Part shown: positions 1 through 64,000 of the stretch, piece by piece | Numbering within the stretch: position 1 is the first letter of the stretch | How the letters are laid out: each line of letters begins with the position of its first letter | IMG/VR virus record: IMGVR_UViG_3300031784_000013 | Coordinates: 32,001-96,000 of that record | DNA from: a virus | Direction: 5' to 3' (one strand) | DNA: 64,000 bases | Notes under the pieces: model-generated | Databases searched by the model: none | The model's input: the letters and a program-made list of their open reading frames with translations, nothing else | What the model was told of the DNA's origin: nothing | Made by a program: the position numbers and the translations under genes

Positions 1-2269
1 TAAGCTCACCTGATTTAAGACCATGCAAGAAAAACTCACCCCATGATTCTACAGGTTTTCCCCAAGATTTATGATCTCTCCCAAAATTTTTATTTATCAT
101 GTATTGGAGTCTTCTTCTACCTTCTGGAGTATCAATTCTATCAATAGTTTTTTGCTTTAATTCTTGAAGCAAATCCATGTGAGGATGATCCAATTCTGTA
201 TATGGAAGTTGTGGTTGATTAGGAACAGTTGATGCGTTAGGAGTGGAAGAGGCTAATACATTATCTGCCATCATTTGAGGAGATGGTGCTTGTGAAATAG
301 CTATATTGTCAATGCCTTTAACAAGGTTTTGACCAATACCTTTTAAACTTAGTCTGCCAATATCATCAATCATACCTACACCAGGTATAGCATTGACTGG
401 GTCTCCAAGAGCATCCAATCCAAAATTAAAAGCATTCTTTCCAAATGATGAATAGCTATCTAGCCAACCACCAGGTTTTTGAAATCCCCATGCTTGAGAA
501 GGTGTTTGTTCTTTTCCTGTAATCAACTGCATCATCTCCTTTTGTGGAGCACCCATCAGCTCACCAACATGTCCATAGAGATTTGCCATTCCCTGAGACA
601 TTGCATTTTTTATACGTTCATCCTTACCCTCTACAACAATCTCAGGAAGTTCCATACCTTCATAAATCTTCCCACCTTCTTGCATACTCTTTGGTTTCCA
701 ATCAAGGCCATTCTGATAGAATCTCATTTCTTGACCATTCTGTGCAGAAGCCATTGTCTTCTTTGCATATTTACCTTTGCTAGGAGCAGCACCAGCTACA
801 CGTGCGTATGTGAATCCTACAGAGCCAGGCATAGAAGCACCATTCATTGCAATAGGCGCAACTTCTTCATTACCTTTGGCAATAACATTCATCAACTTAA
901 TTAAACCGCTTTCGCCAGCCGCTTGAATAGTTCTATCGAGTGATTGATTACCTTTTAGTTTTTCCTTGGCTCTTTCTAAATCTTCTTTTGTAAACTCTTT
1001 CCCTTTTCTAATATCATAAACCCCTTTATCAAACATTAGATATCGAAGAGCATTCAAGTCACTTTTGAATTCTTGAGGATCATTTCTTATATGTAAGGCT
1101 TGAGATCTTCTTATATCATCTTTTTGATTAATAGGTTGATAATTTCCTGTAACGGGATCTATAGTATAAAATGATTTATTAAACTCTGAAAACGGCAACA
1201 TTGTAGACGTTATTAACGAATCTTCAAAAGCAGTAGTATTATCTATTGCATGTCCAATTTCATGAGCTAGAACAGTTTCAAACATTTCAGGAGTCTTAGT
1301 ATGATCTGGATGTATTTCAATACCAAGTCCTGTATAGCGAGAAGCAGGTCGTCCTTTATAATAAGATGGTTCAATTTGAATAAATCCAGGCTCTTGAACT
1401 GATTCTAATGCACCCATTCTTGATTCTCTAGCACTAGATAGCCATTCTCCCATTTGAGGACGTATAGTTGATCCTTCTTTACGATAGATAGCGTTCCCTG
1501 GCACGTCTTCATAGTATCCAGTGTTCTTCATACGTCTTTCGTACTCTGGACTAGAAACCCACGACTTGTAGAATTCAGCCATGTCCCATCCTGGAATATC
1601 TGTATTATCTCCTGACTTTGGTATATACTGGGGATAACCAGTTAATTTATCAGGATCATTATACTTAGTCATTATTGGAGCTGATACAACAACTTCAGGA
1701 AGGTCATACTCCTTCGCAATGGTTGCATCCTTTTTTTCCTGAATCTTTTTATTCATGTATTCAGAAACACCATTCTGAGCAATTGGAATAATTCCACCTT
1801 GCTGGAAGTCTAATACACCTGTTCCTCGTTTGTAATTTTTTGCAAACTTTTTAGCTTTTCTATCTGTAGGAAATTCAATGTAGCTGTTTGTGCTATCAGC
1901 ATAATTGTAAGCATCATCTCCTAAGTACTTTAACTCTCCATCAATATTTCTAATAGTAGGATAAACCCTTCTATCAGCAGATTCCATAAAATGAGTGCTT
2001 CTTCCTTCTTGACCTGGGATTTGAATAGATCCGTAATTGGCATCATACAATCCCTTCACCCAATCAAGATTCTTATTTGCGTTTAGTATTTGATCAATCT
2101 TCTTACCACGCTGGGCAATTTCTCCTCCATACTCAAATTGTCCTCCCCACGCAGGGGAATAGTTTCTTCCTTCTGTATTATATCCTACACCAACAAATCC
2201 TTCAGGAAGGCTAACGTTTGATTCGTTAGCGTTGTCTGCTTTACCAAAGTTGTCTAACCATCCTTTCAT
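1..2269 (-). CDS. Large virion cargo/internal protein with zincin metalloprotease domain (partial, runs off left edge; not in ORF track)
   Basis: Manual translation from ATG at 2269 (MKGWLDNFGKADN...) stays open to the window edge. It contains VLAHEIGHAID (HExxH, ~1250-1264) and a downstream PQEFKSDLNALRY (possible third Zn ligand). It follows the muzzle gene, where crAss-like phages encode zincin/cargo proteins. Confidence 0.8.
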   Translation of the reverse strand, partial: MKGWLDNFGKADNANESNVSLPEGFVGVGYNTEGRNYSPAWGGQFEYGGEIAQRGKKIDQILNANKNLDWVKGLYDANYGSIQIPGQEGRSTHFMESADRRVYPTIRNIDGELKYLGDDAYNYADSTNSYIEFPTDRKAKKFAKNYKRGTGVLDFQQGGIIPIAQNGVSEYMNKKIQEKKDATIAKEYDLPEVVVSAPIMTKYNDPDKLTGYPQYIPKSGDNTDIPGWDMAEFYKSWVSSPEYERRMKNTGYYEDVPGNAIYRKEGSTIRPQMGEWLSSARESRMGALESVQEPGFIQIEPSYYKGRPASRYTGLGIEIHPDHTKTPEMFETVLAHEIGHAIDNTTAFEDSLITSTMLPFSEFNKSFYTIDPVTGNYQPINQKDDIRRSQALHIRNDPQEFKSDLNALRYLMFDKGVYDIRKGKEFTKEDLERAKEKLKGNQSLDRTIQAAGESGLIKLMNVIAKGNEEVAPIAMNGASMPGSVGFTYARVAGAAPSKGKYAKKTMASAQNGQEMRFYQNGLDWKPKSMQEGGKIYEGMELPEIVVEGKDERIKNAMSQGMANLYGHVGELMGAPQKEMMQLITGKEQTPSQAWGFQKPGGWLDSYSSFGKNAFNFGLDALGDPVNAIPGVGMIDDIGRLSLKGIGQNLVKGIDNIAISQAPSPQMMADNVLASSTPNASTVPNQPQLPYTELDHPHMDLLQELKQKTIDRIDTPEGRRRLQYMINKNFGRDHKSWGKPVESWGEFFLHGLKSGEL

Positions 2270-2270
2270 A

Positions 2271-3137
2271 TTACTTGTAAGAGATTTGTGCTGGTGCTAT
2301 AATGAATTGGCTTACTAAATGTGCATCTGATCGATTGTCAAGAATATGTCTTATTTTCAATTCTTTTGCTCTCAGAGGTTCTTTCTTAAATGATCTTGGT
2401 CCGTAGTCCATATTAATTTGATTCACTTCTTTATCAAGAGAAAGTGATTCGCATGTTCTTACAAACAGTGGTATGGATTTATCTTTTACTACAGACCAGA
2501 ATGTATTATACTGATAGAAGTTGTCACTCTTTGTGAAAGTGATTGTCTTACTATTAGTATTCAATATAGGATATTGTAGATAAGAATTCAAATTGTTGAT
2601 TGGTTTTGGAACAAGCTCAAGCACACCTGTTGATTGTTGTCCGTTGTATAAGACAGCTTTGTTAAACCAAACATTGTCAAGTTCTATTCTTGATACATCA
2701 TTACTTATACCATAAGGATCATTGAAATACTTATACACCTTAGTGTAGTCTTTTACATTCTGGAGAATCTCATCTTGATACTGATATGCAAAAGGATATT
2801 CAATGATGTAGGGTTCTATATGCCCATAGAAGATGTTGTAGATGGCATGATCGTTTATGTGTCTCCACATACATGCTGTTTCAATAGTTTCTACAGTAGT
2901 GTTTTGATATTGATCCTGTGTAATTGTTGTAACAGCAAATGATTTTTCATAAGCACATTTACCTTCAGAGGTGATAGTAACTAAGTTAACACTATTGTCT
3001 ACAATATAACTCACACCAATAGACACCTCCTCAAGTGTTACACCTGAGTCAATAACATTTCCATACTCATCTGTGATGGTGAAAGGCCCTGAGTTAGGGC
3101 CTGTCTTGGTTAGCTTTATTGTAATAGTCTTTGACAT
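2271..3137 (-). CDS. Shared N-terminal anchor domain fused to the probable C-terminal part of the tail stabilisation/muzzle protein
   Basis: Likely start MSKTITIKLTKTGPNSGPF resembles the N-termini of 3139..3594 and 11611..13788. The segment from MWRHINDHAIYNIFYGHIEPYIIEY onward resembles what I recall as the C-terminal region of crAss-like tail-stabilisation proteins. Confidence 0.6.
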   Translation of the reverse strand: MSKTITIKLTKTGPNSGPFTITDEYGNVIDSGVTLEEVSIGVSYIVDNSVNLVTITSEGKCAYEKSFAVTTITQDQYQNTTVETIETACMWRHINDHAIYNIFYGHIEPYIIEYPFAYQYQDEILQNVKDYTKVYKYFNDPYGISNDVSRIELDNVWFNKAVLYNGQQSTGVLELVPKPINNLNSYLQYPILNTNSKTITFTKSDNFYQYNTFWSVVKDKSIPLFVRTCESLSLDKEVNQINMDYGPRSFKKEPLRAKELKIRHILDNRSDAHLVSQFIIAPAQISYK

Positions 3138-3138
3138 G

Positions 3139-3594
3139 TTATGGGCATCCAATATTTAATGTTTGCAGAATAGAACCATTGTATGTACCTGGAGCAATGC
3201 AACTTGTTATACTAGCTCCTGTGTATGTGTAATACTTAACTGGTGAACCAGGAAGAACATACTGCTGACCTATACCAAGAGTTGGTACAGTCAATGTAAA
3301 TGCGTTGTCCTCTGGATCACATCCTGCAAGTTGATAATATGTAGGACATGTACTAGTGGTGGTTGTAGTTGTTGGTAAAACAAGTATTATATCTATATAA
3401 TTGCTACATAAACCAGTTGACTTTACACGAACAATTGTAGTTCCTACAGGGGCTAAGGTTGTTGTGTAGCCAGCTAGAAGAGCTGCTTTAGACACACCTG
3501 TTACAAAAGCTGATGTGTAACCATCTACATCAGAGAAGAGGTTAAATGGGCCAGTATCTGTCCCAGCTGTGGTTAATGTTATTGTTATAGTCAT
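3139..3594 (-). CDS. Small virion accessory protein: anchor domain + Thr linker + Cys-containing C-terminal module
   Basis: 151-aa ORF. N-terminal 70 aa closely match the N-terminus of 11611..13788. PTTTTTTSTC linker. Confidence 0.7.
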   Translation of the reverse strand: MTITITLTTAGTDTGPFNLFSDVDGYTSAFVTGVSKAALLAGYTTTLAPVGTTIVRVKSTGLCSNYIDIILVLPTTTTTTSTCPTYYQLAGCDPEDNAFTLTVPTLGIGQQYVLPGSPVKYYTYTGASITSCIAPGTYNGSILQTLNIGCP

Positions 3595-3631
3595 ATTTTT
3601 AATTTTAACAATATTGCCAATTTATTTTATT

Positions 3632-6600
3632 TTAAGATGGCCCCACACAACATTCACTAATACTTCCTGTCACAGGTACTACATCAGCGTAGTCAAATGT
3701 TGGACTTGCAACTTCACCACAAGAAGGTAGCGGTGCACATTGTATATCACTTGAAGCAATCAATATACTACCAGTAGTTCCTGAAGTTATAAATGTAGTT
3801 TGTGTTGAAGCATCGCTATAATGTGCGGTTACATTTATATCAAATGGAGCTGGTATTTCATTTCCACCACAACTATCAAAGAAGATTATTATTGTATCAG
3901 TTGTACTTGCAAAAAAGCCAGGACAATCAAAACATTCACCAGGAGTAGTTTGGATACTTACTATCTCATAACAATATGGACTAGCTGTTGTAGTGGTAGT
4001 GGTAGTGGTAGGTGTTGCAGTTGTAGTTGTTGTGGTGGTAGTAGTAGGTTCTAAAGTAGTAGTTGTTGTTGTAGTTGGCTCTAATGTAGTAGTTGTAGTT
4101 GTGGTGGTTGAAGTTGTAGTTGGAGGTGGGCTGCAATCACACTGTGGATCAAGACAGCCAATACCTTGTGCAAGAAATCCACAATCATCGCTTATCACTT
4201 CAGTAACACATGCTGTAAAGCATAGCCCCTCATCTTGTGATGGGATGTTAAGAGTGATTGTTACACCATTCTCATCTTTATACACAAACGTACATCCACC
4301 AAACGGAGCAGAATCTAACTTATAACACTCATCTGTAAGAGGTGCAGGTGTAGTGGTAGTAGTTGTTGTTGGAGACGGTGTTGTAGTTGTGGTCGTTGTA
4401 GAACTTGTACTAGTGGTAGTAGTAGTTGGTTCTGCTGTCGTTGTTGTTGTAGTTGTAGAACTTGTTGTACTAGTAGTTGTACTTGTTGTACTAGTGGTAG
4501 TTGAAGTTGTACTAGTAGTGGTTGATGTAGAAGTGGAAGTTGTTGTAGATGTTGTAGATGTTGTAAAAGGTCCTACATAACCATCTCCTGCCAAATCACA
4601 ATCTAAAGATACAATTTGTCCAATTCCTGCCAAAGAACAATCTATTTCCTGAACTGTAGCTGTAAAGTTACATTGTAAAGGAGCAACTGTTGTTGTAGTG
4701 GTTGATGTAGAAGACGTTGATGTAGATGTTGTAGTGGTAGTTGGTGGATTTGGAACCAATACACCCACTAGAAAATCAAAGTCTTCACAGCAATTGTTTT
4801 GTCCTGAATAGAAGAAGTTGTTCTCAGCAACATACCAGTTTGGAATGTAACTGTGGAAACTTATCCAACTCTTTGTATTCATGTTGAAAGATAACGTCCA
4901 TGATACGTTACAGAAATAACGTTCATCACTTACACTAACGTTTTGTCTAATAGTTAGACCATTAACAACATTGTTAATGTAGAACTCTTGCTCCACTGGA
5001 TCATATAAAATGTTTTTTGACTTTGGTGCATAGTCCAACTTAGTAATAATCACTCTGTCATATACAGCATCATACACGCCATGAAGTCCTATTCCTTTGA
5101 AATGGTTATCAATATTCACTTCTGGGAAGTTATTATTAATCATGAATGGTAAATGCTCAACAAAGAACCTGTTCATTCCTGATCCAAATGCAGATAAGTC
5201 AACTGCTTCTGTTCCCTGGATCAAGAACACTTGTCCCCGTTTAGCATCAACAGTAACTTGACCTTGAGGAATTTTTAACAACATCTTGTGCTGACTTCCC
5301 ACATATCCAAGATCAGTTTCTGCAAAGTCAATAGGAGGTGCTCCTCTAAACAATAATGGATTACCTACATAAGCAGCTTGAGGGTTACTTGTGTCAATAG
5401 TCAAGAGATTATTGTACATCAATGTCTTATTCTCAAATCTTGCAAGAATAGCTCTGTTCTGAATACCATCAAGAGCCACTAGATTTCCATAGTTCTGTGG
5501 GAAATCAAAATAAGAAATAGCTCTGTAGATAAGCCAGTTGTTCACTCTGTTGTCAGCATCGATGTTTTGAGCATCAGAATAGATAGCTCTGAACGGATAG
5601 TTTGTAAAGCACAATCTACTTTCCCAATCAACAGGTAAGTGAGTAAATGTATTCTCTCTGTTTTGCTTTGAGAATGTTGTATTGTAGTAGTAGGTGTTGT
5701 CTTGTGCAATAGGTACAAAGCTCTGCTGCAACCAGTCATCTGGAATGTCTGTACTAACATGTGGCCAGAAGTCTCCCTCTCTATTGTTAAATGCTTGTCT
5801 TAAATCAGTATTGTAAGAACTTTCGCAATAGAAGTTTGGAATACCATAGGCAAACAAGTAAAAGTAACCATCATAGTATGTAATGGTTGAACTTGGTGTC
5901 ACTTCACCAGAACCACCTGGAGGGAATGTTGTACTAGTAGTAGTGGTGGTTGATGTAGATACAATCACATCTGTTCCCACTTCATTAGGACAATCAAAAT
6001 TATGTGCCTTGTAAGAAATGATGTTTGCCATCACTCCTTGTCCAGGAATGCTGTAGTTCTCGAGAATAGATCTCGCAGAGTGCCAATATCTAGGATAGGC
6101 AACGTTACCTATTTCATCATAGAAGATGTCACTATCATCAGGAGCATTCACTCTATTGTCAATAAAGAATGGAAGCTTGGTCTTGAATGCGAATCTGCTA
6201 ATGAATGTATCACCACCAAACACCGTGGTGGATGGATTAGGTGAGTTAATTATGTATTGATAACCTGTATCAATTGTTTCGTATGAATAGATTTGACCCC
6301 ACTGATTAACAACTGAGTTCTTCAGTGATGCATAATATGAAACAACCTGTATAGGCTCTTCTTTAGCTGGTGTTGAACAGTTTCCTATTTCTGAAATAGT
6401 GAATCTTGATCTATCCGTAACAATACTTGTAATTCCAGAAAGCATGTTAGGACTCTTATCAGGATAAGGAAGAGCTGTAGTGTCTATGTTTGTTTTCATA
6501 AACACAGAGCTTTCTCTGTTCCAGTTGTTGATAGGAAGATCATCTCCTACAGCCTGAACGCCAGGAATCAAATACCTAGCTATGTCAAGCTCTCTTTGCT

Positions 6601-9262
6601 TGATTCCTTGATTGTCAGGAACACCTACACCATAGTTGTAATCAGCAATAGAGTTGAATGAGTATGCATAGTTTCTTCTGGTAATACCATTAATGTAAAT
6701 AGTCAAATAAGACTGATACGCAGTGAACATAGCTGTTGCACTAAATGGTGTAGTAATACCACCAAGTCTTGCAGAACTATCAAGAGCAGCCTTCTGAGCA
6801 GCCTCAGAGAGCAACTTATATTTAGCATTGTCTGCCACCTGAACAAAGTGAGCTTTACCAGTACCAAACATTACACTTTCAAGCTTGAGAATGTCTGCTA
6901 AGAATGGTTGACCAAACGATGTCTCTGGAGAGTTGAAGATTTGTCTGTATCTATTCTCGTCAGTGAAGCCATCTAGTAGCGTTGTGCCACCACAATCTAC
7001 ATCAGATCTCACTTGTCTAATTCTTCTTATTTGAGCATCTGCACAACTCGCTGTACATATAACAGCTGTATCAGCAACAACCTCAACAGTATCTTCTGTA
7101 TCACCAACACTCAATGTTGTTGGTCCTAAGAATCTATCATCATAAGATGCTGTAAACGTTGCTCCTGCTGGAGAATCAAGTGTGTAAACATCATAGTTAG
7201 CATATCCCACTTCTCCTCCGCCAATAATAATTGTTGGTCTACCAACAGCACAAATCACATCTTCTTGTATAGAAGTGTAATCCTTGTAGACAATTTTGTT
7301 GTTCTCGCAAGAATAATACTGCACTCGAGCTAATGGATTACCAGTAATTGGATCTGTACCAAGGCTAGTGATGTAAACATCAAATGGTTCACACTCGCTC
7401 TGGTAAGCATTGTTTGTTGTTGTAAGGAATGGATCTTCGTTGAGATCGTTATATGGATAGTTAGGAAAATAGAATGATTGTTCTTCTCTTGTGTACTCAC
7501 CAACGTTTCTAAGTATTCCCTTAGCTACAATAGACTTATTAACACTTCTATCACCACGCACAATCTTAAATCCTACAACGTCAGATTTCTGATCATCTGT
7601 AAGATTTGATACTTGTATGAGATTTAAGATTTGAGAAGGATCAATCTTTACACCAATAGGAAAAACAGCATCGTTCCCCATCACCATCGCTTGTGGTGCA
7701 GAAAAGACTTTACTCTCGTATATTGGAGAGATGTTTACATCTGGGAACTTGTGATGTCTGATTTTTTGTCCTGCAAGATTTCCCCACACGTCTGTGTTGC
7801 ATGGATATTCTTCAACAGATTCCCAATAGGCAAATTCGCCAAATTGATATGGTCCTTTATAAGCATCATTTGTTGAATATTCTGGAGAGAATCCTGTGAT
7901 AGTAGCTGTGTTATAAATCTTCCAATACGGTGAATCATGTGTGATTGGGTCAGGGTTACCTATAAAGTCTGGATCTGTATCAGGAATTCTTGGAAGCAAT
8001 TGTTCATATCCTGTAATTGCTTTTCCTGGAATATGGAATCCATCTGTTTGTTTTCCGTTCTTCAATAGAAAAACAATCTCAAAAGCATACACTTCATCAC
8101 GAAGATATCCTCTAAGATTCGTTGCGTTTATTTCGTCTGCATAGTTCTCTGTTGCAGGAATTCTCCAAGATTCCCATAGCAACGTAATCTGGTTAGCAAC
8201 TTGTTGATAGTTGATTCTATCAATAGATGTCAACTGATCCCATACAAGAACATCCTGTACAGCAGTTAAGTCTTGAGCAATTTCATAGAATGGAAACTTC
8301 TCAAATATGTCCTGTATTACAAGATTGATTGTTGACTGCCCTGTGTAGGTGATTTGTATATTACCATTGTCAATGAAATATGTACCAACAAGATCAACAG
8401 ATGTTACACCGTTGATAGTTTTGATTACAGCAAGGTTAAAATACTCAAACTGTCCAGATACATCAAGGTTGTCAACATTGACAACAATTGATTTTCCTAC
8501 AGGATAATTGAAGTTGGGTGTTGTGATAAACTCATCAGCAATAGGTGTAGGATTAGTAACTGAGTAGTAGGAAGTAAATGGATTACCAGCTGGATCAGAA
8601 TACTGAATAGCAAACTGATATGTACCTGCAATAAGATTACCTCCACTGATAACATCAATGATTGTTAGTTCAGGAATGTTAAAATTGGGCTGTAGCTTGA
8701 GTTGATTACAATCAAGATCATCTGTATAGATAGGGCTACAAAGAGCACTACCAGATCTAAGGATCTTAGGAATGTCATCAATGTCTAGATATCTTCTAGG
8801 ATTATAGCCATCTGTCCAATAAATCTCTGTATTACAATTGGTAATTCTGTGGACAACTTTGTGAATAGGGTAATCAGTATTAAAGTTTAGGCAAGGAGCA
8901 TTGACAAGAACACGATACTCGCAATCATTATTGTCCATATACCCTATCTGACTGTCTCCTGTAGATGGATTAGTAATGAAGAATATATGTTTGTTTTTCT
9001 CTACAATAAAGTGTTCCCCTATAAGCACAAAACCTTCAGGGAAACGAATACATAATTCGTTACCAGGTTCGTTCTGATAGTTTACAGAATTTGAATCAAA
9101 GTTTTCAACAGCAGCGTTAAGAGCATAAGTTAGTCTACCTTTCTGAACTTGATTTAGAGATTGATCTAAATTCAGTCCCGTAGTGGCATTATTATACTCC
9201 TGTTTAACATTACCTTGATCACCATTGATGATCTGTTTTATTTTGTCTAACTCGTCTGCCAT
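3632..9262 (-). CDS. Tail stabilisation (P22 gp10-like)/muzzle protein with Thr-rich C-terminal extension
   Basis: 1876 aa, directly after the tail tubular gene. Motifs GLNLD..YALNA, YWTDGYNPRRY, GYLRDEVYAFEIVF..FHIPG, IRHHKFP, FGGDTFI and SWISFHSYIP resemble crAss-like Tstab/muzzle proteins. Confidence 0.75.
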   Translation of the reverse strand: MADELDKIKQIINGDQGNVKQEYNNATTGLNLDQSLNQVQKGRLTYALNAAVENFDSNSVNYQNEPGNELCIRFPEGFVLIGEHFIVEKNKHIFFITNPSTGDSQIGYMDNNDCEYRVLVNAPCLNFNTDYPIHKVVHRITNCNTEIYWTDGYNPRRYLDIDDIPKILRSGSALCSPIYTDDLDCNQLKLQPNFNIPELTIIDVISGGNLIAGTYQFAIQYSDPAGNPFTSYYSVTNPTPIADEFITTPNFNYPVGKSIVVNVDNLDVSGQFEYFNLAVIKTINGVTSVDLVGTYFIDNGNIQITYTGQSTINLVIQDIFEKFPFYEIAQDLTAVQDVLVWDQLTSIDRINYQQVANQITLLWESWRIPATENYADEINATNLRGYLRDEVYAFEIVFLLKNGKQTDGFHIPGKAITGYEQLLPRIPDTDPDFIGNPDPITHDSPYWKIYNTATITGFSPEYSTNDAYKGPYQFGEFAYWESVEEYPCNTDVWGNLAGQKIRHHKFPDVNISPIYESKVFSAPQAMVMGNDAVFPIGVKIDPSQILNLIQVSNLTDDQKSDVVGFKIVRGDRSVNKSIVAKGILRNVGEYTREEQSFYFPNYPYNDLNEDPFLTTTNNAYQSECEPFDVYITSLGTDPITGNPLARVQYYSCENNKIVYKDYTSIQEDVICAVGRPTIIIGGGEVGYANYDVYTLDSPAGATFTASYDDRFLGPTTLSVGDTEDTVEVVADTAVICTASCADAQIRRIRQVRSDVDCGGTTLLDGFTDENRYRQIFNSPETSFGQPFLADILKLESVMFGTGKAHFVQVADNAKYKLLSEAAQKAALDSSARLGGITTPFSATAMFTAYQSYLTIYINGITRRNYAYSFNSIADYNYGVGVPDNQGIKQRELDIARYLIPGVQAVGDDLPINNWNRESSVFMKTNIDTTALPYPDKSPNMLSGITSIVTDRSRFTISEIGNCSTPAKEEPIQVVSYYASLKNSVVNQWGQIYSYETIDTGYQYIINSPNPSTTVFGGDTFISRFAFKTKLPFFIDNRVNAPDDSDIFYDEIGNVAYPRYWHSARSILENYSIPGQGVMANIISYKAHNFDCPNEVGTDVIVSTSTTTTTSTTFPPGGSGEVTPSSTITYYDGYFYLFAYGIPNFYCESSYNTDLRQAFNNREGDFWPHVSTDIPDDWLQQSFVPIAQDNTYYYNTTFSKQNRENTFTHLPVDWESRLCFTNYPFRAIYSDAQNIDADNRVNNWLIYRAISYFDFPQNYGNLVALDGIQNRAILARFENKTLMYNNLLTIDTSNPQAAYVGNPLLFRGAPPIDFAETDLGYVGSQHKMLLKIPQGQVTVDAKRGQVFLIQGTEAVDLSAFGSGMNRFFVEHLPFMINNNFPEVNIDNHFKGIGLHGVYDAVYDRVIITKLDYAPKSKNILYDPVEQEFYINNVVNGLTIRQNVSVSDERYFCNVSWTLSFNMNTKSWISFHSYIPNWYVAENNFFYSGQNNCCEDFDFLVGVLVPNPPTTTTTSTSTSSTSTTTTTVAPLQCNFTATVQEIDCSLAGIGQIVSLDCDLAGDGYVGPFTTSTTSTTTSTSTSTTTSTTSTTTSTTSTTTSTTSSTTTTTTTAEPTTTTTSTSSTTTTTTTPSPTTTTTTTPAPLTDECYKLDSAPFGGCTFVYKDENGVTITLNIPSQDEGLCFTACVTEVISDDCGFLAQGIGCLDPQCDCSPPPTTTSTTTTTTTTLEPTTTTTTTLEPTTTTTTTTTATPTTTTTTTTASPYCYEIVSIQTTPGECFDCPGFFASTTDTIIIFFDSCGGNEIPAPFDINVTAHYSDASTQTTFITSGTTGSILIASSDIQCAPLPSCGEVASPTFDYADVVPVTGSISECCVGPS

Positions 9263-9268
9263 AACTTA

Positions 9269-10243
9269 TTAGTTGTTACGTCTCCTACCGTATCTATTAG
9301 TTCTGTTAGGAAGCTCGTACATATTGAACTTATTCAATTGTTGTCTTATTCTACGCTGCTTAGTCCAGGAATCTTGCTTCTTAATCTCAATATCTGCCAT
9401 GATGAACGCTTCGTCAGAAAGTTGTTTGTAATATACAAGCTTTTGTTGAAGTTGATTGAATGTTTCATCATTGGTTTGATTGACAAGCATCTCAAACACT
9501 TTGTACTTGATGAAGTGTTCTAGATATTCTCTAATACGATAATTGTCAGGAATAAGCTGGTTTCCAAGACTGTCGTAATCTTGAGCATAGAAAATGAGAT
9601 GGACAATACCATTTCTGAAATTCGTAACGAATTTGTTGTCTCTAATATCGAATGAGTCATAAGTAGATGATCCTGGTGTAAAGTTGTTCAATGGTGCAAC
9701 TCCTTGTCCGTACATCTCCCAGTTCTCTGTATAGTTAACATCACATTGCTTTCTTGCAGAGATGTTTCCTGGCTTCAAGAGATACATTTTTTGGTAGGAC
9801 ATTGCCACCTCATTATTTGTCTTATAGACAGTTTGCATAAACTCAGGCATACAAGATCCATCACATCCTACATTACCACAGCAAGGGCTTGGAATAGCGC
9901 AGTCTGTAGTAATTGGACTCACTTGTATAGTGGTTTGAGTTGCTGCTTGAGAATAGAATGAATTAGCTGTCTGATATGGAAAACCATTTACAGCAGTACA
10001 CATCCACGCCTCTCTAACAGCGTAAAAGTTATCTGGTAGTCTTGCTTCAAAGTTATCAACAACAAGAGCTGTCTCAGCTATTACGTATGTAGCTCTTCCC
10101 AGCTTTCTAAGACACTTGTCTAGATAGGTGGGGAATAACAAATCATCTATAGCACCTGTGTCAAAATAGCTCTTAAGCTCTTCCTTAACAGTGGAGTAGA
10201 TTGGATCTGGACTTACGAAGTTAAATTTATAGTAATAGCTCAT
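9269..10243 (-). CDS. Tail tubular/ring protein (P22 gp4-like)
   Basis: 324 aa with FVTNFRNGIVHLIFY...LIPDN..IREYLEHFIKYK. Lies between the IHF-like and muzzle genes, the conserved crAss-like order. Confidence 0.65.
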   Translation of the reverse strand: MSYYYKFNFVSPDPIYSTVKEELKSYFDTGAIDDLLFPTYLDKCLRKLGRATYVIAETALVVDNFEARLPDNFYAVREAWMCTAVNGFPYQTANSFYSQAATQTTIQVSPITTDCAIPSPCCGNVGCDGSCMPEFMQTVYKTNNEVAMSYQKMYLLKPGNISARKQCDVNYTENWEMYGQGVAPLNNFTPGSSTYDSFDIRDNKFVTNFRNGIVHLIFYAQDYDSLGNQLIPDNYRIREYLEHFIKYKVFEMLVNQTNDETFNQLQQKLVYYKQLSDEAFIMADIEIKKQDSWTKQRRIRQQLNKFNMYELPNRTNRYGRRRNN

Positions 10244-10245
10244 CT

Positions 10246-10725
10246 TTAATTAAGATTCCATGTTGCGTAAATATGTTGATACTTCTCATCAGACTTAATG
10301 TACTTGGTAATCAATCTGGAGTTATCCCTTGTAGGTTTAAACTTCCAGAAAGCAGAAAACTTAAATCTGCATGATCTTCTAAACCACTTCCATCCAAAGA
10401 AATATCCTTCTGTATGGTAGTTAAAGTTGTAGATGTATTTTCCTTTCTCTCTAGTTTTTTTCCAGTCAATTGGTAGGTTGATATACTCTTTACCATCAAC
10501 CACTGTAACTCTCACTCTTTTCTTTTTATTCACTGCAAACTCTCCTAAGCCATTTGGAAGTTTTATCTTCTCTCCTGTCTCAAGCATGTGTTCAGTGAAC
10601 ATTTTATTAAACCCATAGACAATCTTCTTCCAGTCTTCGAAGGAGATGTCTATTTCAGGTTTCTCACTCTTGAAATTCTTGTAGTTTTCTTTTGAGGCAC
10701 TTCGCCAGTCTTTCGCTACTCTCAT
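10246..10725 (-). CDS. HU/IHF-like DNA-binding protein (crAss-like structural module)
   Basis: MLETGEKIKLPNGLGEFAVNKKK is an HU-like motif; IDWKKT..GKYIYNFNYHTEGY tail; conserved position. Confidence 0.65.
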   Translation of the reverse strand: MRVAKDWRSASKENYKNFKSEKPEIDISFEDWKKIVYGFNKMFTEHMLETGEKIKLPNGLGEFAVNKKKRVRVTVVDGKEYINLPIDWKKTREKGKYIYNFNYHTEGYFFGWKWFRRSCRFKFSAFWKFKPTRDNSRLITKYIKSDEKYQHIYATWNLN

Positions 10726-11450
10726 CTAAACTGTGGTGAGTTTGGTGATTGACCATCTATTCCATCATCAGTCATATCAGTCTTTAGATTGAAATAGCTT
10801 TGAAGTAGTTTCTGTGATGTTAAATCAAGCACTTGTTTCTCTAGATATCCTGGAAGAGCAAACTCATTGTCAAGAGGATTCTTGCAAAGTTGATCAGTGG
10901 TGTAGCTTGGAGTTCCGCATCCGCACTCTGGGTACATGATGTCATTAGGGACATCTTCCTCAAACAGAGCTACAAACCTAACAGCCTGTAGTGCTGGATT
11001 GCTGACATAAAGATAACCATTTGAAATCCAGAAATACTCTTCTTTTCTGATAACAGGAAGTTTTAATAGATTGAGGTAACGATTGACAGTTATCTCCTTC
11101 ATCTTCTTACCCTGTCCAGACATTGCATTTATTGAATAAACACCTTGAATGACATATTGATAATTTCCTTCAGATATTCTAGGAAGTTGATACGTTGATC
11201 TAGCAACAGAACAAGGATCTGCATAATTGCAGCATTCTGAGATGGGAACCTCACACATTTCCAGACATGGAATAGTGGTAAAAAGTGTATCTGTCGCCCA
11301 GAGTTTTCTTAGATTGGTTTCTCTTTTTATCAACAATAGTGCATTATTCCGCACTTCAGAGGCAATTGCTCTATCTGTAATGAGACTATCTGTTGATATG
11401 ATCTTGTGCGTTGCACGCACGTCAGATACTAATTTTCTTAATGTTGACAT
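10722..11450 (-). CDS. Conserved structural (tail ring) protein
   Basis: Probable start MSTLRKLVSDVR at 11450. YFWISNGYLY and EFALPGYL motifs; lies in the tail module. Confidence 0.55.
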   Translation of the reverse strand: MSTLRKLVSDVRATHKIISTDSLITDRAIASEVRNNALLLIKRETNLRKLWATDTLFTTIPCLEMCEVPISECCNYADPCSVARSTYQLPRISEGNYQYVIQGVYSINAMSGQGKKMKEITVNRYLNLLKLPVIRKEEYFWISNGYLYVSNPALQAVRFVALFEEDVPNDIMYPECGCGTPSYTTDQLCKNPLDNEFALPGYLEKQVLDLTSQKLLQSYFNLKTDMTDDGIDGQSPNSPQFR

Positions 11451-11610
11451 TTTGTGTTCCTGATTTCCAGAGTTATATGTACTCAAATTTAATCATTTTT
11501 CCAAATAAAAACTCCCAGACAATAAATGCCTGGGAGAAACCCTACAAAACCAATAAAGTAGAGTTTATTTGAATTTAGTTTATAGAAGTGTGATAAAAGC
11601 ATAATTTAAT

Positions 11611-13788
11611 CTATATGCCTCCATCTGTTACAGTCCAGTTGTTTGGAGCTCCAGTTAATACGTTTCTACCAGCTTGACCTGCCAACGTGTATTTAGCTGT
11701 TCCAAAACTTATATTCAAATTAGGTTGTAGTGTAAGTAAACTCCACCCATTGTAAATAGCATCTAAGTTAGTAGCTGAAAACGTTAAATTGGTCTTACTT
11801 CCCATGAAATTAGAGAAATTTCCAACGTTACTCACGTTCCAATTTCCTATGTTCTGGTTAAATGCTGTAGCATTAAAGAACATATATTGCATATCTGTAA
11901 CATTACCTACATCCCAAATTCCAATATTTTGGTTAAATGCAAATGCACTTTGGAACATAAAGAACATACTAATCACATTACTTACATCCCATCCGCTTAT
12001 GTCTTGATTAAAAGATAAAGCTGATTTGAACATATTCCCCATCTGTGTCACATTGCTTACATTCCAACCACTTATATCTTGGTTAAAAACTAAAGCACCG
12101 TTAAACATGCCCCCCATATTTGTTACACTAATTACATTCCAGCCACCAATATTTTGGTTAAACACTACGGCATCATGAAACATGTTTGCCATATTTGTAA
12201 CACTGCTTACGGTCCAACTTCCAATGTTTTGATTAAATACTGAAGCACCATAAAACATAAGTGACATATCAGTTACTCCTGAAACATCCCAAGAAGTTAT
12301 ATTTCCATTAAATGCTGTATTTTGGTAAAACATACTTGACATGTTCGTAACGCTTGATACGTCCCAACTATTCAAACTTTGATTGAAACTATTTGCTGCA
12401 TTAAACATACCAGCCATGTTTGTAACATTGGAAACATTCCAAGAATTAATATTCTGATTAAATGCGGATGCCGCTGCAAACATATTATTCATATTTGTAA
12501 CACTACCAACATTCCAACCAGTTATGTTTCCATCAAAAGAAACGGCAGAATTAAACATAGCTTGCATGTTTGTTACACCGCTTACGTTCCAACTATTTAA
12601 GTTTTGGTTAAATGAGTTAGCAGTATTAAACATAGAAATCATATTAGTAACATTACTCACGTCCCAACCACCAATATTTTGATTAAACGCAATTGCAGTA
12701 CTGAACATAGATTGCATAGTTGTTACACTACTTACATCCCAACCACTTATATTTTGATTAAAGACATAAGCAGCATTAAACATAAAAGACATATTAGTAA
12801 CACTACTTACATCCCAATTACTTATGTCTCCATTAAAGGAAGTTGCAGATGTAAACATTTGCTGCATAGTTGTTACACTACTTACATCCCAGGTGTTTAG
12901 ATTTTGATTGAATGCAAGTGCAGTAAGAAACATAAGTCTCATGTTTGTAACATTACTAACATCCCAATTTCCTATGGGTTGGTTAAAAGCTATTGCAAGC
13001 CCAAACATTTGCTCCATGTTAGTAATAGTACTAGTATTCCATGAATTAACATTATTAATGGTAGTTAAACTAGTACAATCTGCAAACATTCTGGTTAAAA
13101 TAGTCATTGCTGACAAATTTGGGGTGTCTGTAACAGCTGATAGATCTAAATTAGCACATCCACTAAATATACCATTAGAGTAGTTACCTAAGTTTACATT
13201 ACCAAAAGATGTAATGCTTAATAACTTTTTGCGATCTCCTCCATTCTCAAAAGCAAACCCAGAACATGTTCCAGTAATAGTAATTGTATAATCTCCAGAA
13301 GAGACGTATGTGTGAGTAGTTTCAGCTTGATTCCAAACAGTGATAACATTATTGTTTCCATCTCCCCAATTTACAGTAAAGTTATAAACACCACCATTTT
13401 TTAATGGAAGCTTTACTTGGTCTGAGTTAGTTGATCCAACATAAGTATTTGTAGTTCTCCAAGTTGAAATAAAAGCAGTTGGCGATGCTGTAGTACTAGT
13501 AGTGGTAGTGGTGCTGCTGGTAGTACTAGTTGTAGTGGTGCTAGTCGTGCTAGTGCTAGTAGTAGTAGTTGTAGCACCTACCACTACATCAATGTAGTTT
13601 GTACATACTCCTGTACTAATTATTCTCACTGTTGTTGTACCAGCTGGAGCAATTACAGAATATCCTGCTAACAGGGTTGCTTTACTTACTCCTGTATCAA
13701 ATGCAGATACAAATCCATCAACGTTTGAATAAAGGTTGAATGGTCCTGCGTCTACTCCAGCTGATGTTAGTGTTATGAATACGTACAT
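11611..13788 (-). CDS. Putative adhesin/receptor-binding protein: anchor domain + Thr linker + PKD-like domain + DUF285/BspA-like repeats
   Basis: FTVNWGDG...THTY..SGDYTITITG is PKD-like, followed by ~16-17 tandem 25-aa repeats W(D/N)VSxVTxMxxMFxxAxxFNQ. Confidence 0.85.
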   Translation of the reverse strand: MYVFITLTSAGVDAGPFNLYSNVDGFVSAFDTGVSKATLLAGYSVIAPAGTTTVRIISTGVCTNYIDVVVGATTTTTSTSTTSTTTTSTTSSTTTTTSTTASPTAFISTWRTTNTYVGSTNSDQVKLPLKNGGVYNFTVNWGDGNNNVITVWNQAETTHTYVSSGDYTITITGTCSGFAFENGGDRKKLLSITSFGNVNLGNYSNGIFSGCANLDLSAVTDTPNLSAMTILTRMFADCTSLTTINNVNSWNTSTITNMEQMFGLAIAFNQPIGNWDVSNVTNMRLMFLTALAFNQNLNTWDVSSVTTMQQMFTSATSFNGDISNWDVSSVTNMSFMFNAAYVFNQNISGWDVSSVTTMQSMFSTAIAFNQNIGGWDVSNVTNMISMFNTANSFNQNLNSWNVSGVTNMQAMFNSAVSFDGNITGWNVGSVTNMNNMFAAASAFNQNINSWNVSNVTNMAGMFNAANSFNQSLNSWDVSSVTNMSSMFYQNTAFNGNITSWDVSGVTDMSLMFYGASVFNQNIGSWTVSSVTNMANMFHDAVVFNQNIGGWNVISVTNMGGMFNGALVFNQDISGWNVSNVTQMGNMFKSALSFNQDISGWDVSNVISMFFMFQSAFAFNQNIGIWDVGNVTDMQYMFFNATAFNQNIGNWNVSNVGNFSNFMGSKTNLTFSATNLDAIYNGWSLLTLQPNLNISFGTAKYTLAGQAGRNVLTGAPNNWTVTDGGI
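11800..13060 (-). repeat. 75-nt (25-aa) tandem repeat array encoding DUF285-type solenoid
   Basis: Repeated WDVSNVTNM..MF..A..FNQNI units with 75-bp periodicity. Confidence 0.85.
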
Positions 13789-13810
13789 GCACTTTTAATT
13801 TATTGGTTTA

Positions 13811-14317
13811 TTAACAAGAAGTTGCTGCACTTAGCACTCCACCACTTGATACTGTCCACTTAGTACTTAAGTTGGTTATGTAAATATATCCACTGTAAGT
13901 AGATGTTAGTCCACTATTAGTGTACAATACAACGCCATTAGCTAATACAGGAGCAGATGTATACAATGGAGATAACAATACAGCTGATGTACATGGGCTA
14001 GCAAGATTTACCAATCCACCTAAATACCAAGCATAGTAAGGAGCTCCTGTGGTAGTAGATGTACTGGTACTACTTGTTGATGTACTAGTTGTTGATGGAG
14101 GAGGTGGCGTAGGAGTGATAATCTCTTTGATTGCCAAAATCTGTGCATCAATTATTTGAAGAATTGTTGTCAAGTCTTCACAACTCTGTATTCCTGTTCC
14201 TGGAAGATTAGGACCAACGTATTTAACTTGCGATGTTGATAGCAAATCATTTCCAGGATCACTACATCCACAAGGATCAAGTGATCCGCATCCTGAGCAT
14301 TTATTATTTTGTACCAT
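13811..14317 (-). CDS. Cys-rich virion accessory/fibre-associated protein with Pro/Thr/Ser linker
   Basis: Likely start MVQNNKCSGCG. The YVGPNLPGTGI..DLTTILQ segment resembles YTGYGIPALGISNGDTL in the adjacent fibre gene. PTPPPPSTTSTSTSSTSTSTTT linker. Confidence 0.6.
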   Translation of the reverse strand: MVQNNKCSGCGSLDPCGCSDPGNDLLSTSQVKYVGPNLPGTGIQSCEDLTTILQIIDAQILAIKEIITPTPPPPSTTSTSTSSTSTSTTTGAPYYAWYLGGLVNLASPCTSAVLLSPLYTSAPVLANGVVLYTNSGLTSTYSGYIYITNLSTKWTVSSGGVLSAATSC

Positions 14318-14321
14318 GATA

Positions 14322-15464
14322 TTATGGGATGTACATGATGTAATAAGCACCAATTGTAGGCTGGATGTTGATATGGCTCAATCCACCACCTGTTGCATTA
14401 ACAACTACACTAGTTGTAACATTCACTGTAGCATTATTAGTTGGTCCCCTGTCAGCACTTCCTGATATACTTTTTAATCTATATGAAAATCTATCACCAG
14501 AAAGACCAGATACATCATAATCTGTAACAAGAGGAGATGTAGATGTTAGATCCCCAATATTTGTAGAACCATCTTTAGCAATAAAGTGTGAGTGTGGGTC
14601 AGCAGTGGATGTAGCTGTTGCTGTGTGAGTGTGAGAAGGGATTTGATTAGCTGTAAGAGTGACATTGTTCAAACCTTGTACACTATTCAATGAGTAACTT
14701 GGGTTACCTGCTGTTGAAGGATTCACAATAGAACTCATTGGAATACTTCCAGCCATGCTTCCATCTGTAGTTCCTACAGCAACACGTCCTCTTTTATCTG
14801 GTGTTCCATTACTTCCGTTACACAAAAATACGTCAATGAATTGACCAGATCCTGCTCCTGTAACATCAAAGCCTGTAAGAGGTCCATAATATTCATACGC
14901 AACGTATGGTACCATGTTATTCTTGTACAAGTTGGATGGTGCAATGCTGTTCAAATAGGCTTGAATAAGCGCATTCAAATCAGCAAGCTTAACATAATTG
15001 GTGTCAACTTCAATCTCAAATGCTGCTAAGTCAGCTGCTGTTGAGCAGAGCTTGTTGATAGCTGCTTGAAGAATAGCATGTGTATCAGACGATGCTGTTA
15101 CACCTGTTAAACATCCAATTGTGTAATCAGCGTTAAGGGTGGCGAGCGTTGCATCGATTGCTGTAACATTGGTTTTTAAAGCGCAAATTGATTGCAACAA
15201 TGCTGAGATAACATCATTAAGTGTAATGTCACCAGACACTGGGAGAAACCCACTCACCAATGGGCACAGATCAGCTGGATCAATGACAGGAATAATGCCA
15301 TTACCAGTAGACAGATCTAAGATGAAATTTGCAATTTGTAATTCAACAAAAGCAAGTGTGTCCCCATTGGAAATACCAAGGGCAGGAATGCCGTATCCTG
15401 TATATCTTACGCACTGATCAGATATGATTTCAGTGCATCCGTTAAAGCAATTAGAACAGCTCAT
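14322..15464 (-). CDS. Tail fibre with C-terminal tail-collar/short-fibre domain
   Basis: FLCNGSNGTPDKRGRVAVG...VTLTANQIPSHTH...GGGLSHINIQP is the collar/HxH metal-binding fibre signature. Confidence 0.75.
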   Translation of the reverse strand: MSCSNCFNGCTEIISDQCVRYTGYGIPALGISNGDTLAFVELQIANFILDLSTGNGIIPVIDPADLCPLVSGFLPVSGDITLNDVISALLQSICALKTNVTAIDATLATLNADYTIGCLTGVTASSDTHAILQAAINKLCSTAADLAAFEIEVDTNYVKLADLNALIQAYLNSIAPSNLYKNNMVPYVAYEYYGPLTGFDVTGAGSGQFIDVFLCNGSNGTPDKRGRVAVGTTDGSMAGSIPMSSIVNPSTAGNPSYSLNSVQGLNNVTLTANQIPSHTHTATATSTADPHSHFIAKDGSTNIGDLTSTSPLVTDYDVSGLSGDRFSYRLKSISGSADRGPTNNATVNVTTSVVVNATGGGLSHINIQPTIGAYYIMYIP

Positions 15465-15731
15465 TTATTTATATTTTAGAAGTTTTACTTTACTAGCTAT
15501 TTGACATACGCTATATGGTTTAGCGTAATCTGGGTTACAATACTTATATGTCAAGATTCTTCTGTAATTAAGAAGATCTATCATAGTTGTATATGGGACA
15601 GGCATATTCAATGCAAACACAGTGTTGTTGTAAAGATTCTTTGCAACTTCTGTAATCTTACATTCGATATCCTGTAACAATGTTGGGATATCAACACACT
15701 CAGGGCAAGAAGTTAATCTAGGTTGTAACAT
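15465..15731 (-). CDS. Small structural-module protein
   Basis: Probable start MLQPRLTSCPEC at 15731; 88 aa, tightly packed with neighbours. Confidence 0.6.
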   Translation of the reverse strand: MLQPRLTSCPECVDIPTLLQDIECKITEVAKNLYNNTVFALNMPVPYTTMIDLLNYRRILTYKYCNPDYAKPYSVCQIASKVKLLKYK

Positions 15732-15733
15732 GT

Positions 15734-15865
15734 CTATTGATTTTGAGTGGTGGGTGGTTGTACTGTGAGTTCTTCTTTCTTCTTGTTTGCACAGAATGCG
15801 CACATCCCATTTTTGAGATTACATCCACATCCTACACTTGCCCCACAGCTTGAACACTTTGCCAT
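15734..15865 (-). CDS. 43-aa Cys-rich peptide (not in ORF track)
   Basis: Manual translation MAKCSSCGASVGCGCNLKNGMCAFCANKKKEELTVQPPTTQNQ*; exactly fills the gap between flanking genes. Confidence 0.65.
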   Translation of the reverse strand: MAKCSSCGASVGCGCNLKNGMCAFCANKKKEELTVQPPTTQNQ

Positions 15866-15866
15866 A

Positions 15867-16436
15867 TTAATAATAAGTTGTTACGGTTGCGTAATTATTT
15901 CCTGAACATCCACAGTTGTTTCGTAAGAAGTTGTTCAGCATTTTGTCAGCTTGAAGATACAATCTATTTGCTTCAACCGCAGCACAATTATTTGCTGCTG
16001 CTATAGCACCATTAATAAAGAATGATATAGTTGTTAGCTCCACCTTAGATTGCGTCTTAATTGCTCTATCACACTCCATCATGTCAAGTTTCATGAATGC
16101 CTCATCGAACTTCTCTTGAAGTCTTTCAGTACGCATTATAGTTCTCTCAACATAGTTTACGTTTGCTGGTGCTACTGAATACTTCAGATAGTAAATACCA
16201 TCAGGGAGAGGGTCATTTATTCCAACTGGCGTAATTCCTAAATTAGAAGATGAAAACACATTCACCTGATTAACAGTAAATGGAACGTTTACTATCCCAA
16301 AGTTTGGAACATTAACCTCCAAGTTTGGTGCAGAGACAGCTGGTGGAGTAGTTGGGTATGTAGATGCGTCAGCAACAGCCATTGTTAGCGTGTTGTATGT
16401 TGGAACTACAATAATGTCTAGTTGCAGAGTTGGCAT
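15867..16436 (-). CDS. Conserved structural protein (Ig-like N-terminus, helical C-terminus)
   Basis: 189 aa with LPDGIYYLKYSVAP motif; downstream of the capsid block. Confidence 0.55.
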   Translation of the reverse strand: MPTLQLDIIVVPTYNTLTMAVADASTYPTTPPAVSAPNLEVNVPNFGIVNVPFTVNQVNVFSSSNLGITPVGINDPLPDGIYYLKYSVAPANVNYVERTIMRTERLQEKFDEAFMKLDMMECDRAIKTQSKVELTTISFFINGAIAAANNCAAVEANRLYLQADKMLNNFLRNNCGCSGNNYATVTTYY

Positions 16437-16450
16437 GGGAGTTATAAAGA

Positions 16451-16495
16451 AAATGCCAGAGGATTTTGAGAACTAATCCTCTCACCCTCTGGCAT
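16451..16495 (-). terminator. Stem-loop terminator after auxiliary capsid gene
   Basis: ATGCCAGAGG...CCTCTGGCAT inverted repeat, followed by a T-rich run on the minus strand. Confidence 0.55.
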
Positions 16496-16524
16496 AGGTT
16501 GTAGAAATTTTAACTTACCTACTA

Positions 16525-17703
16525 TTAAGGAATCAAAGTGCTAGTAGTGGTAGTAGTTGTTGGAGGTGTAGAAGTTGTAGTGGTAGTAGTAGTGATACAA
16601 ACATTGTTGTCAACTACAGTACCAAGAGCAGCTTCAAGAACAGCTTCAACAGCAGTAGAAATACCAGCGTTACCTGGAGTGGCAGCGTTAGGAACAGCAA
16701 CAATCACCATGCTATCCTCATAGATATAATCACCCCACTGATAAGCAGAACGGTCGTACTGATTGAACTTGATGTAATAGGTATCATAGATGGTACCAGT
16801 GGTTACATAAGTTTCAAAGTTCTCGTTGTAACCATTCATTCTGTACAAGTGCTTCAAGTAACCTGCCTGATAGCTGTAGAAGTTTTTCTCAAGTTGAGCA
16901 ATTTCTTCAGCAGTACCAGTTGGGTAAGAAGCTCTCTGTACAACAACAGGATCAGCAACAATATCACAATTGTCAGCAACAATGAAGTCAGCAGTGGTAG
17001 CAGGACCTTGGTATACGAAAGTACGGAAGTACATTCTGTCATATTCCCAAGGGAATGCAGCAATATCGCAAGGCTGACCATACTTGGTAAGAGGCTTACC
17101 AGAGATTCGAAGGATAGTTCCACCTACGTTCTCGAAAGTATAGAAATCAGACAATGTGATGTTGTCAGGGTTGTTACCAGGAGCAGCAAGGTTCAACTGA
17201 TAGATGAACTGGTTGATCAACGCATTAGTGTTGACATCAGCGCAAGGATCAGCACCGCAATCGCAGCAAGGAGCTTGTACAGTTACAGAACGGGTGAAAC
17301 CGTTGAAGTACAAGGTGTCAAGATAACTAGAATGACCTCTTAGAGTAAGGGTCACAATTTCTCCACACTGTACGTTCCAATCAGTTACATCAGTGATTTG
17401 GACAGCAGGAGTACCGCAACCTGATACTTTGTACCATTCAGTTACGTTAGATGAGCAACCAGAGCCAGAAGGGCAACCCTTGATTTTATCAGAACGCTTA
17501 GAGCCTTGTAGGTAGGTGTTTTGTCTACCTTGAGCTACATAGAAGTATGGAGCAGCAGCAATGTTAGCAGCTGTAGCCACACTGTAATCGTTTCTGAAGA
17601 AACCAACTTGACCAGCGGTTAGATCCTGTGTAGAACCAGTGCTAGGGAGCGAAGTTTGCCCTACTGGAACTACAAAAAGGGTGGTTAACGAGAAATCAGC
17701 CAT
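16525..17703 (-). CDS. Abundant virion structural protein (auxiliary capsid-type) with C-terminal poly-Thr tail
   Basis: 392 aa in the conserved block after MCP; followed by a terminator; ends CITTTTTTTSTPPTTTTTTSTLIP. Confidence 0.6.
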   Translation of the reverse strand: MADFSLTTLFVVPVGQTSLPSTGSTQDLTAGQVGFFRNDYSVATAANIAAAPYFYVAQGRQNTYLQGSKRSDKIKGCPSGSGCSSNVTEWYKVSGCGTPAVQITDVTDWNVQCGEIVTLTLRGHSSYLDTLYFNGFTRSVTVQAPCCDCGADPCADVNTNALINQFIYQLNLAAPGNNPDNITLSDFYTFENVGGTILRISGKPLTKYGQPCDIAAFPWEYDRMYFRTFVYQGPATTADFIVADNCDIVADPVVVQRASYPTGTAEEIAQLEKNFYSYQAGYLKHLYRMNGYNENFETYVTTGTIYDTYYIKFNQYDRSAYQWGDYIYEDSMVIVAVPNAATPGNAGISTAVEAVLEAALGTVVDNNVCITTTTTTTSTPPTTTTTTSTLIP

Positions 17704-17728
17704 TTTTTTGTTTGTTTGTTAAGTTTAT

Positions 17729-18460
17729 TTATTCATTTGTCTGTATTCTGAACTGGGCACTTTGTACCGCAGAAGCATTCTCTGTATACATTGCAAGGTT
17801 CTGGACGGTTAAATCAACTAACTCATCTTCCAGATAAGCTTCAAGTTCACAGTTAACATCCGTAGATGGTTGGCCGTCAAACCTGATATAGCCTGTCTTA
17901 TCAATGTAGATTGGATATCTCATATAAGAGATGTATATATCATTAGGAGTGAACGTTCCGTCTGTGAATATACTAATTTCATCTGAGGAGAGGAAATTAA
18001 ATGTCTCTTGATATTCGAAAGATGGCTTATAGTGAACGTTGTTCAATAAGAACTGCAAATCACCATGTTTTGCCAAGTCTTTGTTTATCCAAATTTGTCG
18101 ATCCTTGCACACTCCCTTGTCAGCTAGAATATAACTGTCAATGTAGAACATGTACTTTGGATCAAGCGTATCAATATCAGCTGTCCACTGATTTAATGTT
18201 TGGTTCTTTAGATGTAATGGTAACTTACCACGATTGTAATTAATTACAAGTCTTTGCAAGTCTTCATAACGCTTTTTGAAAGCGTCCATTCCCATTCCAT
18301 TGACAACACTAAATCCATCAACCTTCTGTTTGATAAGCTTTATCTGAGCCTCATTCAAGGCTAAGATTTTATCTTCGAGTTGAATCTGCTGATGCTCATT
18401 AGTCGATAGTTTATTTAGTTTTTGATCAATTTTATATAATAAACTATCTACAGGTATCAT
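17729..18460 (-). CDS. Conserved crAss-like structural protein (ring/portal-associated)
   Basis: LNEAQIKLIKQK..GMDAFKKRYEDLQRL and CELEAYLEDELVDLTV motifs; second gene after MCP. Confidence 0.6.
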   Translation of the reverse strand: MIPVDSLLYKIDQKLNKLSTNEHQQIQLEDKILALNEAQIKLIKQKVDGFSVVNGMGMDAFKKRYEDLQRLVINYNRGKLPLHLKNQTLNQWTADIDTLDPKYMFYIDSYILADKGVCKDRQIWINKDLAKHGDLQFLLNNVHYKPSFEYQETFNFLSSDEISIFTDGTFTPNDIYISYMRYPIYIDKTGYIRFDGQPSTDVNCELEAYLEDELVDLTVQNLAMYTENASAVQSAQFRIQTNE

Positions 18461-19425
18461 ACAGAAGCGAGTTTCTTAGATTTCAACTTTTGTTCTAGAG
18501 TGATTAGTTCGTCCTGATTATCATCATTAGCTAAGAACTTCACCAACTCTTCTTCATCTTTTGCCACTTCATATTCACCTTCAAAGACACGTCCACTGGA
18601 CTTAACTCTGTAAACTGAATGTGCAATAGCTTGCTTAACCAAATCTTTGATATGGAGTAAATTTTCCTTCATGTCTGCAAATCTGTTAAACACTTCGATT
18701 GTTGACAATCCTTGGTATTTACCAGACTTGAATTCAGTCTGCTTGAGAATGTTATCCACTTGATTGTATACAAAATCTTCTTTAGAATCTTCTGTAACTG
18801 GAAGTCCTAAAAGTCTTGCAACTTTTCTTTTCTTCTCAGGAGACATTGTATCAAACTTGGAGATTGCCTTGTTGATCAATTGCTTCTTCTTGAAGATTAC
18901 AGCATTTTCGATATCATCATCTACAACGTAGAATTGTGTATCTGCTGGATAGTCACCTCTTTCCCATGCTTGGTAAGAACTAGCAACAGTTGGATGAACT
19001 CTCAACCAAGAGAACGCAAGTTCTTGAAAAGGTACTGTCAAATCGAAGTAGTTATCACCATCAAGAAGTTTTACAGTTTGGACGTGAGTAGTGTCATCCG
19101 CAGATTTTGATAAGCCGTAGTTCCAGAAAATAGCTCTTGGTCCAAGATCTATTCCTCCTAAAGCATTTTCAAGTTTCTCTCTTAGTTCTTTTACACGTTC
19201 AACTTCTAGCTCACGCTCAGTAGGATCTGCAATTCTTTTGATGTAAGCAGCGTCAGGATCTAAACCTGTTCTGTATCGTCCATCAAGTTCCTTGTAAGGA
19301 TATTTAAAAACTCCAGTTCCTGGAATTCTTGATAGTCCTCTTTGTGATAATCCTCCTTGCATGGTTTGCATGCCAGCACTGTTGTACTCCTTCTTAATCG
19401 TGGAGATTTTCCCTAATTTACCCAT
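18457..19425 (-). CDS. Conserved crAss-like protein immediately downstream of MCP
   Basis: 322 aa; YRTGLD and WLRVHPTVASS motifs; conserved gene order. Confidence 0.55.
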   Translation of the reverse strand: MGKLGKISTIKKEYNSAGMQTMQGGLSQRGLSRIPGTGVFKYPYKELDGRYRTGLDPDAAYIKRIADPTERELEVERVKELREKLENALGGIDLGPRAIFWNYGLSKSADDTTHVQTVKLLDGDNYFDLTVPFQELAFSWLRVHPTVASSYQAWERGDYPADTQFYVVDDDIENAVIFKKKQLINKAISKFDTMSPEKKRKVARLLGLPVTEDSKEDFVYNQVDNILKQTEFKSGKYQGLSTIEVFNRFADMKENLLHIKDLVKQAIAHSVYRVKSSGRVFEGEYEVAKDEEELVKFLANDDNQDELITLEQKLKSKKLASV

Positions 19426-19518
19426 TACGTAGTTATTTGATTATTATTGGTTTGTTTGCAGAGTGCGCCAATCAAATGGCTAGGCTCACTGACCCGCACT
19501 CTGTTTTAAAGAGCAATA

Positions 19519-19552
19519 AAACTCCCCTCATGGTTGACACGAGGGGAGATTT
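19519..19552 (-). terminator. Intrinsic terminator after MCP
   Basis: CTCCCCTC...GAGGGGAG stem with a U-tract on the minus strand. Confidence 0.7.
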
Positions 19553-19556
19553 TATA

Positions 19557-21110
19557 TTAGAACTGTGGAATTTCTTCGATTAGAACAGTTCGTGACAAGT
19601 CTTCGATGAATACATCGCAACGATCTTGCATCCAGATTTCATAGCCTGGGAATTTGTTGGCAGAAGACATACCCTGAGACTTAGCAAAGCCAAGGTGGTG
19701 TCTACGTCCATCGATATAACCCCAAGTCATAGAAGGAGCACCTTTCATTCTCACTTCACGAATGTTGTTCACCATAGAGCCATCAGACATTGGAGACACA
19801 TCAAATACCATGAACACTGGAGTTGACTTCTTGTTCTGTCCAAATTCCAAGTTGGATTGAGGAAGATCAAGTTCTTTCAAGTGGATAAGTTCCACACGAC
19901 CAGTTTCACGAGTAACCATTGCATCGAATGCAAAGTTATAAGTGATGTGTTGTCCTTCTCCTTGCATGTATCTGTTTCCAGAATCTGCCATGAAGGTAAG
20001 GCCAGAGTTCAATGCATCAGTTTTCAAAGCCTGCTGGAACACGTCAAAGCCAGCTTCGTTAGTGTACATTTTCACTCGTCTGTCCTTAACATCCACACGT
20101 CTGTAGAACAAGTCTCCAAACACGGAACGGATAAGGTTTGCAGAGAATTCTCCACGGTTGTATTGTACCAAGTTACCATTGTTACGCATTCTGTGATAAA
20201 CACCAGCAGATACACGCTTCAATTCTTGCTTAGATCCATTAGTTTTTACAGTGCCTGGCTTAGACCAGATCATTCGCTTCACCTTAAGTTCAAGCATTGC
20301 TTTTCTCAACATGAATTCTACGAATGGCTCCCACTTAACATCGTTACGAGTTAGAGGAAGTTGGTTTCTACGCTGAGGAGCATACACCAAGATATCAAGA
20401 GGCTTACCAGAAGCATCACGCATAGTCTTGTCATCAGCCCATGCAGTAACTTGGTGCTCAAAACCATATCCAGAACCAAGAGATTCGAACATAGTGATTT
20501 TCTCACCAAGTCTTGGTAAACCAAGAAGGTCCTGATCAAATTCACCAATTGCAGCATCAACTAGTTCTAGTTCAATACCAATTTGCAAGAAGGTAGGGCT
20601 TACAAAGTCTAGGATTGGGTTGTCAGACACCAATGTAAAGGTGTAAAGGAAACCTGCATTCCAAGGAACTGGATCTTTTACAGCATACCATCTTGGACCA
20701 TACTGACGAGAACCTACAGAAACGATAGCGTTCTTAGAGAATTCGTTAGTGTCCAATACCACCTGAAACTCCTGACCATCGATACCTGGCTTGCTCAACT
20801 CAGCAGTGGAGCTAGGGATGTCAATGATTTTAGGGAATTTGTAAGGAACTTGAACGTCCCACTTCCAAGAATCGCTGTTGTTGTCGATGTAGTAAGGAGT
20901 GGACTTGTTGATCATATCAAGGAAGTCGTTGCTGTACAATGAGCTCTGAGTGTACAAGGAGATGATCTTCTTGTCATAGTCAGCTGGCTCAGTGGAGTGA
21001 AACGACTCCAAGTGATTTGAATCAGTTAGCTTTCCTACGGCACGTTTGTCCATTGACGCAACGCGAGCATAGGTAAAGCCTGTTAAACCTGGGATTGTTT
21101 GAATTGCCAT
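19557..21110 (-). CDS. Major capsid protein
   Basis: 517 aa, two genes downstream of portal, followed by a terminator; size and order match crAss-like MCP. Confidence 0.8.
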   Translation of the reverse strand: MAIQTIPGLTGFTYARVASMDKRAVGKLTDSNHLESFHSTEPADYDKKIISLYTQSSLYSNDFLDMINKSTPYYIDNNSDSWKWDVQVPYKFPKIIDIPSSTAELSKPGIDGQEFQVVLDTNEFSKNAIVSVGSRQYGPRWYAVKDPVPWNAGFLYTFTLVSDNPILDFVSPTFLQIGIELELVDAAIGEFDQDLLGLPRLGEKITMFESLGSGYGFEHQVTAWADDKTMRDASGKPLDILVYAPQRRNQLPLTRNDVKWEPFVEFMLRKAMLELKVKRMIWSKPGTVKTNGSKQELKRVSAGVYHRMRNNGNLVQYNRGEFSANLIRSVFGDLFYRRVDVKDRRVKMYTNEAGFDVFQQALKTDALNSGLTFMADSGNRYMQGEGQHITYNFAFDAMVTRETGRVELIHLKELDLPQSNLEFGQNKKSTPVFMVFDVSPMSDGSMVNNIREVRMKGAPSMTWGYIDGRRHHLGFAKSQGMSSANKFPGYEIWMQDRCDVFIEDLSRTVLIEEIPQF

Positions 21111-21134
21111 TGTTTTAAGCTTTGTTTATTTAAT

Positions 21135-22370
21135 TTATAAGAACCATGAGTTCGCTTTTCCAGAATTGCCACCAGAACCAGGTTTTTTACTAGTCTGTCT
21201 CGCAACTTCCTCAAACAACTGAGTTGACTTCTTAGTCACCCCTGTTCTTTGAATGGTAGATAGTGTAGGATCTTTTTCCAAGATTTTCAGAAGAAGTCCC
21301 ACCTTAACTTTTAAAGCGTGATTCTCAGGTCTCTTGAGCTCCAGGATAGTCTTGTCAAAATCTGTCAGGGTTTCTCCTGACGTAGTTTTGTACTTATCTA
21401 CCAAAAGGAAGTCTTGTAGTTCTGATGCCAATTTGGTGTTTAATGGAATTCCATCAAACTCCTTTGTTTTCAATTTGTCTTGAAGGACAGACTGAACGTT
21501 TTGTATATACTGATTTCGAATCATTGCTTTCTGATGAAGATGTTGTTCAGCTTGTTGCTCCATTTGTTGCAACTTTACTGCCTCTTTCTTAACAAGCACT
21601 TTGTGATGCTTGCTAGCAACTGTTTCTAAATCACCGTAGCTTCTAAGCCTTTCAACTTCTGTTGTGATGTCCTCACTATCAAATCCCTGGTCTGCCAGAG
21701 CTTGTTTGATCACCTTCACTTGGTTGTCTTCATTGGACAAGTCCAATTCAGCAAAACTCACTACACTGTTATATACGCCAAAATAATCTTTAGGGTCTAC
21801 ACCCTTTACAAATATGGCATCAAACGCTTTCTGGTAATCCTCTCCAAACTGACCAATGAAATTATCAACAATCTCGATTGCACCTTTTTTCTTCTCTGCA
21901 TTGAACTTCTCCAGGAATTGTTCTGGTGTCTCAATAACTGTATCCTCTTCATCATCATCTTGTGTAAAAACACCAAGTTTGAAAAGGTCCTTCGATAGAG
22001 AAACAAATGGGGATTCTGATGCATCATCTTCTTCTTCATCAGCTTTCACTTCTGGTTTAGCTGGTGCTGCAACATTATCGTCTTCTTCCTCATCATCATC
22101 GTCTCCAAGAAAGTTTTTCAAAACATCTTGTGGAGTGGTTTCCTCACCATCTAGCTTTTGGACAACTTCCTTACCTTTAGAAACTTCTGGTTTTTTAGGA
22201 GCTTGGGGTTCATCAGCTGTCTTTACGATTGCTTCTAGTTTATCAGGATCTTCTGTAGAAGTTTCTGGAGAAAACAAGTCGCTTAACAATTCTGTGTTAC
22301 CCACTCCCATTCCCAACGTTTCTTCAATACCAAAGTTACCAAATGACGGAGTGTCTAGGTTGTCTGCCAT
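21135..22370 (-). CDS. Acidic scaffold-like protein
   Basis: Strongly acidic disordered N-half and helical C-half, between portal and MCP. Confidence 0.6.
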   Translation of the reverse strand: MADNLDTPSFGNFGIEETLGMGVGNTELLSDLFSPETSTEDPDKLEAIVKTADEPQAPKKPEVSKGKEVVQKLDGEETTPQDVLKNFLGDDDDEEEDDNVAAPAKPEVKADEEEDDASESPFVSLSKDLFKLGVFTQDDDEEDTVIETPEQFLEKFNAEKKKGAIEIVDNFIGQFGEDYQKAFDAIFVKGVDPKDYFGVYNSVVSFAELDLSNEDNQVKVIKQALADQGFDSEDITTEVERLRSYGDLETVASKHHKVLVKKEAVKLQQMEQQAEQHLHQKAMIRNQYIQNVQSVLQDKLKTKEFDGIPLNTKLASELQDFLLVDKYKTTSGETLTDFDKTILELKRPENHALKVKVGLLLKILEKDPTLSTIQRTGVTKKSTQLFEEVARQTSKKPGSGGNSGKANSWFL

Positions 22371-22502
22371 ATATGTAGTTAATTATTTGATTGGTTTATT
22401 GATATAAATGTACTTTCGTTTATAAAATAATCAAATAAGGAATAATCAAAATTGTTGTTTTTTTGACACGTATAGCATTAACTATACTTTTTCCTATATT
22501 TT

Positions 22503-25097
22503 TTATTTTTTATTGTTTTTTGACGCTCTATTGCTAGCATTTATTTTAGCCACTTCAACATCATTCTTCATGTTCTCTCTAGCAACATTTAGCTTTTCTT
22601 TTTCAAGTTGCATCTTCTGCATAGCCTGATTGTTTTTAGATTGAATATCTTGCATCTTTATTTGATATTCTTGAGCTGCTTTAGACTGCTGCATAGATAG
22701 ATTTGATATCTCTAATATGTCAGGAGTGCCTGATTGATCAGCATCTTGTGTTGCTGCCTCACCTCTAGCAGAAGCATTAATAAGAGCAATCTCTTTCTTA
22801 TTAATTCTATCAAGTTCTTGCTGATAGTTTTGATTAGCAAGTTCTTCTTGTTTCTGCTGTTGTTGTGCTTGTAGTTGAGCAGCTGCAATTTGTTGCTGTT
22901 GTTCAAGCTGTTGCTGTTGCATTTGCATCTGCTGATCCTGCATTTGCTGCTGACGATCTTTGAGAGTTTTGAATGTTTTCTTCATCTCTCTCATAGACTT
23001 AGTGGAATACAATTCTATTACATCATATAGTGTGCCACCATTCTGAATGACAGCCTGAGACAACTGACGCAATTCGTTGAACATTTGTGTATCTTCTGGT
23101 CTGTTTGTTACAAACACTTTCAAATCACGTAGTTTCAAATCATTACCATTCACTTGTATAAATGCAGATTCTCCTTCTGATGTAATGTATGATAGTGTAG
23201 ACATAGGCTTAGCACTCTCTACATATTGTGCAGCATCTACAATAGCCTGATATAACTGACCTAATACATACTCGTGTGCGATGAATAGAGGCTCTGTCTG
23301 GGCATATGACTGACTGACAGCTGTGTTGACACCTGTCGCAGATTCGCTCGCTTGTACGCTTCCTAAACGCTGTCTAGACATGCCTATAAGTTCCCAGCAT
23401 TCATTCTTAAGTTGTAATGCAAGGTTATATCTAGATTGGATTTCACTAGTTCTTGTAAGGTCTATGTTTCTTGCAATGGTGGTGTTAGACACAGCAGCTT
23501 TTGTGTTCTCTGGGCTGTCATCATCAAATATAATACCACGCTCTCTTGCTTCCATTTCCCATACATCTAGAGCATCCTGGTCATCACCATCTTTTAATCT
23601 AGGAACACGTCTAATGTTTACAGAAGCAACGTTACCAATTTCCTTTTCCAACAATTTGTACAATTGATTCATACAAATGTTATATAAAACTTGGAATGGC
23701 TTCATCAAATCCACTAATGACTTAGCTTCTGTGTTCTTCACCTCAAATGTTGTACCTATGATAGGACAATAGTTAAGGATTTTTAGAGGTTTGATGTGGT
23801 AGATGTCTGGACCAATTTTAGTTCCTTGATACCACTGGTTAATCCATCCCCATTCTAGAGAGATTTGTGTAGGTATGGTGCCTGATTTATAGTTTTCGTC
23901 TACAAGAACAGTTTGATCATTACCCATTTCGTCTACGTAGGATAATTTACCAATCTTTCTCTTAGAAATCCAATATGCTCTAACAACAACGTATTTGTAT
24001 CCAAATGAAGACACGTTAGATGTCAAGCCCAAGAAGTCTTTCAAGCCATCATTGTTCTCTTTCATTTCACTTTCAATCATCATTCTTGTCTGTAGGACAA
24101 GAGGATCGAATGTGTCGTATTGAATGGAATCAATGCCTGGTGTAGCATCAGGATTACCAAGATTGGATTCACGAACGTTAATAAGTCCGTAGTCTTGCAA
24201 TGAGCTTCGTAGGTGATCAATCTCTTCTTTAGTAAGATCAGGAATGCTCTCAATAATCTCTGACAATTCCATAACTTGCACAGTACCAGCAGCATACGCT
24301 CCTTGGTTTCTTCCTGTAGGATCAGAAATCCACTTTCTATCTGGTGTTGTTAAGAACCATGTGTTCTTTGGGTTGGCCACTTCTATGTTAAATCCAAGCT
24401 TGGAGTTGTCTTCATAGATGTGATAGAACTCTCTAGCAGAAATAAGCATGTCTCTGAATGCATCTTCACTCTTTTCTTTAAGATTGAATTCTGCTTTCTG
24501 ACATGTCAAAATGTGGTTGGCCCATTTCTCTGCTACAGATGTGTAAGAATCGAGTTGATCCTTCACCTGCTCCATTGTAATTTGTTCTAGCTGCTCTTCA
24601 TCAACTTCTTGACCCTGCATAGCTAGTTTCTCTAATATGCCCTGTCTTGCTTGAGAAATAATAAACTCTTGCAGAACATTTGTTTTGAATTGTAATTCTT
24701 CAGACTGGCTATCATCATCAAATGCCTTTACACGAAATGTATCTGGACGCTTAGATATTTCGCCTACAAGCTCATTGATTGGTGTCGTTACAATAGAATA
24801 ATGTTTTACATAAGCAGGAAGTCCTAGATCGCCTTGTAGTATTTCTGTAAATGATTTTACATCTGGCTCCTGATAAAAGTCCTCCATTCTCAGGATGCCT
24901 TTTACAAGGTCATAATTTTTAACAAACGTGTCACGATTCTTCATGTATTCCGCATATGATTTGTTTGCGAAATAATCCATCGTGTTTTTTACCCAACTCT
25001 CATCCTGCTTTTCTTTCTCCGTCTTAAATTGATCAGGAAAAATGTTAAGATAGGCATATCGTATGGTTGCGTCCTTTGTATATCTAATGATTGCCAT
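22503..25097 (-). CDS. Portal protein
   Basis: 864 aa after terminase; KSLVDLMKPFQVLYN and ELIGMSRQRLG motifs; Gln-rich coiled-coil tail. Confidence 0.85.
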   Translation of the reverse strand: MAIIRYTKDATIRYAYLNIFPDQFKTEKEKQDESWVKNTMDYFANKSYAEYMKNRDTFVKNYDLVKGILRMEDFYQEPDVKSFTEILQGDLGLPAYVKHYSIVTTPINELVGEISKRPDTFRVKAFDDDSQSEELQFKTNVLQEFIISQARQGILEKLAMQGQEVDEEQLEQITMEQVKDQLDSYTSVAEKWANHILTCQKAEFNLKEKSEDAFRDMLISAREFYHIYEDNSKLGFNIEVANPKNTWFLTTPDRKWISDPTGRNQGAYAAGTVQVMELSEIIESIPDLTKEEIDHLRSSLQDYGLINVRESNLGNPDATPGIDSIQYDTFDPLVLQTRMMIESEMKENNDGLKDFLGLTSNVSSFGYKYVVVRAYWISKRKIGKLSYVDEMGNDQTVLVDENYKSGTIPTQISLEWGWINQWYQGTKIGPDIYHIKPLKILNYCPIIGTTFEVKNTEAKSLVDLMKPFQVLYNICMNQLYKLLEKEIGNVASVNIRRVPRLKDGDDQDALDVWEMEARERGIIFDDDSPENTKAAVSNTTIARNIDLTRTSEIQSRYNLALQLKNECWELIGMSRQRLGSVQASESATGVNTAVSQSYAQTEPLFIAHEYVLGQLYQAIVDAAQYVESAKPMSTLSYITSEGESAFIQVNGNDLKLRDLKVFVTNRPEDTQMFNELRQLSQAVIQNGGTLYDVIELYSTKSMREMKKTFKTLKDRQQQMQDQQMQMQQQQLEQQQQIAAAQLQAQQQQKQEELANQNYQQELDRINKKEIALINASARGEAATQDADQSGTPDILEISNLSMQQSKAAQEYQIKMQDIQSKNNQAMQKMQLEKEKLNVARENMKNDVEVAKINASNRASKNNKK

Positions 25098-27121
25098 TAT
25101 GAAAATAATTTATTTTTTCTCGTATTGAACATATTTCTAGAGCTGCTGAATAGCGTATTGCTCTTTAATTTCTTACTGTACAGCGACTTCACTCTATCAT
25201 CATTTGTTCCACCAATCTTTCCAAATATGGGGTCCATCTTAAGTGCCTGAGCTATAGCTAGTTCTGCTGCAATAATCCTATCGAAGTTGCCTTCATCATT
25301 ATACTGAATGATTTCTTCAAGCAACATGGGATCAAACATCTTGCTCACACCTGTAACTTCTTTAGTTACATTTCCTTGATCATCCTTCTCAGAATAAATA
25401 ACATCCTCCATGTATCTCTTTAGACATGTATGTAGGTAGTCAATTATTTTCTGGGCTGATCTGTGAATACCATACTCTCGTTTTACGGTAGTATTTGGAA
25501 CCACTTCTAACAACCATTGTGGTTGCTTCTCTAGATAATGAGCATCACCCTTACTCTTCATGTATTCGATGAAAGAAATATCATCATTTTCACAGAGAGC
25601 CCTAGCGTTGTAATATTTAATTAGTAATCTAGCCTGTTCTTCCCACGTTTCCTTCTTATCAGGTCTTGCACAATACGAAGCTACGAACATATCCTGATAT
25701 TTCTCACCAGTGAGATCATGCATTCTCTTGTAAATATACACAGAACCTAGTGAAGTTGAATACTTTGCCTGTCCTTGTCTGTAGGGGTCAACTCCTGCAA
25801 CATACAATCCATACGGAGGATTCTCTATAGGAAATTCATATATCACTACAGGAGCGTCTTTTGCATCTGTACTCTTGAGAGGAAAGTTTGAAATTGGCAT
25901 CTTGTCTGTGAACTCGTGCCCAATCTTTCCCTCGTCACTAAATAATATAACAGGTGTGCCAGTTCTTTCGTTCTGTAGCAGCCTGATTTTCTGCCTTTTA
26001 GCAGCTTCAATATCAAAGATGTTAGTGTCTTCGTTAAGAAATATGTCATCCACCTTCTGTGGATAATACATTTTTTCTTTCAAATAAGCAACTCTATCGC
26101 CAGCTTTCTTTAGTCTTTCTAGGTTTTCATTGGTGATTTTGTCAGCTTTCTCCTCATCAGACACTAGCATTTGCACATTGTGTAGATCACTAGTTTTTGG
26201 TGCATTGAGATAGCTTCCTAATGTACCAGGTTCTTTGGCTTCCATTCTGTATTTATTAGAAATGAATAAGCCATGCACACGCCTAGTGTCCTCCTCATTG
26301 TTGTATGTCAAGAAGTTGTAATTGTCAACATCAAACATCAATGACTTAGCATCCATGAATCTCTTCATGTCACCTCCTGTACCTGTAAGAATAGGAGAAC
26401 ATCCCCATCCAAACGGTGTTGTAAAGCCAGGAACAGCAGCCTGTAAGCCTCGTAAGAAAGAGCCCTTACCAATCTCGTCAATGATGAGCTTTCGTGGCTT
26501 TGTACCAGCAATAGCTTCTTCGTTATTGCCCTCATCAAGGTTACGTATTAAGATTTGTGAGAAGGGAATACGCTCTCCTCCCTTTGTCTTAATACCTAAC
26601 GTCACTTGATTCTTCCAGTTATCCTCTACACGTTGCCATCTAAAATACTCAGGAAGGAAGTTCAAGCCTTTGTCAAGCTTGTCTGTAATAAGCTTAATAT
26701 CTGGAGCATTCAAGCCAGCAATAACATTCTGAGAGTTCTCATCAAACGTAGCTCCCCACGCAATGTAACTAGCCTCAAGCACAGACTTAGCAAAACGTCT
26801 AATCCCCAAAATGACCAACCCACGCTTCTCAGCATGGGCTCTGTCTATTTCGTTTGTTACTAACCACTCATTGTCTCTTAGAGACGGATTGGCATATTGC
26901 TGGTAGATGCGTCCTCTATCATCCATAACATCCACTTCTGTATGCCATAGATTAAGGTGCCAATACAGGAACGGATTGATAAACACACCATCCATCATAA
27001 ACCCATCAAGACACAGCTTCTTATGAAACTCATAAAAAGGCTTGTATTCCTGTGAACTCTTGTCAGGAAGACGTGTCTGATTAATCAACCATTCACTATA
27101 TGCAACATTTTCTAAATTCAT
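25097..27121 (-). CDS. terL: Terminase large subunit
   Basis: Walker A-like GIRRFAKS, Walker B IIDEIG, TGTGG, nuclease YVAGVDPY and C-terminal GNFDRI. Confidence 0.9.
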   Translation of the reverse strand: MNLENVAYSEWLINQTRLPDKSSQEYKPFYEFHKKLCLDGFMMDGVFINPFLYWHLNLWHTEVDVMDDRGRIYQQYANPSLRDNEWLVTNEIDRAHAEKRGLVILGIRRFAKSVLEASYIAWGATFDENSQNVIAGLNAPDIKLITDKLDKGLNFLPEYFRWQRVEDNWKNQVTLGIKTKGGERIPFSQILIRNLDEGNNEEAIAGTKPRKLIIDEIGKGSFLRGLQAAVPGFTTPFGWGCSPILTGTGGDMKRFMDAKSLMFDVDNYNFLTYNNEEDTRRVHGLFISNKYRMEAKEPGTLGSYLNAPKTSDLHNVQMLVSDEEKADKITNENLERLKKAGDRVAYLKEKMYYPQKVDDIFLNEDTNIFDIEAAKRQKIRLLQNERTGTPVILFSDEGKIGHEFTDKMPISNFPLKSTDAKDAPVVIYEFPIENPPYGLYVAGVDPYRQGQAKYSTSLGSVYIYKRMHDLTGEKYQDMFVASYCARPDKKETWEEQARLLIKYYNARALCENDDISFIEYMKSKGDAHYLEKQPQWLLEVVPNTTVKREYGIHRSAQKIIDYLHTCLKRYMEDVIYSEKDDQGNVTKEVTGVSKMFDPMLLEEIIQYNDEGNFDRIIAAELAIAQALKMDPIFGKIGGTNDDRVKSLYSKKLKSNTLFSSSRNMFNTRKNKLFS

Positions 27122-27450
27122 TTTCTACCCTTAAGAAAATCCTCAGCCATAGAGCCTAGATCTCCGTTACCACGTATTTCAATCTTTGATTCTTCCTTCT
27201 CTCTCAGCTTATCCACCACCTCAAGAAGAGCTAAATAGTTCTTCATGGTCTCTTGAATAAACTTACCCTGGCTCTCAATACTAGCAATCACCATAGGCAG
27301 CATTCCACCCTTAGCTGTAGGCTTCCATTCAATCCTATCCTTCAGCTCATGCATAGGATTAGCATCGACATATTGCTTCCAGCTAGAAAGCTGTTGCTCT
27401 GCCCAATCGAGCTCTGTATTAATGTATGTAGTTTTCTTTGGGGCTGCCAT
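27118..27450 (-). CDS. Hypothetical protein upstream of TerL (possible small terminase)
   Basis: 110-aa helical ORF overlapping the TerL start; function inferred from position only. Confidence 0.4.
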   Translation of the reverse strand: MAAPKKTTYINTELDWAEQQLSSWKQYVDANPMHELKDRIEWKPTAKGGMLPMVIASIESQGKFIQETMKNYLALLEVVDKLREKEESKIEIRGNGDLGSMAEDFLKGRK

Positions 27451-27644
27451 TAGGATAGAGTTACAATTCCCTGCGCAGCTGTTTTCAGCTCTAGCACACT
27501 CACTTGTATAGGGCCACTAAGTAGCTCCTGTATCTGCTTGTTAGCAATCTCCTTGGTCTTGTCATCAATACCAGGAGTGGCGCACAAGGCTGCCAATCTT
27601 TCAATCACGGACATTGATTCCTGTCCAATCATAGCTCTATTCAT
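27450..27644 (-). CDS. Hypothetical protein
   Basis: 64-aa ORF coupled to neighbours. Confidence 0.55.
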   Translation of the reverse strand: MNRAMIGQESMSVIERLAALCATPGIDDKTKEIANKQIQELLSGPIQVSVLELKTAAQGIVTLS

Positions 27645-27903
27645 CTATCAAATTGTTTATATCTTCATCAGAAAGTGGTGTTTGAGGCTCATCAGGAATG
27701 TCTTCTTCTTCTTCCTCAATGGGTTCCTCTGTCATGTATTCCTCTTGCACAATAATATTAATTGTGTCCTGGACATCATCTTGCATTCCCACTATATCTA
27801 CATAATCAGCACCAGCATCATATATATGTGTCAAGGTCTCGATGAGCAGTTGTAAGTTAATCTTACGAAACCTAATCTCTTTATTGTTCTGTCGCTTCGT
27901 CAT
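27637..27903 (-). CDS. Hypothetical acidic protein
   Basis: 88-aa ORF coupled to neighbours. Confidence 0.55.
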   Translation of the reverse strand: MTKRQNNKEIRFRKINLQLLIETLTHIYDAGADYVDIVGMQDDVQDTINIIVQEEYMTEEPIEEEEEDIPDEPQTPLSDEDINNLIDE

Positions 27904-28168
27904 ATTCGTCTTCTTGTTCTCTTGTCATTACAGATGACCACTTGTTAATAGGACACGCACACGATAAGCATTTAGTTTTAGCAGAAAGCGTACATCCACA
28001 ATTTGTACAATGTGCATCAGGACGTATTGTTTTATGACGCTTAGAATGAAACTGACAATCGTCACAAATTGCTATTCTCTGTGCTGCCACCTGTTCTATC
28101 TGTGCCTTTAGTTTTTCTTCTGGAAACAGATTGTTTTTCCAACCTTCGTAAATCTGCGTTAAGCTCAT
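27881..28168 (-). CDS. Cys-rich Zn-binding protein
   Basis: RIAICDDC...CTNCGCTLSAKTKCLSCACPINKW. Confidence 0.65.
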   Translation of the reverse strand: MSLTQIYEGWKNNLFPEEKLKAQIEQVAAQRIAICDDCQFHSKRHKTIRPDAHCTNCGCTLSAKTKCLSCACPINKWSSVMTREQEDEYDEATEQ

Positions 28169-28508
28169 TTATTCTATTGATTAATATTTTACGTTTCAAA
28201 AGCATCTCATCTATCACGTCATTCCATTTCTGAACCTTTGTCTCACTATCAGAGGACGCAATCTTATTTCTAATAGCACGTATCTGAGCATCCATTGTGT
28301 CAAGCTTTTTCTGAGCTGCCTCATCACTCCACCTCAACGTGCCCCATCCAGAAATCTCCACTATCTTATGCTTCTGTGTAGCATTAATGACACTATCAAA
28401 CTGATGCTTAATCACCTCATCAACTATGGAGATGTCTATGTTGAGCTGCTTTGCCAATCGCTTGACAAACCAATCTCTATGAGACATCGAACTAAGCTTT
28501 TCCTCCAT
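28062..28508 (-). CDS. Second HU/IHF-like protein
   Basis: LAKQLNIDISIVDEVIKHQF...VEISGWGTL follows the HU fold pattern. Confidence 0.6.
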   Translation of the reverse strand: MEEKLSSMSHRDWFVKRLAKQLNIDISIVDEVIKHQFDSVINATQKHKIVEISGWGTLRWSDEAAQKKLDTMDAQIRAIRNKIASSDSETKVQKWNDVIDEMLLKRKILINRINELNADLRRLEKQSVSRRKTKGTDRTGGSTENSNL

Positions 28509-28839
28509 GTAAAATCTTTATCTCTAACGAAATGTCATTTGAGAAATCCAACGATATCAACGGATTGACAACAATCTTCCCATCTTTCTTAAGCAAGAGG
28601 TTACGCTTCTTTAGTTTGCTTACCATGTTGTTCACTGTAGCTCCTGTTGTTTGGTAGGTGCTGCAAAACTTCTCTCTATTACTAGGAACAGAAATACTTC
28701 CAGAAACAGCAATGAACGACATCAACTGCACCTCTCTATCTGTAAGCTCCAAATCATTCAATGCAGAAAGAACAGAATAATATCTGTATGACACAGAGGT
28801 GTCATTGTCAAGCTCCTTCTTTAGTCGTTGTACAATCAT
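28492..28839 (-). CDS. Winged-HTH DNA-binding protein, first gene of late operon
   Basis: LTDREVQLM...TVNNMVSKLKKRNLL..DGKIVVNP is a wHTH pattern. Confidence 0.6.
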   Translation of the reverse strand: MIVQRLKKELDNDTSVSYRYYSVLSALNDLELTDREVQLMSFIAVSGSISVPSNREKFCSTYQTTGATVNNMVSKLKKRNLLLKKDGKIVVNPLISLDFSNDISLEIKILHGGKA

Positions 28840-28856
28840 TTCCTTATTGGTTTAAA

Positions 28857-28889
28857 CAAATATAAAACATCCTCCGTGAAAATAACAAA
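28857..28889 (-). promoter_or_regulatory. Bacteroidota-type sigma promoter for late operon
   Basis: Minus strand reads TTTG (28889-28886), 21-nt spacer, TATATTTG (28864-28857), matching the -33 TTTG / -7 TAnnTTTG consensus. Confidence 0.55.
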
Positions 28890-29084
28890 TTTTATTATTT
28901 CTGTTTTTCAATGAGCACCCCGCACTATGTGGTGATTGGGAAGAAGCCCCCCACCAAAATTTTCAAAATTTGGAAAACTATTGTGTCAATGGGGGAGGAG
29001 GTTACTTCCAATAGCAACCCCACGCAAAAATTGAGGGAGTCGAGTGGCTCCCCGTCATGCCAATACACCTAAATCAAAACACAC

Positions 29085-29495
29085 GTGGCACTACAATTTA
29101 AAGTTTATGAACCATCCACTAAGTTGGAATCTCAAGGAACGGTTAATGAAATTATCCCTGGCGGGAAATTGAAATTTGTTCCTGGAACGATTGACCGTTA
29201 TAACAACGGTGAGATCAAATCAATGAACATGATCCTCATTGACGAGGACGGTGCTAGCGCAACCTGTCCTCTTTCAAAGAGAGTTAGTAAAACCATCAAG
29301 AAGGCTCTTGACTCTGGTTCTACTAAAGAGGAAGTTGCCTCTGTTATCTTTAACTTAGAAATTGTTGAAGATGAAGATGGCAGATTGTTCATTGTAGCAC
29401 CTCGTGGATCTTCTGGCGAAGAGCAAGAATTCTCTTTCTCTCAACTAAAGAAGAGCAACGTTAAGAAAACGTACGAAGATCTAGTGGCTTTTTAA
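29085..29495 (+). CDS. Hypothetical protein, first gene of plus-strand (early) module
   Basis: GTG start after an A-rich leader; ends in the hairpin TAGTGGCTT..AAGCCACTA. Confidence 0.7.
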   Translation: MALQFKVYEPSTKLESQGTVNEIIPGGKLKFVPGTIDRYNNGEIKSMNMILIDEDGASATCPLSKRVSKTIKKALDSGSTKEEVASVIFNLEIVEDEDGRLFIVAPRGSSGEEQEFSFSQLKKSNVKKTYEDLVAF

Positions 29496-29540
29496 GCCAC
29501 TATTTCTTCTTATGTACAGGGTGGGAGTGTAAACCTTTGG

Positions 29541-30175
29541 GTGGGCTAGTTACACAGAGATGTATCTGTGCAAATCAGACATATATAGACAAATACAATG
29601 ATGGGTACTACGAGGCCAAGCATGTGGTAATGCGTTGTATTATATATGGTGTGATCTGTGTAACTAATCCATTCTTAGTAAAATACAATGGTTTTGCAGT
29701 AATGTACAAATAAATAAAGTTTTCCTCGAGGAAATAGAAACTTTGTGTTGCACTTTGTCAAGAAATAGTTGTGAGTATTAGAGTAGGAGTGTCAGTGTAC
29801 ACGTGTATAAGGGTGTAATTCATGGTGATGGATTTCATTCTTTAGACATGTCGTATAGCATTAATTAACAAAAAGCACACAAAAAAGCCACACTACTGGT
29901 TCAAATGTGAGAGTAGTATAGATTGAGTTCTTTGTAACGTATGTCTGGCTCACATTTATCTTAAATGTAATTAGATTGTAAGCGAGGGAAATATGCAGTC
30001 TCAGTGATGAGAGTTAGTCCATGCCATGTGGAGTGCAAAAATATCAGGTTGGAACTTACAAATAATTACATAGGGTAATTGTAACAAGAACAAGCAGGGA
30101 ATATTACAGAACGTATGCTGTAATCGAAACCATTGGAGAACACCTACCTGCAAATGGGTGCCACTTGTTACAATT
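29541..30175 (+). ncRNA. Candidate structured non-coding element(s)
   Basis: ORF-free region with several nested inverted repeats, including two 12-bp perfect stems and a GUGA tetraloop hairpin. Confidence 0.4.
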
Positions 30176-30335
30176 TATTTTATTCATTCATTTTAAACGC
30201 ACACGAACATGATTACATTATGTGTAATGCCCAATTTCAAGGGCACAAGAAAAGAGACATTGCAAGCATTGGTTGTATGTGTCCTAATTGACAGTATGTA
30301 TTGTTTTCCATTCATTTACCATTATCTCTAAGGCT

Positions 30336-30815
30336 ATGTTGAAATCAATTTTAACTTTCTTATTTCCTAAGACTATTGCTTCCATTAAGCAGGATACTAT
30401 GAATGAGTATTGGGCTGATGAAGATAGACGTTACTTCGAATCAAATGAAGAACGATGGAAAGAAATAGATGACTACGAAGAAATGATGCGTATTGAATCT
30501 GAACAAGAATTAGAATCATATGTGAAAACATTTGATGACTTGTCCTTTGAGACGATGAATGAAGACATTAAATGGATTCGTGCATATATGAAGTTTTACA
30601 ATGGATATGGTGTATCTGTTGTTCAAGGACCGCATAGTTATGGTGGACAGAGAGGTTTATATGAACTTGCTGTCTTAGATAGTGATGGTGAGATAACTTA
30701 TGGTACACATATAACAGATGATGTATTAGGCTTTCTCACACCTGACGATGTAACACGTCACATGATTGAAATTCAAGAATTACCAATTATAAAAACAAAC
30801 ACACAAACAAAATGA
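30336..30815 (+). CDS. Hypothetical early protein (FxNGYGVSVV...SYGG..GLYELAVL phage family)
   Basis: Motif I recognise from many phages; likely ATG at 30336. Confidence 0.6.
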   Translation: MLKSILTFLFPKTIASIKQDTMNEYWADEDRRYFESNEERWKEIDDYEEMMRIESEQELESYVKTFDDLSFETMNEDIKWIRAYMKFYNGYGVSVVQGPHSYGGQRGLYELAVLDSDGEITYGTHITDDVLGFLTPDDVTRHMIEIQELPIIKTNTQTK

Positions 30816-31646
30816 ATACACTAAAATTAGCTAGAGTGATCGCAGGTGGAACCGCTATCCTCGCAGGATTAGGAGTGATAGGTATGTTGATATTTGCTGG
30901 TGAAGCAATGGAGATGGGTCTTAATGATTACAATCTCCTTGGTTCTCTGTTTATATTCTTCATGGCAACATTGTATACACTCGCTGTTGATGCAGAGATC
31001 AGTAAAAGAAGCACTGATTCAGAAGCAATGCAGAAAGTTCATCAAACAACTCTCAATCAGTGTATCTGGATGATGGTTGCATTGTTGTTATTGTCAATTC
31101 CTTGTCTGTTTCTATGAAATGGGCAAGGACTTGTTCCGTAACAGGTGAAGGAATGAATGAGGGGTGGGTTGGTAATGACGGATGTGTGTATTTCAAATAT
31201 GGACATGACGCTTTACAATGGTGCATAGATCGTGGATATAGAGATATTGACGATGCGTATGCTGATGATGTTATTTATTGGACAGATTGGACAGAATGGG
31301 AGGATGACGAAGATGATAGTTGAAAGAAAGAGTATTGTCAGTGGTAAGGTGAACAAGATGGACATCAACATCACGCCAGAACAACTATTCAACTTCATAA
31401 GTGGTAGATCAGGACTTGCTCAAGAAGCATTTCCTGATTTATCTCTTGATGAGCGTGAGTTCATTATATCTGGTATTCATCCAACAGAATGGGAACAATT
31501 ATTTGGTAACGAAGATGAAAAAGAAAATAAGTAAAAAAGAATTTAGCGAGAGAATAGTATTCTTTAGCCTATTAGCAATAATAGTCATCACACTTGTTGT
31601 GTGGTGGATGGAATTCGTTAAGTACAATCCACAAATTATATTTTAA
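30812..31646 (+). CDS. Cluster of four small early ORFs (30812-31117 membrane protein, 31114-31323, 31313-31534, 31515-31646 single-TM)
   Basis: Overlapping start/stop-coupled ORFs; hydrophobic segments in the first and last. Confidence 0.6.
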
Positions 31647-31649
31647 AAA

Positions 31650-32030
31650 ATGCAAACGCACAGATTTTACAAAGAAAACGGTATATGGTATATAGATCTT
31701 CCAGAGTTTCTCACGTTAGGGCTTGGAACAAAGGCTAACTTGATGATGGTTGGAGGATCTGACACATACCTTGATAGATTATCAAACAATACAAATGAGG
31801 TGACAGTGTCATTCTCACACGAGCATTTTGAAGGTGCTACAGATACATTGCATAGAACAAAACTAGGTCATGATGACACATATCTAGACTCAGTTGGTCA
31901 CGCAAGAGTTGATGGTGGTGCATACTACGAATCAATTGTTGATGGTCATCAATTATGGCTTTGTCCTGTTACAAAGTATGTATTTCAAGCAGACTATCCT
32001 CAACTTATTTACATAAAGAAGGTAAAATGA
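31650..32030 (+). CDS. DUF6717-like protein
   Basis: FYKENGIWYIDLP...LMMVGGSD...LWLCPVTKYVF..YP. Confidence 0.5.
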   Translation: MQTHRFYKENGIWYIDLPEFLTLGLGTKANLMMVGGSDTYLDRLSNNTNEVTVSFSHEHFEGATDTLHRTKLGHDDTYLDSVGHARVDGGAYYESIVDGHQLWLCPVTKYVFQADYPQLIYIKKVK

Positions 32031-33452
32031 GTTTGGTAGAAGGTATTGAAAACCATTTCAATAAGTTGATTCAAAATAAAATGGTGTCTGAGAAAGACAC
32101 CTTTTTTATTTTATCTACACCAGATGAGTTTCATTATTGTCAACCAGGAGTTAATGATTTCACATGTAAGTTTGGTGAAGCAGTTGTTAAAAGAGATGCT
32201 TTACCAGAAGGATTTACATTATCAAAGTGGAAGATTGACGCAGTGAATAATGAAGAAGAAATGTTGAGTGCTTATGATCAATTCATGAGCACTAGGGAAC
32301 AATAACATTGATTATTGTGCGACTGATGAGCAACCAGAATAAAAGGCTCACCTATTATAGCATTAACATTAAAGCAAACAACTAAATCAAAGCACACATG
32401 CAAAAGCACAAAACAATTGTAGACGTGTTGATGGACATCAATACGCCTGAAGCAGCAAAGAAGTTTATCGTGATAACAGATCATGAGAACAGTTTCTATT
32501 TCTCCTATCCAGGAGAAGATGATTTTGAGTCTCTCAAAGGAGAGGCTTTTCTTACACGTACATTTATTCCTTTCTCAATCAGCGTACATGATGAAGTGGG
32601 TTCTCATTTCATTTACAAATGGGATACAATGAATGATGTGGTTAATCATTTTGACTTACTCTTTAACTCTTAATAGCCATGAAAGTGAAGAACAAAGAAC
32701 AACTTGACAAACTAATCATTACGATGGTTAAGGTTTATCCTACCAATCTCACTTACGCATTCAATCGTGTGAGTGACATTACAGGATATAGTGCACGTGT
32801 AATATCTGCAAGATGGTACAGTAATATTAGACATAGAAGTGAGGTGATTTATAAAGTGGTAACTGATGAAGTAGAAATCAGGAACACTAAAACCACTAGA
32901 TCTGACATGATTGAAAAACTTATGAAAGTATTTAGAATATGAAGGCACCACTGAAAGAACACATGAAAAATATGACAAGTTTTATTGCATTAATGCTAGC
33001 GTTTTACATATTTGTGTATTACATGATCACAATGATGTTCATTATTACGCAAAGAACGCTGGAGTTACATCCTTCTCTTGGATTTCTTGCTCACATAATA
33101 TCGTCATTAGTGATCCTACTAACGATTTATATGTATGAGCCACGTAAAAACAAAGACGATAAAACTAACAGAAGATGAACTTGATAACTTCAGGGCTGTA
33201 GCAGAGAGATTCAACGTAAAGTTTGAAATCAAGCAAGTGGGAAACTACTATCGTGTTACAGCCCCTGAAGACAAGATTATTGAATGGGGATATGATGATG
33301 AATAAACTATGAGTGCATTTACAGAACAAGAAATAGAAACACTAATTGAACTTTGGCGTGATAGACTCACAATCAAAGAAATGGCTTGGACAATGAAGAA
33401 GAAGCCAACACAGGTTTACTATCAACTGAAAAAGCGTTCATTAGTAGGATAA
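32027..33452 (+). CDS. Cluster of small early ORFs (32027-32305, 32398-32673, 32679-32942, 32939-33178, 33135-33305, 33309-33452 HTH-like)
   Basis: Consecutive short ORFs. The last two were translated manually; 33309 reads MSAFTEQEIETLIELWRDRLTIKEMAWTMKKKPTQVYYQLKK. Confidence 0.55.
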
Positions 33453-33502
33453 TAACAGGGTTTGATGTTAAACTAAGTCGCCAGTGCTTTCCAGTGGCAA
33501 AT

Positions 33503-33609
33503 AGTTAGGTGGTGGAATGGAGACACACATTGGAACTGCTTGTTAAAAGTAATGGCACGTTGAGATAACCTTAGACGTGTATACAGGTTCGAATCCTACT
33601 CTGACTACA
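33503..33609 (+). ncRNA. tRNA-like element / pseudo-tRNA with aberrant anticodon arm and long variable arm
   Basis: Acceptor AGTTAGG/TCTGACT, D-arm GTGGAATGGAGACAC, T-loop GGTTCGAATCC; central region non-canonical. Confidence 0.6.
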
Positions 33610-33617
33610 AAAAACAG

Positions 33618-33648
33618 AAGCTCTTCATTGTGGAGAGCTTTTTTTATT
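33618..33648 (+). terminator. Intrinsic terminator
   Basis: AAGCTCTTC-attgt-GGAGAGCTT followed by a T-run. Confidence 0.75.
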
Positions 33649-33677
33649 TAATTTAAACGCACAAAACAAATAAAACT

Positions 33678-35299
33678 ATGGCAGACATAACTATGTGCCC
33701 AGGGACAAATTGTCCCCAGAAAGAAAATTGCTACAGATTTACAGCAAAGGCTAATGAATACATGCAAGCGTATTTTACAGAAGCACCAATAAAAGATGGA
33801 AAGTGTGACATGTATTGGGGAGAGAATGCAGAATCAATTTGGAATCAACTAAAAGAGATAGTCAAATGAAACCATTCGTAGAAACAAGATTAAATACATC
33901 AGTAGACCAAGTTATAGTTATTCAGCAAGATGAGTTTAAAAATAAAGGTATACACCTAATTATATCAGAAGCAGATAAGTCTTATGAATACAGAGTGTAT
34001 TTAACAGAAGAAGAAATTGCTGTACTAATTAAGCTAATTAAACAAATGCAAGAACTATGAAACAGACAGCAGTAGATTGGTTATTCAACAGATTGTGGGA
34101 GACACCAAAGGATAAGTTTACTTGGCACACCATCTTAGAAGAAGCCAAGCAAAGAGAGAAGATGCAAATAGAATCGGCACATAGACACGGTGCATCTGAT
34201 CTTATTCTGCATCGATACAAAATGGAACAGTATTACAAAGATACCTACGAAAACGAATGAACATCTATCTAGGACAACAAGCAAAAAGCCTATTTTATAT
34301 GAGGGAAATACCTGTTGATTCAATAGGTGTATTTCAATCTCATGTAGGTGAGTGGTTGTATTGGTATAACGATGGTTTTACCTATGACACAGGATTCGCT
34401 GATAGCGAAGCAGAAGCATTACAAATAGCAAAGAAGAACTTTAAACCTTACAAGAAATGAAAAAAGAAATTAAAAGACCAGAAGATTTAGCACCAAAGGG
34501 TGTAAAAAGTACAATTAAAGGAAACTATAGTTTTAATGAAGTATTTCAACACATTTACAACGAAGCAAGAAAACCAGACGAAGCATGGAAAAGCAATTAA
34601 ACACATATCAGCATTGGGTTGATATTCATTTAAGCAAAGAGGATGCAGAAAAGTTTTTTGCCAATATGGCAAATGAACAAGATCCACTTAATCCTTCAAC
34701 TCAAACAGTAGAAGATGAGTTTCTATACTCTGCATTTATTTGGGACAGATCAAATGAAGGACTTGAGTATTGGATGCGAGTCCAAAAAAATATAGAAGAG
34801 AAAAATGGCTGGGAGGGTTGATGACAAAGATGCAATATGGATAGAGGCTAACTTCAAAGTTAGCTTCTACCAGCCTGAAGATTTGTTAGCAGGCATGTGG
34901 TTCATGAATAGTCTTTATCCAGGAACTGATAGAGAGTTTGTTGAATTATGGCTCCTCGAAGAGGATATTATTGAGGAAGAGTATGACAATTTTGTGGCAA
35001 AGCATGGTTTTCCTGTTGAGCCAATGGTCACACTAGAGATGAGCAATCCTGATGAACCTGATTTAATTGTGGCGTATTCGCCAGAAATAGGATGGTTGCA
35101 TGAAGATGATGAGCTAAGACCATTTGACATTGATGATGCAAACTGGATTATTCAGAACAATGATGGAAAGGTGCATATATTGATTGATGGTGAAGCATTT
35201 GATCAGGATGAAACAATCTACACTCTTACAGAGGATCAAGAAGTGATATTAAAATATTTCTTTCTTGAGGATTATGAAGAAGAAGATTTGACAGAGTAA
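33678..35299 (+). CDS. Cluster of small hypothetical ORFs (33678-33869 Cys-rich, 33866-34060, 34057-34260, 34257-34460, 34457-34600, 34585-34821, 34805-35299 acidic)
   Basis: Chain of overlapping ORFs, mostly ATGA-coupled. Confidence 0.6.
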
Positions 35300-35320
35300 C
35301 TAAAATTGTGTATTTTACTA

Positions 35321-35875
35321 ATGGAAAAAGTTATTAAGTTATTTTCAACTTTGTTAATGTTCATAGGTCCAATTTCATCATCAAATGAAAACAGTCACAC
35401 TTTCATTTTAAAATACGATTACAAAAGTGATCACACAACAAGATCATTGATTGAAAAATTTGAAGGTGTCAAACTGACTGCTTACAGATGTCCATCAGGA
35501 ATTCCAACAATTGGAATAGGCTCAACCTATTACGAGAATGGAAGATCAGTAAAGATGGGTGATGTGATTAGTTTGGGTAGAGCGAATCAACTTTACGACT
35601 TTAACATCAATCAAATTGAAAAGCAATTGAAAAACTTAGTCAAAGTTGAATTAACAAAGAATCAAAAATCTGCACTCACTAGCTTCTTGTACAATGTAGG
35701 ATATGGAAATTTCGAAAAATCAAAATTATTGGAGATGATAAACAAAAATCCACATGATTTTAGAATTCAACATGAGTTCATGAAATGGACAACATCAAGA
35801 GGAAGACCAATGAGAGGCTTAAGAAAAAGAAGAATTGAAGAATTAGAATTGTATTTCACAAAAAACAAACGTTAA
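35321..35875 (+). CDS. GH24 (T4/P21-type) lysozyme with hydrophobic N-terminus
   Basis: IEKFEGVKLTAYRCPSGIPTIGIGST (E-x8-D/C-x5-T triad), ALTSFLYNVG, GLRKRRIEELELY. Confidence 0.85.
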   Translation: MEKVIKLFSTLLMFIGPISSSNENSHTFILKYDYKSDHTTRSLIEKFEGVKLTAYRCPSGIPTIGIGSTYYENGRSVKMGDVISLGRANQLYDFNINQIEKQLKNLVKVELTKNQKSALTSFLYNVGYGNFEKSKLLEMINKNPHDFRIQHEFMKWTTSRGRPMRGLRKRRIEELELYFTKNKR

Positions 35876-35879
35876 AACC

Positions 35880-36488
35880 ATGGCAGTAGAAATTTATTTA
35901 GAACCAGAGCTAGAAGAAATGATTGGCTCAAAAGAAGTGACAGAAGAGTGGAAGCAGATTGCTGAAGAACTTGGTATGGAAGGTCAGTTAAAACTAATCG
36001 CACCAAAATCAAGTGGAGAAACTGATAAGAATCCTTCTCCATACATCCACATGAATAAGAAAGCAGAGAATGTCTTTGCTATTCTTTGTCCAGAAGTTGT
36101 TGATTACAAGAAGTATGACAAGTCTACCATTCCAAGAGAAGTAATGAGAGAAATTGCTATGGCTGAAAGGCTGCAATTCTTTGATAAAATCTGTATTTGG
36201 TATGATGATGCTTCTCCAGATCCTCTTGTAGTTGGTTATATCAAGGTGGGAAATTATGAGTTTATCAAGCACATGATTGCTCGATTTGGTGATGAGATTC
36301 TTCCATTCGAAGTGCTAGAAAGAAAAGCAATTGATCGTCTGAAGAAAAGAATCACTGACAAACTAAAGGCTACACTCGCTGGTATAGACACTAAAGTGGA
36401 TGGTTTCTTCAATCCTGTTCGTTACAATGATGACAATCTGAACATCGATTTCAAGACTGTAACCTTTGAACACAGAAATGGTGCATAA
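35880..36488 (+). CDS. Hypothetical protein
   Basis: 202-aa ORF upstream of PolB. Confidence 0.7.
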   Translation: MAVEIYLEPELEEMIGSKEVTEEWKQIAEELGMEGQLKLIAPKSSGETDKNPSPYIHMNKKAENVFAILCPEVVDYKKYDKSTIPREVMREIAMAERLQFFDKICIWYDDASPDPLVVGYIKVGNYEFIKHMIARFGDEILPFEVLERKAIDRLKKRITDKLKATLAGIDTKVDGFFNPVRYNDDNLNIDFKTVTFEHRNGA

Positions 36489-36496
36489 TCAAACAT

Positions 36497-38464
36497 ATGG
36501 ATGTTTTAATTTACGACATTGAAACACTCAAAGAAATGTTTCTCGTGGGGATTTATATTCCTCACGAGGACATTTATCGTGAGTTTGAGGTGAGCAAGAG
36601 CAAGTATGAACTAGATCAGTTTGTAGAGTTCACAGAGAAGTACAAAGACTTCTATTGGGTGGGCTACAACAATCTAAGATTTGACAGCCAAGTGGTTGAA
36701 TGGATCTTAAGAAAGTATCAAGATTGGGGTGAAAAGTCTAATCTTGAAGTGGCAGCCATGATTGCTCAGAAGGCTCAGGATGTAATAGATGATGCAAACT
36801 ATGATGTATTTGCTGAGTATCGTGAAGAAGAGCTTAGTTTGAAGCAGATTGATCTATTCAAGATACATCACTTTGACAACAAGAACAGACGTGTTAGTCT
36901 AAAGAGACTAGAGTTTGAAATGGATCTCGAGAACATTGAAGAGATGCCTATTCATCATACAAAGATTGGTATGACTCTAGAAGATAGAAAGCTCACACGT
37001 CAGTATTGTCAGAATGATGTTATGGCTACCTATGAGTTTTACAAGGTGACCATTGGTGATACAGAGCATCCGTTGTACAAGGGTAATGACCAGATACAGT
37101 TGAGACTTGACATAGAGAAAGAGTTTGATATTCCATGTATAAACTATTCAGATAGTAAGATTGGTGATGAGATCATCAAGAAATACTATTGTGAGGAGAA
37201 GAAGATGGATGTTAAAACTCTTCCTAGAAAGGGTCACTTCAGAAAGTACATCTTTCTTAGTCAATGCATTGCTCCATACGTACAGTTTAAGACTGTTCAG
37301 CTAGATCAGTTTCTTAAGAAGATTAAGAAGATGCGTCTAGAACTCACTGATGATTTCAAGGAGCACATACATTTCTATGACAATATGTATTCTTTCATGA
37401 AGGGTGGTTTGCACACAGAAAACAAACCAGAAGTATTTGAGGAGGATGAAGATCATCTCATCATTGACTGGGACGTTTCTAGCTACTATCCTGCCATTAT
37501 CATCAACAACAAGCAGTATCCATATCATTTAGGAAAAGAGTTTCTCACAGGCTATAAAAAGATGTATGAGAAGCGTTTAGAACTAAAGCCTTTTGCAAAG
37601 AGCGATAAGAAGATTAAGGGTATTGTTGGTGCGTTGAAGCTTGCTGTAAACTCTGTGTATGGTAAAAGTAGTGACATGAATAGTTGGATATATGATAGAC
37701 AACTCACTATGTTTACAACAATCACAGGGGAATTGTCCTTGATGATGCTCATTGAAGCGTATGAAACCAAAGAAATACGTGTCATATCAGCTAACACTGA
37801 CGGTGTAACAATTCAAATCCATAAAAGCAAACTTGCTGAGATGGAGAAGATTAATGACTGGTGGTGTAAGATAACTGGATATGAGCTTGAAAGGGCTGAT
37901 TACAAAAAGATTATATTCTCAACAGTTAATGACTACTTAGCAATTAAAACAGATGGAGAAATTAAAAAGAAAGGGGATTTTCTCACGGATTTTGAACTTC
38001 ATAAAAACAAATCCGCCAGAATTGTCCCTCTTGCTCTTGAGCATTACTACGTTAGCGGTGTTCCTATTGCTGAAACTATTCATCTTCATAAGAATCCTTT
38101 TGATTTTTGTATAAGACAGAAATCAACTAGTGACTTTCATTATGAGGGATATAGAAAAGGAATGGAACCGTCTGTATACAACAAACTCATTCGCTACTAT
38201 ATCACTAAAGGTGAAGATGGGGAGAAACTCTTGAAGATTAAGAATCAAGATTCTACCTCCACAGCACCTAATAGTTCACAAGTGGAGGCTGGAGATTGGT
38301 TGTGTAAGGTGGTGAACCATCTTCCTGCAAGCACAACTGTTGCATCAATGAACGTCAACTATGACTATTACATTGATAAAGCAGAGAGTCTTGTATTGAA
38401 GATTGTCACTAAGGGTAAGAAAAGAAAAGTAGATAGAATTCCTAACCAAATTTCTTTATTTTAA
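36497..38464 (+). CDS. polB: Family B DNA polymerase
   Basis: Exo I YDIET, Exo II GYNNLRFD, Exo III YCQNDV, region II DWDVSSYYP, region III KLAVNSVYG, region I ANTDG. Confidence 0.9.
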   Translation: MDVLIYDIETLKEMFLVGIYIPHEDIYREFEVSKSKYELDQFVEFTEKYKDFYWVGYNNLRFDSQVVEWILRKYQDWGEKSNLEVAAMIAQKAQDVIDDANYDVFAEYREEELSLKQIDLFKIHHFDNKNRRVSLKRLEFEMDLENIEEMPIHHTKIGMTLEDRKLTRQYCQNDVMATYEFYKVTIGDTEHPLYKGNDQIQLRLDIEKEFDIPCINYSDSKIGDEIIKKYYCEEKKMDVKTLPRKGHFRKYIFLSQCIAPYVQFKTVQLDQFLKKIKKMRLELTDDFKEHIHFYDNMYSFMKGGLHTENKPEVFEEDEDHLIIDWDVSSYYPAIIINNKQYPYHLGKEFLTGYKKMYEKRLELKPFAKSDKKIKGIVGALKLAVNSVYGKSSDMNSWIYDRQLTMFTTITGELSLMMLIEAYETKEIRVISANTDGVTIQIHKSKLAEMEKINDWWCKITGYELERADYKKIIFSTVNDYLAIKTDGEIKKKGDFLTDFELHKNKSARIVPLALEHYYVSGVPIAETIHLHKNPFDFCIRQKSTSDFHYEGYRKGMEPSVYNKLIRYYITKGEDGEKLLKIKNQDSTSTAPNSSQVEAGDWLCKVVNHLPASTTVASMNVNYDYYIDKAESLVLKIVTKGKKRKVDRIPNQISLF

Positions 38465-38466
38465 TT

Positions 38467-38976
38467 ATGGAAGAAGAAAAGTCATATACGCAAATAGAGA
38501 CATTACCTCCTAGCAGCTTTACTCCTGTATATTTAAGATCAATGAAAATTCCAATTAACAGAGGCAGTAGATACTTTGATTTAAATGGTGTGGTGCATGT
38601 AGTGATATACTCCAAGCCAGATGTAATCAAGCTAATGCCAATCAAAAGCAATGCTATGATTGATGTTTGGGAAGTGGATGAGTTTAAGAACCAAGTTAAG
38701 TTTTTAAAATTCACACACTTACCACACCCTCCTATAAATAGAGCTAATGTTTCAGAACATCTTCTGGAATACCAGTTCAACATGTTAGGAAAAACAATGG
38801 CAAACACTCTTGCAGAAACAGACTGGAAGACAACCTGGAAACTGACTAAGAAGCAAAAAGAAATGTTTAAGTCTTATGCAGTTGGAATACTAAAAAAAGT
38901 TTTTAGATTCAACGGTGCAAAGGCTCGTGAAACATATGAGTTCTTTGATAAAAACTTTGGACTTTTAACGCTTTGA
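38467..38976 (+). CDS. Hypothetical protein
   Basis: 169-aa ORF in the replication operon. Confidence 0.6.
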   Translation: MEEEKSYTQIETLPPSSFTPVYLRSMKIPINRGSRYFDLNGVVHVVIYSKPDVIKLMPIKSNAMIDVWEVDEFKNQVKFLKFTHLPHPPINRANVSEHLLEYQFNMLGKTMANTLAETDWKTTWKLTKKQKEMFKSYAVGILKKVFRFNGAKARETYEFFDKNFGLLTL

Positions 38977-39216
38977 GTCATGGCCAGTTTTCTTCTAATC
39001 TATTGTTTATTTAGCACTGCATTACTAATTGCATTAGTAGAATTTATAATTAAACACGATAGAAAACGATGAACGTACACGAAGACCATGAACACGTTCC
39101 CATTAGGGAAGCAGCAATTATCCAATTGCAAAAGAGAGATGAAGTGGAACAAGCAAACCACGAATACGAGTCAACTAGACAACCTGCAAAAATTATTGTA
39201 ACTACAGAGAAGAACG

Positions 39217-39840
39217 ATGAAGTTCAACATAACGCCCTCCCATTTTGAACAACTTCTCAAACAATCCTATAGTCTAGATCACATTTTCTTATTAAAGCTT
39301 GTAGAGGCCAATATTGACATACAACCATTAACAGATGGAAGTATGAAGATAGCTGGCCTCTATCAGTCTTTAGTCAGGAAAGGTCTTGTCTCTGATGTAA
39401 CCTTACAAATTACACAGATAGGAAGAGAGTTGTTGACATTTGCTGACTCTGAAGTAAAGCAAACCATCAAAAAAGTAAAACAGAAGCCTGAAGACTTTGA
39501 TGGTTGGTGGAATGCTTTTCCTTCTACGGACAATTTTGAACACAAAGGAAAAAAGTTTCCTGGATCAAGAGCACTAAAGAGAGCAAGAGAGGATTGCAGA
39601 ATCAAATTCAACAAGATTCTTGCTGAAGGAGAATATGTCGCAAAGGATATTATAGATGCTACCAACCTAGATGTATATCTAAAGAAGGAAGCATCTCTAA
39701 GAACAAGTGATAATAAGCTGAGCTTTTTGCAGAATAGTCTCACTTATCTAACACAGAGAAGCTTTGAACCCTTTATTGAAATGATTAAAACAGGAGTGGA
39801 AATACCTAACGCACAAACAAAAAGATCTATTGATATATGA
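39217..39840 (+). CDS. Replication-associated protein (initiator/helicase-loader-like)
   Basis: FDGWWNAFP...FLQNSLTYL resembles C-termini of phage replication proteins; coupled to DnaB. Confidence 0.45.
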   Translation: MKFNITPSHFEQLLKQSYSLDHIFLLKLVEANIDIQPLTDGSMKIAGLYQSLVRKGLVSDVTLQITQIGRELLTFADSEVKQTIKKVKQKPEDFDGWWNAFPSTDNFEHKGKKFPGSRALKRAREDCRIKFNKILAEGEYVAKDIIDATNLDVYLKKEASLRTSDNKLSFLQNSLTYLTQRSFEPFIEMIKTGVEIPNAQTKRSIDI

Positions 39841-40919
39841 GTTTTGAAACACTAAAGAAAGAAGTAGACAATGGTTTGAGTGGTAGGAATAATGGTATTC
39901 CTATGGGCTTCCATCGATTGAACAGGTATATAGGTATTCGTAAGCGAATGTATTTTGTAACAGGAGGTTTGACAGGCTCAGGCAAGACAAGCTTTGTAGA
40001 TGATGCATTTGTTTTGAATCCTTATGACTGGTATATCAGTCAGAAAGACCCAAAATTCAAGTTACGTATCATATATCGTTCAATGGAGCGCAGTAGAACA
40101 TACAAACTTGCTAAGTGGGTATGTAGAAAGATCTTTCTAGATCATGGCTATATCATTCCTGTAAGTAAGTTGTTAGGGTGGACTGATAAGATGACAAAGG
40201 ATGAACATGACATATTTCTATTGTATAAGGATTACATGGAACAAATGGATGATGTCATTACAATCATTGATGGTCCAGAGAATCCTGTTGGTATTGCTAA
40301 AGACTTAAAGAGTCATGCAATGAAGCACGGTGTGATTGAACAACTAGATGAGTACAACAAGATCTACATTCCAAATGATGAGAATGAAGTGACTATTGTT
40401 GTTGTAGATCACCTAGGATTGCTCAAGACTACCAAAGAACTCACTACCAAGAAACAAACCATTGACAAGATGAGTGATGAGTTGAGATATGCCAGAGACT
40501 TTTATGGCTACACTATTGTAGCTGTACAACAATTCAATCGTGACATATCAAATCCCATCAGAATCAAGAATGGTGATGTAGAACCACAACTAGAAGACTT
40601 CAAGGAGTCATCAGTACCTCAAGAGGATGCTGATGTTGTTCTTGCACTCTTCGATCCTATGAGATACAAGGTAGCTGATCCCAGTGGTTACAATCTTGAC
40701 AAACTGATTGATGAATATGGTGGTAAGTATTTTAGATCACTACGACTCATCAAGAACAGCTATGGTGAAGATGATGTAAGAATTGGTCTTGGCTTTCTTG
40801 GTCAGGTGGGTATGTTTAAGGAACTTCCCAAGAGGAAGGATATGACAGATGTAGATTATGAAAATGTTGTAAACAAAAGCTTTTTCTTAAATGATCAGCA
40901 TAGCTCAACATTGCGATAA
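39837..40919 (+). CDS. dnaB: DnaB-like replicative helicase
   Basis: GGLTGSGKT, SME, VVVDHLGL, QQFNR, DFKESS..QEDADVVLAL. Confidence 0.88.
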   Translation: MSFETLKKEVDNGLSGRNNGIPMGFHRLNRYIGIRKRMYFVTGGLTGSGKTSFVDDAFVLNPYDWYISQKDPKFKLRIIYRSMERSRTYKLAKWVCRKIFLDHGYIIPVSKLLGWTDKMTKDEHDIFLLYKDYMEQMDDVITIIDGPENPVGIAKDLKSHAMKHGVIEQLDEYNKIYIPNDENEVTIVVVDHLGLLKTTKELTTKKQTIDKMSDELRYARDFYGYTIVAVQQFNRDISNPIRIKNGDVEPQLEDFKESSVPQEDADVVLALFDPMRYKVADPSGYNLDKLIDEYGGKYFRSLRLIKNSYGEDDVRIGLGFLGQVGMFKELPKRKDMTDVDYENVVNKSFFLNDQHSSTLR

Positions 40920-41007
40920 ATGTAAAAACCTAACAAGTCACACACTCAAAGATGGTGTGATAGTATGCTTAAAATGTAAAAAACAAACCAAAACAATAAA
41001 ACTATGA
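40891..41007 (+). CDS. 38-aa zinc-ribbon peptide (not in ORF track)
   Basis: MISIAQHCDKCKNLTSHTLKDGVIVCLKCKKQTKTIKL*; its stop overlaps the next ATG. Confidence 0.5.
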   Translation: MISIAQHCDKCKNLTSHTLKDGVIVCLKCKKQTKTIKL

Positions 41008-41327
41008 ATGTTTACGAGAGTACACTAGAAAAATTACCAGACGTATTTACATCTCATCATTACTTAGGTGTGTTGAGAAAGTCAGACCTACCAATCAATG
41101 TGATTGAACAAGGTCATCATCTTGACTTTCTAGCAGAAAGATGTAAAAGATTAACTCCAAAAACATGGAGAAAAAGAATTTCAACACATAATGCAAAGTC
41201 TGCTGAAATTATTGTAACTGAGATTGAAAATAAAATAACTCCACAACCTTCTAAGGTTGAAGAAGCTATTTCTCTTCTAAAGTCAAACGGATACAAGATT
41301 TATAAAACAGAACTTGTTGAAGTGTAA
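41004..41327 (+). CDS. Hypothetical protein
   Basis: 107-aa ORF. Confidence 0.6.
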   Translation: MNVYESTLEKLPDVFTSHHYLGVLRKSDLPINVIEQGHHLDFLAERCKRLTPKTWRKRISTHNAKSAEIIVTEIENKITPQPSKVEEAISLLKSNGYKIYKTELVEV

Positions 41328-41329
41328 GA

Positions 41330-42424
41330 ATGACACTAAGAGATCAAAGACAATCTGAATTTGCCAAACAGTGGATTGATAGTGGAGAGTATGGTATTCT
41401 CTATTTATGTCCAAGGTTTGGTAAAATCAGAACGTCAATCAATGTGCTGAAGCATTATGATAAAGATTGTTCTGTTCTAGTTGCCTATCCAGACAATAAG
41501 ATTAAACAGTCCTGGTTGGATGATTTCGAAGCTCTTGGATACGATAATGAGAACATCACATTCACCACACACCTATCACTTAAGAAGTATACAGACAAGC
41601 TGTTTGACATTATTATCATTGATGAGATACATCTATTGTCTGAAGCTCAGATAGAAGTGTGTGAAGAGTTGTTTACAGACAACAAGAAAGTGCTTGGTCT
41701 CACTGGTACACTAGCAACATCCACTAGAATAGTTTTAGAAGATCGTCTTGCTCTGTATGTAAATGCTGAATATCCTTTAGCAAAGGCAATTGATGAAGGC
41801 ATCATTGTAGACTATGAAATCACTGTTGTAACAACACCTCTAGATATCATCACTAAACAGAACTATGGTGGTAAAGAAAGAACAGAGAAACAACAGTTTG
41901 ATAATTATACATGGGTGATTAACAAGATGCAGTCAGAATACAGAGATACAATGTTCTTACGACTAGCAAGAATGAGACTGATACAATCTTCTCTGGCAAA
42001 GGTAAATCTTACCAAGAAGCTGATTAGTAAGCATGCTGATGAAAGAATGTTGATATTCTGTGGAGTGACAAAGGTGGCTGATGGTTTAGGAATTCCTTCC
42101 TATCACAGCAAATCTAGCGAGAAGCAAATGTTTGCTGATTTCGCTGAGGGAAAGGGTAATCATATGGCTGTTGTGAAGATTGGCAACACAGGTGTGACAT
42201 ACAAACCCTTGAACCGTGTAGTTATAAACTACTTTGATAGCAATAGTGAGAACCTGGCTCAGAAGATACAGAGATGCACAGCAATGGAATACAATAACCC
42301 TGATAAAAAGGCTCAGATATACATCATATCTAGCAATGAGCAGGTGGAATTGAAGTGGTTGCAGAAGGCTTTAGAGTTCTTTGACAGGAGTAAAATTAAG
42401 TTTGTCGAGGCTAGGAATTTATAA
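41330..42424 (+). CDS. Superfamily 2 (DEAD/H-like) helicase
   Basis: Q motif LRDQRQ, CPRFGKI, DEIH, GLTGT, QKIQR. Confidence 0.8.
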   Translation: MTLRDQRQSEFAKQWIDSGEYGILYLCPRFGKIRTSINVLKHYDKDCSVLVAYPDNKIKQSWLDDFEALGYDNENITFTTHLSLKKYTDKLFDIIIIDEIHLLSEAQIEVCEELFTDNKKVLGLTGTLATSTRIVLEDRLALYVNAEYPLAKAIDEGIIVDYEITVVTTPLDIITKQNYGGKERTEKQQFDNYTWVINKMQSEYRDTMFLRLARMRLIQSSLAKVNLTKKLISKHADERMLIFCGVTKVADGLGIPSYHSKSSEKQMFADFAEGKGNHMAVVKIGNTGVTYKPLNRVVINYFDSNSENLAQKIQRCTAMEYNNPDKKAQIYIISSNEQVELKWLQKALEFFDRSKIKFVEARNL

Positions 42425-42477
42425 CCAAAAAAGTGTATATTTATAATGAAAAAAGTTAAAACCTAAAATTAAAGCAA

Positions 42478-43149
42478 ATGGCAAGTAAACTAATTGGTAT
42501 CGTAGGAGAGACCAGTACAGGAAAATCAACATCAATCAAACACTTAAATCCAGATGAGACGTACATCATCAACGTGGCTAAGAAAGAACTTCCTTTCAAG
42601 GGCTCTGAGAAGATGTACAATGCAGACAAGAAGAACTACAAGGAAGTGGATGACGCTAATGAAATCTCTAGGCTTCTAAAAACCATTTCTGAGAAAGCAC
42701 CACACATCAAGAACATTGTTATCGAAGACTCTAACTACATCATGGGTTTTACAATGGTGTCAAAAGCCACAGAAGTTGGCTATCAGAAGTTTTCAATTAT
42801 GGCAAAAGACATGGTTGATTTGTTTAGAACAGCAAGAATGCTCAGAGATGATATTGTTGTGTTCTATTTCACTCACCCAGAAGTGATTGAGGACAGTGGT
42901 GAAATCATTGGTTACAAAATTAAGACAGCTGGTAAGTTAATTGACAACCAGGTGTTGCTAGAAGGTTTGATGACTGTCTGTTTGTACACTCTTGTAGAAG
43001 AGCAGAAGGATGGTACAGCGTCTTACAACTTCATCACCAATAGATTTAGAAAGATGCCAGCAAAATCACCAGCAGGTATGTTTGCTGACTTAAAGATTCC
43101 AAACAACCTACAGGTTGTAGTGGATAGTGTAAATGAGTATTATAAATAA
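42478..43149 (+). CDS. P-loop AAA ATPase (AAA_24/Sak4-like)
   Basis: GETSTGKST, IVIED, AKSPAGMF. Confidence 0.8.
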   Translation: MASKLIGIVGETSTGKSTSIKHLNPDETYIINVAKKELPFKGSEKMYNADKKNYKEVDDANEISRLLKTISEKAPHIKNIVIEDSNYIMGFTMVSKATEVGYQKFSIMAKDMVDLFRTARMLRDDIVVFYFTHPEVIEDSGEIIGYKIKTAGKLIDNQVLLEGLMTVCLYTLVEEQKDGTASYNFITNRFRKMPAKSPAGMFADLKIPNNLQVVVDSVNEYYK

Positions 43150-43171
43150 AAACAACTAAACAATTAAAGCT

Positions 43172-44065
43172 ATGTCAGGAATTGGCGGATCAAAAAGAGA
43201 AAGAAAAGAAGGTGGAAACGATTTTCCAAAGAAAGTAGGTTTGTTTGAGGCTAGTGTGATTGCAATCAATCCCACAATTGAACAATACAAAGACATTCTT
43301 GGAATCGAACTAAAAGAAGATAGCAAAGCAACTGAATATCTTGGTGAGAGCAGAGATGGTAATACCACTATAAGAATTAGTGTGTGGTTGAAAGATGTTA
43401 AATCTGGACAGAATTTTAACATCAATTACTTTCTAGAAGATAAGGAGCGTGAGAACAAAGATGGAACCAAGAAGCAATATATTAATCAAATAGGACTTTG
43501 CGCTTGGGCTGCTGATGAAGATGGTCTTGCACAATGGTTCAAAGGCACTCCTGGAAATGAGAAAGATTTCAGAGTGGCTTATGTTGGTGAAGAAGAGTTT
43601 TATGAATTCTTGCGTAACTGGTTGTGTGAACTAGACTATAGTAGAAATGACACCACTCTATCACTAGATTGGAAGAAGCTCATCAGAGGTAATGTGAAAG
43701 AAATCTCTTCACAGATCAACGGTGAGTGGTGTGGAAACTTTGTAGCAATGGCTACAATAACTACAAGAGAGAAAGATGGTGAAGTGAAAGAATATCAGAG
43801 CGTCTACAACAAAGCGTTTCTTCCAGCATATTCTTTGAAGCAATTCAGACTAAAGGAGAATGATTACAACGATCAGTCTCGTGTAAACTCATTGCTATCT
43901 AAGAAGTCAAAAGATCTTCGTCCACACGAAAGATTTGTTGTGAAGATTACTGGTGAGTATGGTTGCAAAGACTACTATACATTCAAAGATTTGCATGACT
44001 ATGATCCAGAGCAAAACTTGGTTGCATCAGACAAAGTAATTGCTGATGATGATGCTGATTATTGA
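43172..44065 (+). CDS. Putative single-stranded DNA-binding protein
   Basis: Follows the AAA gene; SVIAINPT motif; acidic aromatic tail IADDDADY; followed by a terminator. Confidence 0.5.
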   Translation: MSGIGGSKRERKEGGNDFPKKVGLFEASVIAINPTIEQYKDILGIELKEDSKATEYLGESRDGNTTIRISVWLKDVKSGQNFNINYFLEDKERENKDGTKKQYINQIGLCAWAADEDGLAQWFKGTPGNEKDFRVAYVGEEEFYEFLRNWLCELDYSRNDTTLSLDWKKLIRGNVKEISSQINGEWCGNFVAMATITTREKDGEVKEYQSVYNKAFLPAYSLKQFRLKENDYNDQSRVNSLLSKKSKDLRPHERFVVKITGEYGCKDYYTFKDLHDYDPEQNLVASDKVIADDDADY

Positions 44066-44084
44066 TAAATAATCTTTTATATTC

Positions 44085-44113
44085 AAGGCTCTCAGAAATG
44101 GGAGCCTTTTTTA
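44085..44113 (+). terminator. Intrinsic terminator
   Basis: AGGCTCTCA-gaaa-TGGGAGCCT followed by TTTTT. Confidence 0.8.
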
Positions 44114-44123
44114 TTTACACACT

Positions 44124-44516
44124 ATGGCAAAAGTAATTTGGATACCTGGAAGCATTGGGGAGCTACTTGATAAAGTGAGCATCCTCAACATTAAACGTGT
44201 CATGATCACAGACACAGAGAAGCTAGCAATGGTAAAGGATGAGCTACAAGAACTAATGGATGTAGCCAATCCTTTTTTAGAAAACAAAGATGTGGAAGAG
44301 CTCTATGATCTTCTCCTAATGGTTAACAAGAATCTCTGGGATGTAGAAGATGTCCTGAGAAAGATGGAAGCTGATAAACAATTTGACGAAGAATTTATTG
44401 CGAAAGCCAGAAGTGTCTATTTCCTTAACGACAGACGATTTGAACTGAAAAGTAAGATCAACACTGTTATGGGATCTAGAATAAACGAGGTGAAACAATA
44501 CGTTCAATATCAATGA
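44124..44516 (+). CDS. DUF6165-like protein
   Basis: SIGELLDKVSILNIK...VNKNLWDVEDVLR...EFIAKARSVYFLNDRRFELKSKIN...EVKQY. Confidence 0.7.
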   Translation: MAKVIWIPGSIGELLDKVSILNIKRVMITDTEKLAMVKDELQELMDVANPFLENKDVEELYDLLLMVNKNLWDVEDVLRKMEADKQFDEEFIAKARSVYFLNDRRFELKSKINTVMGSRINEVKQYVQYQ

Positions 44517-45529
44517 TTACTGGAGAAAAAAAGAGAAAGACAGAACCTTTGAACATTTCAACGATACTATCTAAAATATCTGAGTATGATATATTTAGGT
44601 GGTATATGCCAAACAAGAAATGGGAAATAAACAGAGCCACATATTCTCCATTCAGAAACGAATCTCGTCCCTCATTTGCTATTTATTCCAAAGACAATAA
44701 ACTCTTTTACATAGATCACTCAGATCCTCACTACAGAGGTAATTGCTTCAACTTTGTTATGCAATTATTCAATGTTAGCCTTACAGAGTGTTTTGAGATG
44801 ATTGATAGAGACTTTAACCTAGGAATAAAGAATAACAAGAGGGAAGATTTACCTGACCACACAGAGATAGTATCTAAATACGAACAGCCTGAGAAATTGG
44901 AAAAGAAGTATTCACACATACAAGTGATAACTAGAAAGTTAACAAACGAAGAGCTTGCGTATTGGAATGAATACTATCAAGATGTGGAAGATCTGAAGGA
45001 AAACAATATCTACTCGATCAAGAAGCTGTATCTGAATAGAAAAATAATCCACCTCAAAGAAACTGAGTTGAGGTTTGGTTATTTCTATGATGGTCATTGG
45101 AAGATCTACAGACCTTTCAATAAAGACTTCAAATGGTTTCCTAACAACACACCAATCACTACAATGGATGGGAAAGATAATCTTGAACCAGACCAACCTG
45201 CTTTCATTAACAAGAGCAAGAAGGACTATATGGTGATGAGAAAAATCTATCCACACACATGCGCTGTTCAGAATGAAGGTGTTGCTTGCTTCTCTCAAGA
45301 GAATGTAGATTATCTAAAACACTACTCAAGCAAACAGATTCTTTCTTTTGACAGCGATGTGGCTGGTGTGAAGAACTCTAAGATGGTAACAGAGATGTTC
45401 AACTTTGACTATTGTAATGTACCAAGGTATTATCTACAAGAAGGTATCAAAGACTGGGCAGACTTGGCAAAGAAGTATGGACTACAAATTATCGAACACT
45501 ATTTAAAACAACAATTTATAATACCATGA
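44513..45529 (+). CDS. DNA primase (DnaG-like, crAss-type)
   Basis: SPFRNESRPSF N-domain; TOPRIM-like KSKKD, FDSDVAG and KDWAD. Confidence 0.8.
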   Translation: MITGEKKRKTEPLNISTILSKISEYDIFRWYMPNKKWEINRATYSPFRNESRPSFAIYSKDNKLFYIDHSDPHYRGNCFNFVMQLFNVSLTECFEMIDRDFNLGIKNNKREDLPDHTEIVSKYEQPEKLEKKYSHIQVITRKLTNEELAYWNEYYQDVEDLKENNIYSIKKLYLNRKIIHLKETELRFGYFYDGHWKIYRPFNKDFKWFPNNTPITTMDGKDNLEPDQPAFINKSKKDYMVMRKIYPHTCAVQNEGVACFSQENVDYLKHYSSKQILSFDSDVAGVKNSKMVTEMFNFDYCNVPRYYLQEGIKDWADLAKKYGLQIIEHYLKQQFIIP

Positions 45530-45723
45530 ACACAGAAGAAAGACTATTAGAATTAAGAAGATGGTGCAGAGAAAAAGCATCACACTGTCCAAAGTTAAAA
45601 CACGACATCATGGATCTTTATGATCTTGCTGTGATGGAGATTGAAGATGGGTCATCAGCAACTCATGAAATAAGCCTATGCATGTCAGACGTAGAAGAAT
45701 TAATCAAAGAAAACTGTAATTAA
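45526..45723 (+). CDS. Hypothetical protein
   Basis: 65-aa coupled ORF. Confidence 0.55.
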   Translation: MNTEERLLELRRWCREKASHCPKLKHDIMDLYDLAVMEIEDGSSATHEISLCMSDVEELIKENCN

Positions 45724-45724
45724 A

Positions 45725-46534
45725 ATGTCAAACAAAACTTATTCAACAACAAAGTATTTTCTCACAGGTACGGAACTTCCAAAAGAAACAAGAACATACA
45801 AGCCTGTTTCGCACGGTCAACTAATTGACCTCACCCTGGAGAGCATTCATCAAGCAGGATTTAAGCTTGATACAGAAACCTACTCAGCTGCAAGGGAAGG
45901 TAATATTGCCAATGGCAAGTTTACTATCAGCAACGTAGCTGATAAAGAAATGCAGCTACAGATTGGCTGGCAGAACAGCTATGACAAGAGCTTGAGCTTG
46001 AAGTTTGCTATTGGTACACAAATCTTTATTTGCCAGAATGGTATGGTGAGTGGTGACTATGGTGCATTTAAGAAGAAGCATCAAGGAGATGTGCAAGAGT
46101 TTACACCAGCTGCTATTGTAGAATACATTAAGTCTGCTGGTGATGGATTCAGAAAGATGCAGGATGATCGTGAGCTCATGAAGCATGTACAGATTGATGC
46201 TCGTGTAACAGCTGAACTTGTAGGAAGAATGATTCTTGAGAAAGAATTCATTGAGTCTACACAGCTAAACATCATCAAGCGTGAGTTGAGTAAACCAACA
46301 CATGATTATGGTGCTCCTCAGAGTTTGTGGGAGTTGTATCAGTACACTACGTATGCTATGAAGGATGTACATCCAACACTATGGATGGGTAATCACATTG
46401 ATGCTCATGATTTCTTCGTGACAGCCACTGGTGAACTAAAGAGTAAATCAATTAATATAGGATTTGAAGCGTCTCCAACTAGGAGACAGTTGACAATCTT
46501 TGACCAATTACAAGAAGCAGATGTTGTGGGATAA
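45725..46534 (+). CDS. DUF932/DUF945-like protein
   Basis: YKPVSH, NSYDKS..FAIG..FICQNGM, KKH, SLWELYQ. Confidence 0.7.
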   Translation: MSNKTYSTTKYFLTGTELPKETRTYKPVSHGQLIDLTLESIHQAGFKLDTETYSAAREGNIANGKFTISNVADKEMQLQIGWQNSYDKSLSLKFAIGTQIFICQNGMVSGDYGAFKKKHQGDVQEFTPAAIVEYIKSAGDGFRKMQDDRELMKHVQIDARVTAELVGRMILEKEFIESTQLNIIKRELSKPTHDYGAPQSLWELYQYTTYAMKDVHPTLWMGNHIDAHDFFVTATGELKSKSINIGFEASPTRRQLTIFDQLQEADVVG

Positions 46535-47240
46535 ATTCAAAGACTACTTTCATGAGAGCTGGCATGAATCAATTCGTCCATTCATAGAAAGTAAGCAGTG
46601 TGATGAAATCTACGCATATCTAAAAGCAGAATCTAGGAGGGGTAAGAAAATTGCCCCTCTTTCTTCTGATACCTATCGATGTTTTAAAGAAACACCGTTA
46701 GATAAGATGAAGGTAGTTCTACTAGGTATGTGTCCCTATCACACACAGTTCAACGGTGTACCAGTAGCAGATGGTTTGTTGATGGGGTGTTCTACTACAG
46801 GTAAGTTGCAACCATCTCTAGAACAGTTTTACAATGCTGTAGAGAAAGATTGTTACAAAGGACTAAATCTGAAATACAAGAAGAATCCTAATGTAATGTA
46901 TTTAGCAGATCAAGGAGTGCTTATGTTTAACGCAGCTCTCACTACAGAGATTAATAAAGCTGGTTCTCATTTGAAAATCTGGGAACCGTTTATCAAACAT
47001 GTATTTGAGGGACCAATTGCTAATAGCAGAGTGCCAGTGGTATTCCTTGGTAAAGAGGCAAGTAAGTTCAAAAGATTTATGGGCCCTTTGACATGGAGTT
47101 TTGAGCTGAGTCACCCAGCCAGTGCTTCTTACAAGAACTCTGAATGGGATTCAGAAGGTGTATTCACTAAGGTGAATAGAATATTACAAGATGAAAAGAA
47201 AACACCAATCTATTGGTTGGATGAAGATTTACCATTTTAA
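46521..47240 (+). CDS. ung: Uracil-DNA glycosylase family-1 homologue with altered catalytic motif
   Basis: TPLDKMKVVLLGMCPYH (canonical GQDPYH), QPSL, LADQGVLMFNAALT, SHPAS. Confidence 0.8.
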   Translation: MLWDKFKDYFHESWHESIRPFIESKQCDEIYAYLKAESRRGKKIAPLSSDTYRCFKETPLDKMKVVLLGMCPYHTQFNGVPVADGLLMGCSTTGKLQPSLEQFYNAVEKDCYKGLNLKYKKNPNVMYLADQGVLMFNAALTTEINKAGSHLKIWEPFIKHVFEGPIANSRVPVVFLGKEASKFKRFMGPLTWSFELSHPASASYKNSEWDSEGVFTKVNRILQDEKKTPIYWLDEDLPF

Positions 47241-47250
47241 ATAAACACAC

Positions 47251-47553
47251 ATGTTAACAGAACTAATTAATCCAGAAGACCTAGAGCCAGGAGATGTAAT
47301 CATCTATCCTTCTCTAACTGAAATGAGAACAGCAAAGATTGTAAAGAGGCCTACTAAAACTACTAGAACTTATGGTGGTATTCAATATCATTATTATAAG
47401 ACAACTAGATGTCTAGTAAACGTGGAATATAAACCAATTCCTGGGCATAATCCACAGAATCGTACATACGGACAGCAACAGTTTAGTATTGACGAGTTCA
47501 ATGTAACCAAGTATATACGAATTTGTAATCCTGTACTTAAAGTGATTGGGTAA
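47251..47553 (+). CDS. Hypothetical protein
   Basis: 100-aa ORF. Confidence 0.6.
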   Translation: MLTELINPEDLEPGDVIIYPSLTEMRTAKIVKRPTKTTRTYGGIQYHYYKTTRCLVNVEYKPIPGHNPQNRTYGQQQFSIDEFNVTKYIRICNPVLKVIG

Positions 47554-47573
47554 TAATTTTAAATTTTAAAGTA

Positions 47574-49898
47574 ATGATATTAGAAAAGCAAAAAGAAGCA
47601 ATGATTGTCACTGATGGTGACGAAATGAACGACTCAATTGGAATGTCACTAGACTTGGATTCTGCTCAGATTTTGATGCAGATGTTAAGTAAGAATCTTT
47701 ATTCAGATTCAATAGGCTCAACTATCAGAGAGTGCGCTAGTAATGCACTAGATAGCCACAGACGAGCTGGAGTGAAAGATCCAATTGTTGTCAGTCTCAG
47801 AATGAACAACAGCCAAAACTATGAATTCTCTGTAGAGGATTTTGGTGTTGGTCTGAATGATGATGATGTAAAGAACATCATTAGTAAGTATGGTAAGAGT
47901 ACAAAGCGTAACTCTAATACAGAATTGGGCATGATGGGTCTTGGCTTCAAGGCCCCTCTTGCTTATTCATCTAGTTTCTATTTCATCTGTCGAAAAGATG
48001 GGATAGAGCGTAAGTATATGATGTACGAAGGTGAAGACACAAATACTATCGATCGTCTGTATGAAAGACCTACAGCTGAAAGAGATGGTGTTAAGGTGAT
48101 TGTTCCAGTGAAATGGAGTGATAGAGAACAGTTCTTCAGAAAGATGAAAGAGCAACTTGCATACTTCGAAGATGTATATTTTGATGCTAATGTAGGTAGT
48201 CATGTGATTGATAATAATTTTACAATCTATCGTGGTGAACAATTTCAGTATTCTCAGCTAGCAAGTGATGAATATCTTCACATCTGCTTGGACAATGTCT
48301 ACTATCCAATAGACTTTAGTAAGCTAGAAATTCCTAAGCTAGAGTTTCCTGTAGCGTTGAGGTTCAGTTTGACAGATGGGATATTCCCTACACCAAACAG
48401 AGAAGCAATCAGATATACGCAAGAAGCTAAGCAGATGATTATGGATAGGCTTGCAGAGATGTCAGACTTCTTTGTGAACAAGTATAATGATCAGATGACT
48501 GCTTGTAAAACTTTTCAGCAAGTAAAGGAGTATTATGACTCTTCTAAAAGAACTGTTGAGGTTATTCCAGGTGTGAAGTTGAATGTTGGTTATCTTTCTG
48601 TATTTAGTAATATCGTAATCAACAAGCCTCAAATGGAAGGTGTTAAACATCTAGATCTTGAGAAGCTTGTAAAGAATGACGACTATATACTAAAAGAGTA
48701 TAAGGTGACACAAACTTTCAACAGGGGTAAGTTTAGAGAATCAAAAGGTAGCTGGGATTCTGATGTACATCTAATGAGCATTAATTTGGACGATAATAAA
48801 AATGCTTATTTGTATTCATCAAAGTTATCAGAAACTAAGAAAGCTTATTTGAGAACAGCTCTACCAACTAACTGGGGTCGCACGTATTATTTCATCAGAA
48901 AAAGCACGTCTTTCAAGTTGTTTCCAAAGGCTGGTAACATGGGTGCCTATGACAACTACTACAAGATTCTTAATCTCAGAGCTATTGATAGAAAGTATTG
49001 GAGAGAGGCTATTGTAGAGTTTCAGAAAATCATCGATAGTATCACTTCTGGATTTCTTGATTTGGATGCTATAGTTGTTCCAGATAGTTTTCTTCAGACT
49101 AGAAGACAGAGCTCTAGTAGAGTGGCTGCAACTAGACGTGAGAAGATGGATGGTGACATCATCGTTAAAAAGGCTGCTCCTCTAGAAAGATATGTTGAGG
49201 GTAAAGAATGCAAGTTTGTTACAGATACATGGAGATTGAAAGACATTCCCAAAATGGGAACTCTAGTAGTTTATGGTAGCCATGATGATGCTCCAAAGCT
49301 TGATCACGTATATGCTGTTTCACATGGAAAGCAAAAGCTTCAAGTGATTACACTATCAGCAAGAGAAATGAAAGTGCTAGAAGAGCTAGAGTTTAAAAAT
49401 GTAATGTCTTATTCAAAATTTATGGAAGGTGATAACAAACCATTTAGACGTATTGTCACAGCATATTTGATCAACGAACTATGCCTACAGAATTCCTACT
49501 TGTTTGGTAGGACAAACATTCTTAGACAGGTGTCTAAAGAATTAGCTGATAGACTAGACGCATTGGATACTTATAAACACAAAAACTACGTTTCTAGTAG
49601 CAAATATGTATATGATGCCATGCTTGAAGTAGCTAAGCAGAACAACTTGTTTGATCATTCCATTTATTCAGAATATCTAAGTATTAAGACTATTCTTGAT
49701 AACTTGTATTTCCTGAACACTATATTCTCTATGATTAGAGGATCTAGTTACTATGGTGATGGTACAACAGATCAAGTTAGAATTATAGTGGACCTAATGA
49801 AATATCACAAAATGAGAGTTAATCTGGAACACTATTCTAAACCAAAACTTGAAGAAAAAGTAGAGGAAGAATTATTAGAATCACTTGAAAATCAGTAA
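47574..49898 (+). CDS. rIIA-like protein (GHKL/Hsp90-type ATPase N-domain)
   Basis: LYSD..IRECASNALDSH, EDFGVGL, STKRNSN..GMMGLGFKAP, PNREAI. Confidence 0.8.
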   Translation: MILEKQKEAMIVTDGDEMNDSIGMSLDLDSAQILMQMLSKNLYSDSIGSTIRECASNALDSHRRAGVKDPIVVSLRMNNSQNYEFSVEDFGVGLNDDDVKNIISKYGKSTKRNSNTELGMMGLGFKAPLAYSSSFYFICRKDGIERKYMMYEGEDTNTIDRLYERPTAERDGVKVIVPVKWSDREQFFRKMKEQLAYFEDVYFDANVGSHVIDNNFTIYRGEQFQYSQLASDEYLHICLDNVYYPIDFSKLEIPKLEFPVALRFSLTDGIFPTPNREAIRYTQEAKQMIMDRLAEMSDFFVNKYNDQMTACKTFQQVKEYYDSSKRTVEVIPGVKLNVGYLSVFSNIVINKPQMEGVKHLDLEKLVKNDDYILKEYKVTQTFNRGKFRESKGSWDSDVHLMSINLDDNKNAYLYSSKLSETKKAYLRTALPTNWGRTYYFIRKSTSFKLFPKAGNMGAYDNYYKILNLRAIDRKYWREAIVEFQKIIDSITSGFLDLDAIVVPDSFLQTRRQSSSRVAATRREKMDGDIIVKKAAPLERYVEGKECKFVTDTWRLKDIPKMGTLVVYGSHDDAPKLDHVYAVSHGKQKLQVITLSAREMKVLEELEFKNVMSYSKFMEGDNKPFRRIVTAYLINELCLQNSYLFGRTNILRQVSKELADRLDALDTYKHKNYVSSSKYVYDAMLEVAKQNNLFDHSIYSEYLSIKTILDNLYFLNTIFSMIRGSSYYGDGTTDQVRIIVDLMKYHKMRVNLEHYSKPKLEEKVEEELLESLENQ

Positions 49899-49900
49899 AT

Positions 49901-49928
49901 TAAGGGAGGATTTGATCCTCCCTTTTTC
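49901..49928 (+). terminator. Intrinsic terminator
   Basis: AAGGGAGGAT-ttg-ATCCTCCCTT followed by TTT. Confidence 0.75.
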
Positions 49929-49959
49929 ATTTAAAACCAAATAATTAAAAGCAAAAACT

Positions 49960-51438
49960 ATGTCAATTTTCACACTCGATTGGTTCAAGTCCAACGCAAA
50001 AAGAATGCTTGATAATCTAAAGATTGAAGAACAAGCACTAAAGAATAGCTTACTGAGAAGAGAGCTAGAAACTTCTGAAAAACCGTATGAGAAACTTAAA
50101 CTTGTGAACGATGTGCTCACAGTTGTTTTGAAAGATGGAGAAGTGCTATCCAAACCGTCATCAACTATTGATGACTTTGATAACGTAAAGAATGCTAGAA
50201 GTGAAGCAGAGATCATTGTTTTGTTCAAGGCCAAGCTCGCTAGTGAAAGTATGTTGAATGAAGTGAGACAACAGAAAGTTTATGAGAACATCTCTAACAA
50301 CCTAAGTGTGTTAGGATCGATGCAAGACTTTGATGTTGAAAACGGAACTGTAAGACTGAAAGGTATTAACAGAACTATTCCTGAGCTTCTTGTAGAAAAG
50401 TTCATTGATGTAATCTCTCTTTACAGAACAGGGGATGAAGTGCATGATGATGTTTACCAGGATGAAGAGTATTTGTCACTGAAGAGATTCTTCATGTGGT
50501 GCTGCTTGAATCCTCGTGCTGAAGTGGCTGATGAGTTGTATAGATTCCTAGTGGAGAACAGTTTTAGAATAACTAAGCAGGGATTCTTCGTGGCTCTACG
50601 CAATGTTGTCACCCTACATGGATCAAACGAACTTGTTAGATTTGTTAGCGAAACCTACACAAACATCAAGGCTGTATGGAAGAAAAGTCCTAATGACTAT
50701 CATGTGATTCTTCGTCCTGATGGAAGTTATACATTCATGCATTATGATAAGATGTTCACTAATCAGGAAGAGAGATGTCATTCTTGTGGTGGTACAGGAG
50801 ATGTATGGGATGATGAGGATGAATCATGGGGCTGCTGCTGGGATTGCGATGAGACTGGTATGATTAGTCAAAATCGTAAAAACTATGAAGGTACAGACCT
50901 AGGTGTTTTAACAGACCTTTATCTAGATCTTCCAAACAGAGCAGAGAACAGATTCACAGATGATTGGACCAAAACATTTGATATTCGTATTGGTCAAGTG
51001 GTTAGTATGCCTATGGATCAGTGTAACTGGTCTACACAGGATTGTGCTGCTGCTGGTCTTCACTTCACTGCTGATCAAATTCACTATGTAGGATGTGGTG
51101 ATCAGTCTGTATTAATGCTCATCAACCCAATGAAGGTTGTTGGTATTGGTCAGCACAAAGGTAGATGTTATGAGTATTTACCAATCTCCACTGTTCCTAG
51201 AGAGGATGCAACAAGAATTCTTCACGACTTAGATTTCTCAACTATTGACCTGGATGAGTTCTATGTAGAGAATGAACTAGAATCTCTATCTGAAAGAGCT
51301 GAGAAAGCATTTGCTCAAGAGGTTAAGAAGTATGAATTCAATCTTCCTTCTATTTCATCTAATGAAATTGGAAGCATTGTTAGCTCTCTAAAGAAGATGA
51401 AAGATCAGCTTGGGAGTAGAGTTAAACAAGTTGTGTAA
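49960..51438 (+). CDS. rIIB-like protein with zinc-finger insertion
   Basis: LNP..V.DELYRFL...ITKQGFFVALR, IGQVVSMP, CAAAGLH, INPMKVV, GRCYEY; adjacent to rIIA. Confidence 0.7.
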   Translation: MSIFTLDWFKSNAKRMLDNLKIEEQALKNSLLRRELETSEKPYEKLKLVNDVLTVVLKDGEVLSKPSSTIDDFDNVKNARSEAEIIVLFKAKLASESMLNEVRQQKVYENISNNLSVLGSMQDFDVENGTVRLKGINRTIPELLVEKFIDVISLYRTGDEVHDDVYQDEEYLSLKRFFMWCCLNPRAEVADELYRFLVENSFRITKQGFFVALRNVVTLHGSNELVRFVSETYTNIKAVWKKSPNDYHVILRPDGSYTFMHYDKMFTNQEERCHSCGGTGDVWDDEDESWGCCWDCDETGMISQNRKNYEGTDLGVLTDLYLDLPNRAENRFTDDWTKTFDIRIGQVVSMPMDQCNWSTQDCAAAGLHFTADQIHYVGCGDQSVLMLINPMKVVGIGQHKGRCYEYLPISTVPREDATRILHDLDFSTIDLDEFYVENELESLSERAEKAFAQEVKKYEFNLPSISSNEIGSIVSSLKKMKDQLGSRVKQVV

Positions 51439-51521
51439 TTTCTTCTTAATGTAATAGTTGAGAAAATACTATTATATTAGCCAACAAACTCACATGAGTT
51501 TGGTGGAAAAGGATTAAAAAG

Positions 51522-51923
51522 ATGAAGAAAAAACCAGTCAAAAAGAGAACTAGTGTAAAAGTTAAACCTAGAAATGCTGGAACAATGACAGAGAGTGGCT
51601 TCTGGTCATTCATACGAAGTGCTTTGAGACAAAAGTCTAGATGGTGGAAGCCTATTACACTCTGCAAAGAGAATGCTAAACGTAGCTATCATGGACCAAA
51701 CAAAAGACAGAAGTATGAATACCAATGCAACTCCTGTAAAGGATGGTTTCCTGCAACATCTATAAATGTTGACCACATTATTCCAGCTGGAAGTCTTCAG
51801 AGAGCGAAGGATCTTCCAGAATTTGTTGAAAAATTGTTTTGTGAAGTGGATAATTTGCAAGTGCTATGCAAAGATTGTCACGATATTAAGACAATTAGTG
51901 ACATAAAAGAATTGAGTAAATGA
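51522..51923 (+). CDS. HNH endonuclease
   Basis: CNSC...VDHIIPAG...NLQVLCKDCHDIKT. Confidence 0.85.
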   Translation: MKKKPVKKRTSVKVKPRNAGTMTESGFWSFIRSALRQKSRWWKPITLCKENAKRSYHGPNKRQKYEYQCNSCKGWFPATSINVDHIIPAGSLQRAKDLPEFVEKLFCEVDNLQVLCKDCHDIKTISDIKELSK

Positions 51924-51948
51924 TTTATAGATTTGGGTTAAACTTGAT

Positions 51949-51981
51949 AAAGCCTTCCCTCAATGAGGGGAGGTTTTTTTA
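51949..51981 (+). terminator. Intrinsic terminator
   Basis: GCCTTCCCTCA..TGAGGGGAGGT followed by a T-run. Confidence 0.7.
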
Positions 51982-52011
51982 TTTGCAATTACTAACTAAA
52001 ATTGTTATTTT

Positions 52012-52251
52012 ATGATATCAATCAACAAGCAACCATCGTTCACAGAGATATGGCACGAGGGATATATAGAGCATGATGAAGAAATACATAGGTTCTGGCT
52101 TATATATCCACAGGGAGTGGACCTGAATGGAAATGAGTATGAGCTAGAAGTGAGGTGGTTCTTCCAGAGAGTGCCCAGAGAAGTGAGGGCTATGCATCCA
52201 TTAATTATTAACGCATTCAAACAAACACTAAATGATACAGGGACAAAGTAA
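52012..52251 (+). CDS. Hypothetical protein
   Basis: 79-aa ORF. Confidence 0.55.
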   Translation: MISINKQPSFTEIWHEGYIEHDEEIHRFWLIYPQGVDLNGNEYELEVRWFFQRVPREVRAMHPLIINAFKQTLNDTGTK

Positions 52252-53284
52252 AACAGAAGCTAATTACAGAGCTATTCAGACAGATAGCTCATCTTCATTG
52301 AAAGAGTTTTCAATGGACAGAAAGAAGTATCACAAGAAGTATGTGCTAGGAGAGAATGTTGAAGACAAAGAAAACCAGGCTGCAACTATTGGCAGGCTTG
52401 TTGAGACGTTGCTTCTAGAACCTGAGCAGTTTGATAACAGGTTCTACATGTCTGCTTGTGCAAGCACACCAACAGGACTGATGTTAGACTTTGTGGAAGC
52501 TCTTTACAGAGTGACAAAGCAAGCAACAGATGCATTTGGTGTTGTGACTAGACCATTTGATGAACTAACCAAGGATGCTTATCTAGAAAGTGGGTTCAAG
52601 ATTAAGATTGAACAGGTAATTAGTAAGTTTGTAGGCACTGACGCTGAGGTGTATTACAACGAGATCAGAAAGGTGAGGTCACAGAATCTAACAGTGATTA
52701 ATAGTAATGATGTCACAAATGCTGAGAAAATTGTGACAGAATTGAGAAACAACATTGTCACCAGAGATCTTGTAAACTTGGTCAGTAACACTAGATACAC
52801 CATCTTGAATCAGTACCAGATAGACTCTTATGTTGTAGATGGCCACACATTCAAGAGTATGTTTGATAAGCTGATTATTGATCACGATGCTCAGACAGTA
52901 CAAGTGTATGACTTGAAATGTACATGGAGTGTAGAAAACTTCTATGATGAATATTATTTGTACAGACGTGCGTATATTCAAGCATATCTTTACTATCGAG
53001 CAACTGTTCATCTAGTCACTGATCCAAAGTCAAAGTGGTTTGGGTATTCTGCAAAGCATCCAGCATTCATTGTCTGCGATAGCACTAACTACTACAACCC
53101 ACTCATCTACACGCTTACAGAAGAAGACATCAACGATTGTTATGTTGGATTCGAACACAAAAGTAGGAGATATCCAGGCGTGAAAGAATTGATTGAGGAT
53201 CTTGATTGGGCACTTTACAATGGTGTCTGGAACATATCGAGAACAAACTTTGAAAATGGGGGACTTGTAAACATTAAAGGATAA
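52232..53284 (+). CDS. PD-(D/E)XK exonuclease (RecE/ExoVIII-like)
   Basis: SSSSLK, KSMFDKL..VYDLKCT, YIQAYLY. Confidence 0.75.
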   Translation: MIQGQSKTEANYRAIQTDSSSSLKEFSMDRKKYHKKYVLGENVEDKENQAATIGRLVETLLLEPEQFDNRFYMSACASTPTGLMLDFVEALYRVTKQATDAFGVVTRPFDELTKDAYLESGFKIKIEQVISKFVGTDAEVYYNEIRKVRSQNLTVINSNDVTNAEKIVTELRNNIVTRDLVNLVSNTRYTILNQYQIDSYVVDGHTFKSMFDKLIIDHDAQTVQVYDLKCTWSVENFYDEYYLYRRAYIQAYLYYRATVHLVTDPKSKWFGYSAKHPAFIVCDSTNYYNPLIYTLTEEDINDCYVGFEHKSRRYPGVKELIEDLDWALYNGVWNISRTNFENGGLVNIKG

Positions 53285-54634
53285 TGAAGTTAACGAGAAG
53301 CATCACTACGCTATTTATGGTAAAACCACTTGGTATAGGCATTGAAAGACTAGAAAAGGTGGGATTCATTAATGCTTTCATTAAAGATGTAAGCCATGAT
53401 TGTATTTATGACAATTGCGTGTATTTGCTTTTCAAGCCCCAGGATATGGATTTGTTTAGGGATTTCATAGACAGCGAATATGAAAGAACTAATAACATTG
53501 TAGAAGATTATGATTACGAAGGTGGTTATGTGGTGGTGGTGTACAAACTAGATGAGAATTTTAACAAGGACTATCAACTTGTTAGACAAGGATTGTATTC
53601 CAAAACCAGTAAAGACTTTCAAAATTTATTCCCAAAGGTTGTGAAGATCATGAAGAATGGAAAGCATAGGGATGAGATCTCTTTGCAATACAGAATCTTT
53701 AATAGAACTCAGGATCTAATCAACTTTTGGGAAGATAAATTGGGTATCAAATTCTCTAGTGACCAGGAGGTTTGGGAAGGATTCCACGAAGAAAGAGAAA
53801 CGTTAAATATCAAAAATATAAAACAACATGTCGAAGTTAGCAATTGAAATACTAAATGATTATCCACTAGCTACAGAAACTGCTAGAGATTGGTTTGTAA
53901 GAAAAATGATTGAAAGCTTTGAGCAAGACAACGCTCCAGAGGATTTCAAGAATCAAATGTTGTCTAGAGGAGTGTCTGACATCACTCTAGCAATCATGCT
54001 TGACCAAAGTCCTAGAAACTTCTTCGATCTCTTTGATGATAACAAGATTGTCATTGAGATATTAAGAGACACAGACATCAATCCTGATTTATTTTATTAC
54101 AAGATAAATGGGAAGACACCAGGAACATTCTTTGAAGAAAGAATACCTTGTGAGAAGGCTGCTGTAGAAAGGGCTTTTGAGTTACTAAATTGATACATGA
54201 GTTTGCAAATCCCATCCCTGTTGTTGTAGAAAATAACAAGGATGGGTATGCTCTCTATGTAAGAGATGGTGGAGCATTTGAAAATGATATATGGTGTGTT
54301 GTTCTCTGTGATGGAGGGCATGTCAGACATTACATGTCAGATCAAATCAGAATTTATGTAAACGCTACATTACAAATAACAAAAGAGAATGGAAACAATT
54401 AAAATTCATTGTAAAAAAGATTTCAGAGGAAACATTGATATTAGAGACTACCTTGTCAAGACTGCGATAGATGAGGGCAAAAGCATAACAGTTACATGTG
54501 GATCGTTCCCTGGCAAGAGTGTGTACACACCAGTGGAACTATTAGAACCACTAAAGATTAGTGAGCCATATAGGGCTCAGTATGGGAATGTTGGTTCGTA
54601 CAGACTACACTCCTATGCTTGGAAGTTTGATTAG
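53284..54634 (+). CDS. Four hypothetical ORFs (53284-53847, 53828-54193, 54190-54402, 54389-54634)
   Basis: Overlapping coupled ORFs ending at a terminator. Confidence 0.6.
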
Positions 54635-54660
54635 TTAATGTTAGTGTGTTTTGATTGAGA

Positions 54661-54690
54661 AAGCCCCACGACTTTGTTGTGGGGTTTTTT
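54661..54690 (+). terminator. Intrinsic terminator
   Basis: AAGCCCCAC...GTGGGGTTTTT. Confidence 0.75.
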
Positions 54691-54746
54691 AATTGAAAAA
54701 GTTAAAAAAATTAATTAAATTCGTTACATCTAAATTCAATTCAATA

Positions 54747-55772
54747 ATGGCAAAGAAAAAAGAAAACCAAGAGGAACAAAGCAAGTTCCAAGCAGCTCTG
54801 GACAAGCTGAACAAAGCGTATGGTGTAGGTAGCGTTCTTACACTGAATTCTAAGAATCAAAACTCCTATGACCTCATTAGCACAGGTTCTGTTGGGTTTG
54901 ATCACATCACTCTAGGTGTAGGAGGTTTCGTTAAAGGGAAACTTTATGAGCTCATGGGATGGGAGGGTACAGGTAAATCAACCATCTGTGGCCACACTGT
55001 AGCAGAATGTCAAGTAAAGGGTGGTAGAGTGTTGTACATCGATGGCGAGCATGCTGTTGACAAAATCTATTTCGAAGCTCTAGGTGTAAACACTGATGAC
55101 ATGTTGATTGCTCAACCAAGCTGCGGTGAGGAGGGTTTTCAAATTGCAATGGACTTAATCAACACTGGAGAACTAGATCTTGTAATCATCGACAGCGATA
55201 GTTCACTGATTCCTAAGAAGGTGCTAGATGGTGATGTAGGTGATAGCTCAATTGGTAAGAAGGCTGTGTTGAACAGTAATGCATACCCAAAGCTAAAGAC
55301 TGCTCTATCTACACACAATGTCTGTGTGATTGTTATCTCTCAGTATCGTGAGAAGATTGGTGTTATGTTTGGTAACCCAACAACAACTCAGGGTGGTCAT
55401 GCATTGAAGTTTTATTCAGATTGTAGAATCGAGGTGAGTAGATCATTAGCAAAAGAGGGAGACGTGACTTATGGTAACATCACTAAAGTGAAGGCTGTAA
55501 AGAACAAGATGTCTCCTCCATATCGAATGACAAGCTTTGATATTGTCTATGGTCAGGGTATCGACAAGTTCGCAGAGTTGATGGAACTTGGTAGTGAGTA
55601 TGGAGTTCTTAGAAAGTATGGCTCTACAGTTACATACAAAGAAGAAAAGTATCAATATGATGGATTCCAAAAGCTATTAGAAGACAATCCAGAGCTAGAA
55701 GAAGACATCAAGCAAACAATTATTAATCGTATTAAAAATATAGAACTAGTTCCTGAAGATGATGGATTATAA
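54747..55772 (+). CDS. recA: RecA recombinase
   Basis: GWEGTGKST, YIDGEHA, QYREKIGVMFGNPTTTQGGHALKFYS..RIEV, KNKMSPP; likely ATG at 54747. Confidence 0.93.
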   Translation: MAKKKENQEEQSKFQAALDKLNKAYGVGSVLTLNSKNQNSYDLISTGSVGFDHITLGVGGFVKGKLYELMGWEGTGKSTICGHTVAECQVKGGRVLYIDGEHAVDKIYFEALGVNTDDMLIAQPSCGEEGFQIAMDLINTGELDLVIIDSDSSLIPKKVLDGDVGDSSIGKKAVLNSNAYPKLKTALSTHNVCVIVISQYREKIGVMFGNPTTTQGGHALKFYSDCRIEVSRSLAKEGDVTYGNITKVKAVKNKMSPPYRMTSFDIVYGQGIDKFAELMELGSEYGVLRKYGSTVTYKEEKYQYDGFQKLLEDNPELEEDIKQTIINRIKNIELVPEDDGL

Positions 55773-56079
55773 TCAATTAGAAGCCCTAGTGATTGAATGG
55801 GCAGACAACAAAGGCATTCTTAAGAATGGGACACCTCTTGCACAATCTAAGAAGACAATGGAAGAGTGTCAAGAGCTGATAGATGCCATAGAAGGAGACT
55901 ATCTTGGTGGAGAAACTAGAGATGAAATAGCAGATGCTCTTGGTGACATCCTCGTCACTATTATCATCCAGGCTAAGATGCAGAACATGTCTCTACTAGA
56001 ATGTCTAGAGGGTGCTTACAATGTAATCACTAAGCGTACAGGAAAGATGGTGAATGGTCAATTTGTAAAAGATGCCTAA
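55759..56079 (+). CDS. MazG-like NTP pyrophosphohydrolase
   Basis: KTMEECQEL..EIADALGDILVT..CLEGAYNVITKRTGKMVNGQFVK. Confidence 0.8.
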   Translation: MMDYNQLEALVIEWADNKGILKNGTPLAQSKKTMEECQELIDAIEGDYLGGETRDEIADALGDILVTIIIQAKMQNMSLLECLEGAYNVITKRTGKMVNGQFVKDA

Positions 56080-56470
56080 GCAAAAGTGTAAGACATGCGA
56101 TAAACCCTGTGAAGGAGAGTATTGCTTTAGACACAAGCCAAGAAAACCAATGCTAGCAAGAATAACAACTAACTATTCAAACAAGCTCATCATAGAGGAG
56201 AAATCCTCTATGCGTGAGATGTTTCTTAGGATTTGGAAGCAAAGACTACACAAGTCTGAGATTAGTGGTGAGAGACTAGGTACAGAACCTCTGTCAATAT
56301 TCTTTCACCATATCCTTCCAAAGGAGAAGTATAAGGACGCAATGTTAGATGAAGAGAATATCATTCTCCTAACACTGGACGAGCACACCAACGTTGAGAA
56401 CGACATCTATCGTTATGAAGAAGTGAACAAGAGACGTGAATATCTAAAAACAAAATACAATATACCATGA
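56072..56470 (+). CDS. HNH-like (NinG-type) nuclease
   Basis: SEISG..FHHILPK..Y...ENIILL..DEH. Confidence 0.6.
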   Translation: MPKQKCKTCDKPCEGEYCFRHKPRKPMLARITTNYSNKLIIEEKSSMREMFLRIWKQRLHKSEISGERLGTEPLSIFFHHILPKEKYKDAMLDEENIILLTLDEHTNVENDIYRYEEVNKRREYLKTKYNIP

Positions 56471-56998
56471 AACAATTATATCAATATGCAGCCATATATC
56501 ACAAATATGACTTCAACGAAGAAGGAATTAAAGTTTACACAGACTCTGAATTACTAATTGAGCCAAAATATGTGCTTGCCAATGATGAGAAAGAAGTTAT
56601 CTTTAAGGCAACAAAGCACGTAGGTGAATACTACGCACAGTCTCCAGACAGTGTAGAGATTATAATTAAAAAATTCTAAAACCAATTTTACAAACATGAA
56701 CCAATTCTTTTACACACGGAAAGAACCAATTCAAGGAACTGATCCCCTTGAATTCAAAGAGTACCTAGACAGTTTCAACATTGAGAAAGTCATTAGAACT
56801 ATTATTGTGGAGAATGAAAATCGTTTAGTGTTGCTAGATGACATCCACGAACGTTCTATAGAAGTGCCTGATGTAAATCCAAAGAATGGACAAACCAGAG
56901 GATTTAAACGTGAGCGCAACACCTACCAAACTGAAATCTATTTGACACCAGCAGATTCAGAGAGGTTTGTTAAACTACTCAACATTGTTGACCTATGA
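56467..56998 (+). CDS. Two hypothetical ORFs (56467-56679, 56696-56998)
   Basis: Short ORFs; the second is ATGA-coupled to the glycosyltransferase gene. Confidence 0.6.
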
Positions 56999-57753
56999 AT
57001 TACCCAATGATCTCTTGTAAGATGATCACTTATGGAAGAGTGGAGTTTCTCGAAGAGTCTCTCCACTCTTTTCTCATTCAGGACTATCCTGAAAAGGAAC
57101 TAGTGATTGTCAATGACTATCCTCTACAGAAGCTTGTATTTGATCATTCTCAAGTGAGGATTTACAATCTTGATGAGACATTCAAAACTATAGGGGATAA
57201 AGAAAACTTTGCTACAGGATTGTGCAAAGGAGAAATCATTTGTCAATGGGACGATGATGATGTTGCTTTACCGTGGCACTTAAAGAATGTTGCAGAACAA
57301 TTTACAGATGATGTAAATATTCTTCACTGGGCCACAGGTGTATATTACAACAACTCAGCTATTACAAATGTTGGATGGATAGGTAACTCTGGTATTGTGT
57401 TCAGGAAGTCTGCATGGCAGGCTATTGGTGGTCATCCTGTAGAAAACGCTGGATACGATATGACATTCATAAATGCTCTTGCTCATTATGGTGGTAGAAA
57501 GTTTGCTGAGATGCCCAAAAAAGATGCTAGCTGGTTCTATATGTGGGGAGGAAGAGGTTATCACATGAGTGGTATGGGTACAGACACTAGTGATAGAGCC
57601 AATGTAATTGAGAGACATTCAAATCATGTAGAAATTCTCAGAACAAGAGGACTGATTCCTACAGGGGATGTAACTTTGAATCCTCATTGGAAACTTGATT
57701 ACCAAAAACAACTTGAGGATCATGTTACAGAAAATAAAAGCAGTAATAGTTAA
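56995..57753 (+). CDS. GT-A fold (GT2-like) glycosyltransferase
   Basis: ISCKMITYGR..LEESLHSFLIQDYPEKELVIVND, IGDKEN, QWDDDD (DxD), FRKSAW..IGG. Confidence 0.85.
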   Translation: MNYPMISCKMITYGRVEFLEESLHSFLIQDYPEKELVIVNDYPLQKLVFDHSQVRIYNLDETFKTIGDKENFATGLCKGEIICQWDDDDVALPWHLKNVAEQFTDDVNILHWATGVYYNNSAITNVGWIGNSGIVFRKSAWQAIGGHPVENAGYDMTFINALAHYGGRKFAEMPKKDASWFYMWGGRGYHMSGMGTDTSDRANVIERHSNHVEILRTRGLIPTGDVTLNPHWKLDYQKQLEDHVTENKSSNS

Positions 57754-58357
57754 TCGTAATCTTGTAACAACTTTAAAGAACACCGTAGACTTTCTATCAA
57801 AAGATCCTAGGGTGGAGGTTATCATTTTTGATCAACAATCAACCTATCCTCCTCTTCTAGAATATTACAAAACACAGAACGTAATTTACAATAATTCAAA
57901 TGGTGGTCCTTATAGTGCTTGGGGACTTGCTGAATTGAACAGATACCACTACATTGTTACAGATGCAGATTGCACGTATGATGATGTGCCTGATGACTGG
58001 CTAGACAAGATGTTATATTGTTTAGACAACAGTGGGCATAACAAGGTGGGATTCTCATTAAAAATTGATGACCTTCCTGATAATGTTATTGCTAACCAGG
58101 CAAAGCAACATGAGTCTAAGTTTTGGACGAACAGTTGTCAGTTTGGCTGGGTGGCTGAGGTAGACACCACGTTTGCATTATATCGTGCAAGAACAGCATT
58201 TCAGTATCAAGCAGTGAGATTATTTGAACCATACACAATTAAACATGTCCCTTGGTATATTGAGAACAATATAACTGATGAATGGAAATACTATCTAAAA
58301 CATTCTAGTGGAATCTCAGTGTGGGGATCAAGATTAAAAACTCTTTACAATTTATAA
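57722..58357 (+). CDS. Second GT-A fold glycosyltransferase-like protein
   Basis: IVNRN..IIFDQQSTYPPLLEYY, YIVTDAD (DxD), KVGFSL, VDTTFALY, HVPWY. Confidence 0.7.
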   Translation: MLQKIKAVIVNRNLVTTLKNTVDFLSKDPRVEVIIFDQQSTYPPLLEYYKTQNVIYNNSNGGPYSAWGLAELNRYHYIVTDADCTYDDVPDDWLDKMLYCLDNSGHNKVGFSLKIDDLPDNVIANQAKQHESKFWTNSCQFGWVAEVDTTFALYRARTAFQYQAVRLFEPYTIKHVPWYIENNITDEWKYYLKHSSGISVWGSRLKTLYNL

Positions 58358-58358
58358 A

Positions 58359-58904
58359 ATGTCAGAAAGCCTTAATCAGATATATGAGAGATTGTATAAC
58401 ACTCCTTCAGATATCAATGAACACCTACCCACTTTAGCAAGCTACGCTAGTGAATGTGAGCATATCACTGAGATGGGAGTTAGATACATTGTGTCAACGT
58501 ACGCTCTTCTTATGGGTAAACCAAAGAAGATGATCTCCTATGACATACACATGTGTCACTGGGAGCCTGTAAAAGATTTAGTTAAGGAAGACACAGACTT
58601 CCACTTTGCCATTGGGAACACTCTAGAGATTGAGATTGACCCTACAGATCTATTGTTCATAGACACTCTTCACAACTATACACAACTCAAGAAAGAACTT
58701 GAGCTACATGCTAAGAAGGTGAATAAGTACATCATCTTCCATGACACAACAAGTTTTGAAACTGTTGGGGAATCTTATTCAGGAAATCCAGAGAAAGGAA
58801 TATGGCCAGCTATTGAAGAGTTCTTACAACTCAATCCTCAATGGACGTTGAAAGAAAGATTCACAAACAATAATGGATTGACAATAATTGAAAAAGCCTC
58901 CTAG
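58359..58904 (+). CDS. Class I SAM-dependent methyltransferase (Methyltransf_24-like)
   Basis: DINEHL, ITEMGVR, SYDI, DLLFIDTLH.Y, IIFHDT, NNGL. Confidence 0.8.
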   Translation: MSESLNQIYERLYNTPSDINEHLPTLASYASECEHITEMGVRYIVSTYALLMGKPKKMISYDIHMCHWEPVKDLVKEDTDFHFAIGNTLEIEIDPTDLLFIDTLHNYTQLKKELELHAKKVNKYIIFHDTTSFETVGESYSGNPEKGIWPAIEEFLQLNPQWTLKERFTNNNGLTIIEKAS

Positions 58905-58918
58905 TTGGAGGCTTTCTT
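58891..58918. terminator. Bidirectional terminator between convergent genes
   Basis: AAAAAGCCTCC-tagtt-GGAGGCTTTCTT. Confidence 0.7.
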
Positions 58919-59070
58919 CATTTTGATAGCTTTTTCTTTGACATGGGCCATTGAGCATTTCCCTGTTGTTTCTTACTCCTAACATCATTGTTACTATACT
59001 CTTTCATATAGTTAGCATTTGGTCTAGGATTGGGAACCTTTGGTGCCCTCTTTGGTTTTCCAGATTTCAT
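58918..59070 (-). CDS. 50-aa basic peptide (not in ORF track)
   Basis: MKSGKPKRAPKVPNPRPNANYMKEYSNNDVRSKKQQGNAQWPMSKKKLSK*, ATGA-coupled to the upstream gene. Confidence 0.55.
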   Translation of the reverse strand: MKSGKPKRAPKVPNPRPNANYMKEYSNNDVRSKKQQGNAQWPMSKKKLSK

Positions 59071-59864
59071 TTTCTGAATGATTTTCTTACAGCCTTAACT
59101 TTAGCTTTTGCTGACTTTACTTCGTATCGTTTCTCAGCTCTCTCAGCTTTATTTCTAATCTTCTGTGTAGCAAGACGTTCTTTTGTACGTACAGCTTGGA
59201 TTTTTCGCTGAGCACCTTCTTTCATTGTGCCATCTTTCTTCTTACCCTTCTGCATGATCTCCATGATCTTAATCTCACCCTTAGAAAACTTTCTTTTCTC
59301 TGGACCAGTTCTAAGAGTTTTGTCAAGAGGAGCAGCCACTTTTAATTCTGGCATCTTTCTTTCAGGAACTTTAATTCCCTCATCCTTCTTTCTCTTAACA
59401 GATTTCTTAGGAGTTGAAGATTTCTTAGTAGCATCTGAAACTTTGAAAGATTCTCCTCTAGTAGTCTTCATGTAATCATCATACCCATCAGACTTTTTCT
59501 TAGGTTGAGTTGGTTTAGAACTACTGGATTCTTTTAAAGGGCCTTTTAGTGGAGCAGCTGGCCTTGTATTCATATACTTTCTAATATCACTTCCTTTAGC
59601 TGGAAGTTTAGTATACTGAGTTTTAGTGCCCTCATATTTAACGGGCTCTTTAATAGCCTTATCTACAGAAGCTCTATCACCACTTCCTGTATTTGTTTCT
59701 GTTTTGCCTGAAGAATATGTCTTAGTAAACTTGGCAGGAAACATTGTTTTACCAGAAGAATATCCAGTTGTGTCATACTCAACCTTTTCTTCAACTGGAT
59801 AACTACTACTTCTCTTAGAGGCAAATCTCTTTGTTTGAGTAACCCCTCTCTGTGCCTTTTTCAT
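59067..59864 (-). CDS. Highly basic (Lys/Arg-rich) protein, putative virion core/DNA-condensing
   Basis: Likely start MKKAQRG; extreme Lys content; on the late strand. Confidence 0.65.
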   Translation of the reverse strand: MKKAQRGVTQTKRFASKRSSSYPVEEKVEYDTTGYSSGKTMFPAKFTKTYSSGKTETNTGSGDRASVDKAIKEPVKYEGTKTQYTKLPAKGSDIRKYMNTRPAAPLKGPLKESSSSKPTQPKKKSDGYDDYMKTTRGESFKVSDATKKSSTPKKSVKRKKDEGIKVPERKMPELKVAAPLDKTLRTGPEKRKFSKGEIKIMEIMQKGKKKDGTMKEGAQRKIQAVRTKERLATQKIRNKAERAEKRYEVKSAKAKVKAVRKSFRK

Positions 59865-59865
59865 A

Positions 59866-60414
59866 TTAGCAACCCATTTTACATTTACCAACAGCCTTCT
59901 TTACAGATGCACCTTTCTTAGCAACTGTTTTCTTAGCAGTCATTTTTCCACCACTTTTGAAAGTTGGCCTCTTCATTTTACCACTTTCTAAGTCTTTTGC
60001 CATTCTACTTACAATATCTACTCTAGATTCACCTGGGCCACTTTGCAATTTACCTTGTCTAATATTTTTTCCACTCTTATCTGAGACACTGTAGTTAAAT
60101 GTTTCATTACGCATTGTAGCTGGTGATTTGTAACCAACTGTATCAATGGACATCTTTCTATCGTCACCAAGTGCAATTTCCATTGGTCTTAGGCTTTTAG
60201 CTTGTTTAGTGACTTGAGGAAGAGTCATTGCTTTCAATCCATTCTGAGCTTTTTTAATTGGTTTTTTAGCTGCAACCTTAGCACCATTCTTAGCTTTATT
60301 CTTAGCAGCTGAAATAATATCAGCTCTTGTGATTGCTGGGTTGTTGTCATATCCAGCTTTCACTGATTTCATGCCTAGGCTTGTACCAGCTTTAGCTTTT
60401 GCAATTTTTTTCAT
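59866..60414 (-). CDS. Lys/Ala-rich histone-H1-like basic protein
   Basis: Likely start MKKIAKAKAG; repeated KAKxG, AQNG and KSGG motifs. Confidence 0.65.
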   Translation of the reverse strand: MKKIAKAKAGTSLGMKSVKAGYDNNPAITRADIISAAKNKAKNGAKVAAKKPIKKAQNGLKAMTLPQVTKQAKSLRPMEIALGDDRKMSIDTVGYKSPATMRNETFNYSVSDKSGKNIRQGKLQSGPGESRVDIVSRMAKDLESGKMKRPTFKSGGKMTAKKTVAKKGASVKKAVGKCKMGC

Positions 60415-60515
60415 AATGTATAAATGTTTTGGTTGACGACTAATGTTTAGTAAATTTAAAAACAAATTTGAAAATACTTTGTATATTCTTTGGAAATTTA
60501 AAACACAATAAATAT

Positions 60516-60933
60516 ATGGAACCCACTGTTGTCCTAAACCCTTTTGGAGTGCACAATGTAACAAAGGTAATTGATGAGAATAAGAAGCCTGCTGAATGGT
60601 GGAAAGAGTATGTCGAAATCAATGAAGCTCTGATTGAGAATGAATTCTACGTGCTATTTGAAGATGGTCTATTAGTTAAGAAGGGGAGGACCAAGTTCAG
60701 AACTAGTGACTATTTTAATGATCGAAAATTCCAAAGCTTCAAGTCGCACTATGAAGAAGTTCAAATTTCAGGGGAATCCTAGCCTATATGATTGGAAAAT
60801 AAAACCTGTCGTAGGATCTGTATACACTGTTGAAAACATCAACTCCATGAGGTATCACTCTGGGAGATGGGGCAATGTTGCAGAAAAGGATGTCTTGAAA
60901 TGGAAAGACTTTATAGAAATTGAAAACCAATAA
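60516..60933 (+). CDS. Two hypothetical ORFs (60516-60782, 60751-60933)
   Basis: Short overlapping ORFs. Confidence 0.55.
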
Positions 60934-60935
60934 AT

Positions 60936-61325
60936 ATGTTTGATAACAAATTTCATGAACAAGTTCATGATATTCTTCAAGGAATTGAAGATCTTTTAGT
61001 TGCTAAAAACGCAAAGTATGGCAACTCAGCACTAGAACCGCTAGGTGTGTTTAGTCAGTTGTCCGCAAAAGAAGGACTACTGGTTCGCATTGATGACAAG
61101 CTCAAAAGAATCAAGAATGGTTCTCTAGACAAGGATGATGAAGATGTTGTAAATGACCTCATTGGCTATCTAGTTTTGTTAAAAATTCATGCAAGCCGTG
61201 AGCAAAGTTTTGATGAACTAGATGGTTCTCATAATTGGGAAAAGATTAAACAAAGAGAGGAGTTGATTTCAATAATGCGTGCTGATGAAAAAGATGGCTT
61301 GTATTGGAGTGATAATGTAGATTAA
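60936..61325 (+). CDS. Nucleotide modification associated domain 1 (DUF1599-like) protein
   Basis: AKNAKYGNS...VRIDDKLKRI...DVVNDLIGYLVLL. Confidence 0.75.
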   Translation: MFDNKFHEQVHDILQGIEDLLVAKNAKYGNSALEPLGVFSQLSAKEGLLVRIDDKLKRIKNGSLDKDDEDVVNDLIGYLVLLKIHASREQSFDELDGSHNWEKIKQREELISIMRADEKDGLYWSDNVD

Positions 61326-61330
61326 CTAAA

Positions 61331-61402
61331 GCCTCCTAAGCATAAATGGTGATGCGTCTGATTTGTACTCAGAATAACAGGGTTCGATTCCTTGAGGAGG
61401 CT
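61331..61402 (+). tRNA. tRNA-Thr (UGU)
   Basis: Acceptor GCCTCCT/AGGAGGC, D-stem GCAT/ATGC, anticodon arm TCTGA-TT TGT AC-TCAGA, T-arm CAGGG-TTCGATT-CCTTG; no encoded CCA. Confidence 0.88.
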
Positions 61403-61408
61403 CAATAA

Positions 61409-61555
61409 TTTGTCGCACATTTAGTGAGTTTTTGCGACAAAAATGTCCAGTTTGTTGTGCAAAAAACTGTTAATTCGTTGTGCAAAAAACTGGACTATAT
61501 TTTGGCACTATTTGCTATAAGTTGCCAAATGTAAAGTAGAATTTACAATTTGGCA
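61409..61555. repeat. Cluster of short inverted and direct repeats
   Basis: TTTGTCGCA/TGCGACAAA; GTCCAGTTT/AAACTGGAC enclosing two copies of GTTGTGCAAAAAACTG; TGCCAAAT/ATTTGGCA. Confidence 0.7.
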
Positions 61556-61595
61556 GTTTATGTAAAATATCTTTAACCTTATCAATTAAAAAATC

Positions 61596-62246
61596 ATGAA
61601 CATACTACAAGTTGATTTCCCTTCTAGCCAATACATAGCAGAGGAAACTCCAAAGAAACAAATCTATCTTCACCACACAGCAGGAAGTCCTAATGGTGTA
61701 GGAACATTTGGATGGTGGGCATCTAACACTGAGAGAGTAGCCACATGTGTATCCATCTCAGGTATTGGTAAAGGCTGTATTGATGGACAGATTGTTCAGG
61801 GATTTAGCTCTAAGTTTTGGGCATATCACCTAGGACTACAGAAGAGTACATTCAGTAGTCGTAAGATTCCTTATCAGCAACTAGATAAGATCAGCATAGG
61901 TATTGAGATCTGCAACTGGGGCAATCTTCGTGAGAACAATGGTAAGTTTTACAACTATGTTGGTAAGGAGATGGACAAGGGAATCATCAAACTTGACAAA
62001 CCATACAAGGGTTTTCAATACTTTCATGATTACACGGATGCTCAAATAGAATCTGTAAAACAGTTGTTGTTGCTTTGGAAGAAAAAATACAACATCCCAT
62101 TAGATTACTGTGAAGACATCTGGGATATCACACCTAGAGCATTGAGGGGAGAAGCAGGCGTGTTTACACACAACTCTGTACGTAAAGACAAGATTGACAT
62201 CTATCCTCATCCTAAGATGATTGAGATGTTGAAGAGTCTATCTTGA
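61596..62246 (+). CDS. N-acetylmuramoyl-L-alanine amidase (Amidase_2-like endolysin)
   Basis: IYLHHTAG, SIGIEICNWG, YTDAQI, FTHNSVRKDKIDIYP. Confidence 0.85.
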   Translation: MNILQVDFPSSQYIAEETPKKQIYLHHTAGSPNGVGTFGWWASNTERVATCVSISGIGKGCIDGQIVQGFSSKFWAYHLGLQKSTFSSRKIPYQQLDKISIGIEICNWGNLRENNGKFYNYVGKEMDKGIIKLDKPYKGFQYFHDYTDAQIESVKQLLLLWKKKYNIPLDYCEDIWDITPRALRGEAGVFTHNSVRKDKIDIYPHPKMIEMLKSLS

Positions 62247-62372
62247 CAATTCCTGTAAAAAAATCGTGACAATTACGGAAGTTATTCGAATTACGAGGGT
62301 AAATTTTACAACTTTTTACCCTCGTAACTTTTAGATTAATAAATTTCAAAGTCTTGTTAACTTATAAGTTAA

Positions 62373-62924
62373 CTAGAATAACTTTTTACTTACACCCAAA
62401 CTGTGAATTTTTGTCATGGGTTGGTATTGGTATTGGAAGATGTATTTATCATCTACATAGGATGCAGTTGCGCCTGGTTGTAACAGAGAACTGATGCTTG
62501 CGCCTAGATATAATCCTTTGCTCTTCTTTATAATAGTTTTGGTCTCTGTGTTGGTGATGGTGTTTGTCACTGTAGGGATTTTGAAATCGTTCGTAACATT
62601 CATTTTAAGCACCTCTCCAAGCACTTCTCCATTAACGTAGGTGTTGCCATATTCAAAAGGAGTTGTTGTACTGAAGCTCTTGATTTTGGGCTTGTGGTCA
62701 ATTAGGATTGTATCCCTAACAACTTTGGTTTTTATTTCTTTTTTAGGGATGTAGACAGTATCAATATCTTGAATGAGAACCGTGTCTGATTCTGTTACAG
62801 TTCTGAACTTGTACACCTCTTCTATCTCAGGCTTTGGGTAGATGATAAATGTCAACACGACACCTATGAGGAATGCCACTATAGCAATTCTTATTCTCTC
62901 ATCATCAAACATCTCTTTCATCAT
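62373..62924 (-). CDS. Membrane-anchored protein (spanin-like candidate)
   Basis: N-terminal TM helix, DTV/DTI repeats, C-terminal beta-hairpins; next to the endolysin. Confidence 0.45.
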   Translation of the reverse strand: MMKEMFDDERIRIAIVAFLIGVVLTFIIYPKPEIEEVYKFRTVTESDTVLIQDIDTVYIPKKEIKTKVVRDTILIDHKPKIKSFSTTTPFEYGNTYVNGEVLGEVLKMNVTNDFKIPTVTNTITNTETKTIIKKSKGLYLGASISSLLQPGATASYVDDKYIFQYQYQPMTKIHSLGVSKKLF

Positions 62925-63142
62925 TATTCAATTTGAATATTATCTTGTTCAAGTATTTTTCTTAATTCTTTTCTACAAGTTTCATACGCTTTGTACGTCT
63001 CATCAGATAATTCTTTATATTTCATCTCTGAACGTAGCCACTGATCATATTCCCATACAGCACTTTGGTAGTTTCTTCCATTTACAGAAGCCTGAAAGTC
63101 TCTAGTATCTTCAGGTAGGTCAAACTCTAGTATTGCTTTCAT
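62924..63142 (-). CDS. Hypothetical protein (MKAILEFDLPED family)
   Basis: 72-aa ORF with an N-terminus common in phages. Confidence 0.6.
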   Translation of the reverse strand: MKAILEFDLPEDTRDFQASVNGRNYQSAVWEYDQWLRSEMKYKELSDETYKAYETCRKELRKILEQDNIQIE

Positions 63143-63999
63143 AGAGGAAACTTAATTGAATCTATGTAAACATCGTAATTCTTTGCTGTTCCTTCGTAAG
63201 TTCTTTTTGGTGTGAAGATTAATATTCTACCACCTGTAACTTTTGGAGGAGCACCACGCTCAATATGCCATCCATGTGAGCCGTCACCATATTCTTCTTT
63301 ATATGTGCCAGCAATACAGTGATGTATTTCCCTCTGCTCTAGTTCATAAACACGCTTACCACGGTTGAACTTCAAGACATCTCTGACATCATTTCTACAC
63401 CAGTTCTCGTGAATGTGACCTAGCACGAATATATCCATGTTTTCATACATTTCAAGGGCTCTTGTAAGATTTATCGCACCTTTCGTTACGATTCCTCCTC
63501 CACCACTTCCGTGAAAGTATTTCAAGTGCTTAATGTTGTATGATGTGAAGCAATTAACTTTTATAGACAACCATCCTCCATACCCACCTGTCTGTACATT
63601 TGTTTTGTTCTTGTAGTTTAACAAGTCAACAAATCTCTGTAGGACATCTGTTTCTTGAAACTTAATTATCGTGGTTTCGTGGTTACCATATCCAATCACT
63701 GTTAGCAAATGTGCGTATGGACTAAACCATTCTACAGCTGTCTCAATTACAGAGTCTAGATACTTAGCATTGTTGTGCTCTGGTCTAATGTCTGATTTAT
63801 TACCTCTACGGTCCCCCCTGCCCTGCATGAGGCAGAATAGGTCTCCGTTGATCAGAATAGGGATATTGTTTGCTTTACAGTAGTCTAAATGAATCTTAAG
63901 TTTTTCTCTATCACACCTTGGGTTATCCCAATGTAAGTCTGATAGAATTGCTAACTTCTCTCCTGTTAACTCTAGGGAATGAACATTCCTTAGAATTTT
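63139..63999 (-). CDS. Calcineurin-like metallophosphoesterase (5' partial)
   Basis: Frame is open to the right edge: ILSDLHWD, INGDLF, YGNHE, YFHG, LGHIH. Confidence 0.85.
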   Translation of the reverse strand, partial: KILRNVHSLELTGEKLAILSDLHWDNPRCDREKLKIHLDYCKANNIPILINGDLFCLMQGRGDRRGNKSDIRPEHNNAKYLDSVIETAVEWFSPYAHLLTVIGYGNHETTIIKFQETDVLQRFVDLLNYKNKTNVQTGGYGGWLSIKVNCFTSYNIKHLKYFHGSGGGGIVTKGAINLTRALEMYENMDIFVLGHIHENWCRNDVRDVLKFNRGKRVYELEQREIHHCIAGTYKEEYGDGSHGWHIERGAPPKVTGGRILIFTPKRTYEGTAKNYDVYIDSIKFPL

Positions 64000-64000
64000 T

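Follow-up and report, generated by a model that had tools for sequence, protein, structure and literature searches.

A conserved cassette in a modular cargo protein of crAss-like phages carries a peptide resembling the N-terminal arm of the major capsid protein

[quoted passage not shown] The cargo sequence P-G-S-V-G-F-T-Y-A-R-V-A (residues 481-492) and the MCP sequence P-G-L-T-G-F-T-Y-A-R-V-A (residues 7-18) are identical at 10 of 12 positions. Judged from the sequences, the likeness is real, selected and clade-wide, and the peptide may anchor the cargo protein in the capsid. The DNA analyzed, here called the window, is a stretch of 64,000 nucleotides (bases 32001-96000 of a 111,142-bp virus record; 36.9% G+C). 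Both peptides are encoded on its minus strand, the cargo copy at 794-829 and the MCP copy at 21057-21092, which confirms the 10 shared residues of the original prediction. These are the only two copies of the motif in the 111,142-bp genome.

The head genes form a minus-strand block that encodes the terminase, the portal protein (22503-25097; phrog_6547 at 1.6e-108), an acidic and helical 411-residue protein (21135-22370), the MCP (19557-21110; 517 residues), tail ring proteins 1 and 2, a 1876-residue muzzle-like protein and, at the end of the block, the left-edge cargo protein, which runs past the edge of the window. The 411-residue protein, encoded immediately upstream of the MCP, is one that we infer to be a candidate scaffolding protein; PHROG and Pfam searches placed it in an unnamed PHROG and gave nothing further. 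Its gene and the MCP gene share a reading frame, and the interval between them (window 21111-21137) consists of just seven sense codons and two TAA stops. The scanned head-module genes and their proteins yielded no prohead protease. Among GenBank phages the best MCP is 26% identical to that of this genome and a relative of the cargo protein is absent. IMG/VR holds approximately 600 or more contigs having an MCP at least ~89% identical.

The MCP is of the crassvirus type. It matches Pfam PF23898 (Crass_capsid) at 3.6e-25 with 88.7 bits, above the curated cutoff of 27, and its profile matches the crAss001 MCP, gp32, at 1e-68. An AlphaFold2 model (mean pLDDT 81.7) aligned with the crAss001 gp32 structure (7qof_B) over 418 residues with a Z of 20.2 and an rmsd of 4.3, indicating a shared HK97-like fold. 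Within the motif, residues 11-17 were modeled as a beta strand, the first of the MCP, with moderate confidence (pLDDT ~71). The motif is invariant in ~250 MCPs of the clade, barring rare S, M or I variants. Four N-arm residues, P, G, G and R, are conserved in the wider MCP family, and the pattern P-G-x-x-G-x-x-x-x-R is limited to the closer crassvirus MCP subfamilies, to ~40% identity, rather than being family-wide. Both the Pfam profile and crAss001 gp32 align to this MCP only from residue 24-25 onwards, and because gp32 aligns only from residue 24 its N-terminus is not comparable to the present N-arm. Note that the crAss001 MCP chains at the portal vertex (7qoh_A / 7qoi_BA) have 484-485 modeled residues versus 503 in the icosahedral chain (7qof_B), ~19 fewer. 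Processing of the MCP was not reported for crAss001, and the N-arm, cleavage and a propeptide go unmentioned in that paper (PMC10172136).

The likeness is limited to the 12 residues, and the sequences that flank the two peptides are unrelated. The methionine preceding the cargo copy is residue 480 and is therefore an internal residue rather than a start. In this genome the third base differs in every one of the 10 shared codons, as first noticed, but this is an incidental extreme, since the cargo and MCP copies of three other genomes use the same codon at 1-5 of the 8-9 shared residues. When genomes are compared with one another, 23-31% of the codons for identical amino acids differ in the 39-residue conserved segment that contains the cargo copy (hereafter the cassette), as do 32-46% of those in the MCP N-terminus. 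The codons differ between genomes while the residues hold, and both peptides are therefore kept at the protein level, which on sequence grounds means purifying selection with synonymous change left free. The original prediction of a match maintained at the protein level, as opposed to a recent duplication of DNA, was thus borne out by codon differences within and between genomes. Gene conversion was rejected together with recent duplication as the origin of the match, as the codons both differ and vary between genomes.

Several estimates bear on chance. Shuffled proteomes shared an average of 0.115 exact 8-mers. When the first 22 MCP residues were compared with the phage's own genome by tblastn, the cargo site was found at E = 1.8e-4. 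The invariant pattern of the cassette, which was derived from 115 protein clusters with the MCP left out of account, has an expectation of 5.6e-4 occurrences in this proteome and was seen twice, the second occurrence being the MCP N-arm. Once the many comparable peptide pairs are allowed for, we estimate the chance level at ~0.005 rather than 0.0005. Every invariant residue of the first half of the cassette is matched in the MCP arm and the mismatches fall solely at variable cassette positions. Moreover, none of the four N-arm residues conserved in the wider MCP family (P, G, G and R) varies in the cassette.

The cargo protein has 1605 residues (L088:5456-10270, minus strand), of which the first 756 are encoded in the window (2-2269, minus strand) and the remainder to the left of it. 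It begins with a block of invariant alignment columns, residues 1-50 (2120-2269), followed by a zincin-like domain, residues 227-461 (887-1591), that has an H-E-x-x-H motif at 1250-1264, is modeled at a pLDDT of ~90 and is a swappable insert between the N-terminal block and the cassette. The cassette, residues 474-512 (734-850), contains the motif as well as a second half rich in Lys, with x-M-x-G and A-Q-N-G joints at its borders. A second conserved joint block, residues 513-533 (671-733), follows it in most relatives. All of these are encoded on the minus strand. In the alignment of relatives the conserved elements were the 50-residue N-terminal block, the 39-residue cassette, the second joint block and a C-terminal block, with whole modules gained or lost between them. 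Some genomes have MCPs that are 100% identical yet cargo proteins that are only 45% identical. In close relatives unrelated enzyme modules are exchanged in frame between the conserved joints, as in a modular (polyvalent-like) cargo protein, and modules of the cargo protein occur as separate genes in other genomes.

The zincin residues H336, E337, H340 and the downstream E349 are invariant in 87 sequences. Matches of this domain to curated families and structures were weak: Pfam M48 scored 15.5 bits, which is under the cutoff, and the best Foldseek match (E 0.09, probability 0.51) was to the PepO/Zmp1 class. By analogy, the domain resembles the cell-wall peptidase found in podophage ejection proteins and in phi14:2 gp65. 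It is missing from relatives of the L082 type, and 30 of 116 cassette-bearing clusters have no zincin just upstream.

Other genomes of the clade encode a small stand-alone protein of 132-374 residues (L153:2514-2909, plus strand; L125:5738-6511, minus strand; L111:7177-7788, plus strand) composed of the N-terminal block, the cassette, the joint block, a small beta-rich domain and the C-terminal block. As this protein is built from the same conserved blocks, the 1605-residue protein is this core plus enzyme inserts. The core protein gave no usable match in Pfam, in a PDB profile search or in the ESM Atlas, and its match among the PHROGs was marginal (E ~0.004, to an unnamed virion structural protein). 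The cargo protein is thus a thread-like, insertion-tolerant virion protein with cell-wall-attacking enzyme modules. The same W-L-D-(N/K)-(F/Y) motif is found at its start (window 2246-2260, minus strand) and its end (L088:5456-5480, minus strand), and recurs after G-G at internal module starts in relatives. In three core proteins (L126, L309 and L167) an extra N-terminal C-x-C ... C-x-x-C piece resembling a zinc ribbon precedes the W-L-D start. A zincin protein of a sister clade (G010:C1:74675-78868) lacks both the N-terminal block and the cassette and contains many hydrophobic-x-x-G-G joints; since it has the joints without the cassette, the joints are older than the cassette.

Of all the elements of the cargo protein, the cassette is the best conserved. 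The motif was kept in orthologues, as had been predicted, throughout the clade: the cassette was present in all 25 genomes checked of this capsid clade, and P-G-x-x-G-x-x-Y-A-R is near-invariant across the 115 protein clusters. Among the ~130 IMG/VR contigs that carry it the whole cassette is near-invariant, conservation ends right after its end, and the flanking modules fall to 39-45% identity or are replaced. Its position in relatives ranges from residue 3 to residue 1200 and is not tied to the zincin. AlphaFold2 modeling of residues 200-560, using 87 sequences, gave a confident zincin domain (227-461), and residues 463-550, which include the cassette, had a pLDDT of ~30 and were predicted to be disordered. 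Docking of the cassette in the adjacent zincin cleft was also considered and was rejected, as the model places the cassette outside the cleft. In two genomes (L434 and L435) the Lys-rich Y-A-K-K-T part is replaced by an R-R-N-Q-T-D-V-T-D stretch and the first half is kept, and in one relative (P0257) a copy of the second half stands near the N-terminus with no first half beside it. The replacement of the second half in the former and its solitary occurrence in the latter indicate that the two halves are separable.

The genomes checked included fifteen records chosen by the cassette and nine near-complete genomes chosen by the MCP. The fifteen cassette-chosen records had MCPs 91-93% identical to this MCP with the same N-arm, and the cassette was found in nine of the nine MCP-chosen genomes. 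Each of six records tested for copy number had one cassette; the further weak matches were second-half or joint-block segments of the same open reading frame, or the MCP N-arm itself. Five sister-clade records (three of them complete) were examined over their whole length; their MCPs are 63-98% identical to P0004, which in turn shares 64% identity with this MCP. These records contained no cassette and no second copy of their own MCP arm. Their MCP arms are related, with the same P, G, G and R kept and with L for F and other changes. The cassette agrees with the arm of its own clade at 8 of 8 core residues and with the sister-clade arms at ~2-6 of 8 (read by eye). The presence of related arms without a cassette in the sister clades indicates that the MCP arm motif is the older element and the cassette a clade-specific addition, and that packaging of cargo does not generally need the cassette.

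Co-variation of the motif between the MCP and cargo orthologues, proposed as a check of the original prediction, was not seen. The cassette has S in place of T in ten genomes, and in 10 of 10 the MCP arm keeps T. In the unbiased (MCP-chosen) sample the corresponding core residues F-T of the cassette also occurred as N-M, F-M, F-S and M-M while the MCP arm was constant, such that none of these changes was mirrored in the MCP. MCP variants having S or M at the T position are few and lie on contigs too short for pairing with a cassette. The sole M-variant MCP (L209) is encoded on a fragment of 27.6 kb that lacks the cargo gene, and IMG/VR contains no close relative of this MCP. Toleration of T, S and M at the same position in both proteins gives a weak hint of a similar environment.

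A tentative explanation of the likeness is that the cargo copy serves as a short linear motif for docking, which imitates the beta strand formed by the N-arm of the phage's MCP and binds where that strand binds. In HK97-fold capsids the N-arm strand joins the sheets of neighboring subunits, and the combination of invariance with disorder in a peptide is typically a mark of segments that fold upon a binding partner. These two considerations, together with the phage P74-26 and crAss001 precedents described below, are the reasons that a docking role is favored. During head assembly the cassette would become ordered by adding a strand to the surface that normally receives the MCP N-arm strand. That surface could be a neighboring MCP sheet, with the unoccupied sockets around the penton-less portal vertex as the most attractive site; the scaffolding protein and the portal are other candidates. 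Docked in this way, one segment of the cargo protein would stay fixed to the wall of the capsid until ejection. A broader and rather more doubtful proposal is that capsid-arm mimicry is a principle of cargo anchoring, in which the copy would fill the N-arm sockets vacated where the portal replaces the penton, or would bind the N-arm site of the scaffold, and thereby determine how many cargo molecules sit at the portal vertex and in what place.

We infer the binding of the cassette, its partner and its role in packaging from several points: the improbable match, the retention of the family-conserved P, G, G and R, the arm of its own clade being the closest, the selection on both peptides at the protein level, the strong conservation of the cassette relative to its flanking modules, its presence in every genome checked of the clade, and the disorder and strand models. 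The mimic of the MCP N-arm that was originally proposed is supported in part. The peptide is predicted to be disordered and exposed in the cargo protein and to form a beta strand in the MCP, as would be the case for a docking mimic. Against this are the lack of co-variation, the sister clades without a cargo copy, the internal and variable position of the copy, the limitation of the likeness to 12 residues and the moderate confidence of the MCP strand (pLDDT ~71).

An equally tentative explanation is that the cassette is a conserved joint or docking segment having its own partner (for example a tail ring, the muzzle, the portal, or DNA by way of the Lys-rich half) and that the MCP likeness is due to chance or is the relic of an old duplication put to other use. 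Cassette variants that are not mirrored in the MCP arm, and sister clades that have a similar MCP arm and no cassette, are consistent with this explanation. So are the restriction of the MCP likeness to the first third of the 39-residue cassette, the second half found alone in P0257, and the several other equally conserved blocks of the cargo protein that resemble nothing in the MCP. In crAss001 the cargo segments dock on tail and portal parts rather than on the MCP (PMC10172136), and the chance level estimated above, being nearer to 0.005 than to 0.0005, also leaves more room for coincidence. However, coincidence with a segment that has its own partner sits poorly with the agreement at every invariant first-half position, where only variable cassette positions mismatch, and the match hits a conserved functional element of the MCP rather than a random site.

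It seems unlikely that the two peptides are instead the shared recognition site of a single enzyme, either a maturation protease that trims the MCP N-terminus and cuts a cargo polyprotein, or a modifying enzyme. There is precedent in staphylococcal phage 80alpha, in which the capsid and scaffold proteins share an N-terminal motif that is cut by the host protease Prp. In the phage studied here the motif is predicted to be exposed and disordered in the cargo protein and is close to the free N-terminal end in the MCP, the cassette is at a module boundary between recurring x-x-G-G joints, and the same modules are separate genes in other genomes. Moreover, the fused cargo proteins of crAss-like phages are presumed to undergo cleavage (10.1101/2020.03.07.982082). 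The shared-site explanation is nevertheless made less likely by the lack of a protease among the scanned head-module genes, by the zincin being dispensable for the cassette (it is missing from many cassette-bearing proteins) and by the sister clades that carry the MCP motif alone. The AlphaFold2 model keeps the cassette out of the zincin cleft, the metallopeptidase and lytic transglycosylase pair of a cyanopodophage belongs to an ejection protein (PMC12002296), and MCP processing is unreported in the crAss001 work. Finally, we consider it very improbable that the cassette owes its conservation mainly to a role as a DNA homology arm in the recombinational swapping of enzyme modules, the peptide itself being functionless. 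Module exchange does occur exactly at the cassette borders, and the cassette shows somewhat less synonymous diversity than the MCP arm does. In opposition, the 23-31% of differing codons at invariant residues indicate selection on the peptide, and a homology arm has no need of a match to the MCP.

CrAss-like phages load and position megadaltons of cargo protein in their heads, and the crAss001 atlas resolved only a few docked segments. A cargo peptide that copies an MCP arm would give a concrete rule for one cargo contact and a 12- to 39-residue encapsidation tag, which, if the docking explanation is true, would be portable and could load foreign proteins into crass-type capsids. Should the likeness be non-functional, the analysis nevertheless describes a new and widespread small virion protein that has conserved joints accepting swapped cell-wall enzymes and the cassette as its most constrained part.

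Placement of cargo by short peptides has well-known examples. In the T4 internal proteins, which carry a capsid targeting sequence, and in encapsulin cargos, which carry loading peptides, a short linear peptide suffices to place cargo in an HK97-fold shell, and the prohead protease cuts off the T4 capsid targeting sequence. Such peptides sit at the ends of their cargo proteins and are not known to copy an arm of the shell protein, whereas the cassette is internal (the peptide begins at residue 481 here, and the cassette lies at residue 3 to 1200 in relatives). The cargo peptide thus differs from the T4 type, which is at the extreme N-terminus, and from an encapsulin-type loading peptide, in that the cassette, although predicted to be disordered, is internal. 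In comparison with the motif shared in the 80alpha/Prp system, the present motif is near the N-terminus in the MCP only.

Podophage ejection proteins with lytic transglycosylase and metallopeptidase domains are known, an example being A4 gp28 (PMC12002296). Like that protein and phi14:2 gp65 (10.1101/2020.03.07.982082), the cargo protein combines enzyme modules, including a zincin domain, on one packaged protein beside a virion RNA polymerase, and the modules are exchanged among relatives. Unlike the cargo protein studied here, neither A4 gp28 nor phi14:2 gp65 has been described as having a conserved cassette that resembles a capsid arm.

The crAss001 cargo protein C1 (gp45) has short ordered segments that dock on the tail rings and the portal wing (Bayfield et al. 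2023, PMC10172136). By analogy, the present cargo protein may share its general design of short docked segments between long flexible stretches. Like gp45, it is a virion-packaged protein encoded after the muzzle gene, in a gene block with a giant RNA polymerase. The two proteins have no detectable sequence similarity (a PDB profile search was empty), and no likeness to a capsid protein has been reported for gp45. At the portal vertex of phage P74-26, the N-arms of other proteins add strands to MCP sheets and fill the contacts left by the missing penton (10.1101/2025.04.14.648768). Although the P74-26 arms belong to decoration and portal-vertex proteins rather than to ejected cargo, and are not sequence copies of the MCP arm, they are extended non-MCP arms that join MCP beta sheets on the capsid interior, as the cassette would do in the docking proposed here.

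What the first reader, a model, noticed from the sequence alone, without database searches (positions are those of the whole stretch)
2271..13788. Modular virion-decoration system: shared ~70-aa anchor domain + poly-Thr linker + interchangeable head
Seen: three separate tail-region genes begin with the same small domain. 11611..13788 starts MYVFITLTSAGVDAGPFNLYSNVDG..TGVSKATLLAGY..TTTVRIISTGVCTNYID. 3139..3594 starts MTITITLTTAGTDTGPFNLFSDVDG..TGVSKAALLAGY..TTIVRVKSTGLCSNYID. A more diverged copy starts 2271..3137 (TITIKLTKTGPNSGPFTITD..SGVT..VTITSEGKC). In the first two a Thr tract follows and then unrelated heads (PKD+DUF285 solenoid; a small Cys module). In the third the domain is fused to a probable core muzzle fragment. 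Inference: the domain is a docking module, conceptually like cohesin-dockerin, that recruits variable adhesins to the tail tip on flexible mucin-like stalks, giving a plug-and-play host-range system distinct from classical fibres.
Basis: partly seen in the sequence, partly recalled or inferred. Interest (0 to 1): 0.85.

Follow-up and report, generated by a model that had tools for sequence, protein, structure and literature searches.

The report
Shared anchor domain, swappable phage heads
A crAss-like phage puts the same small N-terminal beta-sandwich on three virion proteins, one of them a split-off piece of the tail-tip muzzle, and the family has over 1,800 head variants in metagenomes, so it is probably an undescribed form of the known anchor-plus-variable-binder design of phage fibres.

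Summary
The window is part of a 111-kb crAss-like phage. Three of its genes start with one ~70-aa domain, which I call DOM: P1 (11611-13788), P2 (3139-3594) and P3 (2271-3137).

- **Similarity:** P1 and P2 are 65% identical. P3 is 30-33% identical to them and passes reciprocal profile tests.
- **Fold:** DOM is predicted as a 7-strand beta-sandwich (pLDDT 95). It has no Pfam, PHROG or PDB family.
- **Family size:** a DOM profile finds 1,871 protein clusters, with DOM at residue 1 in nearly all of the 150 best hits listed. A Thr/Ser linker and a very diverse, mostly Cys-rich head usually follow.
- **Copy number:** related phages carry 3-6 copies, at two fixed hot-spots.
- **Head exchange:** the P1 head is a DNA cassette. 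It is bounded by the linker and by a point 27 nt after the stop codon. Close relatives have no head, or a different head, at this site.
- **Split muzzle:** P3 residues 80-288 are the C-terminal domain of the muzzle protein. That domain is contiguous in phages Fpv1 and Lbo-JY46, which lack DOM. Here the muzzle gene is split exactly at that junction.

Docking to the virion, the docking site and a host-range role are inferred, not shown. The design matches known modular receptor-binding proteins, so I rate it a new variant of a known kind. Earlier notes of this scan on the same genome had flagged the split and the Thr tracts.

The parts
13573..13788 (-). DOM of P1 (residues 1-72)
   Evidence: 65% identical to the P2 DOM. 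Profile hit at E 7.7e-33. In the tree it belongs to the DOM lineage of the position upstream of Ring 2.
13489..13572 (-). Poly-Thr/Ser linker of P1 (residues 73-100)
   Evidence: A 28-residue T/S run. DNA homology to relatives L004, L005 and L008 ends at window 13559, about 5 codons into this tract.
11585..13558 (-). Exchangeable head cassette of P1: most of the linker plus the DUF285/BspA-like leucine-rich-repeat head and its stop codon
   Evidence: This stretch is an indel relative to L004, L005 and L008, whose flanks are 75-96% identical. Homology resumes 27 nt after the stop codon. DUF285 at E 4.5e-165. Cellular homologues are 40-54% identical.
3379..3594 (-). DOM of P2 (residues 1-72)
   Evidence: The AlphaFold model is a 7-strand beta-sandwich with one short helix, pLDDT 95.3.
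3139..3378 (-). P2 linker (8-residue T/S run) and small head with 4 Cys
   Evidence: No Pfam or PHROG hit. Proteins with 86-89% identical DOMs carry other heads and are 204 and 245 aa long.
2928..3137 (-). DOM of P3 (diverged copy, residues 1-70)
   Evidence: Same predicted fold. P3-type DOMs form a separate deep clade with 100/100 support.
2271..2900 (-). Muzzle C-terminal domain carried by P3 (residues 80-288)
   Evidence: Aligns to residues 1453-1654 of the 1654-aa Lbo-JY46 muzzle (E 2e-23) and to residues 1590-1783 of the 1783-aa Fpv1 gp30 (E 1.6e-13). Fpv1 gp30 carries Pfam crAss_MUZ_C at 1597-1706. A profile of this domain hits crAss001 gp44 best among that phage's virion proteins, at 1232-1281 of 1371.
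4802..9262 (-). Muzzle protein body (residues 1-1487)
   Evidence: Pfam crAss_MUZ at E 1.1e-31. Residues 845-1487 align to Lbo-JY46 muzzle residues 854-1454, which ends exactly where the P3 match begins.
3632..4801 (-). Muzzle C-terminal extension (residues 1488-1876): eight of the muzzle's nine Thr/Ser tracts, with small Cys-rich modules between them
   Evidence: It has no counterpart in the unsplit muzzles. Its length varies among relatives, whose muzzle genes are 1585-2256 aa.
9269..10243 (-). Tail ring protein 1 (context)
   Evidence: Pfam CrAss_Ring_1 at E 1.2e-9.
10722..11486 (-). Tail ring protein 2 (context). DOM hot-spot A lies directly upstream of it.
   Evidence: Pfam CrAss_Ring_2 at E 7.8e-16. 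Synteny across relatives.

Best explanation
The three genes belong to a large, undescribed family of virion accessory proteins in an environmental clade of crAss-like phages.

Each protein starts at residue 1 with a ~70-aa beta-sandwich (DOM). In most members a Thr/Ser-rich linker and a swappable head follow. Heads are usually small and Cys-rich, and occasionally large, such as the DUF285 repeat protein of P1.

The one member kept in every genome is P3. It consists of DOM plus the C-terminal domain of the muzzle protein, whose gene is split in this clade. P3 must therefore assemble into the hexameric tail-tip muzzle, which places DOM on the muzzle surface.

The most likely mechanism is that DOM is the virion-attachment module. 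It would bind a conserved site on or near the muzzle, possibly the P3 DOM itself. Its invariant Cys might form a disulfide there. The heads would hang on extended linkers as outward-facing binding modules. They are exchanged by recombination between the linker and the 3' end of the gene.

Shown: the family, the fold, the strict N-terminal position, head exchange, the split muzzle, and the co-occurrence of DOM with the split.

Inferred: docking, its site, the disulfide, and what the heads bind.
For: Family and architecture:
- Three copies in the genome.
- 1,871 clusters at E<=1e-3 and 1,399 at E<=1e-10, with DOM at residues 1-72 in nearly all of the best 150.
- 124 of 146 have a T/S run after DOM.
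- 141 heads fall into 74 BLAST clusters, 58 of them singletons, with a median of 4 Cys. Only 9 scattered Pfam families occur among 145 proteins.
- Proteins that consist of DOM plus a short Thr tail (77-97 aa) are conserved in relatives, so DOM works without a head.
- G42 and C63 are invariant in the 46-sequence alignment.
- DOM lineages are specific to gene position while the heads differ within a lineage.

Head exchange:
- The P1 head cassette has breakpoints in the linker and 27 nt after the stop codon. The locus has three states among close relatives: no head, a 216-aa protein, and the 725-aa protein here.

Split muzzle:
- Muzzle residues 845-1487 and P3 residues 80-288 align to adjoining parts of the Lbo-JY46 muzzle.
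- crAss_MUZ_C is present in Fpv1 gp30.
- All 6 genomes checked have the split and exactly one P3-type gene.
- Fpv1 and Lbo-JY46 have an unsplit muzzle and no DOM.

Context:
- The genes sit between fibre-like genes, Ring 1, Ring 2, the muzzle and cargo genes.
- crAss001 fibres dock through N-terminal segments, and its tail is cross-linked by disulfides (PMC10172136).
Against: - No interaction was predicted or measured.
- There is no proteomic or structural evidence that P1 or P2 are in the virion, and no cultured phage carries DOM.
- If the muzzle offers one site per subunit and the P3 DOM fills it, 2-5 other DOM proteins would have to compete for it or bind elsewhere.
- Hot-spot A lies next to fibre and ring genes rather than the muzzle gene, so another docking site is equally possible for those copies.
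- The fold is a generic FN3/Ig-like sandwich (Z<=5.8), which in other phages is often a displayed domain rather than an anchor.
- The P3 C-domain could not be modelled (pLDDT<50).
Confidence: 0.55

Rival explanations
1. DOM anchors the head-bearing proteins to the capsid rather than the tail. They would be head fibres or decoration proteins, like crAss001 gp21 and gp29 or T4 Hoc. P3's DOM would be a diverged relative with a separate role on the muzzle.
For: crAss001 head fibres bind hexon pockets through short N-terminal segments. The authors expect unrecognised analogues in other crassviruses (PMC10172136). P3-type DOMs are a deep separate clade. Many copies per virion would suit small, weak binders on stalks.
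Against: No DOM gene lies next to the capsid genes; all lie at the two tail hot-spots. DOM co-occurs with the split muzzle. The gp21 and gp29 anchors are 38-58-residue segments, not a beta-sandwich.
Confidence: 0.15
2. DOM is mainly a self-associating building block. The 3-6 paralogues would assemble with each other into a fixed hetero-oligomeric collar around the tail. Subunits that are DOM only would fill positions, and only some subunits would carry heads.
For: Relatives keep a conserved, ordered set of 4-5 DOM genes, including two DOM-only ones. Each has its own orthologous lineage. A single invariant Cys could give inter-subunit disulfides like those of the crAss001 hub.
Against: The window's subclade manages with three copies, and its heads turn over quickly. 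That fits independent docking better than a fixed stoichiometric assembly. No oligomer prediction was possible.
Confidence: 0.15
3. DOM is not an anchor. It would be a stable N-terminal starter module that is copied along with promoter-proximal sequence when genes duplicate. The DOM-head proteins would then be soluble factors released at lysis, or DOM itself would be the binding domain.
For: Ig-like domains on phages are often accessory binders (my own knowledge: Fraser et al. 2006). Nothing shows that P1 and P2 are in virions. The C-terminal third of the DOM profile resembles a repeat of a 2733-aa protein with about 26 near-identical tandem repeats.
Against: Conserved DOM-only proteins would then have no obvious use. 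The strict position at residue 1, the strong conservation across 1,871 clusters, the location in the structural module and the absence of signal peptides all argue for a structural contact.
Confidence: 0.1

Closest known systems
Modular receptor-binding proteins with a conserved N-terminal anchor and an exchangeable C-terminal specificity module (e.g. Klebsiella phage depolymerase RBPs, PMC8262889)
   Same: Several proteins of one phage share a conserved N-terminal part. The C-terminal part is swapped horizontally, with the breakpoint just after the conserved part.
   Different: The DOM sequence family matches none of the described anchors (no Pfam or PHROG hit). The connector is a poly-Thr linker rather than a trimeric coiled or beta-helical shaft. 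Most heads are 50-150-aa Cys-rich modules rather than enzymes. DOM-only forms exist. Trimerisation is unknown.
crAss001 head fibres gp21 and gp29 and tail fibre gp22 (PMC10172136)
   Same: They come from a phage of the same broad group. The fibres attach through N-terminal segments and present small C-terminal domains, some of them Ig-like. The tail parts are disulfide-linked.
   Different: Those anchors are short segments (26-58 residues) that are not shared between the proteins. No sequence similarity to DOM was found. crAss001 has an unsplit muzzle.
Crassvirus muzzle protein (Pfam crAss_MUZ and crAss_MUZ_C; crAss001 gp44)
   Same: The window's 1876-aa protein and residues 80-288 of P3 together cover an unsplit muzzle.
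   Different: Here the gene is split about 200 residues before the end. The first part gained a Thr-linked module tail and the second part gained DOM. I found no description of such a split in the papers searched.
Cohesin-dockerin
   Same: The idea of one docking module that recruits varied cargo.
   Different: No partner is identified. Dockerin is a calcium-binding helical module and cohesin a larger beta-sandwich (my own knowledge). Neither appeared among the listed fold matches.
Ig-like or FN3-like accessory domains on phage virions (T4 Hoc type; my own knowledge)
   Same: A small beta-sandwich of FN3/Ig type on structural proteins (Z 5-5.8).
   Different: Those domains are usually internal, C-terminal or tandem, and are the displayed part. 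DOM is single, always at residue 1, and is the conserved part.

Membership tests
Crassvirus muzzle protein, C-terminal domain (Pfam PF25729 crAss_MUZ_C), for P3 residues 80-288 | Homology to the C-terminal domain of muzzle proteins | tested here: met
   There is no direct Pfam hit at E<=1. However, P3 80-288 aligns to the last ~200 residues of Lbo-JY46 (E 2e-23) and of Fpv1 gp30 (E 1.6e-13). Fpv1 gp30 scores 52.7 bits against PF25729, whose cut-off is 27. A profile of the domain hits crAss001 gp44 at 1232-1281 as the best of 22 proteins.
Crassvirus muzzle protein (Pfam PF25731 crAss_MUZ), for 3632-9262 | Match above the curated cut-off, and position after Ring 1 | tested here: met
   110.3 bits against a cut-off of 27. 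Ring 1 and Ring 2 lie upstream.
DUF285 (PF03382), for the P1 head | Repeated DUF285 units | tested here: met
   E 4.5e-165 with 5 matched stretches. Cellular homologues are 40-54% identical.
Described phage fibre or tailspike N-terminal anchor families, by sequence model | A Pfam or PHROG model match to DOM | tested here: not met
   No Pfam family for P2 or P3 at E<=0.1. No PHROG family for P2 or P3 at E<=0.01. The 46 DOM sequences scanned at E<=10 give only single chance hits. No PDB sequence match.
FN3 / Ig-like beta-sandwich, for DOM | Fold similarity clearly above background | tested here: inconclusive
   Best Z is 5.8 (rmsd 2.7, 69 aligned residues), and many FN3 domains score Z 4.5-5.6. 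Foldseek gives nothing at E<=0.001. This is a common arrangement and does not establish a relationship.
Cohesin-dockerin | A cohesin or dockerin fold and a cognate partner | tested here: inconclusive
   Neither fold is among the listed matches.
crAss001 tail hub proteins THA and THB | Homology to gp38 or gp39 | tested here: not met
   The DOM profile at maximum sensitivity gives no match to gp38 or gp39. gp38 is annotated as TPR-containing, which means helical. By size and position only, the window's 189-aa and 112-aa genes are the likelier hub equivalents.

The most novel reading that the evidence does not exclude
In this phage clade a surface junction of the tail-tip muzzle has become a docking port. 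Splitting the gene left a DOM 'socket' on each of the six muzzle subunits. Paralogous DOM 'plugs' would then recruit, in trans, any of more than a thousand hypervariable mini-binder heads. This would be a natural display scaffold whose specificity is rewired by cassette exchange and not by changes to a fibre.
Probability: 0.25. Interest if true: 0.8.

Novelty: new variant of a known kind. Interest (0 to 1): 0.6.

Why it matters
These phages are common in environmental metagenomes: P3 has 2,675 homologues and DOM has 1,871 clusters. Yet no protein of the family carries an informative name or annotation in the sources searched.

If DOM is the anchor, the family marks which proteins of this clade face the outside world. 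It would also provide a very large natural catalogue of small binding modules on a common scaffold. That is useful for host and habitat prediction; one head is an ice-binding-like domain.

The split muzzle is a clear example of a core tail protein divided at a defined junction. It also gives a structural hypothesis, DOM on the muzzle, that cryo-EM or complex prediction can test directly.

Tried and rejected
- **Close DNA or protein matches in cultured phages:** none for the region or for P2.
- **PDB sequence searches:** nothing usable for P2, P3, the muzzle or the P3 profiles.
- **Fold searches of DOM:** only generic sandwiches. T9SS C-terminal domains appear at Z 4.6-5.0 and are not distinctive. 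The viral library returned only five uncharacterised proteins of Virus NIOZ-UU157, which are members of the same family.
- **AlphaFold of whole P3:** the C-domain failed, with pLDDT<50.
- **ESM Atlas:** only unnamed viral clusters.
- **DOM in cellular genomes:** The single-sequence scan found none, but it needs exact short peptide words, so its sensitivity is low.
- **One Cys-module superfamily uniting the heads:** jackhmmer linked only 3 of 144, so I make no such claim.
- **DOM derived from an internal muzzle Ig domain:** there is no DOM-like segment in the Fpv1, Lbo-JY46 or window muzzle bodies.
- **DOM proteins as tail-hub equivalents:** rejected.
- **The phage tRNA-Thr serving the Thr tracts:** ACA is not enriched in the tracts.


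Full report
**Setting.** The window is bases 32001-96000 of a 111,142-base IMG/VR virus record that is about 96% complete.

The minus strand from 27121 down to 2 carries a crAss-like structural module. PHROGs identify the large terminase, the portal and the major head protein. Pfam identifies CrAss_Ring_2 (10722-11486), CrAss_Ring_1 (9269-10243) and crAss_MUZ (3632-9262), all above their curated cut-offs.

The 159-aa gene between the two ring genes resembles crAss001 gp42. Downstream of 2271 lies a long protein that matches a PHROG tail-protein family. By position after the muzzle gene it corresponds to the crAss001 cargo genes.

**The observation.** P1 (11611-13788, 725 aa), P2 (3139-3594, 151 aa) and P3 (2271-3137, 288 aa) start with the same domain, which I call DOM.

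- P1 and P2 are 65% identical over 71 residues, E 5e-28.
- P3 is 30-33% identical to them, with pairwise E about 1e-4.
- These are the only three copies in the window and in the whole genome.
- A profile of 42 homologues that excludes all P3-type sequences finds P3 at E 3e-5. It is the only additional hit among 333 window ORFs. A profile of P3-type domains finds P1 and P2 at E 1e-7.

AlphaFold with a 46-sequence alignment gives a 73-residue sandwich of seven strands and one short helix, with pLDDT 95.3. The first ~80 residues of P3 fold with the same order of elements.

**What the domain is.**

- *No described family.* DOM has no Pfam or PHROG family and no PDB sequence match.
- *Generic fold matches.* Fold searches return only FN3/Ig-like sandwiches, with best Z 5.8 and nothing from Foldseek at E<=0.001.
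- *Only same-family hits among viral models.* The only clear hits are five uncharacterised proteins of one metagenomic virus, NIOZ-UU157. They are 77, 77, 287, 417 and 939 aa long and belong to the same family.
- *Conserved residues.* In the 46-sequence alignment G42 and C63 are invariant, and G11, G15, P16, L39 and P49 are nearly so.

**Size and shape of the family.**

- *Cluster count.* The DOM profile, scored against 1.84 billion representatives, finds 1,871 clusters at E<=1e-3 and 1,399 at E<=1e-10. In nearly all of the best 150 the match starts at residue 1-4.
- *Linker.* 124 of 146 have a run of at least four Thr/Ser shortly after DOM.
- *Heads.* The heads of 141 of them fall into 74 BLAST clusters, 58 of which are singletons. 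They have a median of 4 Cys and a median length of 118 residues including the linker.
- *Head families.* Only nine Pfam families occur among 145 proteins, each in one protein. They include an ice-binding-like domain, NHL/SGL propellers and Lcl_C.
- *Headless forms.* Proteins that are only DOM plus a short Thr tail (77-97 aa) are frequent and conserved.

**Genomic organisation in relatives.** In 36 related viral contigs DOM genes occupy two hot-spots.

- Hot-spot A lies after a fibre-like gene pair and before Ring 2. A ~414-aa gene sometimes intervenes.
- Hot-spot B lies directly after the muzzle gene and before the cargo genes.

Near-complete genomes carry 3, 5, 6, 3, 3 and 3 copies. A tree of 46 DOMs shows position-specific lineages with good support. 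P3-type DOMs form a deep separate clade with 100/100 support. The alignment is short, so only the starred forks should be trusted.

**Heads are exchanged as cassettes.** DNA of the window around P1 was compared with three relatives, L004, L005 and L008.

- It aligns at 75-96% identity up to window position 13559, about five codons into the Thr tract.
- It aligns again from 11584, which is 27 nt after the stop codon.
- The 1,974 bases between these points are absent or replaced in the relatives.

The locus has three states: no head (83-84 aa), a different head in a 216-aa protein, and the DUF285 head seen here. The DUF285 head has 40-54% identical homologues in many cellular genomes, including Flavobacterium, other Bacteroidota and several archaeal MAGs. 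It was therefore probably taken from the cellular pool.

For P2, proteins whose DOM is 86-89% identical carry other heads and are 204 and 245 aa long.

**The split muzzle.** P3 residues 80-288 match the extreme C-terminus of two unsplit muzzle proteins:

- Flavobacterium phage Fpv1 gp30, residues 1590-1783 of 1783.
- Leptolyngbya phage Lbo-JY46, residues 1453-1654 of 1654.

The window's muzzle residues 845-1487 align to Lbo-JY46 residues 854-1454. The two window proteins therefore abut on the unsplit protein to within a residue or two.

Fpv1 gp30 carries Pfam crAss_MUZ and also crAss_MUZ_C, the latter at residues 1597-1706. A profile of the P3 C-domain hits crAss001 gp44 best among 22 crAss001 virion proteins, at residues 1232-1281 of 1371. 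That hit is weak but in the right place.

Between the two halves the window has three inserted pieces:

- a 389-residue muzzle tail of eight Thr/Ser tracts and Cys-rich modules;
- the P2 gene;
- the DOM of P3.

All six genomes examined have the split and exactly one P3-type gene. P3 is highly conserved, with 2,675 homologues; nearly all of the 120 listed are 288 aa long. Fpv1 and Lbo-JY46 have no DOM at E<=1, whereas the same search found 3-6 copies in the clade genomes.

From the published topology of gp44, the residues after 1021 form the later propeller blades. The split-off piece is therefore probably part of the propeller. This is an inference and I did not test it.

**Mechanism.**

- *Why the conserved part should be the contact.* It is always at residue 1, it functions without a head, and it sits in the structural module. 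It is therefore the part most likely to contact a conserved virion site. The variable part would face outward.
- *Where it probably sits.* P3 ties one DOM physically to the muzzle, so the muzzle is the best guess for the site. DOM may bind the muzzle body, or the diverged P3 DOM may be the partner of the others.
- *The invariant Cys.* It may form a disulfide, as reported for crAss001 tail parts.

Capsid docking, a self-assembling DOM collar and a non-virion role remain open.

Thr tracts also occur in the 180-aa and 392-aa virion proteins. They are the clade's general linker and not something specific to DOM proteins. There is no signal peptide, so periplasmic glycosylation is unlikely; that point rests on my own knowledge.

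**Comparison with what is known.** The conserved-anchor and variable-tip logic is that of modular receptor-binding proteins (PMC8262889) and of the N-terminally docked fibres of crAss001 (PMC10172136).

What is new:

- the DOM family itself;
- its scale;
- the poly-Thr stalks carrying mini-heads;
- the headless forms;
- the link to a split muzzle gene.

Literature searches found no description of any of these. I therefore class it as a new variant of a known kind.

**Earlier notes of this scan.** Notes on the same genome had proposed the split muzzle and the Thr tracts on several virion proteins. I tested both here, and both hold.

Noticed in passing
window 3632-4801 (muzzle residues 1488-1876): The muzzle protein ends in eight Thr/Ser tracts separated by small Cys-rich modules. 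The tail tip therefore carries stalked modules in cis as well. The extension varies in size among relatives, whose muzzle genes are 1585-2256 aa.
   Followed up: partly
window 13811-14353 and 14322-15464: The 180-aa and 380-aa genes upstream of P1 both start with Cys-rich N-termini that, by eye, share a [VK][RK]Y[TV]G...P.[LT]GI motif. This may be a second shared N-terminal module. BLAST did not link them at E<=1. The C-terminus of the 380-aa protein matches PHROG tail-fibre families. The 180-aa protein also has a Thr/Ser tract.
   Followed up: no
window 15465-16436: The 189-aa and 112-aa genes match crAss001 tail hub proteins gp38 (215 aa) and gp39 (114 aa) in size and gene position only; no sequence match was found. 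In relatives the 112-aa gene's homologue grows to 950-1200 aa.
   Followed up: partly
protein P0276 (2733 aa, from the representative search): A 2733-aa protein with about 26 near-identical tandem repeats of ~100 aa matches DOM profile positions 48-72. The shared motif is P-x-G-T-x-x-V-R-V ... C. By eye the repeats recall SprB-type repeats of Bacteroidota adhesins, which I did not test. This could hint at a distant origin of DOM from a cell-surface Ig-like repeat, or it could be chance summed over the repeats.
   Followed up: no
heads of family members (alignment A3): Single members carry an ice-binding-like domain (E 1.2e-48), NHL/SGL propellers, Lcl_C and an intein-splicing match. The ice-binding head suggests cold habitats for part of the clade.
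   Followed up: no
window 61331-61403: The only tRNA gene in the window is tRNA-Thr (anticodon TGT). ACA is the commonest Thr codon overall, but it is not enriched in the Thr tracts: 39% in the tracts against 48% elsewhere.
   Followed up: yes
window 19557-21110 (residues 5-18) and 2-2269 (residues 479-492): The N-terminus of the major head protein shares a 14-residue stretch, 71% identical, with an internal segment of the cargo-like protein. The match is E 0.033 within the window set.
   Followed up: no
window 3135-3141: The ATG of P3 (3137-3135) lies one base after the stop codon of P2 (3141-3139). In two relatives the P3-type gene starts 3 nt after the muzzle stop codon. This fits translational coupling of the split parts.
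   Followed up: no

Follow-up and report, generated by a model that had tools for sequence, protein, structure and literature searches.

A replaceable glycosyltransferase-methyltransferase cassette in a crAss-like phage as a candidate finishing unit for putative glycans on Thr-rich virion proteins

To our knowledge, mycobacteriophages are the only phages whose particles have been shown to be glycosylated by enzymes of the phage, and in these the modification affects recognition by antibodies. Virion glycosylation has been shown experimentally for Che8, Corndog, and Myrna, with phage-encoded transferases proposed to glycosylate the particle proteins of the phage itself in the cytoplasm (Freeman et al., 2023, Cell Host Microbe 31:1216; PMC12363180). 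The phage considered here resembles them: its transferases are proposed to act in the same manner, and a C-terminal tail on a head-module protein is a candidate acceptor. Both sequence features of a Che8-type system, namely transferases predicted to be cytoplasmic and Ser/Thr-rich segments on particle proteins, were found. On the other hand, the mycobacteriophage system has been established by experiment, whereas that of the present phage is predicted from its genes, and the two belong to different phage groups (crAss-like in the present case) with hosts of different phyla. The present phage has many candidate acceptors, most of which are long linkers of Thr only in muzzle and fibre-like proteins, and its methyltransferase, sulfotransferase, and heptose genes are grouped in two islands. 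It is an uncultured phage, and the crAss-like clade to which it belongs is abundant and environmental.

The second system for comparison is that of chlorovirus PBCV-1, in which A064R comprises two transferase domains and a methyltransferase domain, the latter methylating the terminal rhamnose of the capsid glycan (PMC9614988). A064R and A061L are soluble and cytoplasmic, present the order transferase, transferase, and SAM methyltransferase, and together build and methyl-cap the outer part of a capsid glycan; changes in these enzymes give antigenic variants (PMC9614988). The same order in the phage genes described below may be analogous to that in PBCV-1. Nevertheless, in this eukaryotic giant virus the three domains of A064R form one polypeptide, which serves the N-linked glycans of the major capsid protein (PMC9614988), while the present phage has three separate genes and a presumed O-linkage to Thr.

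We analyzed a window of 64,000 nucleotides, corresponding to positions 32,001 to 96,000 of the virus record IMGVR_UViG_3300031784_000013. The cassette (56995-58904, plus strand) lies at the end of a replication-gene operon and outside the virion module, in an island downstream of RecA-(MazG)-HNH-orf100. The conserved 100-aa ORF orf100 (56696-56998, plus strand) marks the left border of the island, and its stop overlaps the ATG of GT1 (56995-57753, plus strand; 252 aa) by 4 nt. The most likely start of ORF2 (57722-58357, plus strand; 211 aa) is the ATG at 57722, which matches the starts of its homologues and overlaps the end of GT1. Only 1 nt separates the stop of ORF2 from the start of the methyltransferase gene (58359-58904, plus strand; 181 aa). 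A terminator scan found a GC-rich hairpin at 58891-58917, in which stems of 11 and 9 pairs precede runs of T; it reads as a terminator on both strands and closes the rightward operon, facing the convergent gene at 59067-59891. None of the three proteins has a membrane segment (maximum 19-residue hydropathy <0.9). Altogether, the coupled operon of two GT-A glycosyltransferases and a SAM methyltransferase proposed in the earlier note is borne out by three same-strand ORFs that overlap or lie 1 nt apart, as well as by the family, fold, and motif evidence given below. The cassette as a whole had no megablast match among GenBank phages, and neither ORF2 nor the methyltransferase had a match there by tblastn; the tblastn search with GT1 recovered two weak matches in Acinetobacter phages only.

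GT1 is a soluble family-2 GT-A glycosyltransferase, matching Pfam Glycos_transf_2 (PF00535) with an E-value of 1.6e-9 and 38.3 bits against a threshold of 23.3. PF00535 was found in all of the 120 sequences listed among its 857 homologues, and the translation bears an acidic DDDD/DXD motif of four consecutive Asp at approximately residues 86-89. ORF2, by contrast with its homologues (n=1162), some of which carry PF00535, had no Pfam (E <= 0.1), PHROG, or NCBIfam match of its own, and profile comparison returned weak matches to DPMS and GalT1. Its predicted model (pLDDT 91.4) gave 273 PDB matches at E <= 0.001, and GT-A enzymes were overwhelmingly represented among the matches listed; these included PcManGT, TarP, TarS, ArnC, DPMS, SpsA, GalNAc-T2, and SunS, with E-values of 1e-7 to 1e-5 in Foldseek. 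Furthermore, D81 and D83, which constitute a DxD motif, were invariant across 18 aligned sequences with identities down to 36%. Because ORF2 lacks a Pfam match of its own and PF00535 occurs in only some of its homologues, we regard it, on the basis of the predicted model, as a divergent soluble GT-A member at the fold level and not as a clean member of a sequence family.

More than 580 homologues of ORF2 were bacterial, mostly of Bacteroidota, while a scan of viral contigs with a distant homologue (P0116) recovered zero relatives. The surface-polysaccharide transferases of Bacteroidota, such as that in the Flavobacterium aquicola locus L312, are 33-40% identical to ORF2 over the full length and share its DxD and a conserved DTTFALY-type motif. 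These copies are longer than the phage protein (approximately 250-300 aa, with N-terminal extensions), and ORF2 is a minimal version. They reside among NeuB, CMP-sugar, and FkbM genes of polysaccharide loci, whereas ORF2 is found in a phage island; in the Flavobacterium locus, the neighbours of the ORF2 relative were GT2s, FkbM, NeuB, a CMP-sugar transferase, and a UDP-GlcNAc 2-epimerase. The occurrence of the cellular relatives in polysaccharide loci suggests a sugar acceptor for ORF2 rather than a peptide acceptor. The top fold matches of ORF2 were polyol-phosphate and lipid-phosphate sugar transferases and not peptide transferases. The ORF2 relatives, together with the crAss-like group as a whole, indicate that the hosts are likely Bacteroidota.

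The third protein was assigned mainly by structure. Its match to Pfam Methyltransf_24 (19 bits) fell under the threshold of 26.3, and the family matches of its homologues were all weak (Methyltransf_24 in 7/17 and RMNT_CmcI in 4/17). On the other hand, the predicted model (pLDDT 95.8) displays a Rossmann-type class I SAM-dependent O-methyltransferase fold, and O-methyltransferases head the list of its PDB matches at E <= 0.001 (at least 500). The best Foldseek match was MeT1 of Mycobacterium hassiacum (PDB 6g80/6g7d; query-normalised TM of 0.71 albeit only 14% sequence identity), followed by Mg-dependent O-methyltransferases. MeT1, of which the PDB title gives the name only, is a sugar 1-O-methyltransferase of methylmannose polysaccharide synthesis. 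Generic Mg-dependent catechol-type O-methyltransferases scored nearly as high as MeT1, and the specificity for sugar is therefore assigned tentatively. In other viral contigs, the genes of this family adjoin those for epimerase/dehydratase, GT17, GT2, and UDP-glucose dehydrogenase. Considering these neighbourhoods and the fold match to MeT1, the substrate of the methyltransferase is probably a sugar hydroxyl. The family did not predict Thr tracts in other phages, and such a link is rejected: among the 30 other viral contigs with the family in sugar cassettes, runs of at least seven Thr occurred in only four of the whole records and in none of the three complete contigs, and only weak Thr tracts appeared within +-10 kb of 79 loci of the family. 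Thus, sugar cassettes with this type of methyltransferase often have other targets.

A serious rival explanation, rather unlikely in our judgement, is that the target of the cassette is a glycan of the host envelope (O-antigen, capsule, or another lipid-linked oligosaccharide), remodelled during infection, for example to mask a receptor or change the cell surface; the poly-Thr tracts would then be unrelated to the cassette or served only by the other island. The ORF2 relatives in the polysaccharide loci of Bacteroidota fit host-glycan remodelling equally well, and the weak NCBIfam matches of GT1 (HpsN, WcaA, and PglI) are polysaccharide transferases that act on undecaprenyl-linked acceptors. 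Peripheral polysaccharide transferases are likewise without membrane segments, the methyltransferase homologues in other phages stand near sugar-nucleotide enzymes mostly without Thr runs, and the cassette appears from the gene layout and the hairpin scan to be co-transcribed with replication genes. Nevertheless, family searches of the neighbouring ORFs found no flippase, polymerase, or Gtr-type membrane partner (GtrA, GtrB, or GtrC) in or near the cassette. In addition, the island is universal in the clade, as are the Thr tracts, and the clade shares a core candidate peptide transferase (see below). Surface conversion is typical of temperate phages, while crAss-like phages are generally not lysogenic, which also counts against host-glycan remodelling.

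We therefore turn to the candidate acceptors on the particle. A script scan recovered every one of the Thr/Ser/Pro tracts that had been reported to occur only in structural genes; there were eight tracts in five minus-strand genes of the virion module, and no poly-Thr tract was present in any other ORF of at least 100 aa in the window. Four of them (5909-5968, 4676-4759, 4331-4576, and 3971-4138) lie in the muzzle protein (3632-9262; 1876 aa), identified by Pfam crAss_MUZ with an E-value of 1.1e-31. A poly-Thr/Ser linker (13471-13581) is located near the N-terminus of a DUF285-repeat protein (11611-13788; 725 aa; Pfam DUF285, E-value of 4.5e-165). The proteins encoded at 3139-3594 (151 aa; tract at 3334-3384) and 13811-14353 (180 aa; Pro/Ser/Thr tract at 14036-14116) had no family match in PHROG and Pfam searches. 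The remaining tract (16528-16602) is the poly-Thr C-terminal tail of a 392-aa head-module protein (16525-17703). The labels of muzzle and DUF285 protein given in the earlier note hold, whereas its label of the last protein as an auxiliary capsid protein found no backing in Pfam, PDB sequences, or GenBank phages, and the sole PHROG match (15060) is assigned no function. Two further tracts emerged from the scan of the whole genome: that of a mini-protein encoded outside the window, and a weak one at the C-terminus of a 1595-aa protein.

The tracts may simply be unglycosylated flexible or extended linkers and tails, with the enzymes acting on another substrate, for example a small molecule or a host protein. 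Indeed, most of the tracts join an N-terminal module to a distal domain in the manner of linkers, and their lengths vary freely among relatives: equivalents of the muzzle tracts were found in G001, G008, and G009, and the tail of the head-module protein is shorter yet retained in G001 and G008. We nevertheless consider this explanation unlikely. Runs of at least seven Thr codons numbered 16 on the structural strand and zero on the other strand and in the reversed-pattern control. The tracts draw on all four Thr codons (76 ACA, 76 ACT, 28 ACC, and 6 ACG), which points to selection on the amino acid and not to a DNA repeat; a Thr-only composition so encoded argues for selection for Thr rather than for a generic linker. 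Moreover, in 28 of the 30 genomes of the clade the tracts were restricted to the structural strand, 11 outgroup crAss-like phages of the same architecture had none, and more than 12 kb of the genome is given to protein-type and sugar-nucleotide enzymes.

The co-occurrence of glycosyltransferases and Thr tracts, which had been suggested as a check across crAss-like genomes, was observed at the level of the clade. Among the clade genomes that were at least 90% complete, PF00535 transferases were detected in 11/11 and 10/10, and strand-specific runs of at least seven Thr codons in 21/21. Neither family-2 transferases nor such runs were found in the 11 outgroups. As this is a single contrast of one clade against the rest, the pattern is not an independent association. 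A scan of viral contigs with the portal of Leptolyngbya phage Lbo-JY46 recovered one contig only.

In all of the 29 clade genomes examined, an orf100 homologue (41-92%) immediately preceded the island, and the slot after it held a set of transferases or methyltransferases. The sets varied: GT2 + ORF2, GT2 + MT23, GT2 + MT24-like, MT24 + GT32 + GT2, GT32 + GT2 + GT2, and u209 + two methyltransferases. GT1 was present at 57-91% identity in approximately 20 of the 29 genomes, and other genes took its place in approximately nine. The nucleotide homology between the present phage (G000) and G001 breaks sharply at 56987; the capsid proteins of the two phages are 99.8% identical, while only 72% of the genome aligns, at 82% nucleotide identity. 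Within the clade, the methyltransferase gene was found only in the present phage and its near relative L001, and we regard it, from genome comparison, as a recent addition to the cassette. In G008 (86% complete), tracts are present, no PF00535 gene was found, and the slot is occupied by a 209-aa protein and two methyltransferases. The 209-aa protein has an acidic EHD motif, and one auto-named glycosyltransferase is among its nearest Atlas clusters; no match to the ORF2 family was found by profile comparison. G008 is the sole natural genome without a recognisable transferase in the slot, but its incompleteness and the 209-aa protein keep it from being a clean negative case. These comparisons show that the island is mosaic and that the cassette can be replaced as a unit.

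This arrangement bears on the pathway as first drawn, in which one of the two transferases, GT1 or ORF2, puts the first sugar on Thr, elongation falls to the other, and the methyltransferase caps the product. Soluble GT-A enzymes can glycosylate peptides, and GalNAc-T2 and SunS appear among the fold matches of ORF2; GT1 is nearly a core gene of the clade, in which transferases and tracts co-occur. However, unrelated genes replace GT1 and ORF2 in approximately nine of the 29 genomes that keep the tracts, which are thus independent of the cassette. The lipid-phosphate type of the best ORF2 fold matches and the two alternative initiators described below also stand against this model, and we consider it very unlikely. 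As the cassette is a replaceable unit, it is unlikely to be the whole pathway, and the claim that the three genes constitute the pathway is not sustained: within the clade, the methyltransferase is confined to two genomes, and the transferase that is conserved together with the tracts is encoded outside the window. The cassette thus resembles an exchangeable kit for finishing.

The position of the cassette near RecA, a MazG-like pyrophosphatase, and an HNH-like ORF raises another explanation, in which the cassette glycosylates and methylates the phage DNA as an anti-restriction hypermodification. The phage transferases of T-even DNA glucosylation and of the newer hypermodification systems with diverse glycans vary among relatives and are encoded near DNA-metabolism genes, as here, and these systems need a hydroxyl-bearing base supplied either by a homologue of ThyA or by the combination of a methyltransferase and a dioxygenase (PMC13326640; 10.1101/2023.12.21.572611). 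The diversity of the cassettes would also be consistent with an arms race against restriction systems. In contrast to those systems, neither supply was found in the present genome, which is 96% complete: there was no match to PF00303 (ThyA-like hydroxymethylase/5-hydroxycytosine synthase), PF02511 (ThyX), or PF00145 (C5 DNA methyltransferase), nor, in a search without a positive control, to TET/JBP (PF12851). A known route to glycosylatable bases was thus not found and an undescribed one is possible; DNA as the target seems highly improbable to us.

Two candidate initiators, which suit this role better than the cassette enzymes, are encoded outside the window. The first is a 338-aa transferase found in 21/21 of the clade genomes that were at least 90% complete and in 0/11 of the outgroups, and its gene adjoins that of the poly-Thr mini-protein. 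It had no Pfam match and no PDB sequence match, and an Atlas lead gives a weak hint that it is HPAT-like. With this distribution, the 338-aa transferase is the conserved core partner of the tracts. The second, detected only in the present phage and G001 among four genomes compared, is a homologue of TibC (E-value of 3.9e-48). The TibC/Aah autotransporter heptosyltransferases work with ADP-heptose (PDB 4rap), and the phage has, besides the homologue, apparent ADP-heptose pathway genes (an epimerase, a PfkB kinase, and a cytidylyltransferase-like gene). Unlike TibC/Aah, the phage protein is fused to a GT4 domain; its gene is located outside the cassette. Thus, the phage carries an enzyme family that glycosylates proteins. 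An FkbM methyltransferase, APS kinase, and sulfotransferase are additionally encoded in the genome.

The proposal of virion O-glycosylation in the earlier note accordingly survives in part. The enzyme classes, their solubility, the co-occurrence in the clade, the failure to find a known DNA-base route, and the TibC homologue speak for it, while the cassette as the whole pathway does not stand. With three coupled sugar-modifying genes and Thr stretches on five particle-module proteins, the particle is probably sugar-coated. We propose, at slightly less than even confidence, that the cassette extends and methyl-caps virion O-glycans begun by other phage enzymes. Under this proposal, O-glycans would be begun on the poly-Thr tracts of the virion by enzymes encoded outside the window, either the clade-core 338-aa transferase beside the poly-Thr mini-protein or, in the present strain, the TibC-type heptosyltransferase with the genes fitting an ADP-heptose pathway. 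GT1 and ORF2, as soluble cytoplasmic enzymes, would each add sugars onto an existing sugar, and the methyltransferase would cap their product by O-methylation. We infer the acceptor, the order of the steps, the donor sugars, and the existence of any glycan. A cassette swap would alter the outer sugars of the coat and leave the acceptors untouched.

A broader version of this model, which we regard as possible but leaning towards doubtful, is that the virions occur as "glycotypes". A conserved initiating transferase would add sugars to poly-Thr stalks on the muzzle, the fibres, and the head, and two recombining islands would provide interchangeable extension and capping functions, among them transferases and O-methyltransferases as well as sulfation and a heptose pathway. 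The present cassette would be one allele of the first island. If so, phages that share a capsid would differ in the methylated or sulfated glycans of their coats, a viral counterpart of the O-antigen serotypes of bacteria, with selection by host surface recognition, proteases, or grazers.

For annotation, the three-gene cassette alone should not be recorded as a complete pathway, as the conserved partner of the tracts is encoded elsewhere. If virion glycosylation is confirmed here, it would extend to crAss-like phages, and mucin-like Thr-only acceptors and strain-variable finishing enzymes would be added to what is described. It would further offer a testable model in which close relatives differ in surface without any change in structural proteins.

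The earlier note had described a coupled operon of two GT-A transferases and a SAM-methyltransferase at 56995-58904 (plus strand), and this description proved correct because of the coupling of the genes, the family match and the models of the three proteins. GT1 (56995-57753) overlaps by 4 nt the end of a conserved ORF of 100 aa (orf100; 56696-56998), ORF2 begins within the 3' end of GT1 (ATG at 57722), and the methyltransferase gene (58359-58904) begins 1 nt past the ORF2 stop. A strong hairpin (58891-58917), predicted to act as a terminator for both strands, closes the operon facing a convergent gene. The latter (59067-59891, minus strand) encodes a 274-aa basic protein, very rich in Lys, Ser and Thr, with no family match.

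GT1 is a clear family-2 transferase with 857 homologues, and PF00535 was found in 120/120 of the matches listed. ORF2 itself had no match in the family searches; some of its 1162 homologues are annotated with PF00535, the DxD motif is invariant in the alignment, and the best structural matches of its confidently predicted model (pLDDT 91.4) are GT-A enzymes. No Pfam match above the threshold was found for the methyltransferase, of which the model (pLDDT 95.8) is that of a class I O-methyltransferase nearest to M. hassiacum MeT1, followed by Mg-dependent O-methyltransferases. Its homologues weakly match Methyltransf_24 and the rhamnosyl O-methyltransferase/CmcI family. No membrane segment was predicted in any of the three proteins.

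More than 580 homologues of ORF2 are bacterial, mostly of Bacteroidota, and that of Flavobacterium aquicola sits in a surface-polysaccharide locus amid family-2 transferases, an FkbM methyltransferase, NeuB, a CMP-sugar transferase and a UDP-GlcNAc 2-epimerase. Methyltransferase homologues sharing 40-68% identity occur in ~80 other viral contigs, with epimerase/dehydratase genes as neighbors at 21 loci, alongside transferases of families 17 and 2 and a UDP-glucose dehydrogenase. Thr runs were present in just 4 of the 30 viral records carrying this family (0/3 of the complete ones). Thus, we regard the ORF2 and methyltransferase families as general glycan-building enzymes, and these contexts point to sugar rather than peptide acceptors. 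Remodelling of host glycans by the cassette would be compatible with such enzymes, albeit we consider it unlikely. As a separate observation, the methyltransferase family is also encoded by an unrelated viral contig of 60 kb (IMGVR_UViG_3300032323_002596, loci L021/L023; also L022), whose inverted terminal repeats contain Thr-run coding sequence.

That the cassette acts on DNA is highly improbable. The known routes of DNA glycosylation require either a thymidylate-synthase homologue or a C5 methyltransferase with a TET-like dioxygenase (PMC13326640; 10.1101/2023.12.21.572611), and a whole-genome search for PF00303, PF02511, PF00145 and PF12851 found none of them, the PF12851 search being run without a positive control.

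The window comprises bases 32001-96000 of a single viral contig of 111,142 bp rated 96% complete. The phage is crAss-like, with Pfam crAss_MUZ at 3632-9262 and Crass_capsid at 19557-21110, and also encodes a P22-type portal and a large terminase. The virion genes occupy the minus strand (~1-27 kb of the window) and the replication genes the plus strand from ~30 kb up to the cassette (DnaB-like helicase, primase, UDG-like protein, RecA and MazG). The plus strand also carries two separate genes for cell-wall hydrolases (35306-35875 and 61596-62246), one a phage lysozyme and the other an N-acetylmuramoyl-L-alanine amidase of the Amidase_2 family. No close relative of the genome was found among GenBank phages; the closest portal to its own (22503-25097, minus strand) is that of the Leptolyngbya (cyanobacterial) phage Lbo-JY46 at 30% identity, and those of all named Crassvirales are more distant. 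Thus, this abundant environmental clade, with hundreds of relatives of 110-117 kb in IMG/VR, has no cultured representative among GenBank phages.

Each of the 29 clade genomes examined has sugar-modifying genes in the slot following RecA-(MazG)-HNH-orf100, but the gene sets differ. GT1 homologues (57-91% identity) take the first position in ~20 of the 29; in the remainder the slot is occupied by a different family-2 transferase, a DXD transferase of family 32, an O-methyltransferase or a 209-aa protein that is unclassified. As partner there is ORF2 (55-88% identity), an ORF2-like gene (31-34%), Methyltransf_23, a Methyltransf_24-like gene or none, and the methyltransferase of the window was found in the clade only in this phage and one 90%-identical contig. 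The relative G001 has a capsid protein 99.8% and a RecA 98% identical to those of this phage (genome-wide, 82% over 72%), and the nucleotide homology between the two ends at 56987 and returns at 59856, a segment that includes the 274-aa protein gene. The cassette and the next gene therefore constitute a discrete replacement unit. The replication operon contains two HNH-type ORFs (51522-51923 and 56072-56470, plus strand), one HNH-type ORF lying two genes upstream of the island border, which could be connected with cassette exchange. The 209-aa protein, bearing an acidic EHD motif at the GT1 position of the relative G008 (L173:8377-9006, minus strand), may represent an undescribed transferase family; G008 is the only clade genome lacking a family-2 transferase.

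The poly-Thr tracts are kept in genomes whose cassette is replaced. All eight tracts reported earlier were recovered by script, at the positions given, in five minus-strand virion-module proteins, and no other ORF of at least 100 aa in the window had one; genome-wide, one further strong tract lies C-terminally in a mini-protein encoded outside the window. The structural strand has 16 runs of at least seven Thr codons, and the opposite strand and the reversed control have none. The Thr codons within tracts are mixed, and thus Thr itself appears to be selected. Among relatives, the positions of the tracts are kept and their lengths differ. Most are linkers following a short N-terminal module, and that of the putative auxiliary capsid protein (16525-17703) is a true C-terminal tail. 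Such linkers might be unglycosylated, with the cassette enzymes acting on another substrate, a reading we judge distinctly unlikely. Cys often stands 1-4 residues ahead of the first Thr (CITTTT, CSPPPTTT, CAPTTTT, CYPTTTT, ICPTTTT) at 3971-4138 and 16528-16602, at genome positions 98,646-98,888 and in relatives G001, G008, G009, L002 and L007, whereas only 1% of the residues encoded by the long ORFs of the genome are Cys; this residue might signal where a domain ends or belong to a recognition motif.

The survey covered 30 records: 28 genomes of the clade, with portals of at least 73% identity, together with Lbo-JY46 and a single Lbo-like contig. Runs of at least seven Thr were found in 28/30, always on one strand only, and in 21/21 of those at least 90% complete; PF00535 genes were found in 11/11 and 10/10 of near-complete clade genomes. 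Neither Thr runs nor PF00535 genes were detected in Lbo-JY46 and in ten further phages from GenBank that are crAss-like or related (crAss001, DAC15, cr10_1, cr116_1, cr8_1, cr118_1, Azobacteroides ProJPt-Bp1, Flavobacterium Fpv20, Cellulophaga phi17:2 and csAssE-Sib). This co-occurrence of transferases and tracts agrees with the hypothesis that links them, but carries little statistical weight, as it is a single contrast between this clade and all the rest.

Beyond the window end lies a second glycan island, larger than the first (genome 98,646-110,378; L285:2643-14372). Pfam identifies a 721-aa protein there that joins GT4 and GT9 domains, as well as an epimerase, PfkB kinase, cytidylyltransferase-like protein, APS kinase, FkbM methyltransferase and sulfotransferase. 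In its C-terminal half, the fusion protein matches TibC, a protein heptosyltransferase (E 3.9e-48), and the epimerase, PfkB kinase and cytidylyltransferase-like protein fit an ADP-heptose pathway. Adjoining the poly-Thr mini-protein is a 338-aa putative transferase, for which neither Pfam nor the PDB sequences gave a match and the Atlas only weakly suggests the HPAT family. It is strictly conserved in 21/21 near-complete clade genomes including G008 (53-91% identity) and absent from the outgroups (0/11). In four fully fetched genomes, this gene and the mini-protein are common to all, and the TibC homologue, heptose genes, FkbM and sulfotransferase are patchy. Thus, the conserved partner of the tracts lies outside the cassette, and it is very unlikely that the cassette is the complete pathway.

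Altogether, the most economical model, which we hold tentatively at somewhat less than an even chance, is a phage-encoded protein O-glycosylation system that would make a presumed glycan. The poly-Thr tracts would be the acceptors, enzymes encoded outside the window would be the initiators, and the cassette at 56995-58904 would serve as one interchangeable extension-and-capping module. The chlorovirus protein A064R, which completes the capsid glycan with two transferase domains and methylates it with a methyltransferase domain (PMC9614988), resembles the cassette in combining two transferases with a methyltransferase. The model would also extend the mycobacteriophage precedent of virion glycosylation (PMC12363180) to a crAss-like phage.
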